From positions 186,001 to 250,000 of IMG/VR virus record IMGVR_UViG_3300028920_000001: a stretch of 64,000 nucleotides of DNA. One strand, given 5' to 3'. Numbering within the stretch: position 1 is the stretch's first letter; each line of letters begins with the position of its first letter. Of this stretch, positions 1 to 64,000 are shown one piece after another. The notes under the pieces were generated by a model that ran no database searches, was not told where the DNA came from, and saw only the letters and a program-made list of their open reading frames with translations. A program made the position numbers and the translations under genes.

Positions 1-374
1 ATTTCATCAGCGATTCTTAAGAGACAATCTCTTTCAAGCCAAAACCCATTTCGATCACCTTTTCTTTTGATGATCTGTAGATAGTATTCATTATAAAATA
101 ATTCATTCTCCTGAGAATCATTTAAATGAGGAGCGTCAACTTTAATCCGAGGACCTCTGGTCTCTGAATTATCATATAGAATACCGTAAGCTTTTTTATT
201 CACAGCAGTCCGAATTGTCGAAATAAATTCCTGAGCTCGTTCTATTTCGAAACGAAATTTATAATCAGGATGGCCAATACTAATTTGAATATAATCTCCC
301 ATCCACAATACTTCCATTCGACCATAATCCCAGTGCTCCCAAGAAGCACCAACAGTCTTGTCGATGGAAGGCAT
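1..374 (-). CDS. hypothetical protein, runs off left edge (MPSIDKTVG...)
   Basis: Open frame translated by hand from ATG at 374 to the window edge. Confidence 0.6.
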   Translation of the reverse strand, partial: MPSIDKTVGASWEHWDYGRMEVLWMGDYIQISIGHPDYKFRFEIERAQEFISTIRTAVNKKAYGILYDNSETRGPRIKVDAPHLNDSQENELFYNEYYLQIIKRKGDRNGFWLERDCLLRIADE

Positions 375-405
375 GTTTATGTACTCTTCATTCTCACAAT
401 ACGCG

Positions 406-1140
406 CTAACCTTTCATATTTACATCGTCTTCGTGACAACAATGACCATAAGCACCTATAGCAAAGTTACAATTATGACAAAGAACACGGTAGCCATCAG
501 GAAAATTTTGTTCCATTAACCAAAGCCAAAAACTATGAGTTTTCTTACCAAGCTTTCTACGGTGTTTATTTCCTCCGCCATCAATATGATCTATACAAAG
601 AAATCCAAGATGAGATTCCCCACAACAGGCACATTTTGGTGGATCACCACCATAATATTGAAAAACCGCAGTTTTAATTACTTCCCTTCTTCTCTTGCGA
701 GATTCACGAAATTGCTCAGCTTTTTCGGGATGAGATTCAAGATATTGTTTATTGTACTCTAAACGTTTTTCTTTATTCTCTCTACCCCAATGTCTGGCCC
801 ATTTCCTCCTTCTATCTTTCACTTCCGGACGTTCTAAATATTCTTTATCGCATAATTTGCACTTATCCTTGTAAATAGGTTTTCCTTTATATTCAAATGC
901 CTTTTGTTTACGAAAATCATCAGAAGTAAGTTGTCCATGTTTAGAACAAAAATATCTTGGCTTTTCTTCTAATTTCTTCCCAGTTCGCTTTCTTTCGCGT
1001 TTTCTAACATCAGACTCAGCTGCACATAATCGACAACGATAACTATAAATAGGTTCTCCTGCTGAATTCGTACGAGCAACATATTTATAGTATGCATCAA
1101 TCAACTGCTCGCCATGGCGCTTACAGGTTCGAGTCTCCAT
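406..1140 (-). CDS. HNH (homing-type) endonuclease with N-terminal Zn-binding repeats
   Basis: C-terminal CACCGE...IDHIDGGG...YRVLCHNCN; two CxxHG...CxLC repeats. Confidence 0.8.
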   Translation of the reverse strand: METRTCKRHGEQLIDAYYKYVARTNSAGEPIYSYRCRLCAAESDVRKRERKRTGKKLEEKPRYFCSKHGQLTSDDFRKQKAFEYKGKPIYKDKCKLCDKEYLERPEVKDRRRKWARHWGRENKEKRLEYNKQYLESHPEKAEQFRESRKRRREVIKTAVFQYYGGDPPKCACCGESHLGFLCIDHIDGGGNKHRRKLGKKTHSFWLWLMEQNFPDGYRVLCHNCNFAIGAYGHCCHEDDVNMKG

Positions 1141-1187
1141 ATTTTAAAATACATCTGAGTTAATTTCTCTCTCATGGTCTATATAGG

Positions 1188-1222
1188 TGAGCCTTCCATG
1201 GATTAAATCCATGGAAGGCTCA
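1188..1222. terminator. perfect 17-bp inverted repeat, probable terminator
   Basis: TGAGCCTTCCATGGATT-A-AATCCATGGAAGGCTCA after the AAA ATPase gene. Confidence 0.6.
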
Positions 1223-1264
1223 ATGAACGACTAACCGTTGGAGGTGACTAACCGTTCATGGTCG

Positions 1265-2374
1265 TCAATCATCCTTCATGGCTTTGCGTATCTTCATGTA
1301 CACATCCATGAAAGGCTGGTTCTTGGTGAGTTGGAAGTCCGCGATGACCTTCATGTTGAGAGTGGACTTGACCGCTCCGATGCACACCTCACCAGACAGT
1401 TCCTTCAGCCACTTGAAGACGTTCTCGGTGGTCTGATGAACCTGCTTCTTGTGATCCACCTTCTTGTCCTTGGGAGGATTCCGGGTGGCTTCCATGACCG
1501 CATTCACGCCAGCAATGGCGCAGACGAACAGACGGTCGAGAGTCATATCCTTGGGAGGATGCGTGCCCTTCAGGACCAGCGCATCGATCGCCGGCTGGAT
1601 ATGCCGGTAATGCTCGAGCCACACCTTGAACTTGGTTGCAGCACCGGTTCCGACGCGGCCGGCAACCAACAGTTCCTGGAACTCGATGGGATCGTTTGGC
1701 GAAGTGCCGTCCAGGTCACGGGCAGCCAGAGTCCAAGCACGTGGGCTCGGGTGGCAGTATGCCGTTTCGTCACCCTCTGGTGGCTTCTGCAGCAGGAAGT
1801 TGGTATTCCGTGAGAGGAATCCAACGATGAGAGGATTGACACCAGCAGGCACTGCCCAATCTTGCCATGCCTGGAAATCGTGGGTGACTCGGTAGACACC
1901 GCACCGATTCGTCAGGGCATGAGAGACCGTCTGCGAGTAGGCACCCTCGTCCGGCAGGTTGCCTGTCGCGAGGACTGCCTTGAACTTGAGCTTAGTCCCG
2001 TTGATGCTGCGAAACTGGAACAGCTCCAGCATCGGGTTCTGAAGCTCAGGCTTGGCCTTGTCGATCTCGTCCACGAGAAGGACGGTCTCCTTGGCTTCAG
2101 CTTCACTCACGAGCGGGAACCCCTCTGGAAGGGCGTAGATGCTCTTGTTGGTCTGCTCATTCACGGTAGGCAGACCCAGCAGGTCCGGTGCCTCTAGAAC
2201 GGACAGGTTCAGGTACTTGTGACCGAGACCCGTCTCCTCACAAGCCTGCATGGCGATCTCGGTCTTGCCAATACCGGCCGGACCGAACGTCATCAGATTG
2301 CTACCACGATGGATCGTGAAGATCATCAGGTGCTTGAGTGTCGCTTGGTTAATTTCGCTGACTTGGGTTAGCAT
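1265..2374 (-). CDS. MoxR-like/AAA_5 AAA+ ATPase
   Basis: Walker A GPAGIGKT, DLLGLP, Walker B LLVDEID, ATGN sensor, ALTNR arginine finger; AGGAGG SD before ATG 2374. Confidence 0.85.
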   Translation of the reverse strand: MLTQVSEINQATLKHLMIFTIHRGSNLMTFGPAGIGKTEIAMQACEETGLGHKYLNLSVLEAPDLLGLPTVNEQTNKSIYALPEGFPLVSEAEAKETVLLVDEIDKAKPELQNPMLELFQFRSINGTKLKFKAVLATGNLPDEGAYSQTVSHALTNRCGVYRVTHDFQAWQDWAVPAGVNPLIVGFLSRNTNFLLQKPPEGDETAYCHPSPRAWTLAARDLDGTSPNDPIEFQELLVAGRVGTGAATKFKVWLEHYRHIQPAIDALVLKGTHPPKDMTLDRLFVCAIAGVNAVMEATRNPPKDKKVDHKKQVHQTTENVFKWLKELSGEVCIGAVKSTLNMKVIADFQLTKNQPFMDVYMKIRKAMKDD

Positions 2375-2661
2375 GATATTGTCACCTCCTGTGGGCCAAA
2401 GCCGCACCCACTGATACAGCAGGCACCAAGCGATCTACATGATGCGATGTATCGAATTGAGACAGAATTGGCCATCACAGGCACATACGCGAGACAAAGA
2501 AAAGTTTACGCACTGTTCATTTTGGAATACACTCACACAACCCTCACGTATAAGTTTGATTCATATATAGCATAAATTGAAAAAATATATACTATACACT
2601 TGATCATTGTTCAGTCAACCTTGACACAAACTCAATTGTAAATTTAATTATATAGAGGAAA

Positions 2662-2991
2662 GTGCAATTGATATTTGAAGCTGACTGCGTAATTCGAGAT
2701 TTTGTTCCAGTTGTCTTTGACGCCGCTGGTTGGTCTGATGTTGCTCAGAAGATTAGAGCACTCCCGCCCCTGGAAAACGCTGAAGCGATTATTGAAGCGT
2801 TTGAATACTTAGATATGCTTCAAGGTGAACCACCTAGTGAAGCATGGGCACAAGCAATTGAGGACTGTTGTTTTTGGTGCGAAGCAGCTGTATGGGCCGC
2901 AATTAGAGAGGAACACAATTCCTTCAACGACTATATGGAACGGGCCCAACGAGCTTTAAGTCTCGAATTTAGATCAGTCCCTATTCACTAA
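2662..2991 (+). CDS. hypothetical protein
   Basis: ORF with GAGG SD. Confidence 0.6.
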   Translation: MQLIFEADCVIRDFVPVVFDAAGWSDVAQKIRALPPLENAEAIIEAFEYLDMLQGEPPSEAWAQAIEDCCFWCEAAVWAAIREEHNSFNDYMERAQRALSLEFRSVPIH

Positions 2992-3335
2992 AGCATCATC
3001 ACCTCAATTATAGTGATGTCTTTTTGATTGATCTCTATCCAACCTTGCTCTTTTAAGGATTCAAACCGTAATTTATGTTCATCACAAAATCCAGCTAGAA
3101 CTAAGTCTCCATCTTGGTGCCATTGAAAAGTGATATGGGCAGCAAATCGTGTAGGTTGCCCATCAATTCTGTCGATTTGACGATTGAGTCGATCTTTTTT
3201 GCAAAACAAACACCTGTTTGAATCATTCAATATTCTGGAATTAGGCGACGATAGTTTATCAATCAATTTCATCAAATCATCTGTATCCATAGCAGATTCC
3301 ACTGCATGAAAGAATGATTTAATACTATATTGCAC
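2988..3335 (-). CDS. IMES-tail protein, Cys-rich CxxC...GxCxxH family
   Basis: CLFC...GFCDEH; ends INQKDITIIEVMML. Confidence 0.7.
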   Translation of the reverse strand: MQYSIKSFFHAVESAMDTDDLMKLIDKLSSPNSRILNDSNRCLFCKKDRLNRQIDRIDGQPTRFAAHITFQWHQDGDLVLAGFCDEHKLRFESLKEQGWIEINQKDITIIEVMML

Positions 3336-3378
3336 GTGTTAATCCTAATCGATTACAATGTCATGACCTGTAATCTAT

Positions 3379-4008
3379 CTACGAACACATTACCTCCGAA
3401 GTCAAGACTAACCTACGAGCTTCTTCAACTGTAGAAACGGACTCTATAACAGAAGACTCGAGTTTCAACAAATGGATTAAGAATAAATACTTAGGATTGA
3501 GCGGATCAGATGCCAACAATTTATCAAGCGCTTGATGCACACTTCTAATCTGCCAATCTGACTGAGTAGTAGATTCAGCCTGACTCCTAAAATATCTTTG
3601 AGCTCTATCTAAAATGTCTTCTTCGTTGAAATATGAAATAAACTGTAGAAAATCACTGGACATGGACAACTTGATGAACTGCCTCACCAAGCCAGGACGC
3701 AGAGACTTCCCATAACGCTTATCATATTGCAATGCAAGCTGTGTCAGGCCGACCGAAACCGGGAAAGCTGGCACAATAGCATTTGGCTTCTTCTTGGTCT
3801 GCCAAAATTTAATATCCAATCGCCTGTCAAGATAGACTTGAAGGATGGCGCTAGGATCGCATTTATCACATGAAAATACGTGGTTTTTCACCACACGGTA
3901 AAAAACCTGGTTATCAACTAGGAATTCTCGAACAGGACCGGAGCGGTCACACTTTGGGTGGCCATTATTGCCCACCCCATTCCCTTTGATGGAAATGATG
4001 CAGTCCAT
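3379..4008 (-). CDS. IMES-tail protein
   Basis: ends RRLVLTSEVMCS. Confidence 0.7.
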   Translation of the reverse strand: MDCIISIKGNGVGNNGHPKCDRSGPVREFLVDNQVFYRVVKNHVFSCDKCDPSAILQVYLDRRLDIKFWQTKKKPNAIVPAFPVSVGLTQLALQYDKRYGKSLRPGLVRQFIKLSMSSDFLQFISYFNEEDILDRAQRYFRSQAESTTQSDWQIRSVHQALDKLLASDPLNPKYLFLIHLLKLESSVIESVSTVEEARRLVLTSEVMCS

Positions 4009-4385
4009 TAGTCGTTTGCAGATTGACTACACTGCCAAACTCGACACGGAATCTGGAATTGTACACCGTTATGGGCTTCATGCCAATCATGATGGAAGAA
4101 CCAGAAGTGACCATCCTTGTGATCGTCAGTCAGTGTCAACGTCTTTAGAGGAAGACTCGAGAACAAACTTCCGGAAAAGGAAGCCCACCCCTTTCCAAGG
4201 TACCAAGATCCTCCGTCGGAGCTTTGGAACCACCCATCATCGTAATCCCAGATATGAGAAATCCGACGGACCACTCCATCCGAAAAAAGCACATAGTCAC
4301 CACATCGTGGCCTAGTGCTTTTGTCAAACTCGGCCTGGCGTTCCTTCAAAATCTCGGCGTCTCTATCATCAAACTCTGGATGCAT
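4008..4385 (-). CDS. hypothetical protein
   Basis: GAGGTG SD; 1-nt overlap with next gene. Confidence 0.7.
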   Translation of the reverse strand: MHPEFDDRDAEILKERQAEFDKSTRPRCGDYVLFSDGVVRRISHIWDYDDGWFQSSDGGSWYLGKGWASFSGSLFSSLPLKTLTLTDDHKDGHFWFFHHDWHEAHNGVQFQIPCRVWQCSQSAND

Positions 4386-4484
4386 GTCACCTCTTATGAT
4401 CGAGATACGCGGGCAGATGTTCGATCTTCGCTACGTGCGCACATGCACGCACGTCGCGCGTATACACAGATCAGAAGGTGGCGC

Positions 4485-5057
4485 ATGTATGTAGTGTATA
4501 TACCCAAACTCGAATCAGCTAGGCAGAACCTTCCACTCATCAATGTCTGCGGATACGAAGTCACTGGTAAAAAGACCACTATTTATTACCATAAAGGTCC
4601 TGAGAATCTCGATCTAATCAATAAACCAGACCATTTTAAAATGAGGTCTCTTAGTCTCAGTCGTGCGAAGTCAGCCAAGCATCTTGAATCAACCATCCTA
4701 GATCACTGGTGGCCAGCCTCTCTTCAATTTATTGAAGTTGATGAGCTTGAAGTTGACAGTGCAAACCATGGGGCAGTTAAAGAAGCTAAACAACGTGTTA
4801 AAGTTGCTAAGGAACTAATCAAAACTTTGGCAGAATGGAAGCAGTGCGTCATTCATCTCAGAGGCCAAGTCAAAAAGATCACGGACGGTTCATTCAAGGA
4901 ACTCCGTCATGACAGCAGGAGAGCGGACGCAAAAGAGTACATTAAAGACACTGTAAAGACTTGTGTTTCAGTATATCACATCAAATTTGATGAAATAGTC
5001 GATCTAGCAGAGGAAGCAGTCAAAGAACTTCAAGTTGAAAATATCATGGAAGGATAG
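4485..5057 (+). CDS. IMES-tail protein
   Basis: start MYVVYIPK after promoter motif; ends ELQVENIMEG. Confidence 0.7.
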   Translation: MYVVYIPKLESARQNLPLINVCGYEVTGKKTTIYYHKGPENLDLINKPDHFKMRSLSLSRAKSAKHLESTILDHWWPASLQFIEVDELEVDSANHGAVKEAKQRVKVAKELIKTLAEWKQCVIHLRGQVKKITDGSFKELRHDSRRADAKEYIKDTVKTCVSVYHIKFDEIVDLAEEAVKELQVENIMEG

Positions 5058-5107
5058 GCGCAAATCCAACAGGATTGCACGTATCCCGACATGGAGGTGA
5101 CGCACGC

Positions 5108-5425
5108 ATGCTGACTGAGCAAGACATGCTAAATGCCTTAGACGGAACTCCGGATGGGGCAACCGTCTTTGTGAGTTATAATGCCGGCCGGCCGCCAACG
5201 GCCAGAGCCATCCGTGAAGCCCAGCCTGCAAAAGATATGGGCCTCAATCTGCGTCATTTCGTGGGTAAGCTGTCCAGCGTGTGGATGACCAAGAAAAGCC
5301 AGATTGTAATGACCGTTCTGTGTGACAACCGGTGCAATGAAGACAATGACATGCAACCGCCGCACTACCGGACTTTCAACCCGAGTCTAGGTACCATGCA
5401 TCTCGTCAAGGTGATCGATGCCTGA
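5108..5425 (+). CDS. hypothetical protein
   Basis: promoter motif and GGAGG at 5062-5097. Confidence 0.7.
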   Translation: MLTEQDMLNALDGTPDGATVFVSYNAGRPPTARAIREAQPAKDMGLNLRHFVGKLSSVWMTKKSQIVMTVLCDNRCNEDNDMQPPHYRTFNPSLGTMHLVKVIDA

Positions 5426-5672
5426 CGTACAGCTCCTAAGAACCAAGATAGAAAATCTTGGATCAATGACTTATTGGAAAATTCATTTCATGCTAGGTCC
5501 CCAACGCTTTCTCATGACCTTCATCGACGATCATCATAAAACATATCGTCTGTACAGACGAGAGCCTCGTTATAATCCCACATCTTGTCAGGATGTAACC
5601 GACGATCCAACCTCCTCAGAGGCTATGAAAGCCGGTAAGCAAGTCTTAATTCAAGAGGTGATGGAAACATGA
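5418..5672 (+). CDS. IMES-tail protein
   Basis: ends KQVLIQEVMET. Confidence 0.7.
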   Translation: MPDVQLLRTKIENLGSMTYWKIHFMLGPQRFLMTFIDDHHKTYRLYRREPRYNPTSCQDVTDDPTSSEAMKAGKQVLIQEVMET

Positions 5673-6067
5673 GAATTTATCTCTCAATGGAAGATGAAAA
5701 CCGGTCATTCGAGACGGAACATCAATTTAGTACCGTCTCATCTGAAAACGAGCTTCATGAAATCATTAGGCGCCTGACCGTAGAAACATGGTCTAGCCTG
5801 ACTGAAAATCGTGGAGTATTGCTCCAGGCAGTGCCTCGTTCCAACTGGATACAAGCGATTAAGATCGTCCGAAATCATTCGGACATGGGCTTGAAAGAAG
5901 CTAAGGATTTCGTCGAACGAGTAATTGATGGCGTCCCATTAGCTTTTCTTGTAAATTTGAAAGATAGAGACGTAATAACTTGCGTAGAACAACTAACGCA
6001 AATTGATTGCAAAGCGACGCCATGTACCAAAGCTGAATATGATGTGTGTGAATTGATGGGGTCGTAA
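5669..6067 (+). CDS. ribosomal bL12 (L7/L12) C-terminal-like domain protein with IMES tail
   Basis: IQAIKIVR...MGLKEAKDFVE is the bL12 CTD signature; ends CTKAEYDVCELMGS. Confidence 0.75.
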   Translation: MRIYLSMEDENRSFETEHQFSTVSSENELHEIIRRLTVETWSSLTENRGVLLQAVPRSNWIQAIKIVRNHSDMGLKEAKDFVERVIDGVPLAFLVNLKDRDVITCVEQLTQIDCKATPCTKAEYDVCELMGS

Positions 6068-6393
6068 TGGAACTTATCAAATATATGGGCGAAGTTGTTG
6101 GTTGGAGTTGTCCACAGTGCGGATTTATAGACAGGCATTCCCTCACGGAACCGTCTCAGTGCAAGCAATGCCAAGAGAAATCTAGACAAAAGCGGGATCA
6201 TTGGAAACAGGACACCCCGCGTGAACAGATGGTAGTCCTGACTCAAGCTATCGCTGGCTACGCGGTATGCGCTGATGATTTGGAATGGACACCTGAACGA
6301 ATGCGCCGAGTTCTTAAGTATATTAAAGAACACTGCGACGATCTATTTGAGCTTTCCAAGTGGATGGATTCTCAATGGGAACCACGAACGTAG
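6067..6393 (+). CDS. hypothetical Zn-ribbon protein
   Basis: CPQC...CKQC. Confidence 0.65.
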   Translation: MELIKYMGEVVGWSCPQCGFIDRHSLTEPSQCKQCQEKSRQKRDHWKQDTPREQMVVLTQAIAGYAVCADDLEWTPERMRRVLKYIKEHCDDLFELSKWMDSQWEPRT

Positions 6394-6407
6394 TCATTAT
6401 TTCATAT

Positions 6408-7007
6408 ATGCCTATGTTGACACACAGGCCCGAAACTATTGACTTTGAAAATGGTGAATTTCCGGATTTGGATGATTTGCCAGATGGCACAGCTAGTGGC
6501 TGCGTTTGGATGATCAATAATGGCACTCCCACACCAGTGTTGGTTATGGATAATGCTCATCAAATTATTGATCATCTCATCACGTGGGCCGAAGAAAAAC
6601 CCGTAGAATGGTTTGACTTAGCCATTAAACGCAAAGATGGTAAATATATTATAGCTCTTCTTCCGAAGTTGCACAAATCAATTGAAAGATGGAGAATTGC
6701 TTTTCAACTTCAATATGGCTATCCATATCCTGAAAAAGACCCGAATATCAGGATTCTTTTCAAGCCAATCCACTTCGTCTCAGGAAGCGCCAACTGCTTA
6801 GACGAATTGACTTTGCAGGAAAATATGGAGGTAGGCTTCTTGGATACCAAGCATCTTAACTATCAAAATCCGGACAAGATGGGTGAGCATATTAAGTTTA
6901 TTGGCCCCTTCAAGCAAGAACATGACCCTTACTTTAATACTTATCTCGACCAAGCTTTGGGGGACGCAACAGAGCCCACTGAGAAATCTCATAGATTTGC
7001 AACATGA
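6408..7007 (+). CDS. hypothetical protein
   Basis: long ORF in co-oriented run. Confidence 0.65.
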   Translation: MPMLTHRPETIDFENGEFPDLDDLPDGTASGCVWMINNGTPTPVLVMDNAHQIIDHLITWAEEKPVEWFDLAIKRKDGKYIIALLPKLHKSIERWRIAFQLQYGYPYPEKDPNIRILFKPIHFVSGSANCLDELTLQENMEVGFLDTKHLNYQNPDKMGEHIKFIGPFKQEHDPYFNTYLDQALGDATEPTEKSHRFAT

Positions 7008-7056
7008 TTTGCAAATCATGTGTGTAGGTTTCCGATCGTCGCACGTACCACCGGAC

Positions 7057-7341
7057 ATGGCGAACAACGTACCCAACGTCCCCAATCTTGACGCAATGGA
7101 CCAGGACGAACTGTGGGACTTTTGGAAGAAATTCCATCGCCCAAGTCGCAAAGACGCAGCTTGGCTGGTTGGAGACCGTCGTCCAGGGTACACCAATTTT
7201 GCATCAACTCTGGCCAATTACGCCTGTAATAAGGCGGTTGCCATGAAGTGTCGGCTGGACGGCAATATTCAAGGAGCCGAATGCTACGAATCGGCTGCAG
7301 AAATCTGCTACAAAGAACTGCCTGAGGATCTAAAGTGGTAA
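7057..7341 (+). CDS. hypothetical protein (leaderless)
   Basis: AGGT-N14-CGTA-N9-ATG upstream. Confidence 0.65.
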   Translation: MANNVPNVPNLDAMDQDELWDFWKKFHRPSRKDAAWLVGDRRPGYTNFASTLANYACNKAVAMKCRLDGNIQGAECYESAAEICYKELPEDLKW

Positions 7342-7795
7342 TCCCAATCCTCACCATCTGCATTGGTTTCCTCATCGTTTTGGGAGGATGGTAATGATCT
7401 TGGCAGTTGCTACTCGGGTAGTGGTATATTACCGTTCCATTTCAAGACAACAACTGTCTCGCCTCTTCAAAATTGATAATTTTGCCGAACGTAAACAGCA
7501 ACTTTGGAATGAATCCGAATCTCACGCGGTTATAGCTTCAAACCAAATTGAGGCTACATTGCAAGTCACTGAACCCGAAAGCTGGGGACAACTGGAAAAG
7601 CAACTGTAAATGGAACCCAAGATTCCTATTAATCTGCCTGGCGTCTGGGACAAGGAGATGCTAAAATCTCCCGCCCCAGAACAGCAGCGTTTCATTGATT
7701 TCCATGAAAGGCTACATATCAAACTTCATGCCCAGCATTTGGAGCAAAAACTCCATCAGGAAAAGAATGTACATTGATGATGGTGATGGACGTGA

Positions 7796-8122
7796 ATGGA
7801 AGATCGGTCTTTTGCTAGGATTGATCCTAGCCGGAATCGTGTTTGGAGGTCTAATCTAATGGTCCGTTTGCAAAGGTGGGGGAGCTCCCCAGTCAATTGG
7901 CGCGTCCAACGTCCTGAGGGTGGAGATAAGGTCGTGCCGGCAGATGCACTGACTGACGAAGAAATCAACCTCGCCATCGAGGAAGCCAACCGCTTCAAGA
8001 AATATCATGCAGAACGGCCTAAAACCGATCCACATCGAGCCGGTCTTGTTCAGTTCGAACAAAATATCCTGATGGATCTCCAAACCATTCTCGAGAAGAG
8101 AGCACGAAAGCATGCATCATAA
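7796..8122 (+). CDS. hypothetical protein
   Basis: ORF in co-oriented run. Confidence 0.5.
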   Translation: MEDRSFARIDPSRNRVWRSNLMVRLQRWGSSPVNWRVQRPEGGDKVVPADALTDEEINLAIEEANRFKKYHAERPKTDPHRAGLVQFEQNILMDLQTILEKRARKHAS

Positions 8123-8306
8123 TTGGGGAGAGGCGTTACGCCAAAAGATCCGTGAAGCGGAAGAACTAAGGCACACTCCTCCACAAAAATGGCCTCGCGC
8201 GTTCCTCTTGCCGGACGCTTCCGGGCACATGCCTAAAGAAGCACTCGACCAGGCAATTGAAGAATTGAAGAAGCTTTCCCCAAAGAAGATCCACACAAGG
8301 TAAACG

Positions 8307-8510
8307 ATGCAACATCCTGAGCAACTCTGTTACTTCATCGACTGGCACTACATGGATGCGCATGGTTGGCCAGAGTGGTTGTGTCGACAACTCCGTAAAG
8401 ATCTTGCCAGCCTGGATGAACTCCAAGATGAATGCGCCGAGATTTTCGTCGAAGCGGTGGAAAAGAAGTACGGTGGAAAATCAATCCACGAACTTCGTAG
8501 CTTAGCATGA
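8307..8510 (+). CDS. hypothetical protein
   Basis: ORF, ATGA overlap with next gene. Confidence 0.55.
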   Translation: MQHPEQLCYFIDWHYMDAHGWPEWLCRQLRKDLASLDELQDECAEIFVEAVEKKYGGKSIHELRSLA

Positions 8511-8716
8511 AGTATTTAATCCAAAGCGGCGGGCTCTTTATTGGTCCCCATGCCTTAGATAAAGGGAAAGCCGGTTGGACGTTTGATCTTAACGAAGCTT
8601 TTCGGTATTCTTCTGTTGAAGAAGCAACCAAAGAACAGGGGAGTCTCAAATTCCCCATTCAAGGAAAGGTGATTACTGAAGACGAAGCTCAAGTTTGGGC
8701 AATCATGAGATCATAA
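8507..8716 (+). CDS. IMES-tail protein, MKYVI...W...A..Y family
   Basis: ends VITEDEAQVWAIMRS. Confidence 0.75.
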   Translation: MKYLIQSGGLFIGPHALDKGKAGWTFDLNEAFRYSSVEEATKEQGSLKFPIQGKVITEDEAQVWAIMRS

Positions 8717-9064
8717 GGCCCAGTGGCGGAATGGCATACGCAGGGGATTTCAACGGAATCCCATCAACAGAAATGTTGATCCAAAAAAACCCTGGAAATT
8801 GCTGGAAACCCCTTAGAGCCTGATACACCACAACATGACTGGAAACGGTAAGTGTGACGGTTTGAAAAGAATCAGGATTGGGCAATCAGCAGCCGAGCCC
8901 CTTGACTGGGGAAGGTTCAGAGACTCGCGCTCAGGGCACCTGACCAGATAATGCTGAAGGTGAAGATACAGTCCAGACCACAACGGAAACGGCTCGCGAA
9001 ATCGAGAGTGGTACGAAAATCCCTCGCCCTAACGGGATTGTGAGTTCGAATCTCACCTGGGCTA
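8717..9064 (+). tRNA. trnL: tRNA-Leu(UAA) interrupted by a group I intron
   Basis: acceptor GGCCCAG/CTGGGCT-A; exons 8717-8750 and 9016-9064 join to GGGGA-TTTAAAA-TCCCT; long variable arm; GTTCGAATC T-loop. Confidence 0.9.
8751..9015 (+). ncRNA. group I self-splicing intron (265 nt, no ORF)
   Basis: P AATTGCTGGAAA, Q AATCAGCAG, R GTTCAGAGACT, S AAGATACAGTCC; P1 GGGATTT/GAATCCC with U.G at the splice site; terminal G at 9015. Confidence 0.9.
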
Positions 9065-9171
9065 CTATGGTGATAGGCTATGACAATATCATTCTGTGTG
9101 ATAATGCCATTCAGACGGCACAAAGATCTGAACGGAGGCAGTTTCCGGTCTGGCAGATAAAACCGGATTTC

Positions 9172-9244
9172 GGGAGTATAGCTCAGTCGGCAGAGCCACC
9201 GGCTTTTAACCGGTAGGTCCAGAGTTCGAGTCTCTGTGCTCCCA
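9172..9244 (+). tRNA. trnK: tRNA-Lys(UUU)
   Basis: GGGAGTA/TGCTCCC acceptor; ACCGG-CTTTTAA-CCGGT anticodon arm; GTTCGAG T-loop. Confidence 0.92.
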
Positions 9245-9438
9245 CAAAATGAAATCTGACGCTCAAAAAATGAAAGCTATCCGATTCTTGCTTACAAACG
9301 GTAGTCGCGGAAGCGAATGGCAAGAAGCAGGACTGCTTTGTGCAATCGAAAAAGTCGTCAACGAAGATTATAAAAATCTTTCCACAAGAACCTTACAAAG
9401 CCTCCTAGAGGAGGCTAAAAAATATTAATGCAGCTACC

Positions 9439-9690
9439 ATGAAGCAAAATTTACTACAGCTCGCACAAAATACTCCTGGAACTGTAAACCCTAACGGGTA
9501 TCATACCTGGACACTTCATATAGCGTCGCATCTAGGAAATACTTGGAGATGTACGAGATGCAATTTTATTTATCCTAGTGGTAGTACCAGTCTTTTGATT
9601 AAACCATGCATCCACCAAGTGGACGATCAAGGACATTTTTGCAGAGATAGAATTCGTTCTCAGTTGATAGAAGAAGTCATGGAATCATGA
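9439..9690 (+). CDS. IMES-tail protein, HxW...CxRC family
   Basis: ends SQLIEEVMES. Confidence 0.75.
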   Translation: MKQNLLQLAQNTPGTVNPNGYHTWTLHIASHLGNTWRCTRCNFIYPSGSTSLLIKPCIHQVDDQGHFCRDRIRSQLIEEVMES

Positions 9691-9995
9691 CTTTTCTTGA
9701 TCCTTCTAAAATAGTGCAGGTATCTGACTATTCATATGATTGCTACGAATGCTCGCGCCTAGGGCTCTTACATCGAGATCATCCGATCACAGGTTATGCT
9801 ATAACCACCATTAGCATGTGGTCTACTAACCCATTAGCCCCACTTTCTGAAAAAGAACGTTTAGTGGAAATATTGATTCGTGGATTCTGTAAAGAACATG
9901 ACCACATCCACACTTATCGTAACTATCCTAATTGGACGTGTATATCTAAGTCCGAATACGAACTACTTCAAGTAATTCAAACGATGCTAGAATGA
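9687..9995 (+). CDS. IMES-tail protein, Cys-rich family
   Basis: CYEC...GFCKEH; ends LLQVIQTMLE. Confidence 0.7.
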   Translation: MTFLDPSKIVQVSDYSYDCYECSRLGLLHRDHPITGYAITTISMWSTNPLAPLSEKERLVEILIRGFCKEHDHIHTYRNYPNWTCISKSEYELLQVIQTMLE

Positions 9996-10210
9996 GAGAT
10001 ATAGTCTATATCAAAGGCTTCGCCTGGCATAAGAAATGCTCCACTGGCTGCGGTAGACCTCCCACTCATTGGTATTCTTTAGAAACCCTATCTAGCACCC
10101 GAATCCAGATATTCGGTAGATGCGAAAAGCACCGACGTAATCCTTTACCTAAAAACTGTTACTGTGTGCCTATCCCAGATCCCATTGTGTTCATAGTAAT
10201 GGCATCATGA
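9992..10210 (+). CDS. IMES-tail protein, Cys-rich family
   Basis: GRCEKH; ends PIVFIVMAS. Confidence 0.7.
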   Translation: MRDIVYIKGFAWHKKCSTGCGRPPTHWYSLETLSSTRIQIFGRCEKHRRNPLPKNCYCVPIPDPIVFIVMAS

Positions 10211-10473
10211 TCAACTTCGATAAATATGTAAGACTAGTCGATCGTTCAAACGTCTGTGAAGCTTGTCTTGCTCGAAATCCTCAAAATTCACCTACGTCTT
10301 GGGTTTATCGAGAATTTCTAGCTAAAGAACGATCAAACAAATTGGTCTGTCATGTTATCGGCCTTTGCAATCATCATCTCAATGATCAGGATGCGCTTTT
10401 AAAAGCTGGTTGGGAGTGGATTTCTAAAGAAGACTTGAAGCTATTCAGAATTGCCCTCCTTATGAAGTCATGA
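10207..10473 (+). CDS. IMES-tail protein, Cys-rich family
   Basis: CEAC...GLCNHH; ends FRIALLMKS. Confidence 0.7.
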   Translation: MINFDKYVRLVDRSNVCEACLARNPQNSPTSWVYREFLAKERSNKLVCHVIGLCNHHLNDQDALLKAGWEWISKEDLKLFRIALLMKS

Positions 10474-10730
10474 TCTCTATCATCGACAAATCGGACGTCT
10501 GCGTCATTTGCAAACAATATGGTGAGTCCTACGATCCACCAACCGCTTGGAGTATTAAGACTGAAGTCAATGGAATTTTTTCTTCTGGCACTTTTTTAGA
10601 AATTACTGTACTTGGATTTTGCAATGTCCACTCTGATGAATGGAGCGTGCAAGTTCGTAAGCCTCCATGGGAAGATTTACCTTCATGGAAATTAGCTCAA
10701 TTTCAAGCTTTTGTTGTAATGTTTCAGTAA
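10470..10730 (+). CDS. IMES-tail protein, Cys-rich family
   Basis: CVIC...GFCNVH; ends FQAFVVMFQ. Confidence 0.7.
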   Translation: MISIIDKSDVCVICKQYGESYDPPTAWSIKTEVNGIFSSGTFLEITVLGFCNVHSDEWSVQVRKPPWEDLPSWKLAQFQAFVVMFQ

Positions 10731-10790
10731 TGCTCTCCCCAACTGAAAAGAACAGCATACGTAAGGCCCTTTAGGGCCTATTCCTGTTTC

Positions 10791-10885
10791 GGGGGAGTAG
10801 CTTAGCCTGGTTCAAAGCACCGGCCCTATAACCCGGTTAGCGTCTGATAAGCGCGAGATCGTGGGTTCAAATCCCACCTCCCCTA
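10791..10885 (+). tRNA. trnI: atypical tRNA-Ile with two anticodon-like hairpins (UAU and GAU)
   Basis: acceptor GGGGGAG/CTCCCCT-A; T-arm GTGGG-TTCAAAT-CCCAC; hairpins ACCGG-CCCTATAAC-CCGGT and GCGT-CTGATAA-GCGC. Confidence 0.75.
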
Positions 10886-10931
10886 CCGAAGATCTCGGTG
10901 CCTGTGTCGTATCCGATTATGGAGGCGATCC

Positions 10932-11285
10932 ATGTCACACGAAGTTGATCCAGAGCAGATGCTCGAAAAGGTTGAAACCATAAGGGAGCAGACTACTGAA
11001 TTGATGACAAACCTGTGGCAGTTGAAAGCCAAGATCAAGCAACTGGCCTGGGTAGTTTCTACTCAGGACGAAGACTTATTCAGTCTCTTGCTCAAATTGG
11101 CTGATGTCAAAGATAATATGAGCAAGTATCACACTGAATTACCACCAGACCAGGCCAAGCTAGAACACACAAATCGAGATGCTGCCCATCAAAAATACTG
11201 GTCTGATTTGTGCAATGAAGACCGACGCTTGACTGATAAATTGGCTATAATTGGACGCCAGTTCCGAGAAGCCAAAGAGCCGTGA
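10932..11285 (+). CDS. hypothetical coiled-coil protein
   Basis: promoter motif and GGAGG at 10890-10925. Confidence 0.7.
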   Translation: MSHEVDPEQMLEKVETIREQTTELMTNLWQLKAKIKQLAWVVSTQDEDLFSLLLKLADVKDNMSKYHTELPPDQAKLEHTNRDAAHQKYWSDLCNEDRRLTDKLAIIGRQFREAKEP

Positions 11286-11482
11286 AATATGTAGTTAAGT
11301 GCCGTACAGGATGGTATTGGAATGATTCCATCAGACTGTGGCGGGCAAACTTAGATGAAGCTACTTTATTTACTAAACCACAAGCTATCGAACTAGTAAC
11401 TCTTTTTCAAAAAGACCCGAGCATAGGCGGAGAAGCCAAACTTTTCCGTGAAGAATTGGTCTATCAAATAATGGAATCATAA
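11282..11482 (+). CDS. IMES-tail protein, MKYVI family
   Basis: ends EELVYQIMES. Confidence 0.75.
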   Translation: MKYVVKCRTGWYWNDSIRLWRANLDEATLFTKPQAIELVTLFQKDPSIGGEAKLFREELVYQIMES

Positions 11483-11531
11483 CGACCGGAAATTCTGGCT
11501 CATGCGCCGTACGCATTCGCGGAGGTGACGC

Positions 11532-11936
11532 ATGACTCGACCCGCAACTGGCCCTGGATCCCGTTACGTGGAAGTTCCAGCCCAGGCCATTGAGGATTTC
11601 CTTCAGAGCAAAGGTTTCACCCGTACGACCCAGCGCAACGAGGTCGTTTACGTGCGATCGCATCACGAATGGCCTTGCGTGAAGGTGAAGGTGTATACTT
11701 CCATCAAGGACGGACACACGTCAGTTCGCAAGCGTGGGGCTGATGCCATCAAGGTGTGCACCGTCTATGAAGGCAAAAAGCGAAAGCCTTTTGGGATTGG
11801 CAAGTTCCCGCATGTGCTCCGAACCGGAGATACCCAAGCGGTCTTGGATCGCATGTACGACCGCATGCGTGCAGCATATCGACGTGCCAACGAATGGGTT
11901 GCCAACACTCAGGTTAAACAGGTGATGAACTCTTGA
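11532..11936 (+). CDS. IMES-tail protein
   Basis: promoter motif and GGAGG upstream; ends TQVKQVMNS. Confidence 0.75.
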   Translation: MTRPATGPGSRYVEVPAQAIEDFLQSKGFTRTTQRNEVVYVRSHHEWPCVKVKVYTSIKDGHTSVRKRGADAIKVCTVYEGKKRKPFGIGKFPHVLRTGDTQAVLDRMYDRMRAAYRRANEWVANTQVKQVMNS

Positions 11937-12181
11937 AATACCTGAAGAAAATCGCCAACCGGGCCAAGACCGGGATCTTCAAGCCCTTTCAATGGGAAGG
12001 GACTCAATACAAAATCAAACCAGTTCCAGGTAGAGAGTATAAATGGCTCCTATGGGAGGAACGCCCCTTTTACATGAAGGCCACCTGCATTAGCCTTGAT
12101 GAACTCACAGCTGAAGAACTATTGGGCGCCATCCATCAATTGGTAGCCTACCGTATCCTCGAGGAGATCCACGAATCATGA
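11933..12181 (+). CDS. IMES-tail variant protein
   Basis: ends YRILEEIHES. Confidence 0.65.
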   Translation: MKYLKKIANRAKTGIFKPFQWEGTQYKIKPVPGREYKWLLWEERPFYMKATCISLDELTAEELLGAIHQLVAYRILEEIHES

Positions 12182-12405
12182 CCGGTGAACTCGTCGTCAA
12201 GGCTATCCGCAATCTGGAAACTAATCGTAAAACTGAAGCTAAAATAATGAATGATCTCGGATGGGATGGTCAAGTCTGGGGTGGTATTAGGAGCCTGCTT
12301 CAGACGATAAACAATCATTCCAAGAACGAGCTAAAGCAGCGAGAATCCGAAGGTAAGCTCCCTCTCGGCGTACGTGAAAAAGTCAAGAAGGTGATGGAAT
12401 CATGA
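12178..12405 (+). CDS. IMES-tail protein
   Basis: ends EKVKKVMES. Confidence 0.7.
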   Translation: MTGELVVKAIRNLETNRKTEAKIMNDLGWDGQVWGGIRSLLQTINNHSKNELKQRESEGKLPLGVREKVKKVMES

Positions 12406-12713
12406 AGCGAGCCGTCAAGACCATCGACAAGCAGTGCTGCAAAGGCGGCCAGTCCATGAACTACACCGAGGTCGTTATCCTCGGGAAGGATCGGGTTCGC
12501 ATTGACATTCGCAGCGACTCCTACAAAGAGCAATGCTATGCACGCTGTCAGCTGTGGTCTGGCGGTAAGTGGCAGCTCATTCACAACATCCTCCCTGCTT
12601 TGATGCAGACTCCATCTGAGCTTGTCTACAAGAAGACAGCCGCCGAGAACGATTTCATGAAGGATCGTACTCAACTACTCAACGTGGCTGAACAGGTTCT
12701 ATTCTCAAACTGA
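12402..12713 (+). CDS. hypothetical protein
   Basis: ATGA overlap. Confidence 0.7.
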   Translation: MKRAVKTIDKQCCKGGQSMNYTEVVILGKDRVRIDIRSDSYKEQCYARCQLWSGGKWQLIHNILPALMQTPSELVYKKTAAENDFMKDRTQLLNVAEQVLFSN

Positions 12714-12720
12714 GGTCGTC

Positions 12721-12927
12721 ATGAGCGCTGAAATGGAACGTGAGAAGAGAGCCATCCGCATGTTCGTGGCTACGGCTCTCGACCAAGAGCATCAAGCCGT
12801 CCTGGAAGGAGAACGGGAAGATTCCTCCTACGCTGAGTATTTGGACGACTCTGATCTTCAGCGTGACCCAAGCGGATGGACCATCAAGCTCCGTAACGGA
12901 CGTACTTTCAAGGTGACGGTACTGTGA
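12721..12927 (+). CDS. hypothetical protein
   Basis: GAGG SD. Confidence 0.6.
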   Translation: MSAEMEREKRAIRMFVATALDQEHQAVLEGEREDSSYAEYLDDSDLQRDPSGWTIKLRNGRTFKVTVL

Positions 12928-13119
12928 CCGGAGCTTTAGCGGTAGAAGCTCTCCAGCAAGAGCTATTTGATCGGAGATATGAACAATTTCCCTTGTTCTG
13001 AATTGATCGATCAAATGCTGAAACTACTGGAAACAGCATCTTAAGTTCCAGCAGATGCGAGGAAACCAAGCCTTTCGCTGAGATTCGCAGATCCGAATCT
13101 CTCGCGCGTACAACCAAAC

Positions 13120-13380
13120 ATGGAAGACTCGCGCATCCAGTCGCTGTTTGAGAAAATGGCGGATCAGTATCCACATCGTGTCCAGCTGGAAAAGTGGCAC
13201 GATGATGGGTCGGCGACTATCACCATCTTCAATGAGCGGAACGTCCTGATCTCAGAAAGTCGTCTCAGCTGGCACACCTTCAATGGTGTTCACCTCGTCC
13301 ACATCTGGCCCAAAGACGGCAGAGTGGACTTGCACGTATCGCCCATTGCATCTGCCGTTATCGCAGTTCTCACGAGATAG
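13120..13380 (+). CDS. hypothetical protein (leaderless)
   Basis: AGAT-N14-CGTA-N9-ATG. Confidence 0.65.
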   Translation: MEDSRIQSLFEKMADQYPHRVQLEKWHDDGSATITIFNERNVLISESRLSWHTFNGVHLVHIWPKDGRVDLHVSPIASAVIAVLTR

Positions 13381-13717
13381 TCATGGGAAAAATAAAGCAG
13401 CTCCTAATCCAAGAGCAAGAACGTGAGTACAATGCTCACGAAGAATGGTTGCTGCGTCGTCACGAAGAAGAGGCAAATGGCGCGGCAGAACAGCTCGACA
13501 CCCTGGAACATCATGGCCTCGTAAATGAGACCATTTACCCGAATCTGAGCAAGCCAACATGCCGATAAAGAAGCTCCCCCGCTGGGATGAATCCGGCTCA
13601 ATCGGGCCGCACTTCAAAAAGTCAATGGCACCACTTTTGATGAGTCTGGGCAGCTGAGCCGCGAAACCTTCAGATGCAAGCCGGATGGCAAGCCACTCCT
13701 TGGAATTCTAGACGACG

Positions 13718-14035
13718 ATGCCGGATCTGACGATTGAGTATCACTACATGTGCACCAGCTTAGAGAGCTGGACCTGTCAGGTTCCTAGCTCTCACGGACG
13801 AGGCTATTACCTTGTCCAGTACCATCATTTCGAAATTAACTCTCCATCTGAAGGATGGAGCTGCGAATGTAAGAGCTTCAAGTTTCGTAAAAAGTGTAGC
13901 CATATTGAACAAGCTAAAGCTCAACACTGTGGTTGGCATGGACAGTTCGATGAAGGGGAGAGTGATATTGACCCGGAGAACCCGAAATGTCCACGATGCG
14001 GTGCTGAAGCTGTGTCTGTAAGATGCGGAGTCTGA
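13718..14035 (+). CDS. SWIM zinc-finger protein
   Basis: WSCECKSFKFRKKCSHI (CxC-x-CxH) plus CPRCG. Confidence 0.75.
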   Translation: MPDLTIEYHYMCTSLESWTCQVPSSHGRGYYLVQYHHFEINSPSEGWSCECKSFKFRKKCSHIEQAKAQHCGWHGQFDEGESDIDPENPKCPRCGAEAVSVRCGV

Positions 14036-14036
14036 A

Positions 14037-14444
14037 ATGGGAAGTTCTACCTATAGCGATATCGTTCCATTCGTAGCACCTTGCGTGTACGAATCTAACA
14101 ATCCTTACGAAGAAACACCAAGGATCGGATTTACCCGAGACATGGCCCTCCGTCTCTGTTGTCCTGAAGATGAAGAATGTGACAGCCCTTACAGTCATCA
14201 AGGATGGAAATACCAAAAAGATTCTGAGGAGATTGGTAAACGTCAACGTCTGATTGCAAGAGCTTGGGTCAAAGGCAAACATCGAGTGTGGATTATCAAT
14301 GAATCAGAGTACGCAGCCGGTGGTGATTATCAAATTTCACTTATCGCCAATGATTCAGACTCCATCACAGAATTTGCCAAAGATTGGGACATCGAACTCA
14401 AGCTCGGTATCGAGGAGAATGATACCGTTCAACAGACTCTGTAA
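14037..14444 (+). CDS. hypothetical protein
   Basis: ORF in co-oriented run. Confidence 0.65.
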   Translation: MGSSTYSDIVPFVAPCVYESNNPYEETPRIGFTRDMALRLCCPEDEECDSPYSHQGWKYQKDSEEIGKRQRLIARAWVKGKHRVWIINESEYAAGGDYQISLIANDSDSITEFAKDWDIELKLGIEENDTVQQTL

Positions 14445-14718
14445 ATGTGGTCGAAATTCATCAGCAATGAGAAAAGAATTCATCAATTACACCAGATACG
14501 TTGTCTGGCATGAGTATCACGGCTTCATCTCTGCCAAGTCGGATTCACGTAGTAAATTTTGGACTAAAGATCTTGAACGCGCAGCCTATTGGAAAAGAGA
14601 AGACGAAGCCTATATTAATCGAAGAGAATTGATAGACTGTGGAATCGTAACCAGTCTTTCCGCCGTGCATGTTATGAATTGGAACCAAGTTTTGATTCAG
14701 GAATTGATGGAATCATGA
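14419..14718 (+). CDS. IMES-tail protein, MKYVI family
   Basis: RYVVW...FWTKDLERAAYW; ends QVLIQELMES. Confidence 0.7.
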   Translation: MIPFNRLCKCGRNSSAMRKEFINYTRYVVWHEYHGFISAKSDSRSKFWTKDLERAAYWKREDEAYINRRELIDCGIVTSLSAVHVMNWNQVLIQELMES

Positions 14719-14727
14719 GGTAACGAA

Positions 14728-15024
14728 ATGTCAGCTCTTTTGGATAAAATGTGGGAAGAAGCTCAGAAGCTCCTCAAGCCCAACGTGACTAAAATCGAAT
14801 ACCCGAGATTTCTTCGTGAAGATATTATTGAAATTTCCGTCAAGACATATCGCACACCAACTGGTCCGTGTGAAGACGACTGTGACGGAACAGCTTGGCC
14901 TGATGAAGATGCTGATAAAGCAGCACAGCAAATTGCTGTAAATTGTGGTATCAAATTCGAGAGCTATGAACCTGTTGAAAAGGGATGGGGAGCCTATCTC
15001 TACAAAACTAATCACCTGAAGTGA
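14728..15024 (+). CDS. hypothetical protein
   Basis: GAGG SD. Confidence 0.65.
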   Translation: MSALLDKMWEEAQKLLKPNVTKIEYPRFLREDIIEISVKTYRTPTGPCEDDCDGTAWPDEDADKAAQQIAVNCGIKFESYEPVEKGWGAYLYKTNHLK

Positions 15025-15078
15025 AAAGAAGATTCTAGTCACTCAGGCGTAGAACCAGCCAACCTAACGAGGTGAACC

Positions 15079-16005
15079 ATGATCGATTCAGGAGTCAGCG
15101 AAGCACTTGCTGTCGTCTCTAGCGACGACGCCATCAATACCTGGACTGACGAAAAGAAAAACGAATTCGTCGCCACTTTCGAGCAACGTGCACGCGTGAC
15201 CAGGTATCTGCTCATCACCTGTGCTCACAAGATCTTCCAAACTGCCAATTCCCGACAATACATTGGCAACCAACACGTCAACGAAATCCAGAAGGTATTG
15301 GTCCGCACGGACGATCTCTACGATCCCTCTCAAGAACGCTGGTCATGTTCAAACAAGGTCGGTGGTCGGTCTTGTGAAGAGTTGAACAAGATCGCTACGG
15401 AACGATCCGAGGCCGTCTTGGATGAACTCCCACCACTTCGTCAGGCAGTCAACATCATCAAGCCAGAAGTCGCGAAGAAGCTCGACAGACGCGCGGTCAT
15501 CCTCAAGCAGCTCAAGGAGCTCAAGGGAGAGCTGGAGGAACTGGGTGGAGAGATTCGCTTGAGCGAAGTGGATCAGAACATGACGATCGGCGCCTTTCGC
15601 AAGGCCATCAAGGCTCGCAACCAGCAGCGCAGTCGGTTGGCTCTCAAGCTCAAGGAACTGGCCGAAGAGGGCAATGAACTGGACAAGGACATCAACAAGG
15701 CCATGTACAAGGGCCTGCCCGGCTTGAGCGATGCAGTGACCAGGGTCATCAAGCAACATGTCGAACGAGCCACTGCCCTGGATGCAACCACTCGACGGGT
15801 GGCCGAAAAGGTGAAGTTCGGAGACAGCGCCACGGCAGTGGAATTGCTGCGCAATTTCGAAAAGGATGAAGCTCAGGTCTCGGATGAGATCAAGGAAGAG
15901 TTCAGCGAAGCGATGAAGGTTCTCCGTCTTGCTGGCAAGCCAGCAAAGAAGACAGCAAAGAAGACAGCAAAGAAGACCGCAAAGAAGACCGCCAAGAAGA
16001 GGTAA
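15079..16005 (+). CDS. coiled-coil protein with histone H1-like KKTA C-terminal repeats
   Basis: ends KPAKKTAKKTAKKTAKKTAKKR (12-bp DNA tandem repeat). Confidence 0.75.
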   Translation: MIDSGVSEALAVVSSDDAINTWTDEKKNEFVATFEQRARVTRYLLITCAHKIFQTANSRQYIGNQHVNEIQKVLVRTDDLYDPSQERWSCSNKVGGRSCEELNKIATERSEAVLDELPPLRQAVNIIKPEVAKKLDRRAVILKQLKELKGELEELGGEIRLSEVDQNMTIGAFRKAIKARNQQRSRLALKLKELAEEGNELDKDINKAMYKGLPGLSDAVTRVIKQHVERATALDATTRRVAEKVKFGDSATAVELLRNFEKDEAQVSDEIKEEFSEAMKVLRLAGKPAKKTAKKTAKKTAKKTAKKR

Positions 16006-16010
16006 GACTC

Positions 16011-16646
16011 ATGGACATAGAGGTCCCCAATTGGTTGAAGGGGAACACTACGTCACCAGAAGCCCCGGTATCCGGAAAAGCCGGATACCAGGAGAACGAG
16101 GATGACGCTGTGTTTCATCCTGTTTACATTTTTGTCAAGGCAGCTACAGAGTACTTGCGCAAACATGGACAGGAAAGACATGTACACAATTGTCCCCCAT
16201 CGCGTTCCAAAGGTCTCCTTGATGAGACCAGAGAGGCGATTACGAAGGCTCCAATCCATATCACTCAAAAGGGTGCTAAATTCAACGCCCAAGCACGTGT
16301 TAGACATGAAGTTCCATGCGAAACGCGAGCCCGCCTAGGTCTTCGACACAACGAGATTCAACAAGAAAATCTAGATGAATACGACCGTCGAAAGCGGGAA
16401 ATCTGGGAAAAATACCCATATAGTAAGTTCGAGTTAGACCTTCATAACTATGGTGGCGAAACTCACCCAGATCTCTTGAAGAGAGAAGAAGAACTTCGGA
16501 AACTAGATGAATGGGAAAAAACCCATCCACGTACAATCACAGATCCCATCCCTGAAGGAACGGAACGCCAACTCGTCGTTGAGGGTAACAACTATAAGGA
16601 CCGCAAATGGGAAATCCACGTCCTGAACGACACAATCAGTCTCTAG
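16011..16646 (+). CDS. hypothetical protein
   Basis: long ORF with SD. Confidence 0.65.
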   Translation: MDIEVPNWLKGNTTSPEAPVSGKAGYQENEDDAVFHPVYIFVKAATEYLRKHGQERHVHNCPPSRSKGLLDETREAITKAPIHITQKGAKFNAQARVRHEVPCETRARLGLRHNEIQQENLDEYDRRKREIWEKYPYSKFELDLHNYGGETHPDLLKREEELRKLDEWEKTHPRTITDPIPEGTERQLVVEGNNYKDRKWEIHVLNDTISL

Positions 16647-17254
16647 ACCTACCTGAAGGATTCACGGGCAACAAGACTCGCTGGAATAAAGGTCAGTGTC
16701 AGCCAATTGTTGACTATGATCAGCTGGCAATGATGGGTATCACTGAAGATGATGATTGTGTCGTTTGTTTTAATCATCTAGATGGACAGTGGCAGGCAGA
16801 TAGGTATGTAAATGAACATGATCCTATCCCAGATCCTGATTCAGAAGACGAGAATGAGAAAATCTCTTGGTGGGGAGGAAGCCTAAGAAAAGCACTTCAG
16901 AACCTGCCAGTTACCATTAACAACAAACGTGTTAGCTTTGGTAAGGTATTATTTCAACCTGAGTCGGACCGTGAAATACGAGAACGACTCAAGCTTTCTG
17001 GTCCAAAGCTAAATGCAATCCCTGAAGATAGGGCTCCAGAATGGGATTCATTCTTGGATGAACTCAATGAAAAATATCGTGGAGGAGAAATTTCTCACCA
17101 AGATCATGACACAATCATGAATCGTAAGTGGGCCGAGCTTTGCGGAGCCGATCCGATTCCTGAAAACATAGGGCATGGTGTGTCAGTACAGAGTTTGAAC
17201 CGCACTTCTTATCACTGGGCCTACCACGTCACCAACAACGATATCAAATTATAA
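16607..17254 (+). CDS. hypothetical protein
   Basis: long ORF; start uncertain. Confidence 0.6.
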   Translation: MGNPRPERHNQSLDLPEGFTGNKTRWNKGQCQPIVDYDQLAMMGITEDDDCVVCFNHLDGQWQADRYVNEHDPIPDPDSEDENEKISWWGGSLRKALQNLPVTINNKRVSFGKVLFQPESDREIRERLKLSGPKLNAIPEDRAPEWDSFLDELNEKYRGGEISHQDHDTIMNRKWAELCGADPIPENIGHGVSVQSLNRTSYHWAYHVTNNDIKL

Positions 17255-17259
17255 GAACA

Positions 17260-17535
17260 ATGAAATATATAGTTCGCAGCATAGGTGATGATGGTTGGCT
17301 GGAATATCTGAAGGAAAGCCGTGGGTGGGGACATTTATTGAAAGAGGCTAAAACCTTTCCGAAAGGAATGGCCGAGGAGATTGCTAATTCTTTTACAGAT
17401 GATGTTCAAGCCATATCCTACGAAGAAGCCTGCTTGGATATAATTGAAGATATAATTAAGTCACTTCGCAAAGAGCAGATTTCTATCTCAGACATCTTTC
17501 ATAAATTGGCGGTCCGAGAGGTGATGACTTCATAA
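17260..17535 (+). CDS. IMES-tail protein, MKYVI family
   Basis: ends KLAVREVMTS. Confidence 0.75.
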   Translation: MKYIVRSIGDDGWLEYLKESRGWGHLLKEAKTFPKGMAEEIANSFTDDVQAISYEEACLDIIEDIIKSLRKEQISISDIFHKLAVREVMTS

Positions 17536-17538
17536 ATT

Positions 17539-17796
17539 ATGGAAACTAAATATAAGCCCGTATTTGGTGATAGAGTTCGCCACAAGAAACATGGACTTGG
17601 ACTAGTTCTTGGTAAAGGTGTCCTTCCGAACGCCACTATTGTGCAATGGTACAAAAAATGGAACTTGGAAGGACGGGCCAACATCGCCAAAACATCCGAG
17701 CTAAAATTCGTTAGTAAAAGTGCAGCTTCGGGAGGCCCTTACTTTCACCGAGTAGGAAACGAATTGTTTCCAATCAAGAGGAATCATCGTGCTTAA
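17539..17796 (+). CDS. SH3/KOW-like small protein
   Basis: FGDRVRHKKHGLGLV motif. Confidence 0.6.
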   Translation: METKYKPVFGDRVRHKKHGLGLVLGKGVLPNATIVQWYKKWNLEGRANIAKTSELKFVSKSAASGGPYFHRVGNELFPIKRNHRA

Positions 17797-17907
17797 GTGG
17801 CTTAAATTTACTACTATAGGACATAGCGTCAATTTAGACGCTGAGACCCATCAGAAGATTCAGGAGATTACCAAGAAATTGGGCCTCCCTCAAAACGAAA
17901 CCGGCTA

Positions 17908-18168
17908 ATGGACGCTTACTGCCTAGATATTCACACGCTCAAAAAGCGGCCACCTAAAGATTGGGTGCTGCATGATGTATGGGTCCAAAAATACGGACCA
18001 AAGCAAATCAAAGGCAAGCTCAAGGTATGGGTGGTGAGGCAGACTGATAGGAAATATGCACTAACTCATCTTGTGAATGGGGACGAATCTCAGCTATTCG
18101 ACACTGCTGAAGATGCTCAAGTAGAGTGTGACCGACTCAATCAAGTATCACTTATAATGGACTCGTGA
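17908..18168 (+). CDS. IMES-tail protein
   Basis: ends NQVSLIMDS. Confidence 0.7.
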   Translation: MDAYCLDIHTLKKRPPKDWVLHDVWVQKYGPKQIKGKLKVWVVRQTDRKYALTHLVNGDESQLFDTAEDAQVECDRLNQVSLIMDS

Positions 18169-18413
18169 TGCTTAAACGACTTTGGTGTTTCTTTTGGGGC
18201 CATCATTTTAGATATCATTGTTGCACCCGAGCCGCACCTGTAAGGGATTTCAAGACTAAAAATCTTAATTGCGATCAAATCATGCGTCTTGCGCAAGGAA
18301 GTCATATTCTGACCTTCATTTGCTCTCGCTGCGCAAAGTCAAAACAGGTTGTATCGGTTGGTGAAGTGTTAGAATTGAAAGAACATCTTGTAAAAGAAAT
18401 TATGGAATCGTAA
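18165..18413 (+). CDS. IMES-tail protein, C...GH...CxRC family
   Basis: ends EHLVKEIMES. Confidence 0.7.
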   Translation: MMLKRLWCFFWGHHFRYHCCTRAAPVRDFKTKNLNCDQIMRLAQGSHILTFICSRCAKSKQVVSVGEVLELKEHLVKEIMES

Positions 18414-18457
18414 GTCGCAGCCGATCTCGCGTACCTGAGATCGAGGTGACGCATAGT

Positions 18458-19570
18458 ATGGCACTAGACCACGACGGCGATACTGCATCAATCCCTGGCA
18501 AGCCCTACAAGCTTCGAAACATCGGCGGGGTAATTGATTGCAGCTGCCCGGCTTGGCGCAATCAGTCAAAGCCCATCGACCAGCGTACGTGCAAGCACAT
18601 CATTGCCGTTCGTGGAGTGGAAGTTGAACGAGCTCGGGTAGGCAATGAAAACATGCCCACCAAGTTCAAGAACGCCATCAACCCAAACATGAGTCCTGCG
18701 GCTGCAGCAGCCGTTCAGGCCATCCCTCCCGGGACTCCTCCGGTCCAGACCGTCCAGCAGATGGTGTCGGCCGTCCAGCTTCAGAATATCATCAACGAAA
18801 AGGCAAACCCGCTAGGCGTCCTACTCGCCAAGAAATATGAGTGGGATTGGGATCCCAAAGGATATCTGATGAGTGAAAAGCTCGATGGTGTTCGAGCTTA
18901 CTGGGATGGTGAAAACTTCCTCACGCGCAACGGCAATGTACTGTACGCGCCCGATTGGTTCAAGGCCGGAATGCCCAAGGATGCTCGCGATGGCGAGCTA
19001 TGGATTGGGAGGCACAGGTTCCAAGAAACGATAAGCATCGTCCGTCGTCAGGATGCAGGGGACGGCTGGAAACAGGTCAAGTACCGCATGTTCGATGCCC
19101 CGGACTTCGAGGGCAGGTTCGAAGACCGGCTGAAGTATTGCGAAAGCGAACCAATACCGGCTCATTGCAGTGTGGTCGAGCACATCGTGTGCGAAGGCAA
19201 GGATCACCTGGAGCGGTACGTTCATGAAATCATCAAGTTGGACGGTGAAGGAGCCATGTTGCGAAAGCCCGGCTCCCACTATGTGCGATCTCGTTCAGAC
19301 ACTTTGTGGAAGGTCAAGCGGTTTCGAGACAGCGAGGCAGTCGTCATCGCGCACACTGCTGGCAAGGGCAAATACAAGGGAATGCTAGGAGCCCTGATCT
19401 GCAGATGGATCAAGAATGGTGCCGAATTCAACGTAGGTAGTGGCTTGTCAGACGCTGAACGACTAGAACCACCACCCGTCGGCAGTACTATCACCTTCCG
19501 CTACACAGAAACTACGAAGGCAGGTAAGCCTAAGTGCGGTTCTTTCGTTTGCGTAAGGGACTACGAATAA
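18458..19570 (+). CDS. lig: ATP-dependent DNA ligase with N-terminal SWIM zinc finger
   Basis: SEKLDGVR adenylation motif, DGELW, EGAMLR, KVK, OB-fold VGSG; N-terminal CSCPAW...CKH. Confidence 0.92.
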   Translation: MALDHDGDTASIPGKPYKLRNIGGVIDCSCPAWRNQSKPIDQRTCKHIIAVRGVEVERARVGNENMPTKFKNAINPNMSPAAAAAVQAIPPGTPPVQTVQQMVSAVQLQNIINEKANPLGVLLAKKYEWDWDPKGYLMSEKLDGVRAYWDGENFLTRNGNVLYAPDWFKAGMPKDARDGELWIGRHRFQETISIVRRQDAGDGWKQVKYRMFDAPDFEGRFEDRLKYCESEPIPAHCSVVEHIVCEGKDHLERYVHEIIKLDGEGAMLRKPGSHYVRSRSDTLWKVKRFRDSEAVVIAHTAGKGKYKGMLGALICRWIKNGAEFNVGSGLSDAERLEPPPVGSTITFRYTETTKAGKPKCGSFVCVRDYE

Positions 19571-19971
19571 TGAGTGTAGTAGGCAAAGCCCGGGATGAGG
19601 TTCTCAAGATCGTGCTCGAGCATGGCTTCACTGAAGAAGCAGTGAGGCAAGTCAAGAGCTTGGGCTATTTCTTCTATCTCAACACCAACGGCCATCACAA
19701 ATTCCTTGATCGCCGATATGCCCGTATTTTCACTAGTCACTTGATGAGAGTGGTAAGCGGGAGTGAACGACGGGCAGAGTTCATGAAGCTAGAGCCTCAC
19801 ATTTACTTGGAGCATTTCTATAATTTGAGCAATCACCCGGAAGTGACCACTAAAAGCTTGCGTGCCTGGTTAGAGGACCAATTTGGAACAGGCAGTCAAT
19901 TTGGCCTGGAAGGGACGTCCCGAGAATTTTCCAGTAAGATCCAGGCTTTACTAGAACAGCCGAAATCGTAG
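19570..19971 (+). CDS. hypothetical protein
   Basis: TAATG coupling to the ligase. Confidence 0.65.
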   Translation: MSVVGKARDEVLKIVLEHGFTEEAVRQVKSLGYFFYLNTNGHHKFLDRRYARIFTSHLMRVVSGSERRAEFMKLEPHIYLEHFYNLSNHPEVTTKSLRAWLEDQFGTGSQFGLEGTSREFSSKIQALLEQPKS

Positions 19972-20013
19972 ATCCCATCCGATCGTGCGTATCTCTGATC
20001 GGAGGTAACGCAT

Positions 20014-20958
20014 ATGACAGAACTGCATAAGATCAATCGCGAGGTAGCAAGCCATCTGCGGATGATCATGCAGCTCTATCAAATGGATGATGCAAAGAAG
20101 CATAAATTTCGCATCAAGACCTTCGGGGAAGCAGCCGAGAAAATCGCCGCCCTGAACAAATCTGTCACTGAAGTGGAGCTGAGTAAGCTCCGCGGGTTCG
20201 GTTCCAGTGTCACCGAGGTCGTCAACGACTACCTCGGAACGGGCACTAGCCAGCGTCTCTGCGAACTAGGGAAGAAATGGCCGGTGGAATGCCTCACCAT
20301 GACGGTAGTTGATGGTATCGGCCCCAAGACTGCCCTAGGGTTGCATCGTGAAGGAATCCACAATTTTGACCAGCTGGTGGAAGCTGCCAAGAAGAATCAG
20401 CTCAAGGAGAGATTTATCAAGAATGTCCTGGCCGCTGCGTCCAAGCAAAATGGTCGGGTGCCCCACGAAACGGCCAAGGCTATCGCAGATTACGTCGTCT
20501 CCAAGATTGATTGTCTGTTCGTTACGGTCTGCGGATCACTACGCCGCAAAACCCGAGATAGCAAAGATATTGATATTATCGCCTGCCCGGATCCGATTGA
20601 CCGCGAGAAGGTCCTAGATGGGTTCTGCTCGGCTGGCGAGGTCATCAATCGAGGAGACCATAAGGCCACCCTACGAGTGACCCGAGATGGCGTCCAGATG
20701 AACGTAGATCTATGGCTTGTCGAATCCTGGCATGTAGGCGCGGCTCTCATCTACGCCACAGGCTCCAAGGAACACTGCGTGGCCCTGAGGTCCCGTGCCA
20801 AGTCCCGGGGATTCACACTGAACGAGTACGGGATCTTCCCGGCCACGTGCGATGTCTACAACGAGCAGAATCAATCGGTAGGCAAGACCGAGGAAGAGGT
20901 TTACAAGTTCCTCGACCTGCCCTGCCTGGTGCCTGAAAACCGAACAGGACGTATCTAA
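20014..20958 (+). CDS. polX: DNA polymerase family X (no PHP domain)
   Basis: HhH GIGPKTA, GSLRR...DIDI, YATGSKEH, LNEYG. Confidence 0.92.
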   Translation: MTELHKINREVASHLRMIMQLYQMDDAKKHKFRIKTFGEAAEKIAALNKSVTEVELSKLRGFGSSVTEVVNDYLGTGTSQRLCELGKKWPVECLTMTVVDGIGPKTALGLHREGIHNFDQLVEAAKKNQLKERFIKNVLAAASKQNGRVPHETAKAIADYVVSKIDCLFVTVCGSLRRKTRDSKDIDIIACPDPIDREKVLDGFCSAGEVINRGDHKATLRVTRDGVQMNVDLWLVESWHVGAALIYATGSKEHCVALRSRAKSRGFTLNEYGIFPATCDVYNEQNQSVGKTEEEVYKFLDLPCLVPENRTGRI

Positions 20959-21221
20959 TGAAAGTAAATCAAGAAACCTGGGACTGGATTCGGGCTGAAG
21001 TGAAGAAACTTCGGCCTGAAAAACCGGCTGCAAGCAATTTACTCCTGATGTGGGTTTGGAATACCGCTACTGCGACGCCACCCGAGCAAGATAAATTGAT
21101 CGAGTCTCTCAACAAAACTCTGGAATTGATTACGACCAAGCACCCGGAAGCGGTTCTTGGTCAGGAACTTCCCCAGCTAGAAAACAAGATCCGAAGTTTC
21201 CTGGAAAGGATCCAAACATGA
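20958..21221 (+). CDS. hypothetical protein
   Basis: coupled ORF. Confidence 0.6.
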   Translation: MKVNQETWDWIRAEVKKLRPEKPAASNLLLMWVWNTATATPPEQDKLIESLNKTLELITTKHPEAVLGQELPQLENKIRSFLERIQT

Positions 21222-21622
21222 AGAGTGCAACCCGAGCCAAGAAACTCATTCTCTCCTACCTGAGAAAGGTAGAGAAACAGCAAGCCGAAAAGGGCGAAGA
21301 TTCCTCCGTCAGCGGCAATTACGATGATGTAGAAACCATGCTCAACGAGCTGGCGGACTACCACATCATGGTCAGCGAAGATGTCGCCGACGACACCAAT
21401 ACCCTGGACTTGCAGGAGGGCCAGGTCTCAGCTTTCGAAGCCGGAATCAAGTTGGGAAAGCAATTGGCATCCAATCCCGTTACGCAATTGTTCTATATCT
21501 CTCTCAGTGGGCCGGATGAAGAAGATATTGACTCTCTTGGTCTGGACTACCACCTGGCATATTTCGTCGCCAAAGATGCGAACGAGGTATACGATCGCGT
21601 AAAGGAATATTTGGAGTCATGA
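21218..21622 (+). CDS. hypothetical protein (paralogue of 21836 and 38363)
   Basis: AGIKLG...SNP...LF...YFVAKD. Confidence 0.65.
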   Translation: MKSATRAKKLILSYLRKVEKQQAEKGEDSSVSGNYDDVETMLNELADYHIMVSEDVADDTNTLDLQEGQVSAFEAGIKLGKQLASNPVTQLFYISLSGPDEEDIDSLGLDYHLAYFVAKDANEVYDRVKEYLES

Positions 21623-21822
21623 AGTTTACTGACCTTCATCCTGGACGTACCACCCTATCCCTGTCGGTGGCAGCGGTACTTGGGGTGTTGGCAAATCTGA
21701 TTGTCCGAACCTGGGTTGATCCTGGTCCGGTGATCCTCACTTTGACTATTGGTTTGCCAGTGGGATTTGCGGTGGGTTGGTGGACAGCCCACTATGTGAA
21801 AAAGAACAAAGGCGACCTATGA
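21619..21822 (+). CDS. small two-TM membrane protein
   Basis: two hydrophobic stretches, basic C-terminus. Confidence 0.65.
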   Translation: MKFTDLHPGRTTLSLSVAAVLGVLANLIVRTWVDPGPVILTLTIGLPVGFAVGWWTAHYVKKNKGDL

Positions 21823-21835
21823 AAGATCACCTAGC

Positions 21836-22198
21836 ATGAGGTATTCCAATCAATATCCAAAGCCAATCTTCGCAATAGGGCTCGAGACCTGGGTTCAATG
21901 CCAGGCTCTGGACAAGCATGCCGGTGAGCTGGATAACTTGGTGCCACGACTTCGTCAACTCTGCGGTTATTACCACGAGATTGGCTTGGACGGCAGAGTT
22001 GACACTGACCACCTACTTCCTCTCCGGGACGAGTGGATCGCGGCCGGAATCCAACTCGGGATTGATGCCAAAACCGCCGGCCTGAGGATTTACCTATTCG
22101 AAATCAATGACTTTCCGAGGAACAAAGTTCATGTCTTTTATCTCCTCGCTAAAGATGTGAAGGACGCTAGGAAAAAGCTTCAGCCGGTTCTTGGCTGA
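21836..22198 (+). CDS. hypothetical protein
   Basis: AGIQLG...YLLAKD. Confidence 0.65.
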   Translation: MRYSNQYPKPIFAIGLETWVQCQALDKHAGELDNLVPRLRQLCGYYHEIGLDGRVDTDHLLPLRDEWIAAGIQLGIDAKTAGLRIYLFEINDFPRNKVHVFYLLAKDVKDARKKLQPVLG

Positions 22199-22203
22199 AA
22201 CCT

Positions 22204-22273
22204 TAAAGCCCGCCTAAAGGTGCGTTGCCTCCAATCAGCGCAGCCGGTCACGGTTTCCTTTAGGCGGGCTTTA
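22204..22273. terminator. 17-bp inverted repeat at the end of the + strand gene block
   Basis: TAAAGCCCGCCTAAAGG ... CCTTTAGGCGGGCTTTA. Confidence 0.55.
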
Positions 22274-22280
22274 GGGTATT

Positions 22281-22434
22281 TCAACATCAACTTTATCATC
22301 AACTTGACGATAAAGTTGATGATAAACTTGACGACTCAATTTTAACAACTTTATTATCAACTTGATAGACCGCCTCTATCAACTTGATAATCAACTTGAA
22401 AACGGGTCAAAGGGCCGACGAGCGTCAAGTTGAT
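22281..22434. repeat. iteron-like array of ATCAACTT(G/T)A, about 9 copies in both orientations
   Basis: copies near 22286, 22298, 22311(rc), 22322, 22344, 22356, 22378, 22390, 22425(rc); followed by an AT-rich tract. Confidence 0.75.
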
Positions 22435-22501
22435 GACGTAGCCTATTGAATATATATTAATTTATTATTCACAAAAAATGTAGGACAGTGTAGGATAAAC
22501 C

Positions 22502-22708
22502 TCATGATTCCATTACCTCACGAATCTCGGCTTCCTTCAAGGGCAAAATCTCCATTAAATGCCGGTTCCTGACGCCGATGGTTTCAACAATGTCAATGGC
22601 TTCTTGATAGGAAAACTGATCAGCATTTTCCAACCTGCCTCCCTGGCCCCAATAAACAAATCCCAAAGCGCCTTTCCAACGGATCACATAATCGAGTCGG
22701 ACTACCAT
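22502..22708 (-). CDS. IMES-tail protein, MKYVI family
   Basis: ends LPLKEAEIREVMES. Confidence 0.75.
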   Translation of the reverse strand: MVVRLDYVIRWKGALGFVYWGQGGRLENADQFSYQEAIDIVETIGVRNRHLMEILPLKEAEIREVMES

Positions 22709-22948
22709 TTAAGATTCCATGATCAACCGGACTTCAAGCTCATCAGTAGAGATAATTCGAGCATAATTTGGCAATCCATAGGAACCACAATTCAAACTAA
22801 ATATTTGTTGGGCCATCTCCCGTTCTTTATAGATCTTAGCCTCAAATCGGGAACCAGACTCTCCGGTCCAATAGAAATGGCCGTAGCGAGGATTCTCCCA
22901 AGTGATTATAAATCCGGATTTCATGAATCCATGATCTTGCCGACCCAT
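22709..22948 (-). CDS. IMES-tail protein, MKYVI family
   Basis: ends ISTDELEVRLIMES. Confidence 0.75.
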   Translation of the reverse strand: MGRQDHGFMKSGFIITWENPRYGHFYWTGESGSRFEAKIYKEREMAQQIFSLNCGSYGLPNYARIISTDELEVRLIMES

Positions 22949-23346
22949 TTGAGATTTCTTTGAGCTCGAGCCTCACGAAGATTTCGATAAATAACTATTG
23001 CCCAAATCAACACGGTGATGGCCAAGCAAGGGCGAATGAAACCGCCATTTGAATAATATGAATAGCCCCAAGCTGCTGTACCACCTAAAGCATTCCATAA
23101 TTGAAGATACAACCAAAACATAGGTCGCTTTGAGAACATCGTTAATAGACGATTTCGAAATAACTTGAGCCGATATCGAAACTTGGCCTCAGAAAAAGTG
23201 ATAACGCGAAGGAAAGAATAACCCTGACTGCAACGTAAGGCTTCAGCCCGGGAGTTATAGACCTTGGCTCCCAAAGGATCTGGAGTAAACCAGCCAGTGT
23301 CTGGACTATAATTATCGCCATTAACGTTGATGACCACCCACTTCAT
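22921..23346 (-). CDS. IMES-tail protein, MKYVI domain plus two TM segments
   Basis: ends KWVGKIMDS. Confidence 0.7.
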   Translation of the reverse strand: MKWVVINVNGDNYSPDTGWFTPDPLGAKVYNSRAEALRCSQGYSFLRVITFSEAKFRYRLKLFRNRLLTMFSKRPMFWLYLQLWNALGGTAAWGYSYYSNGGFIRPCLAITVLIWAIVIYRNLREARAQRNLKWVGKIMDS

Positions 23347-23600
23347 AAATCCATGATCTCCATAACTTTAGCTTCGTTTAAGCTTACTACACGAATATTC
23401 TCAGCAAATTCAGGATACTCGCCTTGGACGATTTGAAGAACGATATCAGCTGCAGCTTTATATGGATAGCAGGTGGCCAATTTCATACTAGTCCATTCGT
23501 GGACCCGGCTCCAATAACTGAAAGTCTCGTCCTCGGGAAACAGGGGTTCGCAATAGATAATATAACCACATTTTTCTGGCCGATTGAGATCTACGGTCAC
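23343..23600 (-). CDS. IMES-tail protein, MKYVI family
   Basis: ends VSLNEAKVMEIMDL. Confidence 0.75.
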   Translation of the reverse strand: MTVDLNRPEKCGYIIYCEPLFPEDETFSYWSRVHEWTSMKLATCYPYKAAADIVLQIVQGEYPEFAENIRVVSLNEAKVMEIMDL

Positions 23601-23839
23601 GACTCCATTACTTCCAGAGCTAGAGCCTCACTGACAGTCATAATCTGCAGCTGATGTTGCAGATATTGCCAAATTTCCCTCTGAACCGCCTCTTCGGCAT
23701 ATTGCTTAGTATAAAATATAGTCGCATATTGAAGCGGATGCCAAATCGGATCGCCGCTAGGAATCTTAGATGCCCAACCCCAAAAACCGTGTCCGGGATT
23801 GCAAATTACATATTTATCGTCGCAAGGTTCGTTATTCAT
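23597..23839 (-). CDS. IMES-tail protein, MKYVI family
   Basis: ends MTVSEALALEVMES. Confidence 0.75.
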   Translation of the reverse strand: MNNEPCDDKYVICNPGHGFWGWASKIPSGDPIWHPLQYATIFYTKQYAEEAVQREIWQYLQHQLQIMTVSEALALEVMES

Positions 23840-24150
23840 GACTGCATCAGATAAATTACATGGGCCTCGTCTAAACTGCAGACCTGCCCATCGAGCCCAT
23901 GACGTTCAATGAAATTGAGAGCGGCCTGTTCAGAATCGAATAAAATTGCCTCTGGAAGCTTAACGTTCCAGCCATTTCCTAAATTATTGCTGCACCAGAA
24001 GAAATACGATCCCTTAAATATTAGATAGATGACAAAAATATATAAGGGAGGGTTTGCTGAACTATATTCTATATAATGGCCGTCTTCATCAACCAACAAA
24101 CGTTGGCCCGGGATTGGGATAGGAGGATTTAAATGAATGGATTTAGTCAT
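23836..24150 (-). CDS. IMES-tail protein, MKYVI family
   Basis: ends CSLDEAHVIYLMQS. Confidence 0.75.
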   Translation of the reverse strand: MTKSIHLNPPIPIPGQRLLVDEDGHYIEYSSANPPLYIFVIYLIFKGSYFFWCSNNLGNGWNVKLPEAILFDSEQAALNFIERHGLDGQVCSLDEAHVIYLMQS

Positions 24151-24373
24151 TCATCACCGCCTTAACCTCAACCAATTAGGCTTCCTCAAGGGAAATGACT
24201 CTAAGAGAAGCCGCAGAATCGATCGAAAGAGATAAAAGTGCGGCCTTGGCTTCAGCGAAAGAAGGAAACTGTTGAGTATGTTCAAAATCGACCCATTCAT
24301 TCTCCTCGAAATCTCGATAAAATCCGTCGGAGAAAATGAAGGCACGCAGCGGGTTATAAATCAGATAGGTCAT
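24143..24373 (-). pseudogene. MKYVI-family gene with in-frame TAA just before its tail
   Basis: reads VISLEEA*LVEVKAVMND*. Confidence 0.6.
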
Positions 24374-24379
24374 GATTTA

Positions 24380-24646
24380 CTATGAGGTCATGATTTCGAT
24401 TATCCGGTCCACTGACCGGGCTTCTCCTAAATTGAGGATAAAAACTAAGCCAGGCGAGGCTTTGGTCCAATTCTTAATCCAGTCTTGATGGCAATCAAAA
24501 CAACGGCCGGAAATGAATCGGTGAGGGTAAAGGGAACTTGAAGGATGATGAGGAATGGGATAAACCCAAACGACGGCCGGAGCGGCACCGCAGATAAAAC
24601 AATCCTCTAAGAGGAAATTGGAAGGACGTTTCCCAAGCTCAGACAT
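24380..24646 (-). CDS. IMES-tail protein, Cys-rich family
   Basis: CFICG...PHRFISGRC; ends DRIIEIMTS. Confidence 0.75.
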   Translation of the reverse strand: MSELGKRPSNFLLEDCFICGAAPAVVWVYPIPHHPSSSLYPHRFISGRCFDCHQDWIKNWTKASPGLVFILNLGEARSVDRIIEIMTS

Positions 24647-24647
24647 T

Positions 24648-24878
24648 TCATAAATCCATAATGTGTTGGACCTGGGCCAATTTCAGGGTTATAACTTTAA
24701 CGTCACCTAATTTATAAGTGTTGACAGTGCATAGGGCATCTGCCCGAGAAGTATAGATAAGGGCTTGGCTCAATTTACCCCACCCAGTTTCGTCAGGCCA
24801 ATTTTTACCGCCCCAATAAAAGAAGGCTCCAGGTCGGGTGACGGAAGAGGCAAGACAGGCTTGAATCACCCATTTCAT
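24648..24878 (-). CDS. IMES-tail protein, MKYVI family
   Basis: ends ITLKLAQVQHIMDL. Confidence 0.75.
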   Translation of the reverse strand: MKWVIQACLASSVTRPGAFFYWGGKNWPDETGWGKLSQALIYTSRADALCTVNTYKLGDVKVITLKLAQVQHIMDL

Positions 24879-25177
24879 GAGCTCATCACCTCAACCAACG
24901 CTAGAGCTTCGACAATATGGAGAAGATTAGATTCAGGAAAAGGTCCAGTCAATTCCTCTTGAATGGCAATTTGATAGGTGCCATCAAAATTGAGCTGGAT
25001 TGAGACACCGGTTGGTGCCATCTTACCCGATGAATTTGTACCCCAAAGACGCAAGGTGCACGGACCTATATTGACCAATTCCACCTTATATTTTCGTAAA
25101 TTAGGATTATGCTCTTCGGCAAACTTAATGGTCCGCTGTAGAAAAGATTCCTCTAATTTGGCCAATCCCCATTTCAT
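24875..25177 (-). CDS. IMES-tail protein
   Basis: ends ALALVEVMSS. Confidence 0.7.
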   Translation of the reverse strand: MKWGLAKLEESFLQRTIKFAEEHNPNLRKYKVELVNIGPCTLRLWGTNSSGKMAPTGVSIQLNFDGTYQIAIQEELTGPFPESNLLHIVEALALVEVMSS

Positions 25178-25407
25178 GAATCCATCACCTCCAACACTTG
25201 GGCGTCTTGAAGGGTTATGACTTGGAGCTTATGGAGTTGATTTCCCTGAATGGTTTTAAGCACCACATTAGAATTCATTTCTGTTTGGGCTAAATCCAAG
25301 GTCTTGTAAGTATAAGCGAAATCCAAAGTCCCCCAAACAGGATAGGGTTCATCACCGCCCCAGAAATAGTCGCCGAAAGGCGGATTGTGGAGGTAAATGA
25401 CGTACAT
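25174..25407 (-). CDS. IMES-tail protein, MKYVI family
   Basis: ends ITLQDAQVLEVMDS. Confidence 0.75.
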   Translation of the reverse strand: MYVIYLHNPPFGDYFWGGDEPYPVWGTLDFAYTYKTLDLAQTEMNSNVVLKTIQGNQLHKLQVITLQDAQVLEVMDS

Positions 25408-25413
25408 AGGATT

Positions 25414-25629
25414 TCAGGATGTCATGATTTCTTGGACCAAAGCTTGATTCAGGGTGATGATGTAGCGGGTATAACAATCAAGATTTGGGGTGGACTCCCG
25501 ACCCTCTTCAGCAGCTTTCCTATCAGAATAAATAGTAGCCCGGTTGAGACGACTCCATTCTTCAGTATCTTGATTCCAATACCACCGGACGGATTGGTCA
25601 CTGGAAAAGGAGAAGATGACGTAGGACAT
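25414..25629 (-). CDS. IMES-tail protein, MKYVI family
   Basis: ends ITLNQALVQEIMTS. Confidence 0.75.
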   Translation of the reverse strand: MSYVIFSFSSDQSVRWYWNQDTEEWSRLNRATIYSDRKAAEEGRESTPNLDCYTRYIITLNQALVQEIMTS

Positions 25630-25915
25630 GCGGTGGTTTATTGACTCAGGTGTGGTTTATGCTGGGACCCTAGAATTTATTGTCTCTTGGACCCTGGAAT
25701 TTCTTGGACTCCGGAATTATCCCTCTTTACCCTTGAGACCCTCAGGTTTTGTTCCTTGTTCCTCGGGACCTTTGGGTTTTTGGCCGGATAATCACCCTCT
25801 CACCGGGATGGGTTCAGAATTAGACAAAGAAAAGACCATAAGGTATTAATTTCCTTTCGAAGAAATTAATTGACTGCATCGATAACTCACGAAACGGCTT
25901 CTTTGCTGAAGAGTT

Positions 25916-26158
25916 CTAGGACCACATAACCTCGAGAATTATCTCCATGGCCATGGAATCCTGGAGGTTATTCAGAACCACCAAGTCTACGCCCATTTCT
26001 TTCCAATTCTCTATCCAGCCTGGATGACATTCCTCACATCTACCTGAAATAAATCTATGTGGGAAGATGCTGAGTCGATGAGGACAATAGGTCCAATAAG
26101 CGGCTGGTTTCCCGCAGATGAAGCACTCACTGAGGTCAGGATAAATTGATGGTCTCAT
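25916..26158 (-). CDS. IMES-tail protein, Cys-rich family (close paralogue of 24380)
   Basis: CFICG...PHRFISGRC; ends EIILEVMWS. Confidence 0.75.
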   Translation of the reverse strand: MRPSIYPDLSECFICGKPAAYWTYCPHRLSIFPHRFISGRCEECHPGWIENWKEMGVDLVVLNNLQDSMAMEIILEVMWS

Positions 26159-26601
26159 TCTTCCATTAGCTCCATGACCACCAAAGAATTCACGAAATTG
26201 CGGAGGTCTCCGTAGTAGTACATCTCGGGCTGAATGACCCGATGAACTCCATTTATCAGCATCCCCCACTGAAATTGGAGATTGTAGAACCGGAAAATTG
26301 GCTCCTGAGTGCAGTGTTTTTCATCTATAAATTTGACGGCTGTTAAGCCCGGAAGGCTCCCGTCTGAAAACGTAGTCAAAGTGGCCACCCGACGTACGCT
26401 CTTGTAAATTTTAAACTCACCTAAGCAAGACGCGGGAATTGGTGTAATTCCTAAAGTAACTACTAAATAGCCATGACGGGCGAACTCCGGTTCAATTTTG
26501 TTCCGGAGTTTCATCTTCAATTTGCGATCTAATCCTGCGACCTTCATCAACCCGGCTCCCAAACCATAAATTTGGTCCATTAACCAAATTTTGTGATACA
26601 C
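26155..26601 (-). CDS. IMES-tail protein
   Basis: ends SLVVMELMEE. Confidence 0.65.
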   Translation of the reverse strand: MYHKIWLMDQIYGLGAGLMKVAGLDRKLKMKLRNKIEPEFARHGYLVVTLGITPIPASCLGEFKIYKSVRRVATLTTFSDGSLPGLTAVKFIDEKHCTQEPIFRFYNLQFQWGMLINGVHRVIQPEMYYYGDLRNFVNSLVVMELMEE

Positions 26602-26647
26602 CTATGCCCTGGGAAGAGTGAACTTCCCAGGGCCAGATGCGTCAGGT

Positions 26648-27124
26648 TCAGTTGGCGCTGAACAGGGCCGCCAACTCCGCCTTGGCGGGGTCCTTGGCGC
26701 ACTCTTCGGCTCGGAAGTGGGCCGCGAGCTGCCGGCCGTATCGGGCCGTGATGGTCCGGGCCTGCTCCAGCTCCTCTCCCTCGAGGGTGCCCTCTTCGGC
26801 AGCCTTCTTGGCGAGCTTGGTGCCCACGACCGCGTGGCTTGACATGAAGCCCTGCCGGTTGCGGGTCTCGGTGGAACCGTTGGACTGCTCGGAAGCCGTC
26901 TGCCGGTCGTACAGGATGCCCAAGCATCGCACGCAGAACTCGTCGTCGGACTCGACCTGTGCGACGATGTCCTTCTTGCTGCGGAAGGGGTACGGCTTGG
27001 GATTCTTGTTGACGCGCTTCTTGCGGGTCTTCTTCGGGGCGGTTGCGGTTTCGGCCTGCACGGGTGCTTCTGCGGCCTCTTCCGCCTGGACTTCGATCGT
27101 CTCTGCGGTGTTGGTGTTGCTCAT
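26648..27124 (-). CDS. conserved phage protein, RQTxxE...GFMSSHA family, paralogue 1
   Basis: LYDRQTASEQ...RQGFMSSHAV...YGRQLAAH; SD GGAG. Confidence 0.8.
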   Translation of the reverse strand: MSNTNTAETIEVQAEEAAEAPVQAETATAPKKTRKKRVNKNPKPYPFRSKKDIVAQVESDDEFCVRCLGILYDRQTASEQSNGSTETRNRQGFMSSHAVVGTKLAKKAAEEGTLEGEELEQARTITARYGRQLAAHFRAEECAKDPAKAELAALFSAN

Positions 27125-27299
27125 TTGGGATTCTCCTGGTTTGTCTGAGCGGAACAAGGTCCGCGTCGCAGTCCAGGGTACGTCGGCCCGCAGCGGATCT
27201 GCGCGGGTCTCTTCCCAATCAATTTTGCAACCTATTACTCAAAAACAAGACGGAAGCCGTATTGATCTGCGCGTACAGCAGCGCACGGAGGTCAAATCA

Positions 27300-27584
27300 A
27301 TGAGTGAGAATCAAGTCAAATCAAGTGAACCCATGGTCGAAGAGGATCTGCTGCACGAGCTGGTGGTGGGTCTGGTCCAGCGACCGGGAGAGGTCGAAAT
27401 CACCAACTTCGCCGGCCCTGAGGGTCACAAGAACCTGGTCATCCACTGCGCCAGTGAAGATCGTGGCCGGATCATCGGCAAGCAAGGTTGCAACATCGCG
27501 GCCCTGCGCGCCTACTTCCGCAGCTACGCCACCTTCGACGGAGGTCGCCGGCTGTACGTCCACCTGGAAAAGCTGGACGACTAA
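27300..27584 (+). CDS. khpA: KH-domain RNA-binding protein (KhpA/UPF0109-like)
   Basis: LVQRPGEV...DRGRIIGKQGCNIAALR (GxxG loop), about 94 aa. Confidence 0.8.
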   Translation: MSENQVKSSEPMVEEDLLHELVVGLVQRPGEVEITNFAGPEGHKNLVIHCASEDRGRIIGKQGCNIAALRAYFRSYATFDGGRRLYVHLEKLDD

Positions 27585-27787
27585 TGAAGTATCAGATACT
27601 CGTCCATGACGGCTGCAACGGCTGGAAGCAGGCAGGCGAAATGGAGATGGACCCTCCCAAGTCCGGGTCAATCAAAATCAACGATCCAGACTACGATCCT
27701 CCGGAGCGAGAGTTTATCGACCGAGGGAACGGAGTCTATGAAGAAGCGGAAGAAGGACTGGAGATGTGGGTCCCTATTGAGCCCTGA
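27584..27787 (+). CDS. hypothetical protein
   Basis: TAATG coupling. Confidence 0.6.
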   Translation: MKYQILVHDGCNGWKQAGEMEMDPPKSGSIKINDPDYDPPEREFIDRGNGVYEEAEEGLEMWVPIEP

Positions 27788-27799
27788 GGAGTCAAGCTA

Positions 27800-28114
27800 A
27801 TGCGCGTTTTTCGAATCCCAATTCGTTTGGTCATCAACGGGATAGCCGAAGTGGCTGTCCCGAACAATGGCACGGCGGAGGACGCTGAAAAGAAGGTTCG
27901 TGACCTGCAGTTCGCAGGCATAATGTCCCCTTCCTGCACCACAGTTATCAACATCAATGACTCTGACATTGAGTTTGTGGGAGCAGCACAGGAAAGAAAA
28001 ATATTGCACTCAGGAGCCGATCTACAATCTTCAATTTCAGTGGGACCCAACGATTTTGGTTTTGCTTCAGCCGACCCGGACATTCCAGACCCGGACCACG
28101 GAGGACCCAGTTGA
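27800..28114 (+). CDS. hypothetical protein
   Basis: GAGGAG SD. Confidence 0.6.
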   Translation: MRVFRIPIRLVINGIAEVAVPNNGTAEDAEKKVRDLQFAGIMSPSCTTVININDSDIEFVGAAQERKILHSGADLQSSISVGPNDFGFASADPDIPDPDHGGPS

Positions 28115-28281
28115 TGCGTCAAATCCAAAAGCCGCATCCGAAAGACCAACGGTTCTGGCCTGGTTACCGCACGGCCATCAGCAAGCACTTGGCGCGTAAG
28201 CAGGGAATCATGGTCATCAAGTTGCGGCCTGTGAAGATAGAGGCCGAAGACTTGCTTGGCCTGCCGAAAATCCTACCCTAA
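28114..28281 (+). CDS. 55-aa mini-protein resembling a fragment of the MoxR-like ATPase
   Basis: GGAGG SD; ...VKIEAEDLLGLPKILP versus ATPase SVLEAPDLLGLPTV. Confidence 0.55.
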   Translation: MRQIQKPHPKDQRFWPGYRTAISKHLARKQGIMVIKLRPVKIEAEDLLGLPKILP

Positions 28282-28386
28282 AGCGAACAACCGCCAGCGA
28301 CACAGCCCGGACAGCGTAAGTTGTCCGGGTCGCCGCGTATCTGGCGTAGGGCTGCAAGTCTCACGTTCGTCATCGTACCAATCAGT

Positions 28387-28623
28387 ATGATGAACGCAAC
28401 CGACGTGATGACGAGCAGGTTTTCGAAGCCATCCCGAATTCAGCAATTTCGGACCATCAACGAAACCGAGACTGCTGGAACCGTGGATGGGTATGAAGTT
28501 GACCCACACACCGCGTTCATCGTCTGTAGTGTCTACGACAAGGTCAATTCCCAAAACCAGCAAGCACTTGATCAACTTTCTACCCGAGACCTGATCGCAG
28601 TTTCCATTCAAATGGTGATGTAA
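28387..28623 (+). CDS. hypothetical protein (leaderless)
   Basis: CGTA-N9-ATG. Confidence 0.6.
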   Translation: MMNATDVMTSRFSKPSRIQQFRTINETETAGTVDGYEVDPHTAFIVCSVYDKVNSQNQQALDQLSTRDLIAVSIQMVM

Positions 28624-28829
28624 GAACAACCAGGGCAGTTCGCCTCCAACCATACTGACCCTGACCTGCGCCCGATGTGCTTTCGCGTTGCCTCGCACAT
28701 CGGGCGCAAATTTATGAATTATATAGCATAAATTTGATTCATATATGCCATATATTGATAAATTAAGTAGAAAACTTGATAGTTATTTTAACCACGCAAA
28801 CAGTTCTGTTCGGGCCGTAAAGTTGATCG

Positions 28830-29282
28830 ATGACCGAGCCAACCTTGGATATTCTTATCTTGGATATTGATGGGGTCCTTAACACTCGTGAGGATCTTCT
28901 TCAAGAGGTTGAAATTACCAAAGTTTGCATGGATGAGCTAGAGCGGATCGTTGAGACTACTGGCTGCAAAATTGTGATTAGTAGCTCTTGGCGGTGCCTG
29001 GGTAAAAAGCACATCGTGCGCATGTTCAATCATGCGCTAGGTCGAGTCGGCTCAGCCGTTCGAGCCATCGTTGGTATGACCCCTAACCGACTCAAAAATA
29101 GCGATTTGAGAGGTGACGAGATTCAGGCTTGGCTAGACCAGAATCCGAACGTCGGTAAAATCGTCATTCTAGACGATGACGTTGATATGGGTCATTTAAT
29201 ACCTCATTTGGTCAGGACGGACCCGGCAGTAGGCTTGACGCCTGAAATCGCAGACGAGGTGATCAGTCGATTTCAGAACTAA
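28830..29282 (+). CDS. HAD-superfamily phosphatase (Swiss Army Knife RNA-repair-like HAD)
   Basis: LDIDGVLN, IVISSSWR, RGDEI..WL, VILDD. Confidence 0.85.
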   Translation: MTEPTLDILILDIDGVLNTREDLLQEVEITKVCMDELERIVETTGCKIVISSSWRCLGKKHIVRMFNHALGRVGSAVRAIVGMTPNRLKNSDLRGDEIQAWLDQNPNVGKIVILDDDVDMGHLIPHLVRTDPAVGLTPEIADEVISRFQN

Positions 29283-29363
29283 AGCCCGCTTATGTGCTCT
29301 AATAAGAAATTCTCGAGCTCCAGTTGACAACTGCTCGCGAGCTCGTCGAGTTGGAAAAAGTTG

Positions 29364-29437
29364 TGGGACCCGTCGGGTTCGAACCGACAACAGCCCGCTT
29401 ATGAGGCGGGGGCTCTGACCGATTGAGCTAGAGTCCC
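29364..29437 (-). tRNA. tRNA with CAU anticodon (elongator Met or Ile2)
   Basis: GGGACTC/GGGTCCC acceptor; CCCGC-CTCATAA-GCGGG; GGTTCGAACCC; paired 1:72, so not initiator. Confidence 0.88.
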
Positions 29438-29694
29438 TTGAGTTCAGAAAACCATACAGTAAAGCTTTGAATCAATTATGTGGGAAGAAATTGATTGAAA
29501 TATCCCTATATACTTTGAAGCCGAGCTTCAAAAATTCCCTCGATGAAGCTCGGCTCGGCGGAAATCTCAGTGTGGCCATCGTACCTATCGGTATGAAACG
29601 GAACGCGGCCAGCATTTGCATGTCGATCGCATACGTGTGCCTGCCGCCGATCTGCGGCCCTGTAGATGCGCGCATTTCGCGCGTATCAGAACAC

Positions 29695-29945
29695 GTGCGG
29701 ATAGCGAATTGACGCTAACACTCCGACTCCGGTACTATCCGGTTGAAATGTCACGAAAGCCACTGAGGTCCGGCAGGCTGAGTAAGTCCGGTGTCCCTTT
29801 GGTGAAGGCAGCCCCCGGAAGGAGAGAAACCTTCCGGGCGGTGGCTTATACGTCTGAGACTATCTTTGAAAACTAGCTTTTGAAGGTCCTTAGGAAAAGA
29901 AGCGTTAGATACTTTTGAGCCGGGCTCCGAAGAACCCGGCTCTAG
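29695..29945 (+). ncRNA. candidate structured non-coding RNA
   Basis: promoter motif 29664-29685 with no ATG or SD following; stems AAGCCAC/GTGGCTT and CCCGGAAGG/CCTTCCGGG; hairpin at about 29917-29942. Confidence 0.4.
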
Positions 29946-29961
29946 CTGGTGTTGGCGTAAA

Positions 29962-30357
29962 TCACACGCCGAACTTGGCGCGGATTTGCTCCTGGGCCTC
30001 TTCGTCCAGGTGCATCTGCTGCTCTGCCCGGAAATGGGCTGCGAGCTGCTTGGTGTAGCGGCAAGGGATCTCCTCGGCCTTCCCTTCCTCCTCTTCCGTC
30101 AGCTCCTCGCCCGAGATCACCTTCTCGGCGATCTTGCTGCCCCACACTGCGTGCGAGGACATGAAGCCACGACGGTTCTTGTACTTGGTATCCTTCTCAT
30201 CCCGCTCGTCTTCCGTCTGACGCCGGTACAGGACGAGGATGCACTGCAGACGGAAGTCCGCATCCTCTTCCAGACGTGCCTTGACCTGCGCCTTGGTCAC
30301 GTACGGGTAGGAGTTGGTGGGGTTGGTGTTGATTGCAAAAGTCGGTTGGTTGCTCAT
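29962..30357 (-). CDS. RQTEDE...GFMSSHA family, paralogue 2
   Basis: highly similar to 37473-37874; promoter and GGAGG upstream. Confidence 0.85.
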   Translation of the reverse strand: MSNQPTFAINTNPTNSYPYVTKAQVKARLEEDADFRLQCILVLYRRQTEDERDEKDTKYKNRRGFMSSHAVWGSKIAEKVISGEELTEEEEGKAEEIPCRYTKQLAAHFRAEQQMHLDEEAQEQIRAKFGV

Positions 30358-30490
30358 GGTTGCGTTACCTCCAGTGTCCGATACGTTGCGCAGCAGGAGA
30401 CTTCCGGCAGCGGAAATGAGCAGCAACCAAACGTAAACGCTGATGGGGAAGAGTAGCAGCAGCGCGAATTAACTGATTTTAAATACTTTT

Positions 30491-30552
30491 CCCCGAAGCG
30501 TTCCTACTTCGTCCGGGTTTATCACTCTGTGTGAAATTACCGTCCGCTTCAA
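30491..30552 (-). ncRNA. conserved structured RNA motif, copy 1
   Basis: similar to 37979-38040; own promoter AAGT-N14-CGTA. Confidence 0.55.
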
Positions 30553-30849
30553 TCAAGTGTACGCATCAACTTGATCAACTTGCGGATTTTATAGGTCTAT
30601 GCCTAAAGAAAACAAACATCTTGGACGGCAGGACACCGCTCCCTCCCGCAGGAACCGTCTGGTTCAGAAGCGTTTGGTTCGTCCTGCCGCCAGGCCCTTA
30701 CTGTCGCTCACTGCGCCCCGTCGGAACGGATTACGTGAACCGGGAACCCACAGACTGTTACGCGGCAATTGATCGCATTTCCGCCTGTCTTTTGAAGGTG
30801 ATCCCCTAAAGCCAAAGAAAATGCGCCCATTTCGCGCGTAAAAAGGAAC

Positions 30850-31056
30850 ATGCGAGTTTCTCAGTTGATCGACGCTTTGAGCAAGCTGGACCAAGACGCG
30901 TTCGTTCGAGTTTCGGTTGGATGGGCTGCAGACACGGCCATCAGCAGTCGGTACGACGATACGTTGACGGTAGTGGCCAAAGGAGACACCGTGGAGATCG
31001 GTGGTTGGCTTCCCAACTGTGGCACTGAGTTGGAAATCTACGAGGACGAAGAATAA
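30850..31056 (+). CDS. hypothetical protein
   Basis: CGTA-N9-ATG. Confidence 0.7.
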   Translation: MRVSQLIDALSKLDQDAFVRVSVGWAADTAISSRYDDTLTVVAKGDTVEIGGWLPNCGTELEIYEDEE

Positions 31057-31280
31057 TGGCGGACAAAACCGAGGACGTCAGCGAAGAGATCCGTGTGTTC
31101 ATGGCCGAACGCCTGGCCCCGACTCAGATTTTGCTCGATTCTCTTCAAAAGCTGACCGAATACGACGACGTCGACTGGGATCAAGTCGAAGAAGAGGTGC
31201 TAGCTGCAGGGGACCGGCTAGCTGAAAGCTTGTTAGGCGAAATCAAAGACAAGCTGGAAGTGGACGAGGACGGCGAGTAA
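31056..31280 (+). CDS. acidic hypothetical protein
   Basis: TAATG coupling. Confidence 0.7.
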   Translation: MADKTEDVSEEIRVFMAERLAPTQILLDSLQKLTEYDDVDWDQVEEEVLAAGDRLAESLLGEIKDKLEVDEDGE

Positions 31281-31364
31281 ACAGGACTGAGGTCGCCGTT
31301 TCATTGCGGGTAAGCTCCTCAAAGACGGGCCGGAGATCATCCGGCCCGAGCCGTATCTCTCATC

Positions 31365-31652
31365 ATGGCCAATTCGATTGTTTGTTTCAGGCTCAGAAAA
31401 GGTGAAGCACCGGAGCTTGCTTCACCGACCATCTATCGAAATTGGAAGCGAGCCGTTCGAATCAACCTGGGCACCAAGGGCACCAAGGGACGTTTGGTCC
31501 TCGAAACCCAAAACAGCAAGGTCTTCGAGGCTGACGATTTGATTTGGGTTGGTGACGGATACGGCCCCTGTCATCTGGTTTTCTTGGATGTTGAGGCAGA
31601 CTTCCAAGAAACCTTGGCCTCTATTCGCAAACGAATACCGTCCGCAGATTGA
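31365..31652 (+). CDS. hypothetical protein
   Basis: CGTA-N9-ATG. Confidence 0.7.
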   Translation: MANSIVCFRLRKGEAPELASPTIYRNWKRAVRINLGTKGTKGRLVLETQNSKVFEADDLIWVGDGYGPCHLVFLDVEADFQETLASIRKRIPSAD

Positions 31653-31686
31653 CGCACAGCACGCGTATCTTTGACTGGAGGCACAC

Positions 31687-31896
31687 GTGAGAATTAAGGA
31701 CTTGCTCGCCCGGTTAGTGCACTATGATCCTGAAATGGAGGTTGTAGTGGTCAACGAAGAGACTGGCAGGCTGGAAGAGGCTTGCCTCGTCCAGGTTTGT
31801 AACACCAACCTTGTGCCAGACACGGGCGAAGAACAAGAAGGACCATTCCTAGTCATAAACTGGGTGCCAGACTGGGTGCCAGACGAAACTCGGTAA
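31687..31896 (+). CDS. hypothetical protein
   Basis: cassette promoter and SD. Confidence 0.75.
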   Translation: MRIKDLLARLVHYDPEMEVVVVNEETGRLEEACLVQVCNTNLVPDTGEEQEGPFLVINWVPDWVPDETR

Positions 31897-31934
31897 ATCT
31901 CACGCTAGTCCGCGTATCCGGGACTGGAGGCAAC

Positions 31935-32237
31935 ATGCAGGCTCAGATTCATTCAGCAACATACTGCGACAAAGATGAAGCAGTGTGGTCTGGATACGAC
32001 CCGGATCACGCACACCATGTGTTGACCCCAGAAGGTAGCCTTCTCGTCGTCCGCAACGACGAGGACGGCCCTGTGGTCTTTGCCCTACCCGGGGCCACGA
32101 ACAAGCTTATGGCGGCCGTCGAGCAGTTCCTTTCCCCGGACCCGGCAACGGGAGACGTGAGCTACGACGAGTCTGCATTCGACAGCTCTGCCCACACGGC
32201 AGCCCAGTTGTTGGCGGATTACCTACAAAACAAGTAA
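31935..32237 (+). CDS. hypothetical protein
   Basis: cassette promoter and SD. Confidence 0.75.
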   Translation: MQAQIHSATYCDKDEAVWSGYDPDHAHHVLTPEGSLLVVRNDEDGPVVFALPGATNKLMAAVEQFLSPDPATGDVSYDESAFDSSAHTAAQLLADYLQNK

Positions 32238-32281
32238 GGAAATCGCGCGTCAGCACGCGTATCCACGTCTGGAGGCAACAC

Positions 32282-32503
32282 GTGGATTTGACGATCATCA
32301 TCCTGTACGACGATGGGCTGTGTGAACACTACGTTGGTGCTTGGCCTGGCCCAATCCCTTCGGACGTAAGAAAAAGCCTGGCGAGGCAGTACCGGGCCGT
32401 CATTGACGGCGAACCTGGTTCTCACGAAGAGAATGCTCGTACCATCAGCTTCCGTGAAGTCCGGGCTGGTGCAGGTGATTTGGTCAACATCTGGAACTCG
32501 TAG
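32282..32503 (+). CDS. hypothetical protein
   Basis: cassette promoter and SD. Confidence 0.75.
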   Translation: MDLTIIILYDDGLCEHYVGAWPGPIPSDVRKSLARQYRAVIDGEPGSHEENARTISFREVRAGAGDLVNIWNS

Positions 32504-32541
32504 ATTCTACGCAAGCACGTGTATCCGTGACTGGAGGTAAT

Positions 32542-32817
32542 GTGGCGAAACCGAAATACGAAGCACTTCAAATCGACGACGCTTGCTGCGAACTCATCGC
32601 ACTCGACAAGGTAGTCCAAGTCGGATCCTGTCTCATCGGTATACTGGGAGGCAGAGCCGGTCAGTATACGCTCATTGGTCCAGCCGATGAGGTCAAGATG
32701 GTCAAGATGCTCTACGATGAGCACGAAAAGGAACTGAACGCACGGGAAGAGGATTACGACGAAGACGAGGGTGAATGGTTCGATTTGGTTCAAATCGCTC
32801 GTAAAGCGTTAGAGTAA
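32542..32817 (+). CDS. hypothetical protein
   Basis: cassette promoter and SD. Confidence 0.7.
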   Translation: MAKPKYEALQIDDACCELIALDKVVQVGSCLIGILGGRAGQYTLIGPADEVKMVKMLYDEHEKELNAREEDYDEDEGEWFDLVQIARKALE

Positions 32818-32855
32818 ATCACGCGCCAGTATACGTATCCGTGGGTGGAGGCGAC

Positions 32856-33077
32856 ATGCGATACGTAAGAATCAACTGTAACGTGAGCCCGGCCCGATAC
32901 AGCGGAACCCTATATGCGGGCACTGTGGCCACAGTGCGCGTTGTGAAGAGGTGGCAGCTGAAGATCGAGCTGCATGATGGCAATTGCTACTGGTTATACA
33001 AAGACCAGGTGGACGAAATCACACAGCAGGAATACGCAGCACAGCATCCGGTGATGGAGGCAACACATGAAACCTGA
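32856..33077 (+). CDS. SH3-like protein with degenerate IMES-like tail
   Basis: ends EITQQEYAAQHPVMEATHET. Confidence 0.65.
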   Translation: MRYVRINCNVSPARYSGTLYAGTVATVRVVKRWQLKIELHDGNCYWLYKDQVDEITQQEYAAQHPVMEATHET

Positions 33078-33348
33078 GCAAGTTCGCGAAGCGATCGAAG
33101 CGGTCTACGAGGTCCGGGACTATTCGGGTCGTGCCATGTTCGGCAAGCAGTGTGTGGGCATCGAGGTAGATGACCCAACCAAGGCCATACTCGAAATCGT
33201 GGAGGAGTTCTACCGGTCCACGGACACGGAAGAAGAGCCAGGCGCACTTCCGGACTTGTGCTACGAACTGAAGAATCATCGGGTTGATATGATGGGTCTC
33301 GGCAGCATCCTCTACTGGCCCAGCATCCCGTGGGAAGCGGACGAGTAG
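33067..33348 (+). CDS. hypothetical protein
   Basis: YSGRAMFGKQC...DMMG...YWP; SD. Confidence 0.75.
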   Translation: MKPEQVREAIEAVYEVRDYSGRAMFGKQCVGIEVDDPTKAILEIVEEFYRSTDTEEEPGALPDLCYELKNHRVDMMGLGSILYWPSIPWEADE

Positions 33349-33388
33349 ATCTCGCGCCAGCACGCGTATCGGTGAGTGGAGGCAACAC

Positions 33389-33802
33389 ATGGCGCAGATC
33401 ATCAGCAGGCGAGAGCACCACGAAGAGAAGGTCTACAACCTGGCCTTTCATTGGCGGGACGACCCGGGTGCCGGTTTTTCCTTCCCGTGTGACAAGGACG
33501 GGAACGTGGACGAAGACCACGTTCCCGAGAGCTATTACAAGTGCCTAAGCGGCGAATACGACGTCGTGGCTGATGGGGTAGTCTGCTACACCCATCGGTG
33601 GACGTCGCCAACCGTCATCAGGTGCACTTGTGGCGCAGAGGTGGAACTGTACGGATTCACGAACACCTGCCACGTATGTGAGGCCGACTACAACATGAGC
33701 GGCCAGAGGTTGGCTCCTCGATGCCAATGGGGTGAGGAAACCGGCGAGTCACTGTCGGACATCATGGCTGCGGACACCGACCCATGGGGAGGCGACTACT
33801 GA
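33389..33802 (+). CDS. hypothetical Zn-binding protein
   Basis: cassette promoter; CTCG...CHVC. Confidence 0.75.
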   Translation: MAQIISRREHHEEKVYNLAFHWRDDPGAGFSFPCDKDGNVDEDHVPESYYKCLSGEYDVVADGVVCYTHRWTSPTVIRCTCGAEVELYGFTNTCHVCEADYNMSGQRLAPRCQWGEETGESLSDIMAADTDPWGGDY

Positions 33803-34023
33803 TGGCGTGCTATCAGCGTGAACAAACCGGCAACTGCAACCACCATCAGTGTCAGTTCAGTTCGGATACTGATCACGGATACGAATGCGTGGAACTAGCT
33901 TCCGGTTTCTGTGAATGTGGTGAAGACTGCCTCGCCAAGTGTCCTCACTCTTGGCGAACTTCTGCTCGGGCAGAACAGGCAGACACAGCTTTTCGCAGGA
34001 AGTACCCAGAAATCAAATTGTAG
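33802..34023 (+). CDS. Cys-rich hypothetical protein
   Basis: coupled ORF with GGAGG. Confidence 0.6.
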   Translation: MACYQREQTGNCNHHQCQFSSDTDHGYECVELASGFCECGEDCLAKCPHSWRTSARAEQADTAFRRKYPEIKL

Positions 34024-34061
34024 ATCTTGCGCCAATCCGCGTATCCGTGATTGGAGGCAAC

Positions 34062-34271
34062 ATGAGCCACGTCACTCTGAATCAGGAAGAGGCTGAACAA
34101 GCCTCCAACTTCCTGTCTGCATACAGCGCTTACTTGGATAACCACGGATACAAACATGATCCGGATTGGAAGACCAAGATAGACCAAGCTGAAAAGCTGA
34201 TTGATATCCTGGAAGGACGACGACCCTGCGCTGAGTGTGGTTACTACCCTTGCTGTTGTGAGGCGACATGA
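34062..34271 (+). CDS. hypothetical protein
   Basis: cassette promoter and SD. Confidence 0.7.
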   Translation: MSHVTLNQEEAEQASNFLSAYSAYLDNHGYKHDPDWKTKIDQAEKLIDILEGRRPCAECGYYPCCCEAT

Positions 34272-34519
34272 CGTACCAAGTCTTCTATACCAACCACGGA
34301 TACTACAGCTCAGAGCAACCGGTCAATTTCCAGGATGCCCTGACCGTGGCGCGTGCCAGCGGTTTCGAAGCCCGAATCGACAGAGACGGGCAGCCTATTG
34401 GTGCCTGGTCTCCCTTGTACGGCTACAGGTCACTGTTCTACGTCCGGTTCTTCGGGGAGCTACCCACCGAAGCCGAAATTGACGTGGCTTTCGAAGAACT
34501 GAGACAATTCGGCTGGTAG
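34268..34519 (+). CDS. hypothetical protein
   Basis: SD, ATGA overlap. Confidence 0.7.
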   Translation: MTYQVFYTNHGYYSSEQPVNFQDALTVARASGFEARIDRDGQPIGAWSPLYGYRSLFYVRFFGELPTEAEIDVAFEELRQFGW

Positions 34520-34558
34520 ATTTCACGCTAGGCGTTGTATCCTTGACCGGAGGCGACG

Positions 34559-34711
34559 ATGGCACGGACCCAGAAGCAGACCAAACCCCGGAAGACCCGC
34601 AATATGATCGCCTTCGGGCTGATCGTCCAGGGTCGAAATCGGGTGATGCGTGACCGGCGTAAGCGCCGACCTGGCGATCGTACCGACAACTGGCGCAAGG
34701 AGCTGGACTGA
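34559..34711 (+). CDS. 50-aa Arg/Lys-rich protein
   Basis: cassette promoter and SD; MARTQKQTKPRK... Confidence 0.65.
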   Translation: MARTQKQTKPRKTRNMIAFGLIVQGRNRVMRDRRKRRPGDRTDNWRKELD

Positions 34712-35135
34712 TGCGAATCAAGCTTGGTGATCTTGTCAGAGTGGTTCAAGGAAGAAGGACGTGCAGCACTCACGAGCTGGCACGTTTGCTTCTGGAGCTA
34801 CCGGAGACCCCTATCCGAAAAGTGGAGCAGACCGTAGCTTGGTCCGGTCCTCTAGCAAAGGAAGAGGACGTCCAGATTGGCGTCCGAGCTTGGTAAGTTC
34901 ATTCCGTCCAATCGTCGAAGGCATTTGGAAAGGACTAACCCGTGGGAGCAAAGCTGACGATTGAGCAAGACCGTCTTGGTTGGTGGTGTGCGTACGAGCA
35001 CAGCCCGATTCCAGGCCAAGGAAAACGCATCGTCGTTGCCCGTAAGGACCGGAAGGAAGCAGAACGCGATGCCCGGACGTTCCTCAAGAAGGAACGTGAT
35101 GGGTCTATCTTCAAAGCAGAGCGATCGGTGGTGGG

Positions 35136-35498
35136 CGCGTAGATCGCCAGTCATCTGGCGTAAAGGCGAACATGACACTGCATGAACAACTTAAGACCCT
35201 GAATGATGATTTCGGGGTTGTCACTCACACCCGTGACAAGGATGAATTCAGCAGTGGGGAATTGTGGGACAACCTCGTATATACCTGCTTGCAAAGGCAG
35301 AGGCATGAACAAGTGCATCTTTCCTTTGTGATTAGGTATGATGCGTTGGGTGTTGTTGCCTATGACACCGTAGTCACGACCAAAATGATCACTCAGGAGC
35401 AAGCTCGTCAGTACCTTGACTTACTGAATCAAGTCACTGAAAAGGAAGAACAAGAAGACGCGTAGATCGCCAGTCATCTGGCGTAAAGGCGAACATGA
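35136..35498 (+). repeat. exact 40-bp direct repeat (35136-35175, 35459-35498) flanking one gene
   Basis: CGCGTAGATCGCCAGTCATCTGGCGTAAAGGCGAACATGA twice. Confidence 0.9.
35172..35465 (+). CDS. hypothetical protein
   Basis: between the 40-bp repeats. Confidence 0.75.
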   Translation: MTLHEQLKTLNDDFGVVTHTRDKDEFSSGELWDNLVYTCLQRQRHEQVHLSFVIRYDALGVVAYDTVVTTKMITQEQARQYLDLLNQVTEKEEQEDA

Positions 35499-35944
35499 GG
35501 CAGGCATTGATCACGGCAAGTCAGCAGAAGCCACTTCCGCCTTGGGTGCGGGATGTGGCAGATGCCGCCAGGGCTGGCGGAACTCTTGTTCCGGAATCCA
35601 CCTGGACCTGGCTTGGTGCCTGGCTGGCCACCCTAGCGGAAACCGAGCTGGACCTAGAGGATTGTCTCCCTCAGATCCTGTCGGCCGAATTCATCTATCT
35701 CCAGAACCACGCTAGATCCCAGGACCACCGAGAGTGGATCGAGGACCAGCTTCACCGAATCCAGGACGAAAACCCGGGCCAAACTGTTTGGTTCATTCCG
35801 GTTGACGAGCTGCTCTGCCTCCATCTGCAGGATGAGTACGGCAGTGACGGAATCCAGCTGGAGCGACTGGTGTTCGTGGGGACCGAACCCGAGCTACTTG
35901 CGGCCATTCATCAATTGACGCACGTCGACCTGCCGGTGCCGTAA
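35495..35944 (+). CDS. hypothetical protein
   Basis: cassette promoter. Confidence 0.75.
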   Translation: MRQALITASQQKPLPPWVRDVADAARAGGTLVPESTWTWLGAWLATLAETELDLEDCLPQILSAEFIYLQNHARSQDHREWIEDQLHRIQDENPGQTVWFIPVDELLCLHLQDEYGSDGIQLERLVFVGTEPELLAAIHQLTHVDLPVP

Positions 35945-35959
35945 ACACAAGAGGAAAGC

Positions 35960-36211
35960 ATGGCTGAAGCTGTTCGTCACCCGTACGATTTATGGGATGT
36001 CCTCAAAGGCCGAGTCATCGTGGCGGCAGATGAATGCAAAAGTCTGTTCGTCACCTGGAACCGGTCAGACACCTTTCAGGTCTTCTACGTAGATAAAGGA
36101 TTCGAGGACGTAACGTACCGCGAATGTCAAATTGCAACCGGATTCGACGTCCCAAGAAACGATCTCGAAGCGGCAATCCACGTCGCCGAGCAGCTTCTAC
36201 GAGAAAGCTAG
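35960..36211 (+). CDS. hypothetical protein
   Basis: GAGG SD. Confidence 0.7.
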   Translation: MAEAVRHPYDLWDVLKGRVIVAADECKSLFVTWNRSDTFQVFYVDKGFEDVTYRECQIATGFDVPRNDLEAAIHVAEQLLRES

Positions 36212-36305
36212 GCAGGTGTGATTGGTGCGGAGGCCGAATCGTTGAGGGTGACGAGGTTCACCCCGGTTATCGAGGCTGGCCCTGTTGCGAAGACTGTAAG
36301 GCGGT

Positions 36306-36551
36306 GTGATGGCTGTCGAGTACTTGATCGGTGAGGTTCCAGGAAGCGTGGAGGAACGGGTGGCGTTGGTAGACAGCGTTACCAGCGTCTGTGTGCCGGT
36401 TCACACCTTCAGAAGCCCGGAAGCGGCCGAGGATTTTCTCACGTACGTACGTGAAAACCAAGCTGGTGTTGACGTACGCCAGCTCAACCAACGGACCCTC
36501 AGCGGTTTGTGGAACAATTGGTGGGAAGAACGCGGCAAATCCCTGGCATAG
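36306..36551 (+). CDS. hypothetical protein
   Basis: ORF in run. Confidence 0.65.
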   Translation: MMAVEYLIGEVPGSVEERVALVDSVTSVCVPVHTFRSPEAAEDFLTYVRENQAGVDVRQLNQRTLSGLWNNWWEERGKSLA

Positions 36552-36681
36552 GGTTTAAAGAAATATATACCATATATTGCTGCCATCATGGCCTCTGATG
36601 CGGTCTTGACCGCAATCATTTTGGTAGGAAGTTGGTACCGACTCTCGCGTAAGCCAGCTGCCTAGTCGCGTATCCAACAAC

Positions 36682-36855
36682 ATGACGAGGCTACTCATAG
36701 CTCTGTTAGTGGCAGTTGGGCTTTACATCTTGCTGTTCATCTTCTTACCCATCACCCAGGAAACGGCCGTCGTCATCCCCCTACTCGGCAAGTTCGAGTG
36801 GTCCTTTGGTGGGCTAGGGTGTACGGGCATTTTCGCGATCATTATGGGGAAGTGA
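36682..36855 (+). CDS. small membrane protein
   Basis: CGTA-N9-ATG; hydrophobic. Confidence 0.6.
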   Translation: MTRLLIALLVAVGLYILLFIFLPITQETAVVIPLLGKFEWSFGGLGCTGIFAIIMGK

Positions 36856-36890
36856 GCGTAAATTTTAGGGTGGGGATCGTAGAAAAACCT

Positions 36891-37283
36891 ATGCTAAGAT
36901 TCGCTGCGATATATATCCTAACCATCGTTGTCAGTCTCCCATTGATGATTGCGGGAGGAGTGTGGGCAGCGCAAGCATACTTAGAACATAAGCAAGAAAT
37001 ATCTACCCAGGAGCCAGCTCCATTACCTGTCCTAGTTCTTCCTAAGACTACTACAGTCTCGGCTCCCTCGGCTCAGCCAACTGCCTCTGCAAAGCCGGCT
37101 CGAGAGAAACCTAAGCTCCACCCGACCAAGCCACGTTTTATCCGTAAAGCTCCCAAGCGGAAGCACGGACCGTGCTTTTACGGGGCGAATGGTCAATGCT
37201 ATCCGATAGACGCCTACTCAAACTGGCGTGCAACACCAGTGATGCGTCCAGACGGCACCTATCCGGAGCCCGGCGAATACTGA
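36891..37283 (+). CDS. membrane-anchored Pro/Ala-rich protein
   Basis: N-terminal TM segment, Pro-rich linker, CFYGANGQC. Confidence 0.65.
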   Translation: MLRFAAIYILTIVVSLPLMIAGGVWAAQAYLEHKQEISTQEPAPLPVLVLPKTTTVSAPSAQPTASAKPAREKPKLHPTKPRFIRKAPKRKHGPCFYGANGQCYPIDAYSNWRATPVMRPDGTYPEPGEY

Positions 37284-37472
37284 GATAGTCGTCCTCCTAC
37301 GGGCGTGCCACGGGTTGGTTACCGCTGGCCGGCCAAGGCACCAATATGCTGTGGTCTTGGACACCGCTGCACATATGATACTGTAGTGATAGCGGACGGC
37401 TATCCCACTTGAGTGTACGCTTGAGCCCGGCCAACTTCCGTCAGCCGGGCTCTGTGGGTTGGGTTGTCGGGA

Positions 37473-37874
37473 TCAGACCCCGAACTTCTCGTGAATCTGG
37501 GCGGCAGCTTCGTCGTCCAAGCAGGCCGTCTGCTCTGCTCGGTAGTGGGCCGTCAACTGCTTGCTGTACTTGCAGACGATCCCTTCGATCTTGCCGGACT
37601 CTTCCTCGGTCAGCTCCTCACCTGCGATCACCTTCTCGGCCAGCCGGCTGCCGTTCACGGCATGGCTGCTCATGAAGCCACGCTTGTTCTTCCACTTGGT
37701 GTCTTTGGTCTCCCGCTCGTCCTCGGTCTGCCGGCGATACAGGACCAGCAGGCACTGCAGGCGGAAGTCTGCGTCGTCGGCCAGCCGTTCGGCGACCTGC
37801 TTCTTGGTGACGTAGGGGTAGCTGTTGTTGGCTGCGGGGTTGATCGCGAAAGTCGGAATCTTGGTGTCGGTCAT
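37473..37874 (-). CDS. RQTEDE...GFMSSHA family, paralogue 3
   Basis: promoter and GGAGG upstream. Confidence 0.85.
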   Translation of the reverse strand: MTDTKIPTFAINPAANNSYPYVTKKQVAERLADDADFRLQCLLVLYRRQTEDERETKDTKWKNKRGFMSSHAVNGSRLAEKVIAGEELTEEESGKIEGIVCKYSKQLTAHYRAEQTACLDDEAAAQIHEKFGV

Positions 37875-37978
37875 TGTCGTTGCCTCCAGCCAAGGATACG
37901 GAGTTCGACCCGAGACCTACGCAGGGAATCTGTCGCGAAGCGTGAATCGGCCGGCTGGTCCGGATTTCGGACAGATCT

Positions 37979-38040
37979 CCCCGAAGCGTGTCTACTCCGT
38001 CCGGATTTACGGCCTTGTGCCGGGTCACCGTCCGCTTCAA
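37979..38040 (-). ncRNA. conserved structured RNA motif, copy 2
   Basis: own promoter AGAT-N14-CGTA; covarying inner stem. Confidence 0.55.
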
Positions 38041-38362
38041 AGATAAGTACGTAAAGATAAGGAAGATCTGCACCGATGACTGCCGCTGCGAGGTGGTTTT
38101 CCCACGGCTTCTTCGGCCCGTTCGGTTCTAGAAACCGCACGGTTGCCATCGGTGCAGTGAAGTATACGAAGTGGCCACCATGATTTCCGGCTGCGGAAGT
38201 GCGGATCCGGCCTGCGTATCCGACAGTGACAGCGGGCACGGTTGGCTTCTCAGAGCCGACCCAACTTCCGCTTGCAGCCCCTTGCCGTGACAGCCCACCT
38301 CCCGCCCGGACCATCGCGGCCGGGCGGGAGGAAATCTTGGGGTACGACAGGTACACGAGGAC

Positions 38363-38620
38363 ATGATGGCTGATTTGACCAAGCTCTGCGCCAGCAAAGA
38401 TCCGGATGACCTGTTTACCGTTTGCAATGGGACTTGCACGGCCGGGTTCGACCAAGACGGGTCTACGGGCCGAGAGATCTACGAGAACGGAATCCGACTC
38501 GGCCGAAAGCTCGGGTCAAACCCAAGAGCCAAGCTCTTCACGTACTCAAACGGCCAAACGGCCTGGTTTTTCGTGTACACAGACGAAGACGAGCTGGTCA
38601 CCCGGCTGAACACCATCTGA
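38363..38620 (+). CDS. hypothetical protein (paralogue of 21218)
   Basis: NGIRLGRKLGSNP..KLF. Confidence 0.7.
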   Translation: MMADLTKLCASKDPDDLFTVCNGTCTAGFDQDGSTGREIYENGIRLGRKLGSNPRAKLFTYSNGQTAWFFVYTDEDELVTRLNTI

Positions 38621-38668
38621 CCGGAAATCTCACGCCACGCCAGGTAGAAGAAACCGGAGGCAATTGAA

Positions 38669-39037
38669 ATGAAAAAGACGACCAAAGCTCACCTGATCGC
38701 GGTTTCCCTTCTCGGACTGGCCATGGCAGCAGCCCCTGCGTCCATGATTCTCAACGCGCCTGATGCCAACGCGCGGGTCGCCCATCCGGCTCCTTCCGCA
38801 AGCGAAGCTACTGTGGCTCCGGAGGCGTCCGTTCCGGCTCCTCCGGCCGTCGTTGAGCTGGACGAGGTCAAGGTCGTGGGGAACCCGAAGCCTGCGACGT
38901 CGGCCCGTCCTGCGGCCAAGAAGACCCACAAGAGCTGGACCTGTCACCGGGTGCCGCTCGCGCAGAACCGGCCTGCCCTGGCGACCAAGGACAGCGCCCC
39001 GGCCAACCAGACGGTCCAGCTCTGCGAGTGGCTGTAA
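38669..39037 (+). CDS. secreted Pro/Ala-rich protein
   Basis: signal peptide MKKTTK-hydrophobic; two C-terminal Cys. Confidence 0.7.
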   Translation: MKKTTKAHLIAVSLLGLAMAAAPASMILNAPDANARVAHPAPSASEATVAPEASVPAPPAVVELDEVKVVGNPKPATSARPAAKKTHKSWTCHRVPLAQNRPALATKDSAPANQTVQLCEWL

Positions 39038-39521
39038 GTCTCTTCGGGCAGGGGAGGCCCAAAACCTCCCCTGCCCGGCCTCCACCTCGGAGGTCCCAAC
39101 GGACTCGGCGTATCCGAGAGTGGAGGCGACACATGGTAGTTCTTTCACTCATCGCGATTTTCGTTCCCATCATTTGGGTAGCGTGTCCGAACCGGCCCTA
39201 TCGCCGAGATCTGGCCTGATGGCCAAAAGACGACCGGTGGCCTGCTAGGCGTTCATGGCCAGTCTGCCTTAGCGTTCCACCTAGAGCCCGGCCAGCGGAA
39301 GTTGGTCGGGCTCAAGCGTATCAGAGATTGGAGGCAACGCAAAATGAAGAGATGCCCACACTGTGGAAGGACTGACTGTGCGGTTCATGCCGAGGACGGT
39401 GGAGTGACCGAACTCTGCAGCGTGACTGGCAAGGTCATTCCTCCGGCCAAGAAGACCCGTTAAGGGTCCACGGCGTAAATGTGATAGCCTGCGGTGTACC
39501 TGAAATTGGAGGCAACGCGAA

Positions 39522-39836
39522 ATGAGCGAAGAGCATCATCCTAGGTACTGCAAGACCGTCGATCTCATCGGGCGCATTCGAAAAGCCCCTGCTGAGATCA
39601 GCTATCGCGATGCGGCCGTCAAGCTGATTCAGGAGGGAGCCTGTACGCCCGAGGAAGCGTTCTTCGCGGAAATGGGTGCCAGAATCTTGAACAAACCCTC
39701 CTGTGAGGTCTGTGGCGGTTTCTTGACCAACGACGAGGCCCGGGTCGGTGTCCTGTGCACCGGATGCCACGACGAGATGTTCGGCGACCGCGGACCGGTC
39801 GCACATCTCGGTACCCGACCCGTACGGATGTGGTGA
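39522..39836 (+). CDS. hypothetical Zn-finger protein
   Basis: cassette promoter; CEVC...CTGC. Confidence 0.7.
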   Translation: MSEEHHPRYCKTVDLIGRIRKAPAEISYRDAAVKLIQEGACTPEEAFFAEMGARILNKPSCEVCGGFLTNDEARVGVLCTGCHDEMFGDRGPVAHLGTRPVRMW

Positions 39837-39845
39837 GGAGGCAAG

Positions 39846-40049
39846 ATGCAAGATCTCGAGAGCCGTATCAACCAATTGCTGGAAGACTCTGACCGGGCCG
39901 ACAAGATGGGCCTGACCAACCGCAGCATGAAGCTGCTCAGTCAGGCGGCCGAACTCGAAACCGAGCTGCTGAAGAAGCGCAAGGAAGCGGCCAGGGCCCG
40001 GTCCGTCGAACGGATGGTGCGAGAAGCTCTCGCCGATTGTGGTCAGTAG
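39846..40049 (+). CDS. hypothetical coiled-coil protein
   Basis: GAGGAGG SD. Confidence 0.7.
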   Translation: MQDLESRINQLLEDSDRADKMGLTNRSMKLLSQAAELETELLKKRKEAARARSVERMVREALADCGQ

Positions 40050-40088
40050 ATCTTCCAAGCCTTCCCGTATTCGTGACTGGAGGTCACG

Positions 40089-40256
40089 ATGGCGCAAATT
40101 GGTTGGAAGGGTCAAGGGCAGGATGGGTCAAAGCTCTGCGTTCAACGGCATGGGCACAAGCGCGGAAAGGCCCGTCGTTCATACAACGCGGCTGAAAAGG
40201 CCGCTGAGACGCGAGTTCGGCAGGCCGGCAAGAAAATCTGCCGAGATTGGCAATAG
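40089..40256 (+). CDS. 55-aa basic protein
   Basis: cassette promoter and SD. Confidence 0.6.
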   Translation: MAQIGWKGQGQDGSKLCVQRHGHKRGKARRSYNAAEKAAETRVRQAGKKICRDWQ

Positions 40257-40499
40257 GGAAAGCAAGAGCCCGGAAATTCTCCGGGCTCACGCGTATCTGG
40301 AATTGTGATAGCGGCTCTTCTCGTCTTGCTAGCTCTCGCTATCTGGCTGCTTCTCCTCCTACGGACTGAGAAAAAGCCACAAGCGATTCCAGTCTGGGCG
40401 AATGTAAGGACCCGCTGTCCTTGTGTACAGACACGCATAGCACAAGTACCCTCTATGAAACCAAGGTTCGGAGGTGGCCACCCGCCTTAGGTACGTCAG

Positions 40500-41460
40500 C
40501 TTTACAACCATCAAAGAACGACTGCAGAGCCCGGAAATTCTCCGGGCTCATGCGTATTTGAGATCGGAAACGAGTTCGGCCGAACTTGAGAACTCTCGTA
40601 AACTCGCCCTATAACTCCGTACCTAGAAACATGGGAACACGGATTATGGAGATAGGAGGTGGTAAGAGACATATCTACGTAAATACCCTATACTTATAGG
40701 TATACGCCCCATATAGGATGGTATAGGGGATATAATGTAAATAGGATTCCCCAGTAGATATCTTTGGGTGGGGAAATTTATGCACCCCTTTGAAATGGGT
40801 CCTCGCGTTCGAAAGATATTCCTTTAAATTAGACGGGGCGAAGCCTTCTTTCGAAATATTTAATATTTTAAAGCAACATTCAAACTACACTTGAATGTTG
40901 GAACAATATGAGGTTTAGGAATAGTTGTAAGAACGTGTTTCCCACCAAATTGCCATTGTGACTGTTATTTGTCCGTTTGTATCAAAGCAAGAGTTAACTG
41001 CATCACGCACCACATGAATCCGGTCAGTTTTCCATTTATTAATTAATTCTTCTACTTCTTTTGGTTTTCCCACAAACAGTTTTAGTTGCATATTAAATAT
41101 TACATTTTAATCCTTAAAATATCAGCCACTGCTAACGTCTTTGATGGGTTTGATAAGGTTAATCTACTTGAAAATGTACGTCTGAACCAAATATAAAACT
41201 AGACCAAACATTAGGGCTGCAATTATATAAAATCCGGCTAACCCGAAGATTGTCTTGGCGCTAAATAAATTCTTACAACTACAGTCTTCTTCATTATGTA
41301 AGATCCTGCCACAATTACCACATCTTCGCATATTTTAATTTACACAGCTTCGAATCATAAAACAATATATTTCCGAAGTTTCGCGAAGCGAAACTAAACC
41401 CTTTTTGAGAAATATACTATTTGAGCCCTTTCAATTTTCGGGTCCTTCTTTGTACCTTAA
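40500..41460. other. about 1 kb non-coding region at the GC-rich/AT-rich boundary
   Basis: no ORF of 60 aa or more; composition switch; GCGAAGC hairpins. Confidence 0.6.
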
Positions 41461-41463
41461 TAA

Positions 41464-41682
41464 GTGATTGACCTCGGTACTTATATCAAATTTAATCATC
41501 AGAGTTTCCCCGGATTATTTTATGGGAGAATCATTGCTAAAACTAGTGAAAGATATGGTATTTCGATTTTTGACCCTCAGCAAATTACAGAAACTTGGTT
41601 TGCTTGGATTTTTCTCAAACATATTAAGAAAATTTATATTAATCGGGAAGAGATGTTGGTTGAATTCATCATGGAGTTATGA
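41464..41682 (+). CDS. IMES-tail protein, SH3/KOW-like family
   Basis: ends INREEMLVEFIMEL. Confidence 0.7.
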   Translation: MIDLGTYIKFNHQSFPGLFYGRIIAKTSERYGISIFDPQQITETWFAWIFLKHIKKIYINREEMLVEFIMEL

Positions 41683-41744
41683 GTAAAATCATTCGTAAAC
41701 TCGGGGAGGGTTCGTGTCGGGTTTGTTATTTACTCGAGCAATTA

Positions 41745-41948
41745 TTAAGATAGCATAATTCGAGCAATTTCATATTCTTCTCGAGAAATCGACTGTTTAC
41801 TTGGGCCTAATAATTTAGAGCAATGGTCACAACAGGCTTTGAGATAGAGGTCAGTTTTTCCAAAAATCAAATAAAATTGGGTCGCTTCTGCCGTGCACGA
41901 CGGTTCCCCGGTCGTTAGCAGTAGGTTATAGTTGTCACATATAGGCAT
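41745..41948 (-). CDS. IMES-tail protein, Cys-rich family
   Basis: ends ISREEYEIARIMLS. Confidence 0.75.
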   Translation of the reverse strand: MPICDNYNLLLTTGEPSCTAEATQFYLIFGKTDLYLKACCDHCSKLLGPSKQSISREEYEIARIMLS

Positions 41949-42215
41949 TTAAACTTCCATAATATCTTCAACCAACAACCGGTCGTATTCCATGAGTTCG
42001 CCGGTCCCGTATTCTTGTAACACTTTAGCCAAACGTCTTTCCGCATCTTTCTTGCAAACAAAAACGCTGGCTAAATTAATATGGCAGGTCCAACGATAGG
42101 TTTGCCGAGAACCCTTCTTCATATAATACACACGTTCTGAATCCTTCTTCATATAGTACATACCCCAAGGCACGTTGCAGAGTTCGAGTTCGGTGGTTGT
42201 AATTACGTACCTCAT
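41949..42215 (-). CDS. IMES-tail protein, MKYVI family
   Basis: ends RLLVEDIMEV. Confidence 0.75.
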   Translation of the reverse strand: MRYVITTTELELCNVPWGMYYMKKDSERVYYMKKGSRQTYRWTCHINLASVFVCKKDAERRLAKVLQEYGTGELMEYDRLLVEDIMEV

Positions 42216-42249
42216 TTTATACGGTTCATTTTATGTACAATTTGAATAG

Positions 42250-42456
42250 ATGAATGTTACCAAAGCAGAAGAAAAATCTTTAAGGAAAAATATTTGTCCT
42301 GATTGTGGACATGAAGAATTTATAGCTGGGCCTGAAGGTGGAGGCAGTCAAAATTTTAAATGCCGTCATTGTGGTAGCCGATTTAATGATATGGGTCCAT
42401 TCGGTATTGAGCGTATTGGAACTCCTGTAAGGAAACGAATCTTCGTTAAGAAATAA
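42250..42456 (+). CDS. Zn-ribbon protein
   Basis: CPDC...GPEGG...CRHC. Confidence 0.7.
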   Translation: MNVTKAEEKSLRKNICPDCGHEEFIAGPEGGGSQNFKCRHCGSRFNDMGPFGIERIGTPVRKRIFVKK

Positions 42457-42603
42457 TTTTTAATAATCACCGCCCTAGGGTAACGGCGGCGTTTTAAAGA
42501 AAGTTCGTGCCGCCTGTAAACTTGGCTATGAGTCATTTATTCAAATACGTTTCCGATTAGTATATTTACGAAGTTCGCTTCGCGAACAAATGTAATTTAT
42601 TGA

Positions 42604-43170
42604 GTGATTTTATTTTATCGACCCCAGGACCCGCACGGTCATTATTCTAATTTTTCGAGTCATCCCGTCCATTTCATAGGCCAGGATTGGGATACTAGTG
42701 AACATGCCTTTCAGGCCATGAAATATTGGCCCCATCGGCCTGACCTGGTCAAAGCGGTTCATGACGCTAAAACTCCTGGGAAGGCTGCCATGATTGGTCG
42801 AGACCGTTCTTTACCGTTGCGACCTGATTGGGATTTGTCTCCAAACAATGATGTGCGAGTTCGCATTCCGGATCTGTTGAATATTGGACCAGTGTGGATG
42901 GATGATGGACGCGGGGTTTCACCCCCACCTCAGCCCATCTTTGCCAAAACCAAAGATGTGTTTATGTATGAGGTCGTTTGGCATAAATTCCATCAACATG
43001 CGAATCTCAAGCAAGCTCTGCTGGACACTGGAGAACAGCCTTTAATTGAGGACGCCGTTGGCGATCCTTATTGGGGTTGGGGTTGTTCCCGAGTTGGGCA
43101 AAACATGCTAGGGAGGATTTTGATGTTGGCTCGGCGTTCATTCCGAGTTGGAGGCTATATTCCGGCATGA
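42604..43170 (+). CDS. NADAR family (YbiA-like) protein
   Basis: YSNFS, TSEHAFQAMK, LRPDW, KFHQH..L...LLDTG, DPYWG, GQNMLGRILM. Confidence 0.9.
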   Translation: MILFYRPQDPHGHYSNFSSHPVHFIGQDWDTSEHAFQAMKYWPHRPDLVKAVHDAKTPGKAAMIGRDRSLPLRPDWDLSPNNDVRVRIPDLLNIGPVWMDDGRGVSPPPQPIFAKTKDVFMYEVVWHKFHQHANLKQALLDTGEQPLIEDAVGDPYWGWGCSRVGQNMLGRILMLARRSFRVGGYIPA

Positions 43171-43245
43171 TTAGGCCCGGCACTCCCGTCAGATTTCCGT
43201 TAAATTTCCTGATGGTGATGCTTATATTGAATGTACAATATTAGA

Positions 43246-43473
43246 ATGAAATCTGGTACGCCTATTCGATATAAATTTAGTTTTAATCCCCGTAGCTTTT
43301 CTTCGGTTCAACACACGTTTATTGGATATGGGCGTTTAGCTTATACGATGCGCGATGTGATGAATTCGCATGTAATTAGGGATATAAGCGGACATGAATA
43401 TTCATTTACACCTGATGAGCTCGAGCCAATTACTGAAGAAGAATTTGTAATTGCTCAGATTATGCAATCATGA
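43246..43473 (+). CDS. IMES-tail protein, SH3-like family (paralogue of 47927)
   Basis: ends ITEEEFVIAQIMQS. Confidence 0.75.
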   Translation: MKSGTPIRYKFSFNPRSFSSVQHTFIGYGRLAYTMRDVMNSHVIRDISGHEYSFTPDELEPITEEEFVIAQIMQS

Positions 43474-43527
43474 AACCAATTATCTGAATTGGTTTCATGG
43501 CTGGATTCTAAAAATGTAATATAAAAT

Positions 43528-43887
43528 ATGGCTAGGTACCCATTTCTTTACCGAACCCGAAGTGGCAAATATCCGAGCCTAAAATTACTAGACGAGCTTA
43601 ATTTGTTATCTGAGCCCGTAATGGAAAAATTTATCGCCAAGATGAAGGTTGATTTTCCAATTTCTTATCATGATGGCTTAATCATTGTTGGAAATCCGAT
43701 TTACAACATAACTGGTATTCAACGGATGTTAATCAAACGTTATACTAATGTCCGCCGTTTAAATAAACGGGCCAAACAACGAAAAGCCAACTACAAGAAA
43801 CTCCGGCGGGAAATTCTATACCAGTATAAGCTCGAGGCTTATGAGCTCAATCAATTGATGGCTGAAGCTAATAGTCGTAACAAATAA
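43528..43887 (+). CDS. basic hypothetical protein
   Basis: TGTA-N9-ATG. Confidence 0.65.
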   Translation: MARYPFLYRTRSGKYPSLKLLDELNLLSEPVMEKFIAKMKVDFPISYHDGLIIVGNPIYNITGIQRMLIKRYTNVRRLNKRAKQRKANYKKLRREILYQYKLEAYELNQLMAEANSRNK

Positions 43888-44132
43888 TGTTTGTGATTCG
43901 TCTTTTAAATCCGGTAATTAGACTCGAAGACGCTGGAAAACCTATCTTTGTTTATTTAGATAAAGAAGGGCCAACTCCTGATGTTGTTTGGAACTGCACT
44001 GATCCTAAAGAAGCTACCCGATTTTCATTAGTTGACGCCAAAATCTTCCAAAATCGAAATCCAAAATGTGAGGTTATTGATGAAATCATTTTGAATGAAT
44101 ATGTTCAATTATTCGACATCATGGAATCATGA
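43887..44132 (+). CDS. IMES-tail protein, MKYVI family
   Basis: ends VQLFDIMES. Confidence 0.75.
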   Translation: MFVIRLLNPVIRLEDAGKPIFVYLDKEGPTPDVVWNCTDPKEATRFSLVDAKIFQNRNPKCEVIDEIILNEYVQLFDIMES

Positions 44133-44155
44133 GTTCGTAGCTGTAATCTAAAGAA

Positions 44156-44380
44156 ATGGAAATTGAGCCTGGAGAGCTCGTTCGGTCTATTTTAGACGGC
44201 CTCTACGGCTGTGTTGTTACTAAAAGTAATATCTTCGATCAAGACGGTCATCGGATTACATTTGATGTGGTGTGGTTTGAAGATGAAGATGACTTAAGAA
44301 CTGATAGAGCTATCGACAGTTCACAAATTCAGCTCGCCACTAACGATGAAAGAATGGTCTTCCACATCATGTGTTCCTAA
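44156..44380 (+). CDS. IMES-tail protein, SH3-like family
   Basis: ends ATNDERMVFHIMCS. Confidence 0.75.
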   Translation: MEIEPGELVRSILDGLYGCVVTKSNIFDQDGHRITFDVVWFEDEDDLRTDRAIDSSQIQLATNDERMVFHIMCS

Positions 44381-44595
44381 TGATTAACCGCCCTATCATA
44401 TGGATGTGTGTTTTTTGTTCAACTAAACAGACTCATATGTTTATTGAAAGGACTGACCATCCTGGAATTGCACTTTATGGATATTGTGAGCATTGTCTTA
44501 AATTTGAGAATGTTCGTAATCATATGAATGACTCAAACATGAAATTTCATGTTCGAGAAGAGATAGAGATTATTTTACCAGTCATGCAGTCTTGA
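44371..44595 (+). CDS. IMES-tail protein, Cys-rich family
   Basis: CVFC...GYCEHC; ends IILPVMQS. Confidence 0.7.
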   Translation: MFLMINRPIIWMCVFCSTKQTHMFIERTDHPGIALYGYCEHCLKFENVRNHMNDSNMKFHVREEIEIILPVMQS

Positions 44596-44596
44596 T

Positions 44597-44869
44597 ATGG
44601 TTGCACTTCAAAAATTTCCTGATCTTTATATTCTTCCTGATTATCCTTATTGGGGCTTAGATTTTGTCGATGATTTTAAAATCAATTTATACTTTATTAG
44701 AGGAGTAACTAAAGTAAACGGAAAACTGAGTTATTACATGTGTTCACCGGAGGCTGTCGGCTTTATTTATAAAGGTGAATTTCGATCTTATGAAAAAATC
44801 AGTGTTTCAGTTGGAGTTCTTCACCAATTACTTCAACATTGGGAAGTATTTCGAATGATGGCCACTTAA
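44597..44869 (+). CDS. IMES-tail protein
   Basis: ends WEVFRMMAT. Confidence 0.65.
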   Translation: MVALQKFPDLYILPDYPYWGLDFVDDFKINLYFIRGVTKVNGKLSYYMCSPEAVGFIYKGEFRSYEKISVSVGVLHQLLQHWEVFRMMAT

Positions 44870-44870
44870 A

Positions 44871-45143
44871 TCATGACTCCATAATTTTAGCAACTATATA
44901 TTCTTCTTTACTAACTGTAGTTAAAACATCTGTATCAAGTGGGACAATCTCTCCAGGAGAAATTTCGATCATCCGATAAGTATCTTGTTGAGTTGGAATT
45001 TGAAAGAAATCACTAGTCATGAAGCGATTGCCACCTAATTCTCGCATTTCTTCCTTAGATCGAATAATGCCGTAATTGCTAAATGAATGAGTTTGTTGAT
45101 AAGTTCGATTCCAACTTATTTTGACATAGTCACCAATTTTCAT
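44871..45143 (-). CDS. IMES-tail protein, SH3-like family
   Basis: MKIGDYVKI; ends VSKEEYIVAKIMES. Confidence 0.75.
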   Translation of the reverse strand: MKIGDYVKISWNRTYQQTHSFSNYGIIRSKEEMRELGGNRFMTSDFFQIPTQQDTYRMIEISPGEIVPLDTDVLTTVSKEEYIVAKIMES

Positions 45144-45237
45144 AGAAACGTCCAGAGTGCTATTAAAGGTGCTAAAATCCCTACTGAAATGCCTAGAATA
45201 GTAGCAATTTTTTCTGATTTAGAATACTTAGCAAACA

Positions 45238-45402
45238 TCATTTAGTCACAATCTGTTTTGTCCTAGAACGCCCTGTACCATTACAAGCTGTGCACATCCG
45301 GCTACAAGAATGTGATGCGTCAAACCATCGCCCCTTACCATCACATTCTTTACACATATTTTTAGGCACAATTTTCTTGGTGCGTTGGGGTTGTTTAATC
45401 AT
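45238..45402 (-). CDS. 54-aa DnaJ-type CxxCxGxG zinc-finger protein
   Basis: CKECDGKG...CTACNGTG (translated by hand). Confidence 0.6.
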   Translation of the reverse strand: MIKQPQRTKKIVPKNMCKECDGKGRWFDASHSCSRMCTACNGTGRSRTKQIVTK

Positions 45403-45419
45403 GGATGTAAAGTACAATT

Positions 45420-45782
45420 ATGGCCAGTTTAGAAGAACAAATGCAGGAAATTGTTGGAGAAGAATCTGAAGGTCATAAATTAGCAATGAGAACTCTCAAA
45501 GATTTTGCTCGAGCATTGCAAAAGGCTATTGGAGACCCCTTTGTCGCCAGATTTGAACCAGGATTTGCTATTTGTGATGGATTACAATTTACGTTAAAAG
45601 TCAAATCTGAGTATGCTGAAGATTCTCTCTTCAGAGTTTATGTTCCGTGTGAAGGATTTCCAGTTAAACATAGAAGGTTCGGATCAGCTAACGATATAGA
45701 AGAATTGAATGATATGTTGTACAATCTTTTAGAAGAACAAAAATTAAGATTACGAAGTGTACTGATCTTAGGAAAGCCATGA
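45420..45782 (+). CDS. hypothetical protein
   Basis: TGTA element upstream. Confidence 0.7.
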   Translation: MASLEEQMQEIVGEESEGHKLAMRTLKDFARALQKAIGDPFVARFEPGFAICDGLQFTLKVKSEYAEDSLFRVYVPCEGFPVKHRRFGSANDIEELNDMLYNLLEEQKLRLRSVLILGKP

Positions 45783-46042
45783 ATTTTAAACAAATTATTC
45801 GAAATGCTAGACGTAATTATTTAAAAGATTTTATTCGTGATCAAAAAGTAATTGCAACTGTTCATGGTCAATTTCAAGTTATGGAGAAACAGGAATATGA
45901 AGATTGGATGACGCTTAATCCTGAAGCTTTAAAAAATCCAGATTTCTTTCCGGGTCGTTATTTATTTAATGATACTGAATTCGAGCTTATTAAGCTCGAG
46001 GCTGAACGAGAACGTGAATGGCAGAAGCTTCTTGAATCATGA
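45779..46042 (+). CDS. hypothetical protein, weak tail variant
   Basis: ends WQKLLES. Confidence 0.65.
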   Translation: MNFKQIIRNARRNYLKDFIRDQKVIATVHGQFQVMEKQEYEDWMTLNPEALKNPDFFPGRYLFNDTEFELIKLEAEREREWQKLLES

Positions 46043-46269
46043 GAGTTTTACTTTCAAATAATTTGAATTCCGGACTTTGTTATTGTAATAATCAATGTCG
46101 TTTACCTTGTACCCGATGGTTTATACGTAAGCCAATTGATGGGAATCTGTATATATTCGGACGTTTCGAAAATCATGTACCTCGGCGATGCGCACCAAAT
46201 ATACGTTCTGAGGAATTAATTGAGATTAGCCATGATGAAATGATGGTGTATAAATTAATGGATAGCTAA
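46039..46269 (+). CDS. IMES-tail protein, Cys-rich family
   Basis: ends ISHDEMMVYKLMDS. Confidence 0.7.
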   Translation: MRVLLSNNLNSGLCYCNNQCRLPCTRWFIRKPIDGNLYIFGRFENHVPRRCAPNIRSEELIEISHDEMMVYKLMDS

Positions 46270-46644
46270 TTATGATTCCATAATTTGTTCGATTAGTAGT
46301 GAAGCTATTGATAAATAACTGATTCCAAAAGTTTCTTCACATTGAGTACGTTCTGCATCAGTTTGATTTACAGGGTACTTAAAACGTCTTTGTTGATCTG
46401 TGAAAAACGCTTCTCGAGCTTCTTTTTCTGTGTTAAATAATTTGGCTTGACGCCAATGCTCTACAAATCTATTATTAAATCCATTTTCATTTGATTTGAT
46501 ATCAGGATTCCCCGTCCAGAATTCAATTGTTCTTCCAAATTTATTAAAAAGACCGTTCTCAGTTCTTTTACAAACTAAATATTTTGTAGCTTCATCCTCT
46601 ATAATATCCACCCAATTCCCATTTTTCCAAACTATATGTTTCAT
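46270..46644 (-). CDS. IMES-tail protein, MKYVI family
   Basis: ends SLLIEQIMES. Confidence 0.75.
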   Translation of the reverse strand: MKHIVWKNGNWVDIIEDEATKYLVCKRTENGLFNKFGRTIEFWTGNPDIKSNENGFNNRFVEHWRQAKLFNTEKEAREAFFTDQQRRFKYPVNQTDAERTQCEETFGISYLSIASLLIEQIMES

Positions 46645-46880
46645 ATGTTCATTACTAAATGAACTGTTGCTTCTGGTTCTGAAATTTCTTCAAATTCATG
46701 TCGATAAAGAATAACTTTAAATCCATCAAAAAAATCGATATAATAAACTGGTTTGTTGCAAATAGTGTTATTCCAATCACAAATTAATAAACCATATTGT
46801 TCCGTATTTGTTCGTTTAACTACATGGTCTTGATGATAATTCTTTTTAACTTGATACTTATCTAGGTCAATTTCTGTCAT
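46641..46880 (-). CDS. IMES-tail protein, SH3-like family
   Basis: ends ISEPEATVHLVMNI. Confidence 0.7.
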   Translation of the reverse strand: MTEIDLDKYQVKKNYHQDHVVKRTNTEQYGLLICDWNNTICNKPVYYIDFFDGFKVILYRHEFEEISEPEATVHLVMNI

Positions 46881-46929
46881 TTAAATATTGTACATCGGAA
46901 ATAAAATGATAGTCTGTGTAAATTAGTAC

Positions 46930-47217
46930 ATGTCCCTTGTGGTCATCGAGCTCAAGCCCAACCTTTCGTTTCAGAAAACTCGTAATTTACTTCATTGGTA
47001 CACTCCTAAGATTATCCGGTCTCATCCTGAATATGGAAGATATAAACTCAAGACTGAACCTGCGCAGCATGCTCCTCCAGTTAAAGTCAGGGGCCCATTT
47101 ACTGATGTTGATTCTCGAGGACTTACTTTTGAAGTAGACAATCGAGAAGATGCAGAGAAATTTGCAGCTCATATGCAAAAGTCGGGTTGTGTTGCTAACC
47201 ACTGGATTGAGGACTAA
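46930..47217 (+). CDS. hypothetical protein
   Basis: TGTA-N9-ATG. Confidence 0.7.
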   Translation: MSLVVIELKPNLSFQKTRNLLHWYTPKIIRSHPEYGRYKLKTEPAQHAPPVKVRGPFTDVDSRGLTFEVDNREDAEKFAAHMQKSGCVANHWIED

Positions 47218-47219
47218 TT

Positions 47220-47894
47220 ATGGGATACGATATCTATACTCTTGCTCGATCGATGCAACTTAAGCAGAAGATGCTTAAATTCATGCGTAAAAATCATGTT
47301 ACTTGGGAAAAATTGACGGGCTGTGAGCATCGATATACTTCAAAAATCTTGCATGGACGGCAATTATTCGCGTCTAAGTACGCTCTTGGATTTCATTACG
47401 GAGTGGTAACGGGACTCGAGCGGGAATATGCCTATTCATTGGTTCGATGGATGGCGCTCAAAGTTGGAAAGAGATGTCGCACCTTCGGCCATAATGGAAA
47501 GGAAGGCCGGAGTAACAAGCCTATTCCTTATTATGTGTATGATGGCTTTGAACGCTTTCCAGTGTTTACTGAACAATGTGGACTTCCCTCGGGTACTTAT
47601 CGGGCAGTTGATAACTATGGAATTCTCAAGAGACCATATCTAATAGATTTAAGAATGGCTGGCTTGCATAAAATTCATTTTGATAAGATGAAGAAAACCA
47701 AAGATGGAAAATATTTAATTTTTCCCATCACGGCTGCCGATTGTAAAAAGTATGGACTGAGAAAAGGCAGTCATATGAATACCCCGGCGGCTCAAAAATT
47801 ATTTGAAAGACTGGGACGGGAAGCTGTCCGCCGGGATCGCAAGTTCATCCGAGATGAAATTAAGAGACTCGATGCGTTATGGGAAGGATCATAA
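47220..47894 (+). CDS. hypothetical basic protein
   Basis: long ORF. Confidence 0.7.
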   Translation: MGYDIYTLARSMQLKQKMLKFMRKNHVTWEKLTGCEHRYTSKILHGRQLFASKYALGFHYGVVTGLEREYAYSLVRWMALKVGKRCRTFGHNGKEGRSNKPIPYYVYDGFERFPVFTEQCGLPSGTYRAVDNYGILKRPYLIDLRMAGLHKIHFDKMKKTKDGKYLIFPITAADCKKYGLRKGSHMNTPAAQKLFERLGREAVRRDRKFIRDEIKRLDALWEGS

Positions 47895-47926
47895 TTTTTT
47901 TCAAGTGTAAAATTATTTAAGTAAAA

Positions 47927-48154
47927 ATGAATGTACTTCTTCTGCGGTCTGGCGCCCCTTATAAATATACCGTAAATATACCGTATAACCAGCAGCCTCT
48001 TACTGGTTATGGTAGGTTTTTATATGCTACGCAAGATGTCTTAGATCCAATTATTTTAAGAAGAATTGATGGTATAGAATTGTGCTTTTCTCCATCTAAT
48101 TTGAAAAGAATCAGCGAAGAAGAATATCTAACAGCTGAAGTTATGGAATTATGA
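47927..48154 (+). CDS. IMES-tail protein, SH3-like family
   Basis: ends ISEEEYLTAEVMEL. Confidence 0.75.
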   Translation: MNVLLLRSGAPYKYTVNIPYNQQPLTGYGRFLYATQDVLDPIILRRIDGIELCFSPSNLKRISEEEYLTAEVMEL

Positions 48155-48369
48155 ATAATTGTAAAGTAGGATATGAAAGCAAGTCTAGAAGCTCGAATAG
48201 CAAAAGTATTGGAAAAACTTGAAGAAGAATCTATATCCATCACTTACAATAAACCAAAACACATGTTAAATGTAGGTGACGCTCAAACTCGAAATGTTCA
48301 AGGAAAATTTCTGAGTCAAACTACTTATAGTGAAATTGTTCAATTACTTGGTGGAACTGTTGATTAAAG

Positions 48370-48573
48370 TTAAAGTTCCCAGCCCATTCTTTCTCGAGCC
48401 CAATTTACAAGGATTTTGAAATTATCTTTATCAAAAGTGATAGATTCATGCGCTTGATCAAAAGCCAGACGAATCTTAAAACCTGATTTAGATACTGATA
48501 CATTAAATATTTTTCCTTTACTTTCAAGATAATCGCTTATTTTAAGTAAATCAGCTTTAGGTTCGTCAGACAT
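48370..48573 (-). CDS. hypothetical protein
   Basis: coupled ORF. Confidence 0.6.
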   Translation of the reverse strand: MSDEPKADLLKISDYLESKGKIFNVSVSKSGFKIRLAFDQAHESITFDKDNFKILVNWARERMGWEL

Positions 48574-48884
48574 TATGATTCCATAATTTCTTCTACGTCA
48601 ATAGACTTTACTAAATGAATTAAATCTTCTTGTTCGTAACCTAATGCGTGGGCATGAAGTAAGACTTCACTAAGGTCTTCGTTGGCTTGTTTAATAATCA
48701 TATCTATGGCTTGTTCAATGGCGTCATAAATAGTTTCAGTTTGGATAGTTTTAGTGTTTTCTAGACGGTTTTTAGTGTAAATCCAAGCTCCTTTAGCATC
48801 TAATTCTACCCAAATCATGAGTTTACGTCCAATTTCTAGATGATTACCACTTCCTAACGATTTTTGTAGAACAATTCGATTCAT
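48573..48884 (-). CDS. IMES-tail protein
   Basis: ends KSIDVEEIMES. Confidence 0.75.
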   Translation of the reverse strand: MNRIVLQKSLGSGNHLEIGRKLMIWVELDAKGAWIYTKNRLENTKTIQTETIYDAIEQAIDMIIKQANEDLSEVLLHAHALGYEQEDLIHLVKSIDVEEIMES

Positions 48885-48934
48885 ATCATATTATACATGA
48901 AGAAGTAGAAACGCTATTAGATGTAGATTAAAAC

Positions 48935-49342
48935 ATGAATAATATTCGGGAAGCTGATATTAAGAAAGCTCTGGTTGGATATGAAATTATAAATGTTCGT
49001 AAAAAACGCGGTGGAGAATTTTGTGATGAACAAATGACTCTTACGTTGCGCCATTCTAAAACTAAAGAAGAGCTAAAAGCTAAAATTTTCTATTACAGTA
49101 ACGATCATGAGATTTGGGTTGAAACTTATCAAAGACCTCGAAATAGTAAATCGAAGAAAAAACGTGAACATCAATGGAAACGAATCGGAGACGCTGGAAC
49201 TTGCATTCATGAATCATCCATCTTTAAATGTGAACATTGTGGTTGTATGGCTACTGTTACTGTAGGACATGCCATTAATCCTAAAGATTACCCACCTTGT
49301 GTATCCCGAAGTTTCATGAAAGCTTGGCGCAAGAAACACTAA
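48935..49342 (+). CDS. hypothetical protein with HQW...CEHC motif
   Basis: TGTA-N9-ATG. Confidence 0.7.
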   Translation: MNNIREADIKKALVGYEIINVRKKRGGEFCDEQMTLTLRHSKTKEELKAKIFYYSNDHEIWVETYQRPRNSKSKKKREHQWKRIGDAGTCIHESSIFKCEHCGCMATVTVGHAINPKDYPPCVSRSFMKAWRKKH

Positions 49343-49548
49343 TGCAGTATGTTATCTGGAGTATTACTTTTAGTAAATATTACTATGAGCATTATAATGG
49401 ATTTGATCACTTTCATAATATTGAAAAAGCTTCATATTATTCTTCCAGAGAAGAAGCTATGCTGGCAGTTAAAAGACGACCAGATCCTGATAGTCTAATC
49501 ATTTATAGCATAGATGAAGCCATAGTCGCGGAGATTATGAGGAAATGA
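49342..49548 (+). CDS. IMES-tail protein, MKYVI family
   Basis: ends YSIDEAIVAEIMRK. Confidence 0.75.
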   Translation: MQYVIWSITFSKYYYEHYNGFDHFHNIEKASYYSSREEAMLAVKRRPDPDSLIIYSIDEAIVAEIMRK

Positions 49549-49820
49549 ACAGTAAATGTCATGCTGCCATGAAGTACGCTATTCGAATTGCAAATGCTCC
49601 ATTTCCAGTCTGGATTGAAGCTATTTATCCTGATCAACTTGGAAAGCCAGGGCCTAAAGATAAATATGGTTTAGGTGCTAGTCATTTTTACACTGATTTT
49701 CCTCGACGTGCGACTTTATACACTACTGTTCAATTAGCGATTGAAGCTAGATGCGTAGAAGATCCGATAGAAATCATTACTGAAGATGAATTACAGGTGT
49801 ATATTATAATGGATGAGTAA
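49545..49820 (+). CDS. IMES-tail protein, MKYVI family
   Basis: ends ITEDELQVYIIMDE. Confidence 0.75.
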   Translation: MNSKCHAAMKYAIRIANAPFPVWIEAIYPDQLGKPGPKDKYGLGASHFYTDFPRRATLYTTVQLAIEARCVEDPIEIITEDELQVYIIMDE

Positions 49821-50139
49821 TTATAAAGAAACATTAGAACGATACATCATTGGTGAATACGTTAAAGTCATGGCTGGTCGGACTAAGTTAACAATCATGC
49901 TCGGTGATGGGGTTATAGCAACCGAACTTGATAAGAATGTATTTCAAATTGGTTCTCGCGTGAGAATTGAATATAATCACAAATACCAAGGAGAACATTA
50001 CGGAACAATAACTGAACGTTTTTCAAATCGCGGAACTTGCATGGTAGAATTCAAAGAATCGATTTTAGAATGGAGAATGCGAGATCTTAAATTAATAAGC
50101 GAAGATGAATTTCAAATAGGCATAATCATGGAGATGTAA
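49813..50139 (+). CDS. IMES-tail protein, SH3-like family
   Basis: ends ISEDEFQIGIIMEM. Confidence 0.75.
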   Translation: MSNYKETLERYIIGEYVKVMAGRTKLTIMLGDGVIATELDKNVFQIGSRVRIEYNHKYQGEHYGTITERFSNRGTCMVEFKESILEWRMRDLKLISEDEFQIGIIMEM

Positions 50140-50364
50140 ATGGGTGATTTATTCAGATCGATGGCTGCCTCTTTAAATAAGCCTGTTCGAATTTTGGATA
50201 ATCATATGTGTGGAACAGTTATTTCTCGAGGATTAGACGGTTCACTTGAAATTCAAATTTATGGTTCTAAAGAAATCCAATTTGTTAGATTTCAAGATGT
50301 TGAGTTCATGGCAGCAGACGAATTTGAACAAATTAAGACATTGTTGGAAATCATGCAATCATGA
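50140..50364 (+). CDS. IMES-tail protein, SH3-like family
   Basis: ends KTLLEIMQS. Confidence 0.7.
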   Translation: MGDLFRSMAASLNKPVRILDNHMCGTVISRGLDGSLEIQIYGSKEIQFVRFQDVEFMAADEFEQIKTLLEIMQS

Positions 50365-50522
50365 TTGAAGTAACGGTATGGCTCGGCTCGAAACTCAAAG
50401 ATTTAATTACCAGAATGTCAAGATTTTTGAATCAATTAGCTTTGAACCGAATTTAATTGCTTTTAACATAGTTCTTATTTTATCATCCAGGAAGTCATGA
50501 AATTATGACTGTATGTTAAAGT

Positions 50523-51050
50523 GTGAATTTAATCATAGCTTTTATTATAGTATTTAACTTTGGGGTTTGTTTTGCTTTAATCTGGCAGATACGACGTGCC
50601 AAAGATGAGGCTGCTAGATATGAGGCATTGAATATACTAAAAACAAATGTCAGTAAGCTTGATTTAGGTTTATATGAGCAAAGAACTTTTTCTTTTGATT
50701 CCAGTTCTTGTTTTGTTCAGTACGAATCGATTAGGTTCAGTATTAGACTTCATAAATATAAATACAGAAAGTATGACGCAGAAATTACTATTGATTATTT
50801 CAATCAAGTTGAATTTGAAGTATTGGAAAGCAGATTTTGCGGATTATCTTTCAGTGATTTAAGAGCTACCATTCAGCATATGGTCGAGAGACTAAATGCT
50901 AAATTAATCAGAGCTACCATGCATTTAGGTGTTCTTACTCAAAATGATATAATTTCAATTATGCTAGATGAAACTACGAGAGTAAGATCACGCGAAACAT
51001 TAATTACTATTATCGATCAATCGATAGTAAAAAGAATTATGGAAAGTTAG
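50523..51050 (+). CDS. IMES-tail protein with N-terminal TM segment
   Basis: ends QSIVKRIMES (Ser encoded by AGT). Confidence 0.75.
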   Translation: MNLIIAFIIVFNFGVCFALIWQIRRAKDEAARYEALNILKTNVSKLDLGLYEQRTFSFDSSSCFVQYESIRFSIRLHKYKYRKYDAEITIDYFNQVEFEVLESRFCGLSFSDLRATIQHMVERLNAKLIRATMHLGVLTQNDIISIMLDETTRVRSRETLITIIDQSIVKRIMES

Positions 51051-51063
51051 TTGTACTATTTAA

Positions 51064-51585
51064 ATGATGATTACGTTTGTTCAATACAGATTAGCTGATG
51101 GTGAAATTGCACCTCGTTGTAAGAGTAACTGTATTGGTCTTTCGTCAAATGCTTTAAAGAGTAATAAAAAGTGGTCCTGTTTACAAATTACGGATCATCC
51201 TCCATTATTTGAATTTTCGAGCAATTACACTATATTAATTTCTCAAATTAACCAACTGAATTTTAAATGCACTAATAAATGGTTACAAAAAATGGCATAT
51301 GAAAAGTTTGTCCAAGATTTTCAAGATTTTTTAGAAAGACAAATATTTAGTGTTTGGCATAGTTGTCCTTTCGTGACTGTTATTTTTGAGCCACTCAATG
51401 TTTCACCAGCTGATAGTCCTCCATCTAAAGGGATGGTTCATTTTATTAACATGACTTTAGTTATGGGGAATCAGCCAGTAGCAAAATCTAATTGTTGCGA
51501 AAAGTGGCTCCCTAAATTTTGGGATTCAGATTTTGTTCAGGAACGTCGTAACTTTTATATGGTTGAAAGGATCATGCAATTATAA
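51064..51585 (+). CDS. IMES-tail protein
   Basis: ends YMVERIMQL. Confidence 0.7.
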   Translation: MMITFVQYRLADGEIAPRCKSNCIGLSSNALKSNKKWSCLQITDHPPLFEFSSNYTILISQINQLNFKCTNKWLQKMAYEKFVQDFQDFLERQIFSVWHSCPFVTVIFEPLNVSPADSPPSKGMVHFINMTLVMGNQPVAKSNCCEKWLPKFWDSDFVQERRNFYMVERIMQL

Positions 51586-51776
51586 TGCCTGTTACTCAAG
51601 TGACTCCGTATATGATGAAACCAGGACAATATGTTCGACAAGGTGATCATCTGTCTATAGTTGAATCTTGTGAATTTTGTAATAAGCCCAGATCGATATT
51701 TAATGGGAAGTGGGTTTCAAAGATGAGAGCTCCAACCGAGAAAGAACATATTGTGTCTGATGTGATGCAAACGTAG
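51585..51776 (+). CDS. IMES-tail protein, SH3-like family
   Basis: ends PTEKEHIVSDVMQT. Confidence 0.7.
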   Translation: MPVTQVTPYMMKPGQYVRQGDHLSIVESCEFCNKPRSIFNGKWVSKMRAPTEKEHIVSDVMQT

Positions 51777-51962
51777 ATGTAATCTAAATTATGAGTGATT
51801 GGGAAGTTTCTGGTTATTTAAGACGTCAAGACCGGGCTGATAAGGCTTTGTATGAGTCTATTTCTAGAGTAATCAAAGTTTTTGAAGAAATGGAACGAAA
51901 ACCTAAAGTTCTACGAGAACCAATAGCTAAATTAAAGAAACAAACTAAAAAACATAAAAAGG

Positions 51963-52340
51963 GTGAAGATGAATAATCGAACAGACTTGCCTAAAGATCA
52001 TGCTGAATGGCAAGCTCAGTTAGAAGCAAAAAATCAAGAGTCGCTTCAACTTGCCATATCTGTTTTAAAACGCGTTCCTCAAATTGTTGGTGAATTTGCA
52101 CCTGTACAAGTTCAGCGTACTTTTGCTGGAATTATTAATGGATACAAATATCGGAAACGTCGTAACTCTGGCAACATATTTCTTCATATGTTGCCAGAGT
52201 TAGCAAAACAATCTGCTCGAACATTCGGACTTTTTGAGCCTGATGAATGTGTGCTGATAGCTCAGGCGATTGTTGATGAAACTGCATCTAATAATGAACT
52301 TCACAATCTTTTGAAATACGAAAGGTACGAAAATGACTGA
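51963..52340 (+). CDS. hypothetical protein
   Basis: ORF in run. Confidence 0.65.
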   Translation: MKMNNRTDLPKDHAEWQAQLEAKNQESLQLAISVLKRVPQIVGEFAPVQVQRTFAGIINGYKYRKRRNSGNIFLHMLPELAKQSARTFGLFEPDECVLIAQAIVDETASNNELHNLLKYERYEND

Positions 52341-52540
52341 TCAAGAACGAATTGCTGAGCTCGAGCAACGAATCGCTGAGCTTGAATATGCTCTAGCTGG
52401 AACAATGATTTCATTGTCTTCTCGGGATGGTGTAATACCTGATCCTCATATAATTCAAGCGATGCAGGCGAGTAAACAAGTTCAATTTAAAATTATGTTT
52501 GATGACGAACGCATAATAATGGTCAAACTTGAAATTAAAG

Positions 52541-52918
52541 ATGCGTGAAGAAGTATTTAACGTAAAATTTCTACATTATTGCTACGAAATCTTTATCCGA
52601 GGTCCTGGTTATCGGGTTGAGCGTATTACTGTAAGTCCATATGATTATCAAGATATTCTTAAAGGCGGTAAAGAAACGTTAGATCTAACAAATAATCGTT
52701 TTGATTTAAAAAGAGGAAAAGTAGCTACCCTTTTTGGAACAGACTTGTATGTAAACAAAATTGCTCCTATTGGAATAATTGAAATTAAACATGGTAGACA
52801 TAAAATTAAAACATCTCATGTGTTTATTTCAACCTGGGAAAGTCATTCGGGAGCCATTTTAGATTGTAGACATGCTTCTTGTAGAAAGTATTTAATTGCT
52901 CATATAATGGAGACCTAG
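52541..52918 (+). CDS. IMES-tail protein resembling a fragment of a major capsid protein
   Basis: RVERITVSPYDYQDILKGG...LKRGKVATLFGTDLYVNKIAPIG; ends YLIAHIMET. Confidence 0.55.
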   Translation: MREEVFNVKFLHYCYEIFIRGPGYRVERITVSPYDYQDILKGGKETLDLTNNRFDLKRGKVATLFGTDLYVNKIAPIGIIEIKHGRHKIKTSHVFISTWESHSGAILDCRHASCRKYLIAHIMET

Positions 52919-53003
52919 ATCCAAATGTAAGTTTAAATAGTGAAGATCCTGATCCCCCTTGGGATCTTCCGAGAGCCTGGATACCCTCCGGGCTCTTGTT
53001 TAT

Positions 53004-53207
53004 TTAGAAATAATTCCAGAGAATGTCTCTCTTATATTTATTTTTAATAATATCAAATTTATCACTTTGAATGAAGTGACAAGTTACTCGTCGCCTTCTT
53101 CTATTACTTTCTTGCTTCCAGCTTTTCAGGGAAGGAAAGTATCCCCAATAACGACAATTGTGATGTTTGGCCCGATGGATATTTTTGCGTCGATAGTTGA
53201 TGTGCAT
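53004..53207 (-). CDS. small basic protein
   Basis: Arg-rich ORF. Confidence 0.55.
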   Translation of the reverse strand: MHINYRRKNIHRAKHHNCRYWGYFPSLKSWKQESNRRRRRVTCHFIQSDKFDIIKNKYKRDILWNYF

Positions 53208-53234
53208 ACTTAAGTCATAACCAAACCTCCAAGT

Positions 53235-53639
53235 CTATTTTACAGTCTGCACAAAATCCTTGATTTCATTAGGTGGATAACCTGATAAGTAACCGACTAA
53301 GTAATGATAATCTTTTCCAGTTAAATTATCCTGACACCATCTTAGTAATTTAGCCATGTCTCTATTTTCAGGCAAATATGCAGATACACCGTCAGATTCC
53401 AGGCCGTATTTTTCAGCGTTTTCTTTAAGTTCATCCTCTCGCCAACCATGTGTTAATGGTTTAGTTCCTTTTTTAACAAATCGACAGGCTTTTTCAACTG
53501 AATAGTCCCAGCCTTTAGTTTTAGGGTCCCAATTCACTGCTTTTTCAAACGCTGGAATATATTCTTCAGGCACCTTATCTTTTATGATAGATACCATTGA
53601 ATCTTCCGTCATTTTACGTGCAATCTTAAATAGATCCAC
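53235..53639 (-). CDS. hypothetical protein with N-terminal MDLFKIARK motif
   Basis: C-terminal GYLSGYP..EI..F. Confidence 0.7.
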   Translation of the reverse strand: MDLFKIARKMTEDSMVSIIKDKVPEEYIPAFEKAVNWDPKTKGWDYSVEKACRFVKKGTKPLTHGWREDELKENAEKYGLESDGVSAYLPENRDMAKLLRWCQDNLTGKDYHYLVGYLSGYPPNEIKDFVQTVK

Positions 53640-53913
53640 GCTTCAATGACTAGATAAAAATTTAATGGAAAAGTTTAAATGCCTTCTTCTTGATCTCCCT
53701 CTCGCCAGTCATGAAGACCCAGGCTAATGCTTGGGTCTTCGTTTATTTGGGAAGGTATCTATTTCTTCTTGATTAAACTTAATTATTATTTCTTCTACAG
53801 ATTTCCATTCATGTTCACATTGTTTGCAACGATAATAAGTAAGCACATTTATACCATCTGAATGGCCGCCTAATCTTTCTATAAATCTATGATCACACAG
53901 AGATAATAATGAA

Positions 53914-54141
53914 TTAAACTGTCATGATTTTGAGCACATTAGCTTCTTTACAGTCTATTGGGACTCCAACGTGTTTTAATAATTCACCAGGAGTAGTTTT
54001 CTTTAATTTGTCGAGCTTAATTTTTGTTCCTCGAGTAGTAATTCTGTGACCACAACCCGGACAGCACCAAGTTCGATGAAGAGTCGGTTGTGCTTCTCTA
54101 ATCTTCACCCAATTATGCTGCTTCATATTTTCATATACCAC
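53914..54141 (-). CDS. IMES-tail protein, HxW...CxxC family
   Basis: ends KEANVLKIMTV. Confidence 0.7.
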   Translation of the reverse strand: MVYENMKQHNWVKIREAQPTLHRTWCCPGCGHRITTRGTKIKLDKLKKTTPGELLKHVGVPIDCKEANVLKIMTV

Positions 54142-54182
54142 TGGCCTTAATAAATTTACAGTTCTAATCTCTTGGTTCGGAC

Positions 54183-55334
54183 GTGGATTTACACGCGATA
54201 GCCATCCGGATTGCTAGCCGGCATTTAGGATTTAGTGGTGTCCGTGGGTGGCTTTACACTGATGGGAAATACGCTTCACTTAAAGATCGAGATTCAAACA
54301 TGCACCGGGAATTTGCTCAAAAGCATATTCTTGAAGACGCTGGACTAGATCAATTTTTAGAAGCTCAAAAAGGTAAGATTTCAGAGCATACTTTGAAGGA
54401 ATTGGAAAGTGCCCCAACTTTCTCAATTTTTCCAGCGTACATAGGAACTGATGAACAGGAGTTGATAGACTCGGTGGTAGAGAATACCGCACTTACTCCT
54501 GAAATTTACAAAAAATACCAAGAAGACGCCGAAAAAGCCTATTCTGAAGATTATGACGCTATTCGAATTTGGGGTCAGAGCTCAGAATTAACTGCTGACT
54601 TTTATGGATGGGATCGGAAAGCCTTATTAACTCTACAGGATTTTGTAATAGATAATCCGGAAGTTCAGAAGCCGAATCTGAAAGTCAAACTCGGTGATTA
54701 TAAGACCGGAAAGACCTATGATACCACTATTGAAGATTTACTAGCTTATTCCGGGAAGGGTAAATCACTAGTATCTAGTCAATTACGTAGAATTGCAGCT
54801 CGAGTTGCATTTTTCCATCAAGCTTTTACTGGATTACGATGGTGGGTCTTCATCGATGGTAATAAGATTATACCAATAAAGGGATTTCATGATGCTTTTG
54901 CTGAAGCCTATTTACTGAAAGACTTAGGTATTGATAAATATTTAGAAGAAAATCAAGAAAGTTTAGGAGATTTAGGTTATGCTATAAAGGTTTCTGGGCC
55001 TAAAGCTATTTGGTATCGAAAAGTAGAAGAGATCCCAGAGGCAGTGTTTAATGATACTGCTTTGACTCCTGAAGTATTTGAACGTTATAAAGAAGATACT
55101 GAGGAGTCATTTTCTAAAGATTATAATGCAATTCGAATGTGGGAAATGGATCCAGGTACATTAAATGTTGAATATTATAAATGGGATGACGCGGCTCTTC
55201 AGACTTTAAAGAACTTTTTGCGAAAAGAGCACTTAACGGACAATGTATTTATTGAAGAATCGAGTACTGATAGGCATAAATTATTATCTATAAAGGCCGT
55301 ACTCAAGTTACGAAGCATAAATAAACTATTCTAA
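54183..55334 (+). CDS. protein made of two tandem about 190-aa repeats, each starting with IAxR[IV]A
   Basis: TALTPE...DY.AIR.W...Y.WD..AL.TL occurs twice. Confidence 0.8.
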   Translation: MDLHAIAIRIASRHLGFSGVRGWLYTDGKYASLKDRDSNMHREFAQKHILEDAGLDQFLEAQKGKISEHTLKELESAPTFSIFPAYIGTDEQELIDSVVENTALTPEIYKKYQEDAEKAYSEDYDAIRIWGQSSELTADFYGWDRKALLTLQDFVIDNPEVQKPNLKVKLGDYKTGKTYDTTIEDLLAYSGKGKSLVSSQLRRIAARVAFFHQAFTGLRWWVFIDGNKIIPIKGFHDAFAEAYLLKDLGIDKYLEENQESLGDLGYAIKVSGPKAIWYRKVEEIPEAVFNDTALTPEVFERYKEDTEESFSKDYNAIRMWEMDPGTLNVEYYKWDDAALQTLKNFLRKEHLTDNVFIEESSTDRHKLLSIKAVLKLRSINKLF

Positions 55335-55337
55335 TAA

Positions 55338-55592
55338 TTATTTAGTAATAATAGGTTTGGCTTCAACGCCTTCCTGCGCTAAAATATGATTTTGATCATT
55401 AAGTCGAAGAATGACTTCATGTTTGTGTGTTAGAACGACTTGACCCTCCGGAGTTTGGAGAAAAGGTTGCACACAATGGGCATGGAGTCCCGTGTCCCAT
55501 TCTTCACAGAAATGATCGAGTTGTCCAGTTTTCCCACAATGGAAACATTCACCTTCAAATGGGTCAACTGGCCAGATTCCTCCACAAGGCAT
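55338..55592 (-). CDS. Zn-binding hypothetical protein
   Basis: CFHC...HFCEEW...HAHC. Confidence 0.65.
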   Translation of the reverse strand: MPCGGIWPVDPFEGECFHCGKTGQLDHFCEEWDTGLHAHCVQPFLQTPEGQVVLTHKHEVILRLNDQNHILAQEGVEAKPIITK

Positions 55593-55603
55593 TACAAACC
55601 ATC

Positions 55604-56476
55604 CTATTGGTTAGTTTTTAATTTTTCTTCTGCTGTTCGGCCAAGAATTTCTGCCATCTTATCTAAAGTTAAATCGCACATGTCATCAACCCAATCCCCG
55701 ATAATATAAAGGTCGCTCCTGCCTTTCAAAATTCCAAATAAAATAGGATCTTTGCGTGCAGCTCTCTCAGCTTTAGTTTCTTCCCATGATTTACCATCCG
55801 GATCATAATGAAGTACAGCGTAATTGTCGAAAATTTCGAGCTCATCAGCTTTCATTTTAAGTTGGGTAAGTTCATCTGGAATTGGCCTGGTGAAATTTTT
55901 AATGTAACTCAGACACATTCCCTTTTTTGATTTCTTGTAAAATTCGACAATAGTTTGTTCTGAAACGTAACTTGTGATACCAACTGAAAGCATGAGCGTT
56001 TCTACTCTAAATGCATTGAGTCCATCTTTCAATTTTTCTAAGAGCGCTATTTGTCCAGCTTGTTTAGCTTTGATAATGGCTTGTTCGTAACCTTTAGCTC
56101 GAGATTCTACTAAATTGATATCCTGGGCAGAGCTTTTTATATTAGTGAAGAACTCTAATATGCTCATCTCAGGAACAGCTTCTTTTATTGGTTTTCGAAA
56201 TATATTTAAAAACCAATTCCAAAATCTTCCCCAAAAGTTTACTGAACGTGCTTCTCCAACAGGACGTACTGCAAGTTGGGTTATTTCTCCTGAATTTCCT
56301 CCTGTAACCATGAAATCAAAGTTATTGCCTGAAAATTCTATATTATCCCCATATTTGGAATTAGAATTCTTTATCCTTTCTTTTCGTTCTTTTTCTAATC
56401 TGATATATTTAGGAAGTCCCATATCAGGATGAAAATCTTCAATAATTGCAAGCCGCTGTTCAGTTCGATCTAACAT
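55604..56476 (-). CDS. conserved phage hypothetical protein
   Basis: long ORF; KDPILFG...LYIIGDW..CDLTLD. Confidence 0.75.
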   Translation of the reverse strand: MLDRTEQRLAIIEDFHPDMGLPKYIRLEKERKERIKNSNSKYGDNIEFSGNNFDFMVTGGNSGEITQLAVRPVGEARSVNFWGRFWNWFLNIFRKPIKEAVPEMSILEFFTNIKSSAQDINLVESRAKGYEQAIIKAKQAGQIALLEKLKDGLNAFRVETLMLSVGITSYVSEQTIVEFYKKSKKGMCLSYIKNFTRPIPDELTQLKMKADELEIFDNYAVLHYDPDGKSWEETKAERAARKDPILFGILKGRSDLYIIGDWVDDMCDLTLDKMAEILGRTAEEKLKTNQ

Positions 56477-56496
56477 AAATGTATTTTACATTTATG
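56474..56496. promoter_or_regulatory. palindromic bidirectional leaderless promoter
   Basis: CATAAATGTA-TTT-TACATTTATG spans both start codons. Confidence 0.7.
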
Positions 56497-56832
56497 GGTA
56501 TACTAAGCTGGGATAAGCCTAAGAAAGTCAAGGAAACTGGAACTTGTTATAAGTATGAATCCAACATGAGCAAAGAAGATGAACAAAAATGGAAAGCTAA
56601 AATTGTTGGTCATCGAGTTGGGAAACCTAGAATTGAAATTCGAAAGATAATGAATGGAACCAATATTAAGGTAATTATTTCAGATGGGAAAAATAAAGGA
56701 ATGAAGCATGCACTTCCTGGATGCAACGTTCATTTATCATTAAATGGAACTTGCCAAATGTCCTTTATAGAATACGATGAACTACATCAAGCCATTGAAG
56801 AAGCTCGAGCAGTAATGGAACAAGCTTTGTAG
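56494..56832 (+). CDS. hypothetical protein
   Basis: TGTA-N10-ATG. Confidence 0.7.
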   Translation: MGILSWDKPKKVKETGTCYKYESNMSKEDEQKWKAKIVGHRVGKPRIEIRKIMNGTNIKVIISDGKNKGMKHALPGCNVHLSLNGTCQMSFIEYDELHQAIEEARAVMEQAL

Positions 56833-57155
56833 TGGGTATCAGGTCTTTGCCAAAGCCTATGGGATGGAAACCCCCGCCTTTTCCAAGGCAATCATCTTTT
56901 CAAGAAATCATAAAACGAAAAGAGAAAAGTGCACGAAGAGCATTGTGTTTAAATAAAATAATAATTATCTCTAGTGCTTCTGCTTCAATTTTTAACATGG
57001 TCTCTGCTATTATTCAATGGCGACCTTTTGCATCTAGCTTAAGTTTAATGGGTTCAATCTGTTTTTTGGTTATTACCCTAATATATTTGAAGGGTCGATC
57101 AAACTTAGTTAATGAATTAGATAATGTGATGGTGGAAAATATTATGGAATCCTAA
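56832..57155 (+). CDS. IMES-tail protein with two TM segments
   Basis: ends NVMVENIMES. Confidence 0.7.
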   Translation: MGIRSLPKPMGWKPPPFPRQSSFQEIIKRKEKSARRALCLNKIIIISSASASIFNMVSAIIQWRPFASSLSLMGSICFLVITLIYLKGRSNLVNELDNVMVENIMES

Positions 57156-57169
57156 TATTAAATTAGGAT

Positions 57170-57595
57170 GTGAATGTTAGTGAAATAATTAAAGATCAAT
57201 TATGGATAGGGAGTAAACCTGATCCCGGTACTTATTGTTTCGATTTAATTGTATTAGCTGCATATGAATATCCGCTACGAATCGTGGGTTCTATTGAAGG
57301 ACCTAAAATAATCGAGGTTGGACTCTCGGACCGAGAATTAAATAATCAACAAGTAACTCGAGCTCTAGAAGCCGCTCAAACAGTAGCTAAATACTTATCA
57401 GAGGGAAAGAAGGTTTGTTGTACTTGTGCGATGGGTATTAACCGGTCTTCTTTAGTGGCTGCCTTATCCTTGGTATTATTAGGCGTATCCCCTCGGAGGG
57501 TAATCTCAAGGATAAGGAAAGCTCGAGGAATAGCCTTGACTAATCCTTGGTTCATTGAACAGATTTATGAAACCTATTTAGGTATAAAGCCCTAA
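57170..57595 (+). CDS. dual-specificity/protein-tyrosine phosphatase family protein
   Basis: CX5R active site CAMGINRS; LWIGS; LTNPWF. Confidence 0.85.
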   Translation: MNVSEIIKDQLWIGSKPDPGTYCFDLIVLAAYEYPLRIVGSIEGPKIIEVGLSDRELNNQQVTRALEAAQTVAKYLSEGKKVCCTCAMGINRSSLVAALSLVLLGVSPRRVISRIRKARGIALTNPWFIEQIYETYLGIKP

Positions 57596-57604
57596 TCTAA
57601 TTAT

Positions 57605-58363
57605 TTGAATGTGAAAAGAAACGCTGCAATAGTCACGATGGAAGATTTAACCAACTTCTTCAAGGGGGAAGCTTGGAAGTCTGTTGATTTAAGAGATTCA
57701 GAATTGTTTGCTAGAGCGAATCAAGCTATAGTTAACGTTGAGGAAAGTGAAACTCAGTATAATGTTAAAATTCAAGCTATAGATGACCCTTATGATTCTG
57801 AAGAAGTCACTACTGGAGAACCGATTAAGGCCATTGTTGATTTTTTAGGGGAGGGACTTCCAGGGGCTGAGTATTTTGAACAAATGGCTTCCAGTCCAAG
57901 AGCTTTTGCATCATACTTGAATTTATTAGCTTATCAAATAGACAAAAAGAATATTGATAAGAAAACGTTGATCGAAACCCTGCGTAGGGTTTCGGTAGCC
58001 TTAAATCGTAACCTATTGCATCATATTGTAATAGCTATGACTAGACTTGCACGGGAAAATGTTGAACAAAAGGAAATGAGTAAATTGCTTAGCGAAATGA
58101 AGAAAAAGGGTTGGAAAGTTAAAGAATCTGAAGATGATCGTGGGGAACTTCAATTAACTGTAAACATATCGGATATTTACGAAGTTGTTATCTCGGTTGA
58201 GAGCATATTATATGATTATATCTTCCAAATCCCAGATCATCCAGATTTAACTGAAGATGGAATAACTGACGACCCTATTCGAGAATTTCAGAAATATGTC
58301 AAAAAACATGACGAGGTGATGTCTTCTATCAAGAGCCCGGAAAATATGGAAATTAGGGCCTGA
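57605..58363 (+). CDS. hypothetical protein (possible virion protein)
   Basis: long acidic ORF. Confidence 0.7.
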   Translation: MNVKRNAAIVTMEDLTNFFKGEAWKSVDLRDSELFARANQAIVNVEESETQYNVKIQAIDDPYDSEEVTTGEPIKAIVDFLGEGLPGAEYFEQMASSPRAFASYLNLLAYQIDKKNIDKKTLIETLRRVSVALNRNLLHHIVIAMTRLARENVEQKEMSKLLSEMKKKGWKVKESEDDRGELQLTVNISDIYEVVISVESILYDYIFQIPDHPDLTEDGITDDPIREFQKYVKKHDEVMSSIKSPENMEIRA

Positions 58364-58383
58364 AATTTGTATATTTATATAGA

Positions 58384-58752
58384 ATGCGAATCAAGAGCTT
58401 TAAGATTACTAATGGATTGATATCAATCGAACTAGAAAGATATGAAGCAGATATTATTCTTGAAAAAGTTTCTGATATCATTCGACAGTTAACACGAATC
58501 AACCCTGACCCCGAAAATTTTACTAAAATTTGTCGAGCTGCACTGATTTGTCACAAGCTTTCGAAGCCCGGTAATACTGTTTCTTTAGACAATTTATCTA
58601 AAGAAGACATGAATATTCTTTGTAATTTAAATCTAAATGGTACGATTGTTAATGACTTAAGTGGGCTTAGGATGATAGCTCGATCTTGTGTCATGACCAT
58701 GGTCGAGGCTGACCAGATAGCTAAAGATTTCGAAAATGTAATGACTTGTTAA
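58384..58752 (+). CDS. IMES-tail protein
   Basis: ends KDFENVMTC. Confidence 0.6.
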   Translation: MRIKSFKITNGLISIELERYEADIILEKVSDIIRQLTRINPDPENFTKICRAALICHKLSKPGNTVSLDNLSKEDMNILCNLNLNGTIVNDLSGLRMIARSCVMTMVEADQIAKDFENVMTC

Positions 58753-58767
58753 TTGATTCTTTCAGAT

Positions 58768-59151
58768 ATGAAACCGGGCCATCTTCAGAGGATTGCTAGT
58801 AGGCTTGCGGCTGATTTAGATGGAGATCAGAGCAAGAAATCTACACAGTGGAAGTCGTTCCTTAAGCAATTAACTAAAAGTCTTGACCATGGCGTCAAGG
58901 AATTAGAACAAATTATTTTTAATGTGAATCATAATACAAAGCTTCAGGATTTAAAGGGAAACCCTGAAGCCATTCAAATGATTGAAGCTGAAAAAGAAAA
59001 TCTAGTTAGGACGTTAAAATCAAAGAGCGAGAGACTTCAAACAGTCATGGAAGCACTGAAAGAAGCTGAATCTGACCTTGATGACGTTTATTCGGCAATC
59101 AATGCGCTCGAGGAGAGTGCTGAACAAGCTAAGGAATCTAAGACTCCATAA
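58768..59151 (+). CDS. coiled-coil protein with N-terminal LQRIASRLA motif
   Basis: MKPGHLQRIASRLAAD. Confidence 0.7.
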   Translation: MKPGHLQRIASRLAADLDGDQSKKSTQWKSFLKQLTKSLDHGVKELEQIIFNVNHNTKLQDLKGNPEAIQMIEAEKENLVRTLKSKSERLQTVMEALKEAESDLDDVYSAINALEESAEQAKESKTP

Positions 59152-59644
59152 TTTTAGGAAGATATTTCACAGCATCTTTTCTTACAGCTGTTTTAATTAC
59201 ATTAGCTGTATAGGCTCCGAATTTTTTAAATTTTGGCCTCTTTTGTATCGGTAATCTCAGATTATACTGTAATTTTCTTCTTGGTATAACTGCTCTTACC
59301 CAAGTTTTCTTTAGGGGATAATGTAAATAATTTACCCTTCCAACATTAAGTTCAAGCCAATTTTTTGCAATTAAGATTTCTACACTTAGCCATTCATCTC
59401 CGACTGGATAAATGAAATTTCCATAAACAATGTTTGTTATTTTGAAATAGAGAGTATGACAGGATTTTAAAGGTCTTAGATTTTCATATTTGAGAATAAT
59501 TCCTCTATTGGTAAGGGCACGCAAGAAAGCCCTGATGCCCATTTCATGATAAGGAATCTTGAGATTAGAGATGCTGTTATTTTGGGTAGTTAGCATACTC
59601 TGAACAACTCCGGACTGATATCTATCAATGGCGCGCATGTCCAA
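59138..59644 (-). CDS. IMES-tail protein
   Basis: ends KYLPKIMES. Confidence 0.7.
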   Translation of the reverse strand: MDMRAIDRYQSGVVQSMLTTQNNSISNLKIPYHEMGIRAFLRALTNRGIILKYENLRPLKSCHTLYFKITNIVYGNFIYPVGDEWLSVEILIAKNWLELNVGRVNYLHYPLKKTWVRAVIPRRKLQYNLRLPIQKRPKFKKFGAYTANVIKTAVRKDAVKYLPKIMES

Positions 59645-59722
59645 AGTATCTTTCCCTTCTGTATGTCGCCGTCACAGCTTCACGTGCATTGAGAGGTAGG
59701 ATAATCAAATGTACAATGGAAT

Positions 59723-60094
59723 ATGAAATTATTTAAATTATCTAGAGCTATCGGAATGCCGTGCCTTGATCCAAATGATTTACGTTCAGTATTACTAGTC
59801 ACAGCTCCTACTGCACGACATGCTCGAGTTTTAGCTAAACAATACGCTCTTTCAACTGGCGGACTAAAAGAATATGCGGATGAATGGATGAATACTGATG
59901 TAACTACATGTGAAGAACGTGGGTTAGATGAGGGAAGAGTATATGAAGTTCGTTTGAGTAAAATAGTGACTTATCCTGAATCAATACTTACAGACAAATA
60001 TTGTGCCCTTTGTGGAAGGCAATTATTTAGTTGTCCGAGTGGTTTGCTTTGTAAAAATTGTGGAGGCGGAGTTCCTGTTAAAGAATCTGATTGA
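59723..60094 (+). CDS. hypothetical protein with C-terminal Zn ribbon
   Basis: CALCG...CKNCG. Confidence 0.7.
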   Translation: MKLFKLSRAIGMPCLDPNDLRSVLLVTAPTARHARVLAKQYALSTGGLKEYADEWMNTDVTTCEERGLDEGRVYEVRLSKIVTYPESILTDKYCALCGRQLFSCPSGLLCKNCGGGVPVKESD

Positions 60095-61025
60095 GACCTT
60101 TGTGTAAATCAGAAATAATATACCCCAAAGGATAAAGATCAGACTTTACCCTAAATCCGGCAGCCTTAGGATGGCCTCCTCCTTTGTAGAGTTTGGCCAC
60201 TTCATTAATCGGAATCTCTTTTGATCTCAAGGAAATAATAGTGTGGTGTTGGCCATCCATATAAGCTATGAAATAACTAACAGCTATATCACAGTTTTTT
60301 TCTTCTAAAAGAACATGACAAGCTTCAGAAATAATTTTTTCAGTGCAATTAAAATATCCAATTTTAAGTTCACGTCCCTTAATGATCACGGTTTGAATAT
60401 AGGCACTATCGGCTAACACTTCAGCCTTTTTCATCATTTTAGTATATAAAATATCTCCAAACTTGTAAAAATCATCGAATGGAACTGTTCCTTGACGAGC
60501 TCGTTCAATCAGTTCTTTGCTTGAATAAAGCTGCATTCCTTGAGAAATTTCATGAGCTTGTCTCCAATCTGGATGATGAGCTTGCCATGTATCGCGAATA
60601 GAAACAAGATGGGCAATTCTTTCCCAGTTTCCAGCTGGAATCCAGCTTGACTCCACCAATTGTTGCATTACATGCCGAAAAGCCAGTGTAGCGCCTGATT
60701 CAGTTTCGTTTCCGTAAATTCCATTTAGTCCTTCAACTACATGTTTAGTTGTAGCATGATGATCTAAAACAATCGGTTCAAATTCTTTCCATCTTTCCCA
60801 GCCATCTTTGCATGGAGTCATGTCTACAAACATGACTCCATGTTCTGGTTCAAGTTCATTGTGATCTTTAGTATCATACTGAATTAATTTAATATCGGGA
60901 ATACCATACGGAGTTTGACGATAAGCGGCGGCACAAATCATTGCCGCTGTGATGCCATCACCACAACTAGCATGGGAATAAATTTTCTTAATTTTGATTA
61001 AACGGTCCCTTGTAATGGTGTCCAT
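60078..61025 (-). CDS. DHH/DHHA1 family phosphoesterase
   Basis: H..C.DG, FVD, LDHH, SLRS, GGGHPKAAGF. Confidence 0.88.
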   Translation of the reverse strand: MDTITRDRLIKIKKIYSHASCGDGITAAMICAAAYRQTPYGIPDIKLIQYDTKDHNELEPEHGVMFVDMTPCKDGWERWKEFEPIVLDHHATTKHVVEGLNGIYGNETESGATLAFRHVMQQLVESSWIPAGNWERIAHLVSIRDTWQAHHPDWRQAHEISQGMQLYSSKELIERARQGTVPFDDFYKFGDILYTKMMKKAEVLADSAYIQTVIIKGRELKIGYFNCTEKIISEACHVLLEEKNCDIAVSYFIAYMDGQHHTIISLRSKEIPINEVAKLYKGGGHPKAAGFRVKSDLYPLGYIISDLHKGLNQIL

Positions 61026-61909
61026 CCTGGTGTCCTTATGGTAGTAAGTATTTTTTCAACTTTTCGGTCTAAATCTTCTAGAGTCTTGTCATTGTTAATT
61101 ACAAAGTCAAAAGCTCCATCTTCAATCGTGGCTTGTTCAGTTTCTGAACGATGATTGAAAGGAGGTTTGTCGATTCCAGGTCGTTTAATTCTGATAAGGG
61201 CCGGGGTTAAAGCCGGTCCGGCTTTGTTACGAAGATAATTAATTTCATGTTTATGCCTGAAGTCAGCGAAGCAAGTTATAATAACATTTTCTTTAATCAC
61301 TGGGCCATGATTATTAGGTCCATAATATTTTTTAAGTCCTTCCATTTGGCTATACCTGTATTGAGCCAGATTCACGCCAGTTTTAAAAAAATAAGTTTCA
61401 GCTAGTTTTAGACTGGTATCGATCCCTTTATGGATCCAAGTATCTCCATAAAGGGTATTCATGAGTTCGCAGTATTTTTGAAGGGCTTCTCGAGGGGAGA
61501 GCCAAAAACGGGGATCGCCTTGTTGTATAAAGATCCTGGCACTTCCCAACCTAAGTGGGATATAAGGATCATTATTATTGTAAGTTTTTCCAACTCGGTC
61601 TCTTCCCTCAAACCACCAATAAGTGGCGTTATCATCCCAATCTCCAATTAATCCCTCACCTTCCGGTTTAGGACCATTCCATAATCGTAATTTTTCCATT
61701 GCTGGTTTAGGATAACGGAGATCACCACCATTTCGAAATTCACTTGGACCAAATAGCTGCTGCTCTGTAAATTCATAAAGATCAGCCATGTGTCGCTTAG
61801 CTGGGTCGGCTAAACCTAATTGGATTGCGCCCCTCTTTACAAGACTTTTTGCTACTTCATCTTTTCCAGAGCCGGAGAAACCTGATATACCAATACAAAT
61901 GTTCCTCAT
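60998..61909 (-). CDS. deoxynucleoside monophosphate kinase
   Basis: GISGFSGSGKD, LADP.K, PREALQ, DFR..HE, HRSE, INND..LEDL. Confidence 0.85.
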   Translation of the reverse strand: MRNICIGISGFSGSGKDEVAKSLVKRGAIQLGLADPAKRHMADLYEFTEQQLFGPSEFRNGGDLRYPKPAMEKLRLWNGPKPEGEGLIGDWDDNATYWWFEGRDRVGKTYNNNDPYIPLRLGSARIFIQQGDPRFWLSPREALQKYCELMNTLYGDTWIHKGIDTSLKLAETYFFKTGVNLAQYRYSQMEGLKKYYGPNNHGPVIKENVIITCFADFRHKHEINYLRNKAGPALTPALIRIKRPGIDKPPFNHRSETEQATIEDGAFDFVINNDKTLEDLDRKVEKILTTIRTPGWTPLQGTV

Positions 61910-61933
61910 GAATAATTATACATTTCAAAAACA

Positions 61934-62308
61934 ATGACAGACACAAGAGATTATCAAGATACTTTTCAGTATTTAACTGAACTAATTAAATCATATAAGA
62001 GGAGACTACGAAAAAGAATAGTTAAGAAAAATCGTAAATCTCGATTTGTACCTTCAGATGCTATTATTGTTCCCCCTGATCATGAAATTTCGCCCATTAT
62101 GCCGTCTGCTTATTTAAAGAACCTCCGTATAGTTTTTCTTTCTACTAGTCATGGCATTGGGATGACTTGTATCCTTCCTGATGAGCTCACTTCGTTTACA
62201 ACTCCGCCTAAATCTGTTCATTGTATTAATGTCCATACCTTAAGTTCTAAGCGACTAGCACGATTCATAACTTATGATTGGATGGTGGAAGATATTATGG
62301 AATCCTAG
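61934..62308 (+). CDS. IMES-tail protein
   Basis: ends WMVEDIMES. Confidence 0.7.
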   Translation: MTDTRDYQDTFQYLTELIKSYKRRLRKRIVKKNRKSRFVPSDAIIVPPDHEISPIMPSAYLKNLRIVFLSTSHGIGMTCILPDELTSFTTPPKSVHCINVHTLSSKRLARFITYDWMVEDIMES

Positions 62309-62781
62309 CTATTCATCAAATCTTGAACTAAAGATAAATCAACAGCTTCTCTAATCTTTTCTTCTGATATTCCTCGTTGTTTGGCTATAGTAACTATCTC
62401 AATTATATCTTCAATCAATGCGCTTTCCGGAATAGGTTCTCTTATGGCTTTCTCAGGGGAGCTAAAATACTCAAGATCACCCTCATATTGTATTTCTTTG
62501 GATGTCACTCTAAAATTACTTCGAATTTGTCGATTGGAATGGGTTAGATTTTCTAATATGTGTCCTATATAATGGTTCATTTTGTCTGATTTAATATGAT
62601 CAAAATAGGCAATAGGTCGTTTTGTACGAATCGCTTCTCGAATAAATCCGATAGCCAATAAAAATGTTCGTCCTTGACCCCGGTTCTTACTATTTAAAAG
62701 CCAGTTGATAGTTCGAAGGTGACTTAATTGATCATCGTTAAGTCGAGCTACTAGGTCATAATAATATTGCCAACCACTCAT
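62305..62781 (-). CDS. IMES-tail protein with degenerate P-loop-like motif
   Basis: NRGQGRTFLLA; ends SLVQDLMNS. Confidence 0.7.
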   Translation of the reverse strand: MSGWQYYYDLVARLNDDQLSHLRTINWLLNSKNRGQGRTFLLAIGFIREAIRTKRPIAYFDHIKSDKMNHYIGHILENLTHSNRQIRSNFRVTSKEIQYEGDLEYFSSPEKAIREPIPESALIEDIIEIVTIAKQRGISEEKIREAVDLSLVQDLMNS

Positions 62782-62810
62782 GTTTAGAGTTTACATTGGT
62801 ATCATAAAAT

Positions 62811-63938
62811 ATGGTAGATGCTAGTAAAATTGGTTGGGGTCATTATCGAGAGTACGAAGGACCTTTTTTCAAGGGAAATGCCCCTTTTAAGTTTCCTGAA
62901 GACCCATCTGAAAATCATAAGAGATTAGCAGTTATTACTGCTACTGAAGGTGGACGTTATAACGCCTATAATGGATATGATCGGTGTATTTGTTCACTTG
63001 GTTTGATTCAGTGGTGTGAGGCTAAGTATTATCTAGTTTCAACTATGCTTGGATATGTAGCTGATTTACACCCGGAGGCTCTTCAGCCTCTTCACACTCA
63101 TTTAGCTAAAATTAGAGCTGAATTCAAAAAGAATCATCGTGATCGTTATCGTTTCTTTTTCAAGGATGAACGGGGTGAAGTTGATCAGGGTCAAGAACAA
63201 AAGCAACTTTTCTTGTTAAACTCGAGTGGACTTCGAAATTCCTGGGATGAAGAATCAAAGTATTATGCTAAGCAAATGGCTTCGGTTCTAGCTTCAGTAT
63301 TTGAAGATAATAATGCTCAAAATGCTCAAGCAGTCTACACTGCTAAAAAATTGATTGGATTTGCTACCAAGCAAGCTCAACAAATTTTATTTGGTCATGA
63401 GCCTTCTGGGAAGGCTGAAGATTGGGTAGGAGCCGCTCAAGCTGCATATTTATCATATGCGGCTAATCTACCTGCTGTGGCATCTAAGCATATTATAAAA
63501 TATCAAGAACAAGCTGGTGACTTCCAACCAAATCAAGAATGGGTGGTTGGAATGTTGAAGCAACTCACTTTCGGGCCTAGTATTTCCATTTATCCACATC
63601 GATACAACGCTATTCGTCCAGTTCTCGAGAAGCTCTACAAAATCGATTTACCTGATTTTGCTAAAGAACTGAAGGAACAAGAAGACTTTCATGCTTCAAA
63701 AGTCGATATTGATATTGATGATGATTTTGATAAGTTAAAAGAACCTAAAGCAGTTCAAGAAGCACTTATTAGTCTGGGTTTTGATTTGGGTCCGCATGGA
63801 GCTGATGGAGTAATTGGTCGCAAAACACTTGCAGCTCTTATGGCTTTCCAACAACATCGTGGACTTAAAGTTGATGGAGTTATAGGATCAGATACTCGAA
63901 AGAAATTATGGGAAGCAATAACTGGTCGGTATTGTTAG
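62811..63938 (+). CDS. putative endolysin/cell-wall hydrolase with C-terminal peptidoglycan-binding domain
   Basis: VQEALISLGFDLGPHGADGVIGRKTLAALMAFQ...GLKVDGVIG (PG_binding_1); N-terminal TEGG...N.YD...SLGLIQW lysozyme-like motif. Confidence 0.78.
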   Translation: MVDASKIGWGHYREYEGPFFKGNAPFKFPEDPSENHKRLAVITATEGGRYNAYNGYDRCICSLGLIQWCEAKYYLVSTMLGYVADLHPEALQPLHTHLAKIRAEFKKNHRDRYRFFFKDERGEVDQGQEQKQLFLLNSSGLRNSWDEESKYYAKQMASVLASVFEDNNAQNAQAVYTAKKLIGFATKQAQQILFGHEPSGKAEDWVGAAQAAYLSYAANLPAVASKHIIKYQEQAGDFQPNQEWVVGMLKQLTFGPSISIYPHRYNAIRPVLEKLYKIDLPDFAKELKEQEDFHASKVDIDIDDDFDKLKEPKAVQEALISLGFDLGPHGADGVIGRKTLAALMAFQQHRGLKVDGVIGSDTRKKLWEAITGRYC

Positions 63939-64000
63939 ATTATGGTATTTGATTATCCCGATAAACCATTGAAGGAATTAACTGATGTTGAACTTTTGAA

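Follow-up and report, generated by a model that had tools for sequence, protein, structure and literature searches.

A 95-nt gene in the genome of a huge phage encodes a predicted tRNA-Ile that carries two anticodon-like arms: one is inferred to read the rare isoleucine codon AUA through the anticodon UAU, and a second, conserved arm presents GAU, the usual isoleucine anticodon. The second arm probably serves as a pseudo-anticodon, that is, as the handle by which the isoleucyl-tRNA synthetase (IleRS) of the host recognises the molecule. The gene belongs to a large family of tRNA-Ile(UAU) of 87–99 nt, found mostly in uncultivated phages but also on some bacterial chromosomes. In the literature searched, which was not complete, such a design was found only as an engineered idea, and no natural GAU or CCA pseudo-anticodon arm was found described.

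The gene lies within a 64,000-nt window, comprising bases 186001–250000 of a 426,960-bp virus record (IMGVR_UViG_3300028920_000001) that has direct terminal repeats and 40% G+C. The best-matching sequencing run, probably its source, is a marine sediment metagenome. A sequence-only reading had claimed that two hairpins, both spelling isoleucine anticodons, lie between normal D and T arms, and this observation is confirmed at every coordinate (Table 1). ARAGORN calls a 97-nt tRNA-Ile(tat) with a long variable arm, while the Rfam tRNA model (RF00005) scores 53.3 bits, against a gathering score of 29, over exactly the gene's coordinates and treats the second hairpin as an insertion. The gene therefore has the features of a tRNA: a cloverleaf with a 7-bp acceptor stem, a D arm, an anticodon arm, a 5-bp T arm with a UUCRANY loop, and a discriminator base. 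It also has those expected of an AUA decoder, namely UAU in a 7-nt loop with A37, A38 and A73. Two details depart from the canonical form. In the 7-nt reading of loop 1, position 33 is C rather than the usual U, and the 31–39 pair is a C.C mismatch. Single-sequence minimum-free-energy folding does not return the cloverleaf and is barely better than shuffles (z = -1.67), which is common for tRNAs and is not informative.

Table 1. Features of the two-armed tRNA locus, in window coordinates
Feature	Position	Strand	Sequence and description	Basis
Terminator-like hairpin	10764–10789	+	AGGCCC-UUUA-GGGCCU and T-rich tail; ends the upstream small-ORF unit just before the tRNA	Promoter and terminator scan; sequence
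Two-armed tRNA-Ile(UAU) gene	10791–10885	+	Position 1 to discriminator A73 (10885); C74 and C75 follow at 10886–87; A76 not encoded	ARAGORN; Rfam RF00005; family covariance model
Acceptor stem, 5' strand	10791–10797	+	GGGGGAG; pairs with 10878–10884 (CUCCCCU), with G1.U72	Sequence; ARAGORN; helix covaries in the family
D arm	10800–10818	+	GCUU / 11-nt loop / AAGC; G15 can pair with C48 (10860)	ARAGORN; paired change in wetland relative
Arm 1 (inferred decoding anticodon arm)	10820–10836	+	CCGGC / CCUAUAA / CCCGG, UAU at 10827–10829, C33 and C31.C39 mismatch; also read as ACCGG / CCCUAUAAC / CCGGU	Sequence; ARAGORN; covariation; paired change in wetland relative
Linker between arms	10837–10839	+	UUA	Sequence; family alignment
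Arm 2 (inferred pseudo-anticodon arm)	10840–10854	+	GCGU / CUGAUAA / GCGC, GAU at 10846–10848	Covariation; paired changes in wetland relative; GAU-in-loop is the family hallmark
3' linker	10855–10860	+	GAGAUC; last five bases resemble a class I variable loop (AGGUC type) ending in C48	Sequence; family alignment; linker lengths in the family
T arm	10861–10877	+	GUGGG / UUCAAAU / CCCAC	Rfam; ARAGORN; covariation
Hairpin after the discriminator	10886–10898	+	CCGA-AGAUC-UCGG, overlapping C74 and C75; possibly a 3'-processing or termination element	Sequence; hot-spring relatives' contigs align across 10859–10996 with about 10 differences

ARAGORN finds 37 tRNAs in the genome. Thirty-four lie on the minus strand between 80 and 140 kb, most of them in a dense run at 101–140 kb, and these include a normal tRNA-Ile(GAU). 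The two-armed gene lies apart from this array, near a second tRNA-Lys(UUU) and a tRNA gene interrupted by a group I intron. Its neighbours are small, early-type ORFs, and searches of ten of them against PHROGs and Pfam returned a single family of unknown function. The phage encodes no IleRS and no TilS of its own, yet it uses 1,599 AUA codons, 18% of its isoleucine codons.

Relatives in other metagenomes indicate that the gene is under selection and is not decaying. The sequence-only reading had named unconserved pseudogene decay as the outcome that would count against it, and the relatives show the opposite. A wetland contig (X2) spans the whole gene with 14 substitutions and one deleted base, and the listed changes fall in pairs that keep base-pairing: U13-A22 becomes C-G in the D stem, C-G becomes G.U in arm 1, and G-C becomes A-U and U.G becomes C-G in arm 2. 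Loop 2 is untouched, while loop 1 changes from CCUAUAA to UUUAUAA. A salt-marsh contig (X6) has a different 5' part but the same two arms, with loop 1 reading CUUAUAA. The gene is nonetheless dispensable, since two hot-spring relatives (X3 and X4) lack 10503–10858, which holds the upstream ORF and the 5' two thirds of the tRNA, and the phage's closest PolA relatives (55–60% identity, 134–436 kb) lack the gene. A protein-based search for relatives with the downstream ORF found nothing in viral contigs.

A first DNA pattern (CTATAA...) was too narrow and gave only two chance hits. A pattern requiring TATAA, then CTGATAA, then a T loop recovered about 30 true two-armed tRNAs, some in viral contigs (several of them 150–380 kb long), some in metagenome contigs, and seven in MAG contigs. 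In an alignment of 18 members of this subfamily, all helices covary. Arm 1 is 95.5% paired, with four of five pairs compensatory, and arm 2 is 97.1% paired, with three of four compensatory. The overall covariation score is 0.72, against 0.19 for shuffles (0 of 500 reach it) and 0.09–0.20 for slid partners. Because part of the family was found with patterns that fixed loop 1 or loop 2, the invariance of those loops is partly by design. RNAalifold predicts both arms unaided. A covariance model built from the alignment scores the gene in the window 83.5 bits and other members 84–92 bits, with a more distant subtype at 63.9 bits, whereas ordinary tRNAs of the same genomes score 51 bits or less.

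The interpretation offered by the sequence-only reading is only partly supported. It had proposed a short non-canonical intron, a dual-conformation tRNA covering all isoleucine codons, or a decoy for anticodon nucleases. The intron reading is not supported and is now highly improbable. Its arithmetic is right, as deleting 10821–10839 gives a 76-nt, canonical-looking tRNA-Ile(GAU), and the part 3' of arm 2 resembles tRNA-Ile genes of Streptomyces phages. However, the C27-G43 pair needed after splicing (10820–10855) is G.A in X2 and is kept in only 10 of 18 members (55.6%), about the level of the slid controls. It is arm 1 that holds the canonical position, directly after A26 and with a 5-bp stem, and it has a conserved anticodon-loop sequence and a covarying stem. 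In most family members, arm 2 has a 5-nt loop, or an A where U33 should be, so that removing arm 1 would leave no working anticodon arm. Bacterial tRNA introns are self-splicing group I introns in the anticodon loop, whereas this insert lies in the anticodon stem region. Nineteen nucleotides cannot be a group I intron. Rfam finds none at 10700–10980, although it finds one at 8739–8996, and no bulge-helix-bulge motif is seen at the junctions.

Since the first productive pattern fixed loop 2, a second scan of viral contigs fixed only TAGC, the anticodon loop TTATAA, and the T loop, with a spacing long enough for an extra arm. It returned at least 120 loci. In 117 newly retrieved loci, ARAGORN called 59 distinct tRNA-Ile(tat) of 87–99 nt, whose extra-arm loops read CAGAUAA, UAGAUAA, UAGAUAG, CAGAUUA, UAGAUUG, CUGAUUA, CUGAUUU, UAGAUCA or AGAUG. 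GAU occurs in the variable region of 50 of 59, against 49 of 225 Leu/Ser/Tyr tRNAs from the same loci. In 47 of 59, GAU is centred in a 5- or 7-nt loop closed by at least three pairs, against 12 of 230 controls, where it is mostly off-centre. The family was gathered with sequence patterns and ARAGORN calls, and IMG/VR holds near-duplicates. Only distinct sequences were counted, but these are not phylogenetically independent. About a fifth of the family lacks GAU in the extra arm and has other loops, such as CUAACAA or GGAC. The discriminator is A73 in 45 of 46 resolvable members from this unbiased scan, and in 20 of 20 members found by pattern, a base that fits isoleucine. Arm 2 sits where a class II variable arm would, as a covarying stem-loop between the anticodon stem and position 48, but it is not a normal class II arm of the Leu, Ser or Tyr type. 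In the family, its loop is most often 7 nt rather than the 4 nt of Leu/Ser tRNAs, and its 3' linker is 5–6 nt rather than 2; in this gene the values are 7 and 6.

These loops bear on whether a single molecule might switch between two folds, so that either arm could act on the ribosome, reading AUA with one and AUU/AUC with the other. Such dual decoding is not favoured, and seems unlikely, but it is not excluded for this particular subtype. Here, loop 2 is a perfect anticodon loop (C32 U33 GAU A37 A38), the 3' linker looks like a class I variable loop, the arms flank one junction symmetrically, and arm 1 is the less canonical of the two. C33 recurs in three other family members and the C.C mismatch in at least two, whereas the two nearest relatives have U33. 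The roles could therefore be reversed or shared in this gene. Across the family, however, loop 2 usually has A at the place of U33 or is only 5 nt long (AGAUA, AGAUG, CAGAUAA, CAGAUUA), and such loops cannot make a normal anticodon loop; the CUGAUAA of this gene is the most anticodon-like subtype. In addition, arm 2 has a 4-bp stem, and a normal tRNA-Ile(GAU) is present in this genome and in 22 of 39 tRNA-rich loci that carry the family.

AUA means isoleucine in this phage. At 14 alignable AUA positions in its DNA polymerase A (PolA) and class II ribonucleotide reductase, homologues have I 42%, V 22%, L 4% and S 2.5%, and two of these positions are invariant or nearly invariant Ile. This profile resembles that of ATT/ATC positions (I 52%, V 21%, L 9%) and is unlike that of Leu positions (L 72%) or Ser positions (S 55%). 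It argues against the possibility that the long arm causes LeuRS or SerRS to charge the tRNA, with AUA then partly read as Leu or Ser, for recoding or to damage the host. Known tRNAs with a long variable arm and a UAU anticodon are charged with Leu (PMC3333845, PMC4300185) or thought to take Ser (PMC5389517), A73 also fits Leu, and the acceptor stem is identical to that of this phage's tRNA-Leu(UAA). Mischarging nevertheless appears very unlikely, given that the fold is 7/5 rather than 8/4 or 9/3, that the D arm differs from that of the phage's tRNA-Leu set, and that a GAU loop has no role in LeuRS or SerRS recognition.

The best explanation is that the locus is a working tRNA gene in which arm 1 would enter the ribosome and decode AUA without the lysidine modification made by TilS, while arm 2, not used for decoding, would give host IleRS the anticodon it recognises. 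A UAU anticodon is a poor handle for typical bacterial IleRS: the Escherichia coli enzyme prefers LAU over UAU 360-fold in kcat/Km (PMC3575796, Table 1). Both arms spring from the same junction under the D stem and are of similar length, so that the anticodon-binding domain might reach arm 2 directly, or arm 2 might swing into the anticodon-arm position during charging. What the analysis establishes is the architecture of the gene, the conservation and covariation of both arms, the family-wide GAU loop and A73, the meaning of AUA in this phage, and its lack of IleRS and TilS. That the tRNA is expressed, that IleRS charges it, that arm 2 is what the enzyme reads, and that arm 1 decodes in this particular member are all inferences; every sequencing run found to contain the sequence is a DNA run. 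This mechanism is held with only moderate confidence, somewhat more likely than not. In known IleRS-tRNA complexes, the anticodon-binding domain reaches the true anticodon. Short phage tRNA-Ile(UAU) without the arm also exist, so the arm is not obligatory, and Bacillus subtilis can reportedly live on a G34U tRNA-Ile after loss of TilS, indicating that UAU is not unusable by every IleRS. On the other hand, the principle works when engineered, as a GUG pseudo-anticodon placed in a variable arm enhanced histidylation (PMC7590224).

A second phage family provides an independent parallel. A 92-nt tRNA(UCA) was encountered whose extra arm has the loop GUCCAAA, and a pattern scan then found 110 viral loci in which ARAGORN called 61 long tRNA(UCA), 50 of them distinct. 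These phage tRNAs, of 93–100 nt, carry an extra arm with the loop (C/G)UCCAAA and have G73 in 26 of 27. In a scan that put no constraint on the extra arm, 55 of 87 distinct sequences display CCA centred in a closed loop, the commonest loops are GUCCAAA and CUCCAAA, and CCA ranks first of all 64 trinucleotides. CUCCAAA is the anticodon loop of tRNA-Trp, and TrpRS identity rests on G73 and the CCA anticodon. Thus, in two unrelated isotypes, a decoder whose anticodon departs from the identity set of the synthetase carries an extra arm with the canonical anticodon and the matching discriminator, a pattern that follows synthetase rules rather than decoding or nuclease rules. Pairing a stop-codon reader with a sense anticodon makes sense for identity, but not for dual decoding.

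The parallel also bears on the third proposal, that the extra arm binds some other partner, such as a modification enzyme, a phage protein, or an anticodon nuclease aimed at tRNA-Ile(GAU), and acts as a decoy or sponge. The conserved GAU loop shows that something reads it, phage tRNAs can counter anticodon nucleases, and the gene lies outside the main tRNA array. This reading is not excluded, but it is unlikely and does not account for the coupling of GAU to a UAU decoder and to A73. A decoy need not be welded to such a decoder, yet the coupling is family-wide, and the Trp-type family couples CCA with G73 in the same way. Chromosomal copies, moreover, sit in ordinary bacterial gene neighbourhoods.

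The nearest precedent is synthetic. Mukai (2020) made the tip of a variable arm resemble the anticodon arm recognised by a synthetase, with the real anticodon reading a different codon, and showed that this can enhance histidylation (PMC7590224). That system used allo-tRNA chassis (9/3), HisRS and GUG, and needed a synthetase fused to an extra anticodon-binding domain, whereas the present tRNA is natural, 7/5, and would have to work with an unmodified host IleRS. The phrase ‘pseudo-anticodon arm’ in that paper cites two mRNA examples, and term searches of its text found no natural or phage tRNA case. Anticodon-arm mimics in mRNA, such as the thrS operator bound by ThrRS (cited in PMC7590224), are likewise hairpins that copy a cognate anticodon loop and are read by the anticodon-binding domain, but they repress translation, while here the mimic is inside a tRNA and would promote its charging. 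Mycoplasma mobile tRNA-Ile2(UAU) also decodes AUA with an unmodified UAU anticodon and bypasses TilS (PMC3575796). In that case, recognition was solved on the enzyme side (IleRS Arg865) and the tRNA is an ordinary class I tRNA, whereas here the adaptation would be on the tRNA side. Nematode nev-tRNA-Ile(UAU) are long-armed tRNAs with a UAU anticodon, encoded by eukaryotic nuclear genes and charged with leucine in vitro (PMC3333845, PMC4300185). The allo-tRNAs of Acidobacteria and others are long-armed, non-canonical tRNAs from metagenomes in which UAU is among the commonest anticodons (PMC5389517), but they have 8/4 or 9/3 arrangements and serine identity, while this gene and most members of its family are 7/5, and the family has A73.

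Most synthetases, IleRS included, identify their tRNA by the anticodon, which ties what a tRNA reads to what it carries and is a main brake on codon reassignment. A natural tRNA with one anticodon for the ribosome and another for the synthetase would show how evolution loosens that tie without changing the enzyme. It would explain how phages supply AUA decoders and, in the parallel family, UGA readers that work with unmodified host enzymes, and it would give synthetic biology a ready-made scaffold for freeing the AUA codon or stop codons. A broader and more tentative possibility, slightly less likely than not, is that phages and some bacteria already use a second, non-decoding anticodon arm as a general route around the anticodon-identity constraint, both for a sense codon whose decoder is a poor IleRS substrate (AUA: UAU arm plus GAU arm) and for a stop codon (UGA: UCA arm plus CCA arm). 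Such genes also matter for annotation, as ARAGORN labels them tRNA-Ile with a long arm, tRNA-SeC or an undetermined isotype.

Other readings of the locus found less support. A loop-loop kiss between UAU of arm 1 and AUA inside GAUAA of arm 2 fits only this subtype and not the family. C33-U34-A35 could be read as a shifted CUA anticodon, that of an amber suppressor, but standard-code ORFs of 80 aa or more cover 87% of the genome, giving no reason to invoke recoding. When either arm was removed, the remaining tRNA body had no clear nearest isotype, the top neighbours being CAU tRNAs (Met or Ile2), with some Ile.

Members of the family occur on viral contigs from 4 kb to 433 kb, and one 433-kb record has a two-armed copy, a plain 76-nt tRNA-Ile(UAU) and a tRNA-Ile(GAU) together. 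Near and distant BLAST searches with the region and with three family members against 50,697 cultured-phage records gave only partial T-arm/acceptor matches or nothing, so that no cultured phage with the family was found this way. Some chromosomal copies are in Acidobacteria-type MAGs. Two MAG contigs of 150 and 170 kb, one labelled Blastocatellia and the other Actinomycetota, carry nearly identical copies in a shared neighbourhood (alpha-2-macroglobulin and a 158-aa ORF), and one of the two loci also shows a beta-lactamase, an MFS transporter and a DinB-family protein. All five bacterial genomes with a copy also have TilS.

The coordinates of additional features in the window, elsewhere in the phage genome, and in other loci are collected in the table below. 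A large phage family of 93-100-nt tRNA(UCA), labelled tRNA-SeC by ARAGORN, carries an extra arm with the loop (C/G)UCCAAA, which matches the tRNA-Trp anticodon loop, and has G73 as its discriminator. On sequence grounds alone, these look like UGA readers with a Trp pseudo-anticodon. In addition, phage tRNAs for Asn, Pro, Lys, Thr, Glu, Met, His, and Trp were found with long variable arms capped by small GNRA-like loops. These are class II-like versions of isotypes that are normally class I.

Positions of additional features in the window, elsewhere in the phage genome, and in other loci
Sequence	Coordinates	Strand	Feature
Viral loci	L400-L588		Long tRNA(UCA) family
Metagenome locus L177	7896-7987	-	Long tRNA(UCA) family
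Window	8717-9065	+	tRNA gene interrupted by a group I intron
Window	8739-8996		Group I intron match (Rfam RF00028)
Window	9172-9245	+	Second tRNA-Lys(UUU)
Window	29363-29437	-	tRNA(CAU), Met or Ile2
Window	10503-10858		Stretch replaced in two hot-spring metagenome relatives
Window	10470-10730		ORF held by the replaced stretch
Phage's own genome (G000:C1), outside the window	80541-80615	-	Class I tRNA(UCA)
Phage's own genome (G000:C1), outside the window	109783-113049	-	Five paralogous short tRNA-Leu genes
Phage's own genome (G000:C1; L514), outside the window	299465-302224		ORF with intein and endonuclease domains
MAG locus L258	764-862	-	Chromosomal two-armed tRNA-Ile(UAU)
MAG locus L259	5613-5712	-	Chromosomal two-armed tRNA-Ile(UAU)
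Phage locus L010	2259-2346		Example of a class II-like tRNA with a GNRA-like loop
Phage locus L019	10065-10155		Example of a class II-like tRNA with a GNRA-like loop
Phage locus L097	941-1031		Example of a class II-like tRNA with a GNRA-like loop
L537 (G004, a 362-kb PolA relative)	1501-1591	-	tRNA with anticodon UUA

Within the window, the group I intron scores 65 bits against its Rfam model, and ARAGORN in intron mode calls the interrupted gene as tRNA-Ser(cga) with a 263-nt intron in the anticodon loop. The hot-spring relatives carry this gene with small insertions. The second tRNA-Lys(UUU) and the tRNA(CAU) lie outside the main tRNA array, as the two-armed tRNA does. In two hot-spring metagenome relatives, 39 unrelated bases take the place of the stretch that holds an ORF and the 5' two thirds of the two-armed tRNA, while the T arm and 3' acceptor strand of the tRNA and the downstream gene remain.

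Elsewhere in the phage genome, the five tRNA-Leu genes (anticodons GAG, UAG, CAA, CAG, and UAA) are only 75-76 nt long and lack the long variable arm expected of bacterial tRNA-Leu. The 436-kb relative has similar short ones. Of the five, tRNA-Leu(UAA) shares its acceptor stem (GGGGGAG/CUCCCCU) with the two-armed tRNA. The genome also has a 75-nt class I tRNA with anticodon UCA, which would read UGA. With the standard code, ORFs of 80 aa or more cover 87% of the genome. A potential reader of a different stop codon, UAA, occurs in the 362-kb PolA relative, where a 91-nt tRNA with anticodon UUA has an ordinary 7-bp variable arm with a GAGA loop.

The chromosomal copies of the two-armed tRNA-Ile(UAU) in MAGs labelled Blastocatellia and Actinomycetota are nearly identical. 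Both lie between a 158-aa ORF and an alpha-2-macroglobulin gene, and both genomes also have TilS. Lastly, a 919-aa ORF in the phage's own genome has intein splicing and LAGLIDADG endonuclease domains, and several ribonucleotide reductase homologues in related phages also carry inteins.

What the first reader, a model, noticed from the sequence alone, without database searches (positions are those of the whole stretch)
30491..38040. Duplicated about 60-nt structured RNA with its own promoter upstream of two paralogous genes
Seen (minus strand): TGAAGCGGACGGTAATTTCACACAGAGTGATAAACCCGGACGAAGTAGGAACGCTTCGGGG (30491-30551) and TGAAGCGGACGGTGACCCGGCACAAGGCCGTAAATCCGGACGGAGTAGACACGCTTCGGGG (37979-38039). 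The outer stem GAAGCG/CGCTTC is conserved, the inner stem covaries (TCAC/GTGA versus CGGC/GCCG), and the internal GGACGG and CCGGACGRAGTAG segments are conserved. Each copy begins about 8 nt after a consensus promoter and lies about 105-135 nt upstream of an RQTEDE-family gene that has its own second promoter. Inference: an unrecognised sRNA, riboswitch-like leader, or RNA partner of that protein.
Basis: partly seen in the sequence, partly recalled or inferred. Interest (0 to 1): 0.7.

Follow-up and report, generated by a model that had tools for sequence, protein, structure and literature searches.

The report
New structured small RNA in huge phages
The two sites are two copies of a conserved, folded small RNA that is in no RNA database, has its own promoter, and usually sits beside one uncharacterised phage gene family; what it does is still unknown.

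Summary
They are the only two copies in it. No Rfam 15 family matches.

About 50 distinct relatives turned up in huge-phage and environmental contigs. Comparative data show a folded nucleic acid:
- the variable hairpin covaries at all 5 pairs;
- the two GGACG segments pair with each other around a tandem G•A, which is Watson-Crick in one member;
- a small hairpin GWAG/CUUC and a 3' hairpin (GGGG plus tail, with a complement ending CCCC) also covary.

Promoter-like signals sit at a fixed distance upstream. In the window this is a phage-specific CGTAY-N7-TG site (30 found, 8.9 expected), not a sigma-70 consensus.

The RQTEDE gene is the only recurrent neighbour. Four of five contigs fetched by protein alone carry the RNA upstream. 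That gene has its own promoter-like site, the RNA-to-ATG spacing runs from 83 to 606 nt, and the RNA also occurs without the gene, often as convergent pairs.

Best reading: a separate small RNA of about 110-125 nt, probably protein-binding. Transcription could not be tested and the function is inferred.

The parts
30477..30551 (-). RNA copy A, conserved 5' domain: GAAG, helix P2 with a tandem G•A, variable hairpin P3, small hairpin GWAG/CUUC, then GGGG and tail.
   Evidence: Covariance model R1 scores 89.8 bits, E 2.5e-20. Sequence read.
30441..30494 (-). RNA copy A, 3' hairpin P4: GGGGAAAAGUA pairs with UACUCUUCCCC across a loop of about 26 nt.
   Evidence: P4 covaries across the family. A close relative (L065) has the one mismatch repaired.
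30550..30563 (-). Promoter-like site CGTACACTTGATTG directly upstream of RNA copy A. It places the transcript start at about the first G or A of GAAG.
   Evidence: The CGTAY-N7-TG pattern occurs 30 times against 8.9 expected.
37965..38039 (-). RNA copy B, conserved 5' domain.
   Evidence: Model R1 scores 88.6 bits, E 4.8e-20. Sequence read.
37918..37982 (-). RNA copy B, 3' hairpin P4: AUCUGUC pairs with GACAGAU, flanked by GGG/CCC, across a loop of about 37 nt.
38038..38051 (-). Promoter-like site CGTACTTATCTTTG directly upstream of RNA copy B.
29962..30357 (-). RQTEDE-family gene A (P0001, 131 aa), downstream of RNA copy A.
   Evidence: (phrog_21015, unknown function).
30372..30385 (-). Gene A's own promoter-like site, CGTATCGGACACTG, starting 28 nt before the ATG.
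37473..37874 (-). RQTEDE-family gene B (P0002, 133 aa), downstream of RNA copy B.
37887..37900 (-). Gene B's own promoter-like site, CGTATCCTTGGCTG, starting 26 nt before the ATG.
26648..27124 (-). Third, divergent RQTEDE paralog (39% identity). It has a promoter-like site at 27169-27182 but no RNA motif.

Best explanation
The two sites are two genes for a previously undescribed, conserved, structured small RNA of a huge phage.

Each copy is read on the minus strand from its own phage-type promoter (CGTAY-N7-TG), so the transcript starts at or next to the invariant GAAG.

The RNA folds into three elements:
- A long hairpin. Its lower helix is made by the two 'GGACG' segments pairing with each other around a tandem G•A. 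It is topped by a variable, covarying stem-loop.
- A short hairpin, GWAG/CUUC.
- A 3' hairpin made of GGGG plus about 8 nt and a complement that ends in CCCC.

The whole is about 110-125 nt. It is a transcription unit of its own, placed just upstream of an RQTEDE-family gene that has its own promoter.

I infer that it works as a protein-binding RNA. Its invariant non-Watson-Crick parts (5' GAAG, the tandem G•A, RAGWAG) would form the recognition surface. The most likely partner is the neighbouring RQTEDE protein, as in other RNA-protein pairs that are encoded side by side.

Shown: existence, conservation, fold, promoter-like signals, gene linkage.
Inferred: transcription, transcript ends, any binding, and the biological role.
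For: Family and fold:
- Pattern scans and model R1 give 52 hits (51 distinct) at E<=1e-5.
- P3 covaries at 5 of 5 pairs and is 95% paired; no shuffle out of 500 reached the observed score.
- The Watson-Crick positions of P2 are paired in at least 50 of 51 sequences. Compensations: G7-C71 to A-U twice, C10-G68 to U-A twice. In L101 the tandem G•A/A•G is replaced by G-C/A-U.
- In the GWAG/CUUC hairpin, A77-U88 becomes G-C three times and G78-C87 becomes U-A once; those two pairs are never broken.
- P4 has changes on both sides at 6 of 11 pairs.
- The variable region is 21-28 nt long, with differences that are not multiples of three, so it is not coding.

Own promoter:
- In the window, CGTAY-N7-TG occurs 30 times against 8.9 expected. 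Twenty-two of these lie within 26.7-40.3 kb, and the plus-strand ones sit just upstream of plus-strand ORFs.
- Across the family, TTGA peaks at -35 to -32 and [GA]TA at -11/-10 relative to the motif start. That is sigma-70 geometry ending at the first base of the motif.

Separate unit:
- The RQTEDE gene has its own GTAYC-N7-8-GGAGG site 25-29 nt before the ATG in most loci, and the RNA-to-ATG distance is 83-606 nt.
- Convergent pairs, each copy with its own promoter-like site and no ORF behind it, occur in L004, L037, L045 and L046.
- In L009 the RNA lies after the gene.

Linkage:
- RQTEDE is the only recurrent neighbour, in 10 non-redundant loci.
- Four of five contigs fetched through the protein alone carry the RNA upstream on the same strand.
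Against: - No transcript evidence. No RNA run holding the sequence was listed.
- No intrinsic terminator follows P4, so read-through into the RQTEDE gene is possible.
- G•U against A•C counts do not single out the transcribed strand.
- The RNA occurs in a 286-kb phage contig with no RQTEDE gene, though that contig is only about 60% complete. RQTEDE paralogs without the RNA are common. The pairing is therefore not obligatory.
- Nothing shows that the protein binds RNA: there is no Pfam, NCBIfam or PADLOC family and no clear structural relative.
- In 14 of 15 linked loci the RNA is upstream and co-oriented with the gene, which also fits a cis role.
Confidence: 0.45

Rival explanations
1. A cis-acting 5' leader (riboswitch, attenuator or protein-responsive leader). 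The domain would sense a ligand or factor and, through alternative pairings, control how much transcription from the upstream promoter reads on into the RQTEDE gene.
For: - The RNA is upstream and co-oriented with the gene in 14 of 15 linked loci.
- No terminator lies between RNA and gene.
- About 35 nearly invariant bases sit in non-helical or non-canonical positions, as in aptamers.
- Three segments compete for the same CUUC: the 5' GAAG, the internal GWAG, and downstream complements. That is the raw material of a switch.
Against: - The gene has its own conserved promoter-like site right at its ribosome-binding site.
- The RNA-to-ATG distance is 83-606 nt and no conserved expression platform lies over the ribosome-binding site.
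- The motif occurs in convergent pairs and tandem arrays with no ORF behind it, and 3' of the gene in L009.
- Genes downstream in loci without RQTEDE are unrelated to one another.
Confidence: 0.2
2. A sense/antisense module. The original unit would be a palindrome of two convergent promoters, each driving one motif RNA. Their 3' parts are complementary and form double-stranded RNA or cause transcriptional interference. This would act as a regulatory device of mobile elements (immunity, copy number, integrase control). The window's single copies would be decayed halves.
For: - Tail-to-tail pairs, each with its own promoter-like site, occur in L004, L037, L045 (two pairs in tandem, 271-nt period) and L046.
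- Degenerate right halves in many single-copy loci still keep the P4 complement.
- L049 keeps the inverted promoter copy but not the motif.
- A tyrosine integrase lies next to the pair in L004 and near the motif in L073.
Against: - The huge-phage copies, including both in the window, are single and still fully conserved, so the 5' domain has a function of its own.
- Compensatory changes lie within each copy: P2 U-A in L004(-) and L042(+), A-U in L045(+). They are not between the two halves.
Confidence: 0.12
3. A DNA-level element: a protein-binding site array, origin, recombination site or repeat (MITE/REP-like) whose hairpins form in DNA rather than RNA.
For: - Inverted pairs, nearly invariant 'stem' sequences and two direct GGACGG repeats.
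- Proximity to an integrase in two loci.
- No strand bias from G•U against A•C pairs.
Against: - Compensatory changes keep pairing in P3, P2, the small hairpin and P4. In L101 the second GGAC is turned into its complement, which destroys a direct repeat but perfects the helix.
- Promoter-like signals lie at a fixed distance on one side only.
- There are only two copies in 427 kb, and one true hit in the representative genomes of 185,579 species.
Confidence: 0.07
4. A new self-cleaving ribozyme or other catalytic RNA.
For: - Invariant junction nucleotides with variable peripheral stems.
- It occurs on either strand, in pairs and arrays, in phage and mobile-element DNA, as several ribozyme classes do (my own knowledge of twister, pistol and hatchet distribution).
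Against: - No match to any ribozyme family in Rfam 15.
- The fixed promoter position at the 5' end is not expected for a ribozyme.
- Nothing here points to a cleavage site.
Confidence: 0.05

Closest known systems
Side-by-side RNA-protein gene pairs, such as bacterial Y RNA with Rsr/Ro60 (my own knowledge).
   Same: A small, highly structured RNA with its own promoter is encoded right next to one particular protein gene, across many genomes. The conserved non-Watson-Crick elements could serve as a protein platform.
   Different: No sequence or fold relation to Y RNA (no Rfam hit). The protein is an all-helical domain of about 130 aa with no known relatives. Binding is untested. The RNA also occurs without the gene.
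Promoter-proximal phage RNA elements present twice per genome: HK022 putL/putR and lambda nutL/nutR with the N gene (my own knowledge).
   Same: Two copies per genome. The structured RNA comes at the very start of a transcript. A small phage protein gene lies immediately downstream, as N does after nutL.
   Different: Convergent pairs and arrays without downstream genes do not fit processive antitermination. The downstream gene has its own promoter. No sequence similarity.
Riboswitch aptamers with ACGR or AGUAG-like cores that I recalled as look-alikes: guanidine-II/III and the glutamine (glnA) RNA.
   Same: Short invariant purine-rich segments (GGACGR, AGUAG) next to variable hairpins.
   Different: Tested by cmscan at E<=10 on the bare elements; none of these families appears. 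Gene context (no transporters or nitrogen genes) and architecture differ.
Type III toxin-antitoxin RNAs (ToxI-like).
   Same: A non-coding RNA with its own promoter directly upstream of a small phage or mobile-element protein gene.
   Different: A single unit rather than tandem direct repeats. No terminator between RNA and gene. The protein is not a ToxN/AbiQ-type fold.

Membership tests
Any Rfam 15 family | Score at or above the family's gathering threshold. | tested here: not met
   The window at gathering threshold gives only 3 tRNAs and a group I intron elsewhere. E<=10 scans of 29.0-39.5 kb, of copy B alone and of the L004 pair give only chance-level hits far below threshold. Twenty related loci gave nothing near the motif.
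Riboswitch / cis-regulatory leader | The aptamer lies in the 5' UTR of the regulated gene, with an expression platform (terminator or RBS-sequestering helix) at a conserved distance. | tested here: not met
   RNA-to-ATG distance is 83-606 nt. A promoter-like site of the gene's own lies between them. No terminator. The motif lies 3' of the gene in L009 and in ORF-less pairs.
Riboswitch / cis-regulatory leader | Specific ligand binding that changes the fold. | not testable with these tools
   Needs in-line probing, SHAPE or ITC.
Independent small RNA gene | Own promoter at a fixed distance from a conserved 5' end. | tested here: met
   CGTAY-N7-TG occurs 30 times against 8.9 expected, and one site abuts each copy. 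Across the family, TTGA is concentrated at -35 to -32 (15 occurrences among 48 upstream regions) and [GA]TA at -11/-10 (24 occurrences).
Independent small RNA gene | A discrete transcript with a defined 3' end. | not testable with these tools
   No RNA run was listed. No canonical terminator; only the conserved P4 hairpin.
   No site in 29.8-30.8 kb or 37.3-38.3 kb. Some relatives (the L041/L047 group) do have TTGACA-17-TATGAT.
Kink-turn | A 3-nt bulge immediately 5' of tandem G•A/A•G on the bulged strand. | tested here: not met
   The tandem G•A lies inside a regular helix, flanked by two or three Watson-Crick pairs on both sides. The large 3' bulge is two pairs away and on the wrong side.
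Type III antitoxin RNA | Tandem direct repeats of the RNA unit upstream of the toxin gene. | tested here: not met
   One unit per gene; two units 7.5 kb apart in the genome.
REP/REPIN/MITE-type repeats | Many copies per genome; conservation explained by transposition rather than by structure. | tested here: not met
   Two copies in 427 kb and one or two in three other large phage contigs. Compensatory substitutions in four helices.
HEPN domain (for the RQTEDE protein; a lead only) | A helical bundle carrying an Rx4-6H motif. | tested here: inconclusive
   N-[RK]-R-G-F-M-S-S-H-A is nearly invariant: R65 in 43 of 48 sequences and H71 in 48 of 48, which reads as Rx5H. By my reading of the entry titles, at least six HEPN-type proteins are among the top 50 weak structural matches, but all have Z of about 3. 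There is no Pfam, PDB-sequence or PADLOC support.

The most novel reading that the evidence does not exclude
The RNA and the RQTEDE protein form a new kind of phage ribonucleoprotein. The helical protein carries a nearly invariant N[RK]RGFMSSHA (Rx5H) motif and may be a HEPN-like RNase or a nucleic-acid-binding regulator. The dedicated structured RNA would guide, activate or restrain it, for use early in infection, for host take-over or counter-defence. Alternatively, the RNA is the aptamer of a new riboswitch or ribozyme class carried by huge phages.
Probability: 0.2. Interest if true: 0.85.

Novelty: new member of a known kind. Interest (0 to 1): 0.65.

Why it matters
Huge phages carry hundreds of genes of unknown function, and almost nothing is known about their non-coding RNAs.

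This is an RNA with about 35 nearly invariant bases and four helices backed by compensatory changes. It is shared by phages whose neighbouring proteins are only 45-60% identical, and by unrelated environmental mobile elements. Conservation at that level usually marks an RNA that binds a conserved partner or ligand.

It also gives a first handle on a large uncharacterised protein family: 3,031 clusters at 50% identity reach E<=1e-3.

The RNA is short and its fold well defined, so binding, probing and cleavage tests can be run directly on synthetic material. No culture of the uncultivated phage is needed.

Tried and rejected
- Small ORF over the motif: both window copies can be read in one frame from TTG. 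However, the variable segment differs in length by amounts that are not multiples of three across relatives (21-28 nt). Rejected.
- Whole-element long hairpin (motif pairing with a downstream inverted copy): seen in RNAfold for L004, L037, L045 and L046. The model shows these are second motif copies on the other strand, and the compensatory changes lie within each copy. Kept only as a rival.
- Tail CCGUCC pairing back to GGACGG: present in many G-variants but not in A-variants (read by eye). The tail is better explained as the 5' strand of P4.
- MAFFT plus RNAalifold on the raw alignment failed to find P3 because the hairpin was misaligned. This was solved with a model-based alignment.
- RNA-seq evidence: none was listed, either for the window or for L004.
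- Literature search by sequence words found only coincidental 11-mers, one in a group II intron oligo. A keyword search found no description.
- Relaxed viral scan: both new hits (L105, L106) fail the model. The Subdoligranulum hit L091 lies inside an aldose-1-epimerase-like ORF.
- Protein function: Pfam, PHROGs, NCBIfam, PADLOC, PDB by sequence and by fold, AlphaFold DB clusters and the ESM Atlas gave no named relative.
- Protein-RNA complex prediction: the job was not folded and gives no evidence either way.
- Origin of replication: there is no GC-skew turn at the site.

Full report
**1. What is in the window**

Both quoted sequences are present on the minus strand at the stated coordinates. 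A pattern made of their shared blocks matches exactly twice in the window; none of 100 shuffles gave a match. The window is bases 186,001-250,000 of a complete 426,960-bp virus record with direct terminal repeats. The pattern and a covariance model each find only these two copies in the genome.

Each copy lies upstream of a paralogous gene: P0001 at 29962-30357 and P0002 at 37473-37874. A third, more distant paralog at 26648-27124 has no copy of the motif.

No Rfam 15 family matches, either at gathering thresholds or in permissive scans of the bare elements.

**2. Relatives**

- Exact-pattern scans found true members in four other IMG/VR contigs, three of them 274-393 kb.
- They found members in about 35 metagenome contigs.
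- They found one member, on a 1.5-kb contig of a MAG, among the representative genomes of 185,579 species. A second candidate there lies inside an aldose-1-epimerase-like ORF and is a chance hit.
- A model built from 11 equal-length members (R1) finds 52 hits, 51 distinct, at E<=1e-5.

The element therefore belongs to phages and other mobile DNA from sediments, soils and wetlands, not to bacterial chromosomes.

**3. Fold**

The segment between the conserved blocks is 21-28 nt long, with differences that are not multiples of three, so the region is not coding. On model-based alignments:

- *Variable hairpin P3.* Changes on both sides at all 5 pairs, 95% of cells paired. No shuffle out of 500 and no slid register comes close.
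- *Helix P2.* The two 'GGACG' blocks pair with each other: C6-G72, G7-C71, G8•A70, A9•G69, C10-G68, G11-C67, G12-C66. The Watson-Crick positions are paired in at least 50 of 51 sequences. G7-C71 becomes A-U in two copies. C10-G68 becomes U-A in two others. In L101 the tandem G•A/A•G is replaced by G-C/A-U, giving a perfect 7-bp helix.
- *Small hairpin.* CUUC pairs best with the nearby GWAG. A77-U88 becomes G-C three times and G78-C87 becomes U-A once, and those two pairs are never broken. The 5' GAAG is invariant and may be an alternative partner of CUUC. One copy, L037(-), does compensate there.
- *3' hairpin P4.* The GGGG that follows, plus about 8 nt, pairs with a complement ending in CCCC across an 18-37-nt loop. 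Six of 11 pairs change on both sides.

Both window copies have all four elements. This gives an RNA of about 110-125 nt if it ends after P4.

**4. Promoter**

The sigma-70 consensus scan finds nothing next to the window copies. However, both copies, all three RQTEDE paralogs and many small ORFs between them are preceded by CGTAY-N7-TG. The window has 30 such sites against 8.9 expected. Twenty-two lie within 26.7-40.3 kb, and the plus-strand ones sit just upstream of plus-strand ORFs.

Across the family, TTGA peaks at -35 to -32 and [GA]TA at -11/-10 relative to the first motif base. That is sigma-70 geometry with the start point at the motif's first nucleotides. Some members have a textbook TTGACA-17-TATGAT.

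This is the main evidence that the element is transcribed in the stated direction and forms the 5' end of its transcript. G•U against A•C counts do not add strand information. No RNA-seq run was listed, so transcription remains inferred.

**5. Context**

- An all-against-all comparison of ORFs within 3 kb finds one recurrent neighbour, the RQTEDE family, in 10 non-redundant loci.
- As an independent test I fetched five contigs through distant RQTEDE proteins only. Four carry the motif upstream on the same strand.
- The link is not obligatory. In L009 the RNA lies 60 nt after the gene. Paralogs without the RNA are common. A 286-kb phage contig has a motif pair but no RQTEDE gene. Many small contigs have the motif with unrelated or no ORFs downstream.
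- The RQTEDE gene has its own GTAYC-N7-8-GGAGG site 25-29 nt before the ATG in most loci, and the RNA-to-ATG distance runs from 83 to 606 nt.
- In several loci two motif copies face each other tail to tail, each with its own promoter-like site. In L045 two such pairs stand in tandem. In many single-copy loci a degenerate right half survives mainly as the P4 complement.

**6. The protein**

P0002 models confidently (pLDDT 85) as an all-helical domain. It has no named relative by Pfam, PHROGs (phrog_21015, unknown function), NCBIfam, PADLOC, PDB sequence or fold.

The family is large: 3,031 clusters at 50% identity reach E<=1e-3. Six of ten longer members scanned carry a weak C-terminal winged-helix match.

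A nearly invariant N-[RK]-R-G-F-M-S-S-H-A reads as Rx5H. By my reading of the entry titles, at least six HEPN-type proteins appear among the weak structural matches, at Z of about 3. I treat that as a lead, not a finding.

**7. Interpretation**

That this is a real, conserved, structured nucleic-acid element of a new family is well supported.

- *Best fit.* A separate small RNA gene explains the fixed promoter, the conserved 3' hairpin, the gene's own promoter, the variable spacing, the ORF-less pairs and the L009 arrangement.
- *Function (inferred).* Binding a protein, most plausibly the neighbouring RQTEDE protein, is inferred from gene linkage and from the invariant non-canonical elements.
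- *Second choice.* A cis-regulatory leader, given the near-constant upstream, co-oriented position and the competing pairings for CUUC.
- *Remaining rivals.* A convergent sense/antisense module, a DNA-level element and a ribozyme.

**8. Novelty**

I found no database family and no paper describing it. I file it as a new family within a known kind, phage-borne structured small RNAs. A more novel reading, a new RNA-protein system or a new aptamer class, is not excluded.

Noticed in passing
window 26000-40500: A GC-rich island (GC 0.54-0.60) between flanks of 0.44-0.46 on the left and 0.33-0.42 on the right. It holds 22 of the 30 CGTAY-N7-TG sites, all three RQTEDE paralogs and both RNA copies. 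Ten of its ORFs that I scanned have no named family. It looks like a distinct module, possibly acquired, or an early-gene block in which genes have their own promoter-like sites.
   Followed up: partly
window 8739-8996 (+), 9172-9244 (+), 10791-10885 (+), 29364-29437 (-): A group I intron (Rfam, 65 bits) lies 175 nt upstream of a tRNA gene. Two further tRNA genes are present, one of them 95 nt long.
   Followed up: no
window 26648-27124 (-), promoter-like site 27169-27182: A third RQTEDE paralog (39% identity to P0002) with the promoter-like site but no RNA motif. It has Q at position 65 of the N[RK]RGFMSSHA motif.
   Followed up: partly
L045 727-1158 (also L051): Two convergent motif pairs in tandem with a 271-nt period and no convincing ORF. 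This is an array of four RNA units, each with its own promoter-like site.
   Followed up: partly
L049, about 215 bp downstream of the motif promoter: An inverted copy of the promoter region (TTTGATCGGG ... TGTAGT) is kept, but the motif it would drive is gone. It would give an antisense transcript over the 3' part of the motif RNA.
   Followed up: no
L056, about 3900-4060: A near-perfect palindrome with long arms (roughly 60-70 paired positions in the predicted fold) just downstream of the motif. It lies next to a Prim-Pol/DUF5906 primase-helicase-like gene.
   Followed up: no
L004 4588-5424 (+) and L073: A tyrosine integrase (Pfam Phage_integrase, E 5e-30) lies 120 nt upstream of the convergent motif pair in a 286-kb phage contig. 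By eye, the N-terminus of an ORF downstream of the motif in L073 resembles it.
   Followed up: partly
L066 10185-11516: Two divergent motif copies flank a 195-aa ORF with no Pfam match. A T5orf172/MUG113-type gene and a DUF2786 gene lie nearby.
   Followed up: no
proteins P0161, P0172, P0179, P0183, P0194, P0196: Longer members of the RQTEDE family carry a C-terminal winged-helix HTH, with weak MarR/TrmB/Rrf2-type hits. This hints at a nucleic-acid-related role for the family.
   Followed up: partly
window 29515-29579 (+): A sub-threshold match to the queA RNA motif (26.8 bits against a gathering score of 52.6, E 0.13), between the tRNA and the end of P0001. Probably chance.
   Followed up: no

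Follow-up and report, generated by a model that had tools for sequence, protein, structure and literature searches.

A free-standing copy of the major capsid protein A-domain with a shared C-terminal tail in an uncultivated 427-kb phage from marine sediment

Why would a large phage carry, apart from its structural genes, a 125-aa protein that resembles a piece of its own major capsid protein (MCP) and ends in a tail found on many other small proteins? This question was raised by a preliminary description of the locus, made from the sequence alone, which proposed that the protein is a free-standing fragment of the A-domain segment of an HK97-fold capsid protein, too short to form a capsid, and that it might bait capsid-sensing defence systems and deliver them via its tail to a common hub. 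We studied the gene within a window of 64,000 nucleotides, corresponding to bases 186001-250000 of the 426,960-bp virus record IMGVR_UViG_3300028920_000001. The record has direct terminal repeats, is estimated to be 100% complete and has 40% GC. A public run from a marine sediment metagenome contained 99% of the locus; only DNA runs and no RNA run contained it.

[quoted passage not shown] Its ATG overlaps the stop codon of the upstream gene by 8 nt, and a terminator-like hairpin with a 12-bp stem (7 GC pairs; stem-loop at 52970-52998) follows, after which the next genes are on the opposite strand. Thus, the gene is the last one of a plus-strand operon of small ORFs (Table 1). The three ORFs without tail directly upstream are missing from a syntenic relative (L003). 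No convincing inverted repeats were found flanking the inverted segment downstream. An orthologue with 84% amino acid identity, which keeps the ending AHVMET, was found in the same neighbourhood on two independent JGI metagenome contigs. Nei-Gojobori analysis of this single pair gave dS 0.26, dN 0.08 and dN/dS 0.31, so the frame is under purifying selection.

Table 1. Features of the locus, other ORFs named in the text and small ORFs matching the MCP profile. Coordinates refer to the window or to the whole genome record, as indicated.
Coordinates	Reference	Strand	Length (aa)	Feature	MCP residues matched	E-value	C-terminal ending
1265-2407	window			Weak AAA_2-type ATPase			
5669-6064	window			Tail-bearing ORF matching the first half of the ribosomal L7/L12 C-terminal domain			
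49813-52548	window	+		Upstream co-oriented run of small ORFs; five carry the tail, three have no tail (51791-52548)			IMEM, IMQS, IMES, IMQL, VMQT (the five with tail)
52529	window	+		In-frame TTG, possible alternative start adding 4 codons			
52541-52918	window	+	125	Gene of the free-standing MCP A-domain paralogue (P0001), stop at 52916-52918			LIAHIMET
52550-52801	window	+		Residues 4-87, core homologous to the MCP: helix, strand, DYxDIxKxG helix, strands ending in PxG	166-248	4e-19 (hhalign)	
52790-52882	window	+		Residues 84-114, His/Cys-rich stretch (H84, H87, H93, H102, C109, H111, C114)			
52874-52915	window	+		C-terminal tail, last 14 residues			...RKYLIAHIMET
52970-53008	window	+		Intrinsic-terminator-like hairpin plus T-run			
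53235-54141	window	-		Next genes			
55338-55592	window	-		Small ORF with the second tail			[PA]KKI[IV]TK
304457-305350	genome		297	Major capsid protein			LIVTR
77462-77653	genome	-	63	MCP-matching ORF	32-72	5.5e-5	PKKIITR
73397-73564	genome	-	55	MCP-matching ORF	26-61	8e-4	PKKIITK
109873-110397	genome	+	174	MCP-matching ORF	50-86	5.5e-4	
313419-313625	genome	+	68	MCP-matching ORF	91-117	0.007	TIMES
316894-317256	genome	+	120	MCP-matching ORF (13 of 21 residues identical)	271-292	0.01	
138870-139391	genome	-	173	MCP-matching ORF	173-203	0.02	VMEA
135468-135662	genome	-	64	MCP-matching ORF	117-146	0.03	PKKIITK

We next studied if the resemblance to capsid protein is real. The major head protein of this genome matched phrog_2522 ('major head protein') at E 1.3e-43 and was a weak PF05065 hit, and its profile hit the solved capsid protein gp27 of phage G (6wkk_A) at E 1.3e-60; gp27 is the phage G MCP according to PMC12484599 and the record annotation. 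The MCP is 85-99% identical among the best 120 of more than 1,600 database relatives, many of them on 300-440-kb contigs, whereas more distant relatives are those of an uncultured 485-kb phage (73% identity), Tunturiibacter phage Tunturi_5 (45%) and phage G (36%). At residues 186-239 the MCP reads RVARVYMNAKDYADIRKFGRDVLDIES...ATGWNAQFIVSRLVPQG. BLASTP of the small protein against the MCP gave 38 bits and E 1e-8 as a single comparison, with 28% identity over 79 residues (residues 25-98 against MCP 186-264), and against all 2,170 ORFs of the genome the MCP was the only significant hit (E 9e-6).

Searches with the single sequence reached no further: Pfam and PHROGs returned no hit, megablast and tblastn against GenBank phages found no match, and a scan of IMG/VR with the single protein found no relative, the family alignment being too diverse for pattern scanning. 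An exhaustive HMMER search of 1.8 billion representatives, in contrast, found three true relatives, namely a protein of 135 aa (45% identity, ending RVMGS), one of 121 aa (ending HVLRS) and one of 290 aa (P0005) that holds two tandem copies of the same segment, whereas a fourth hit (P0004) is a WD40-repeat false positive. Profile-profile comparison of the alignment of these proteins with an MCP alignment gave an hhalign probability of 99.1% over the core region, and the fragment-family profile alone hit residues 155-231 of 6wkk_A at E 2.3e-11.

An AF2 model of the protein had a mean pLDDT of 70 and a pTM of 0.66, with 71-92 per 10-residue block over residues 21-80. The model is only moderate, and as its alignment included one MCP row, it is not independent of the sequence evidence. 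Foldseek returned mostly phage capsids, the best at E 6e-3 and none at or below 1e-3. VIA-align gave Z scores of 4.2-6.5, and all but one of the top 50 rows (3p8a_B, a hypothetical protein) were HK97-fold capsid or encapsulin chains; the model (residues 1/7 up to 92-121) aligned to HK97 gp5 chains from residues 249-254 to residues 374-382. ESM Atlas shape hits were capsid families as well. Since Z scores below 8 are regarded as middling, the structural evidence is supportive rather than decisive, and the sequence evidence carries the claim. Absence of any significant profile or structural match to HK97-fold capsid proteins had been named beforehand as the refuting outcome; such matches were found. 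An AF2 model of the full MCP, built from a shallow alignment of 20 near-identical sequences, reached a mean pLDDT of only 35 and served merely as a rough guide to secondary structure.

In the canonical HK97 fold the part after the spine helix is the A-domain (domain names as in 10.1101/2022.09.09.507160), and the assignment made in the preliminary description is therefore right. The N-arm, E-loop, spine helix and P-domain sheet, which make the lattice contacts, are missing, and the protein therefore cannot form a shell. Where the MCP has its last P-domain strands, the fragment has the His/Cys-rich stretch. With upstream His, a CxHxxC-type motif recurs in the relatives P0002 and P0003 and in family member L093, whereas L092 has CxxC...Cx4C. 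A zinc-knuckle or zinc-ribbon-like small domain has four Cys/His ligands in conserved spacing and bound metal; here the spacing varies and model confidence is low (pLDDT 50-60), and a metal site that may stabilise the excised domain is only an inference.

To follow the distribution of the family, five related complete or near-complete genomes (G001 to G005; G000 denotes the genome studied here) were searched with the family profile. The MCP was found in each. Two extra free-standing copies were found in G003 (136 aa and about 172-205 aa) and two in G001 (107-159 aa, ending CGHENCRVVREVMES, and 72-100 aa), whereas G002, G004 and G005 had none at threshold. The G003 protein P0127 ends ...ERLVRLC, which echoes the MCP C-terminus ...GLVRLIVTR, and looks like an A-domain with the P-domain hairpin cut out and replaced by an acidic linker. 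The family occurs patchily among these related 360-440-kb phages and is multi-copy and fast-evolving next to a nearly frozen MCP, which is the pattern of an accessory gene.

Further capsid-protein pieces and two shared tails

BLASTP and an HMM of the MCP were then run against all ORFs of the genome. The profile found eight small ORFs at E<=0.03, covering MCP residues 26-72, 50-86, 91-117, 117-146, 173-203, 184-242 and 271-292 (Table 1), and the A-domain copy is one of at least eight such ORFs. Reversed and five shuffled ORF sets gave no hit at this threshold, the best being 0.37. In an all-against-all BLAST of the 138 largest ORFs only the MCP showed this pattern of several small ORFs each matching a different segment. 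The same profile found further small frames in G002 (MCP 8-68 at E 6e-9 and 229-292 at E 4e-9), G003 (16-48 and 115-165) and G001 (14-56, 10-66 and 223-259). One such frame occurs in the cultivated phage Tunturi_5 (MCP 89-118, E 3e-4), and none was found with this profile in phage G or LR745208. The A-domain copy is therefore the best-folded member of a clade-wide set of ORFs resembling pieces of the MCP.

The tail of the protein belongs to a class of about 170 ORFs. A PSSM and consensus derived from 167 of them (median 94 aa, mostly between genome 60 and 250 kb, 54 in the window) span the last ~14 residues and read E(-14), D/E/K(-11), E(-10), V/I(-7), I/V/L(-4), M(-3), E/D/N/Q(-2), S(-1)-COOH; the protein studied here, ending L-I-A-H-I-M-E-T, fits the shorter form [IV]xx[IVL]M[EDNQ][ST]-COOH, with hydrophobic residues at -7 and -4, Met at -3, an acidic or amide residue at -2 and Ser/Thr at -1. 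An origin of the tail as a DNA-level or translational-coupling artefact was rejected, because codons at -4, -2 and -1 vary synonymously and positions -7 and -10 are conserved at the protein level only. The bodies of these proteins are unrelated to one another (6% mean column identity for 52 in the window) and have almost no family hits, with the exception of the L7/L12-like ORF, whose match exceeds the Pfam cut-off. The strict DNA pattern for [IV]-M-E-S-stop occurred 36, 56, 22, 5 and 4 times in G000 to G004, but 0 times in the backwards-pattern controls and 0 times in LR745208, Tunturi_5 and phage G. The tail is therefore confined to this close clade.

A second tail, [PA]KKI[IV]TK, ends nine small ORFs, three of which match the MCP profile, while one more shows a resemblance seen only by eye. 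It resembles the C-terminus of the MCP itself. Both tails and the MCP C-terminus share hydrophobic residues at -4 and -3, and the first tail and the MCP also share them at -8 and -7. In the model of the A-domain copy the tail is drawn as a strand at the place of the last HK97 A-domain strand, at low confidence, and we regard this as a lead and nothing more. Derivation of the tail from MCP residues 132-145 (QAAEDDRVFSIMDA) was too weak to claim: this stretch scored 9.6 bits against the tail PSSM, a score reached by roughly 1 in 15,000 internal windows, which gives p of about 0.03 over the whole MCP. The tail is not a copy of the tag of the phage tmRNA, which is ANDNASLAIAA. No receptor was found. 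No ClpP or Hsp70 gene is present in the genome, which speaks against a ClpXP or Hsp70 client signal served by phage-encoded partners, although DnaJ-type proteins and the weak AAA_2-type ATPase are encoded.

Possible roles of the fragment

The analysis itself established that the gene encodes a diverged, excised MCP A-domain of the phage G gp27 type (of which we are highly confident), that it is under purifying selection and behaves as an accessory gene in the non-structural arm, and that it belongs both to the tail set and to a set of MCP-piece ORFs. What the protein does, including any binding of a partner by its body or its tail, is inferred. As resemblance to the MCP is the only property these pieces share, and many are too short to fold alone, the simplest common mechanism is competition with authentic MCP for a partner. 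The A-domain copy would act in trans as a molecular mimic of the capsid protein, competing for something that binds the A-domain surface. Mimicry of any MCP partner seems slightly more likely than not. We think that the most likely partner is a host factor recognising this very conserved protein, for example a capsid-sensing defence protein, in which case the tail would be a shared address or handle recognised by one common partner; this version is possible but falls short of even odds, and the mechanism as a whole is put forward tentatively. In favour are the patchy presence, the copy-number changes including the tandem copies in P0005, the rapid divergence to only 28% identity with a frozen MCP, and the presence of a whole set of MCP-piece ORFs. 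That capsid proteins trigger defence systems such as CapRel is established (PMC13728456). On the other hand, a fragment that binds a capsid sensor might trigger it rather than block it, and the residues shared with the MCP (D35, D38, K41, G43, D48, G59, P76, G78) are invariant in the MCP alignment, about half of them (D38, G43, D48, G59, P76) recurring in phage G gp27, so that they look fold-determining and not like a preserved epitope. The interpretation in the preliminary description was thus partly supported: the capsid fragment with the shared tail is real, while the decoy and hub remain conjecture, since no sensor, host or hub could be identified and the context does not single out defence decoys over interference with capsid assembly.

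A role as capsid-assembly modulator or minor capsid component appears less likely, although it cannot be dismissed. A-domains make the axial contacts within HK97-type capsomers, N-arms and E-loops make the contacts between subunits, and the other fragments resemble exactly those elements; moreover, several of them end in the MCP-like KKIITK, and the low-confidence placement of the tail strand in the model would fit as well. MCP paralogues with assembly roles are known, for example T4 gp24 and satellite capsid-size proteins. In this view the fragments would bind MCP subunits at capsomer contacts and could delay or shape assembly of the giant shell, poison the capsids of co-infecting relatives or satellites, or sit in the particle. 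However, the gene lies about 66 kb from the structural module (238.5 kb versus 304.5 kb in the genome) among small accessory ORFs, it is absent at threshold from three of five related genomes with near-identical MCPs and so is not needed for assembly, and it has diverged greatly although the MCP surface it would have to fit is almost invariant. A complex prediction of the MCP with the protein, made without control runs, gave an ipSAE of 0.00 and is evidence neither for nor against binding. Also unlikely, to a similar degree, is an exapted fold, in which the A-domain is only a stable small scaffold and an unrelated function is set by the His/Cys stretch and by the tail, the latter tying it to the same process as the other tail-bearing proteins, for example timed turnover, localisation or packaging. 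The fold-determining nature of the conserved residues, the conservation of the CxHxxC motif and the tail among P0001, P0002, P0003 and L093, the unrelated bodies of the tail-bearing proteins and the occurrence of similarly shaped small proteins in other phages (see below) agree with it, but it does not explain why many different, non-folding MCP segments (30-40-aa N-arm, E-loop and helix pieces) are kept as small ORFs in several genomes. A decaying remnant of an MCP duplication, suggested by low identity, partial coverage and patchy distribution, is very unlikely given the intact frame in three metagenomes, the dN/dS value, the operon context with a terminator, and the conservation of the C-terminal motif and tail across members only 26-45% identical to the protein. 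Chance resemblance, to which the empty single-sequence searches and the weak Foldseek E-values might point, is refuted by the significant BLASTP, hhalign, genome HMM and solved-capsid comparisons; the reversed and shuffled ORF controls are clean.

A more far-reaching and improbable possibility is that this clade encodes a library of partial-domain mimics, that is pieces of its own capsid protein (N-arm, E-loop, spine helix, A-domain, C-terminus) and of host proteins such as ribosomal L7/L12, each fused to one of two C-terminal address tags. One common receptor, possibly the capsid protein itself because both tags share the hydrophobic register of the MCP C-terminal strand, would then collect, time or dispose of the mimics together with whatever they have captured, as a modular, tag-based decoy system.

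Capsid proteins are the most constrained and most abundant phage proteins and a favoured target of bacterial immune sensors. This phage cannot easily change its capsid protein, which stays 85-99% identical across a clade with very different gene content, and instead carries a changing set of small genes resembling pieces of it. This would be a new way either to manage capsid recognition by the host or to control assembly of a giant shell. The excised A-domain is the clearest and most testable member, because it folds as a domain and has orthologues and paralogues. The shared tails suggest a one-receptor, many-clients arrangement covering roughly a quarter of the genes, and identity of the receptor would explain about 170 ORFs at once.

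Comparison with known systems

The protein is a homologue of HK97-fold MCPs of the phage G gp27 type (PDB 6WKK; phrog_2522), with the same order of helices and strands over the A-domain core and the family signature DYxDIRKxG...LD...G...PxG. However, it is not a capsid-forming member: only about 85 of about 297 residues are represented, a His/Cys stretch and a C-terminal tail are added, the gene lies outside the head module and is not conserved across the clade, and the single sequence does not reach Pfam or PHROG thresholds. Specialised MCP paralogues, such as the T4 gp24 vertex protein and satellite capsid-size proteins of the HK97 fold, likewise arise by duplication of the capsid gene followed by specialisation, but those are complete folds that enter the shell, whereas this is a single excised domain that cannot tile a lattice.

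Capsid-derived triggers of abortive infection provide the frame in which a decoy would make sense, since a limited piece of capsid protein or a small phage protein is what the host sensor sees. The Gol region of T4 gp23 is the trigger of Lit. For CapRelSJ46 the triggers are the MCP and the small protein Gp54 (PMC13728456). In those cases the trigger is the capsid protein itself or an unrelated small protein; no separately encoded capsid-fragment decoy and no description of the tails turned up in the literature searched.

With regard to the tails, short C-terminal address peptides load cargo into HK97-fold shells, as do encapsulin cargo-loading peptides and the C-terminal targeting tail of the HK97 maturation protease, and SaPI1 CpmB mimics the scaffold C-terminus. 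Here, too, one short C-terminal peptide is shared by otherwise unrelated proteins, and hydrophobic positions -8, -7, -4 and -3 are in register with the MCP C-terminal strand LVRLIVTR, but there is no sequence similarity to those peptides and about 170 carriers is far more than any known cargo set. Finally, small proteins of similar predicted shape exist in other large phages, including Erwinia phage Y3 and Pseudomonas phage PaBG (BFVD), and in two Atlas clusters of 141-146 aa, and excised A-domain-like proteins may therefore be more widespread.

Genomic surroundings

GC content differed sharply within this single genome, being 0.50-0.60 at 26-40 kb of the window and 0.33-0.38 at 44-64 kb. The block of ~2.4 kb between the gene under study and a transposase-like gene (phrog_10081, E 1e-21) was inverted relative to the close relative L003, in which the three tail-less ORFs were absent; when the flanks were searched for inverted repeats, no convincing ones were found. 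A 383-aa ORF produced no family hit and, by eye, consists of two similar halves; the motif ALTPE..(K/R)Y(Q/K)ED.E...S.DY.AIR.W occurs twice.

Coordinates of the features, in window or whole-genome numbering
Numbering	Position	Strand	Feature
Window	9439-9690		First tail class (example)
Window	22502-26601	-	First tail class (example)
Window	43231-52918		First tail class (example)
Window	55338-55592	-	Second tail class
Genome	73000-77653	-	Second tail class
Genome	114694-115041		Second tail class
Genome	135468-135662		Second tail class; ORF matching an MCP segment
Genome	231238-231417		Second tail class
Genome	73397-73564		ORF matching an MCP segment
Genome	77462-77653		ORF matching an MCP segment
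Genome	109873-110397		ORF matching an MCP segment
Genome	138870-139391		ORF matching an MCP segment
Genome	313419-313625		ORF matching an MCP segment
Genome	316894-317256		120-aa ORF matching an MCP segment (locus L105)
Genome	75832-76185	-	tmRNA (positions 2933-3286 of locus L107)
Window	5669-6067	+	132-aa tail-bearing ORF, L7/L12 match
Window	51791-52548		Three tail-less ORFs
Window	53235-55592		Inverted block (L003 1405-3923)
Window	55604-56476		Transposase-like gene
Window	54183-55334	+	383-aa ORF with two similar halves
Window	9172-9245		tRNA-Lys(ttt)
Window	10791-10887		tRNA-Ile(tat), unusually long (97 nt)
Window	29363-29437		tRNA-Met(cat)
Window	18446-20958		ATP-dependent DNA ligase next to a family X (pol beta-like) polymerase
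Window	1265-2407	-	AAA_2-type ATPase (weak match)
Genome	37762-38847		Full-length DnaJ (plus extra J-domain proteins and a free-standing BRCT domain elsewhere in the genome)

Two classes of C-terminal tails

Across the whole genome, about 167 small ORFs (median 94 aa), of which 54 lie in the window, end in a shared tail that is recognizable at the protein level, E..[VI]..[IVL]M[EDNQ]S-COOH. The strict DNA pattern for [IV]MES followed by a stop codon occurred 36, 56, 22, 5 and 4 times in five related genomes, whereas it occurred 0 times in controls and 0 times in the more distant relatives LR745208, Tunturi_5 and phage G.

A second tail class, [PA]KKI[IV]TK, ends nine small ORFs. The MCP itself ends in LIVTR, and three of these nine ORFs matched the MCP profile over its N-arm/E-loop or spine helix. 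Inside an operon that mixes both tail classes we also detected a phage-encoded tmRNA (Rfam, 106 bits); its tag peptide, ANDNASLAIAA, is unlike either tail.

ORFs matching parts of known proteins

In addition to the gene under study, seven further small ORFs, all of them outside the window, each matched a different segment of the MCP (E 5e-5 to 0.03), while shuffled and reversed controls gave none. The related genomes G001-G003 and Tunturi_5 have their own such pieces. In one of the seven, the 120-aa ORF of locus L105, an internal tail-like stretch (DILNVELVARIMEV, 15 bits on the tail PSSM) is followed by a copy of the C-terminal MCP segment 271-293, and this ORF looks like a tail-bearing protein fused to a capsid piece.

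A partial match to a known domain was likewise observed for a tail-bearing ORF that ends in CELMGS: its residues 50-85 matched the first half of the C-terminal domain of ribosomal protein L7/L12 (PF00542, 30.9 bits against a cut-off of 25.9). It is another partial-domain copy with the tail.
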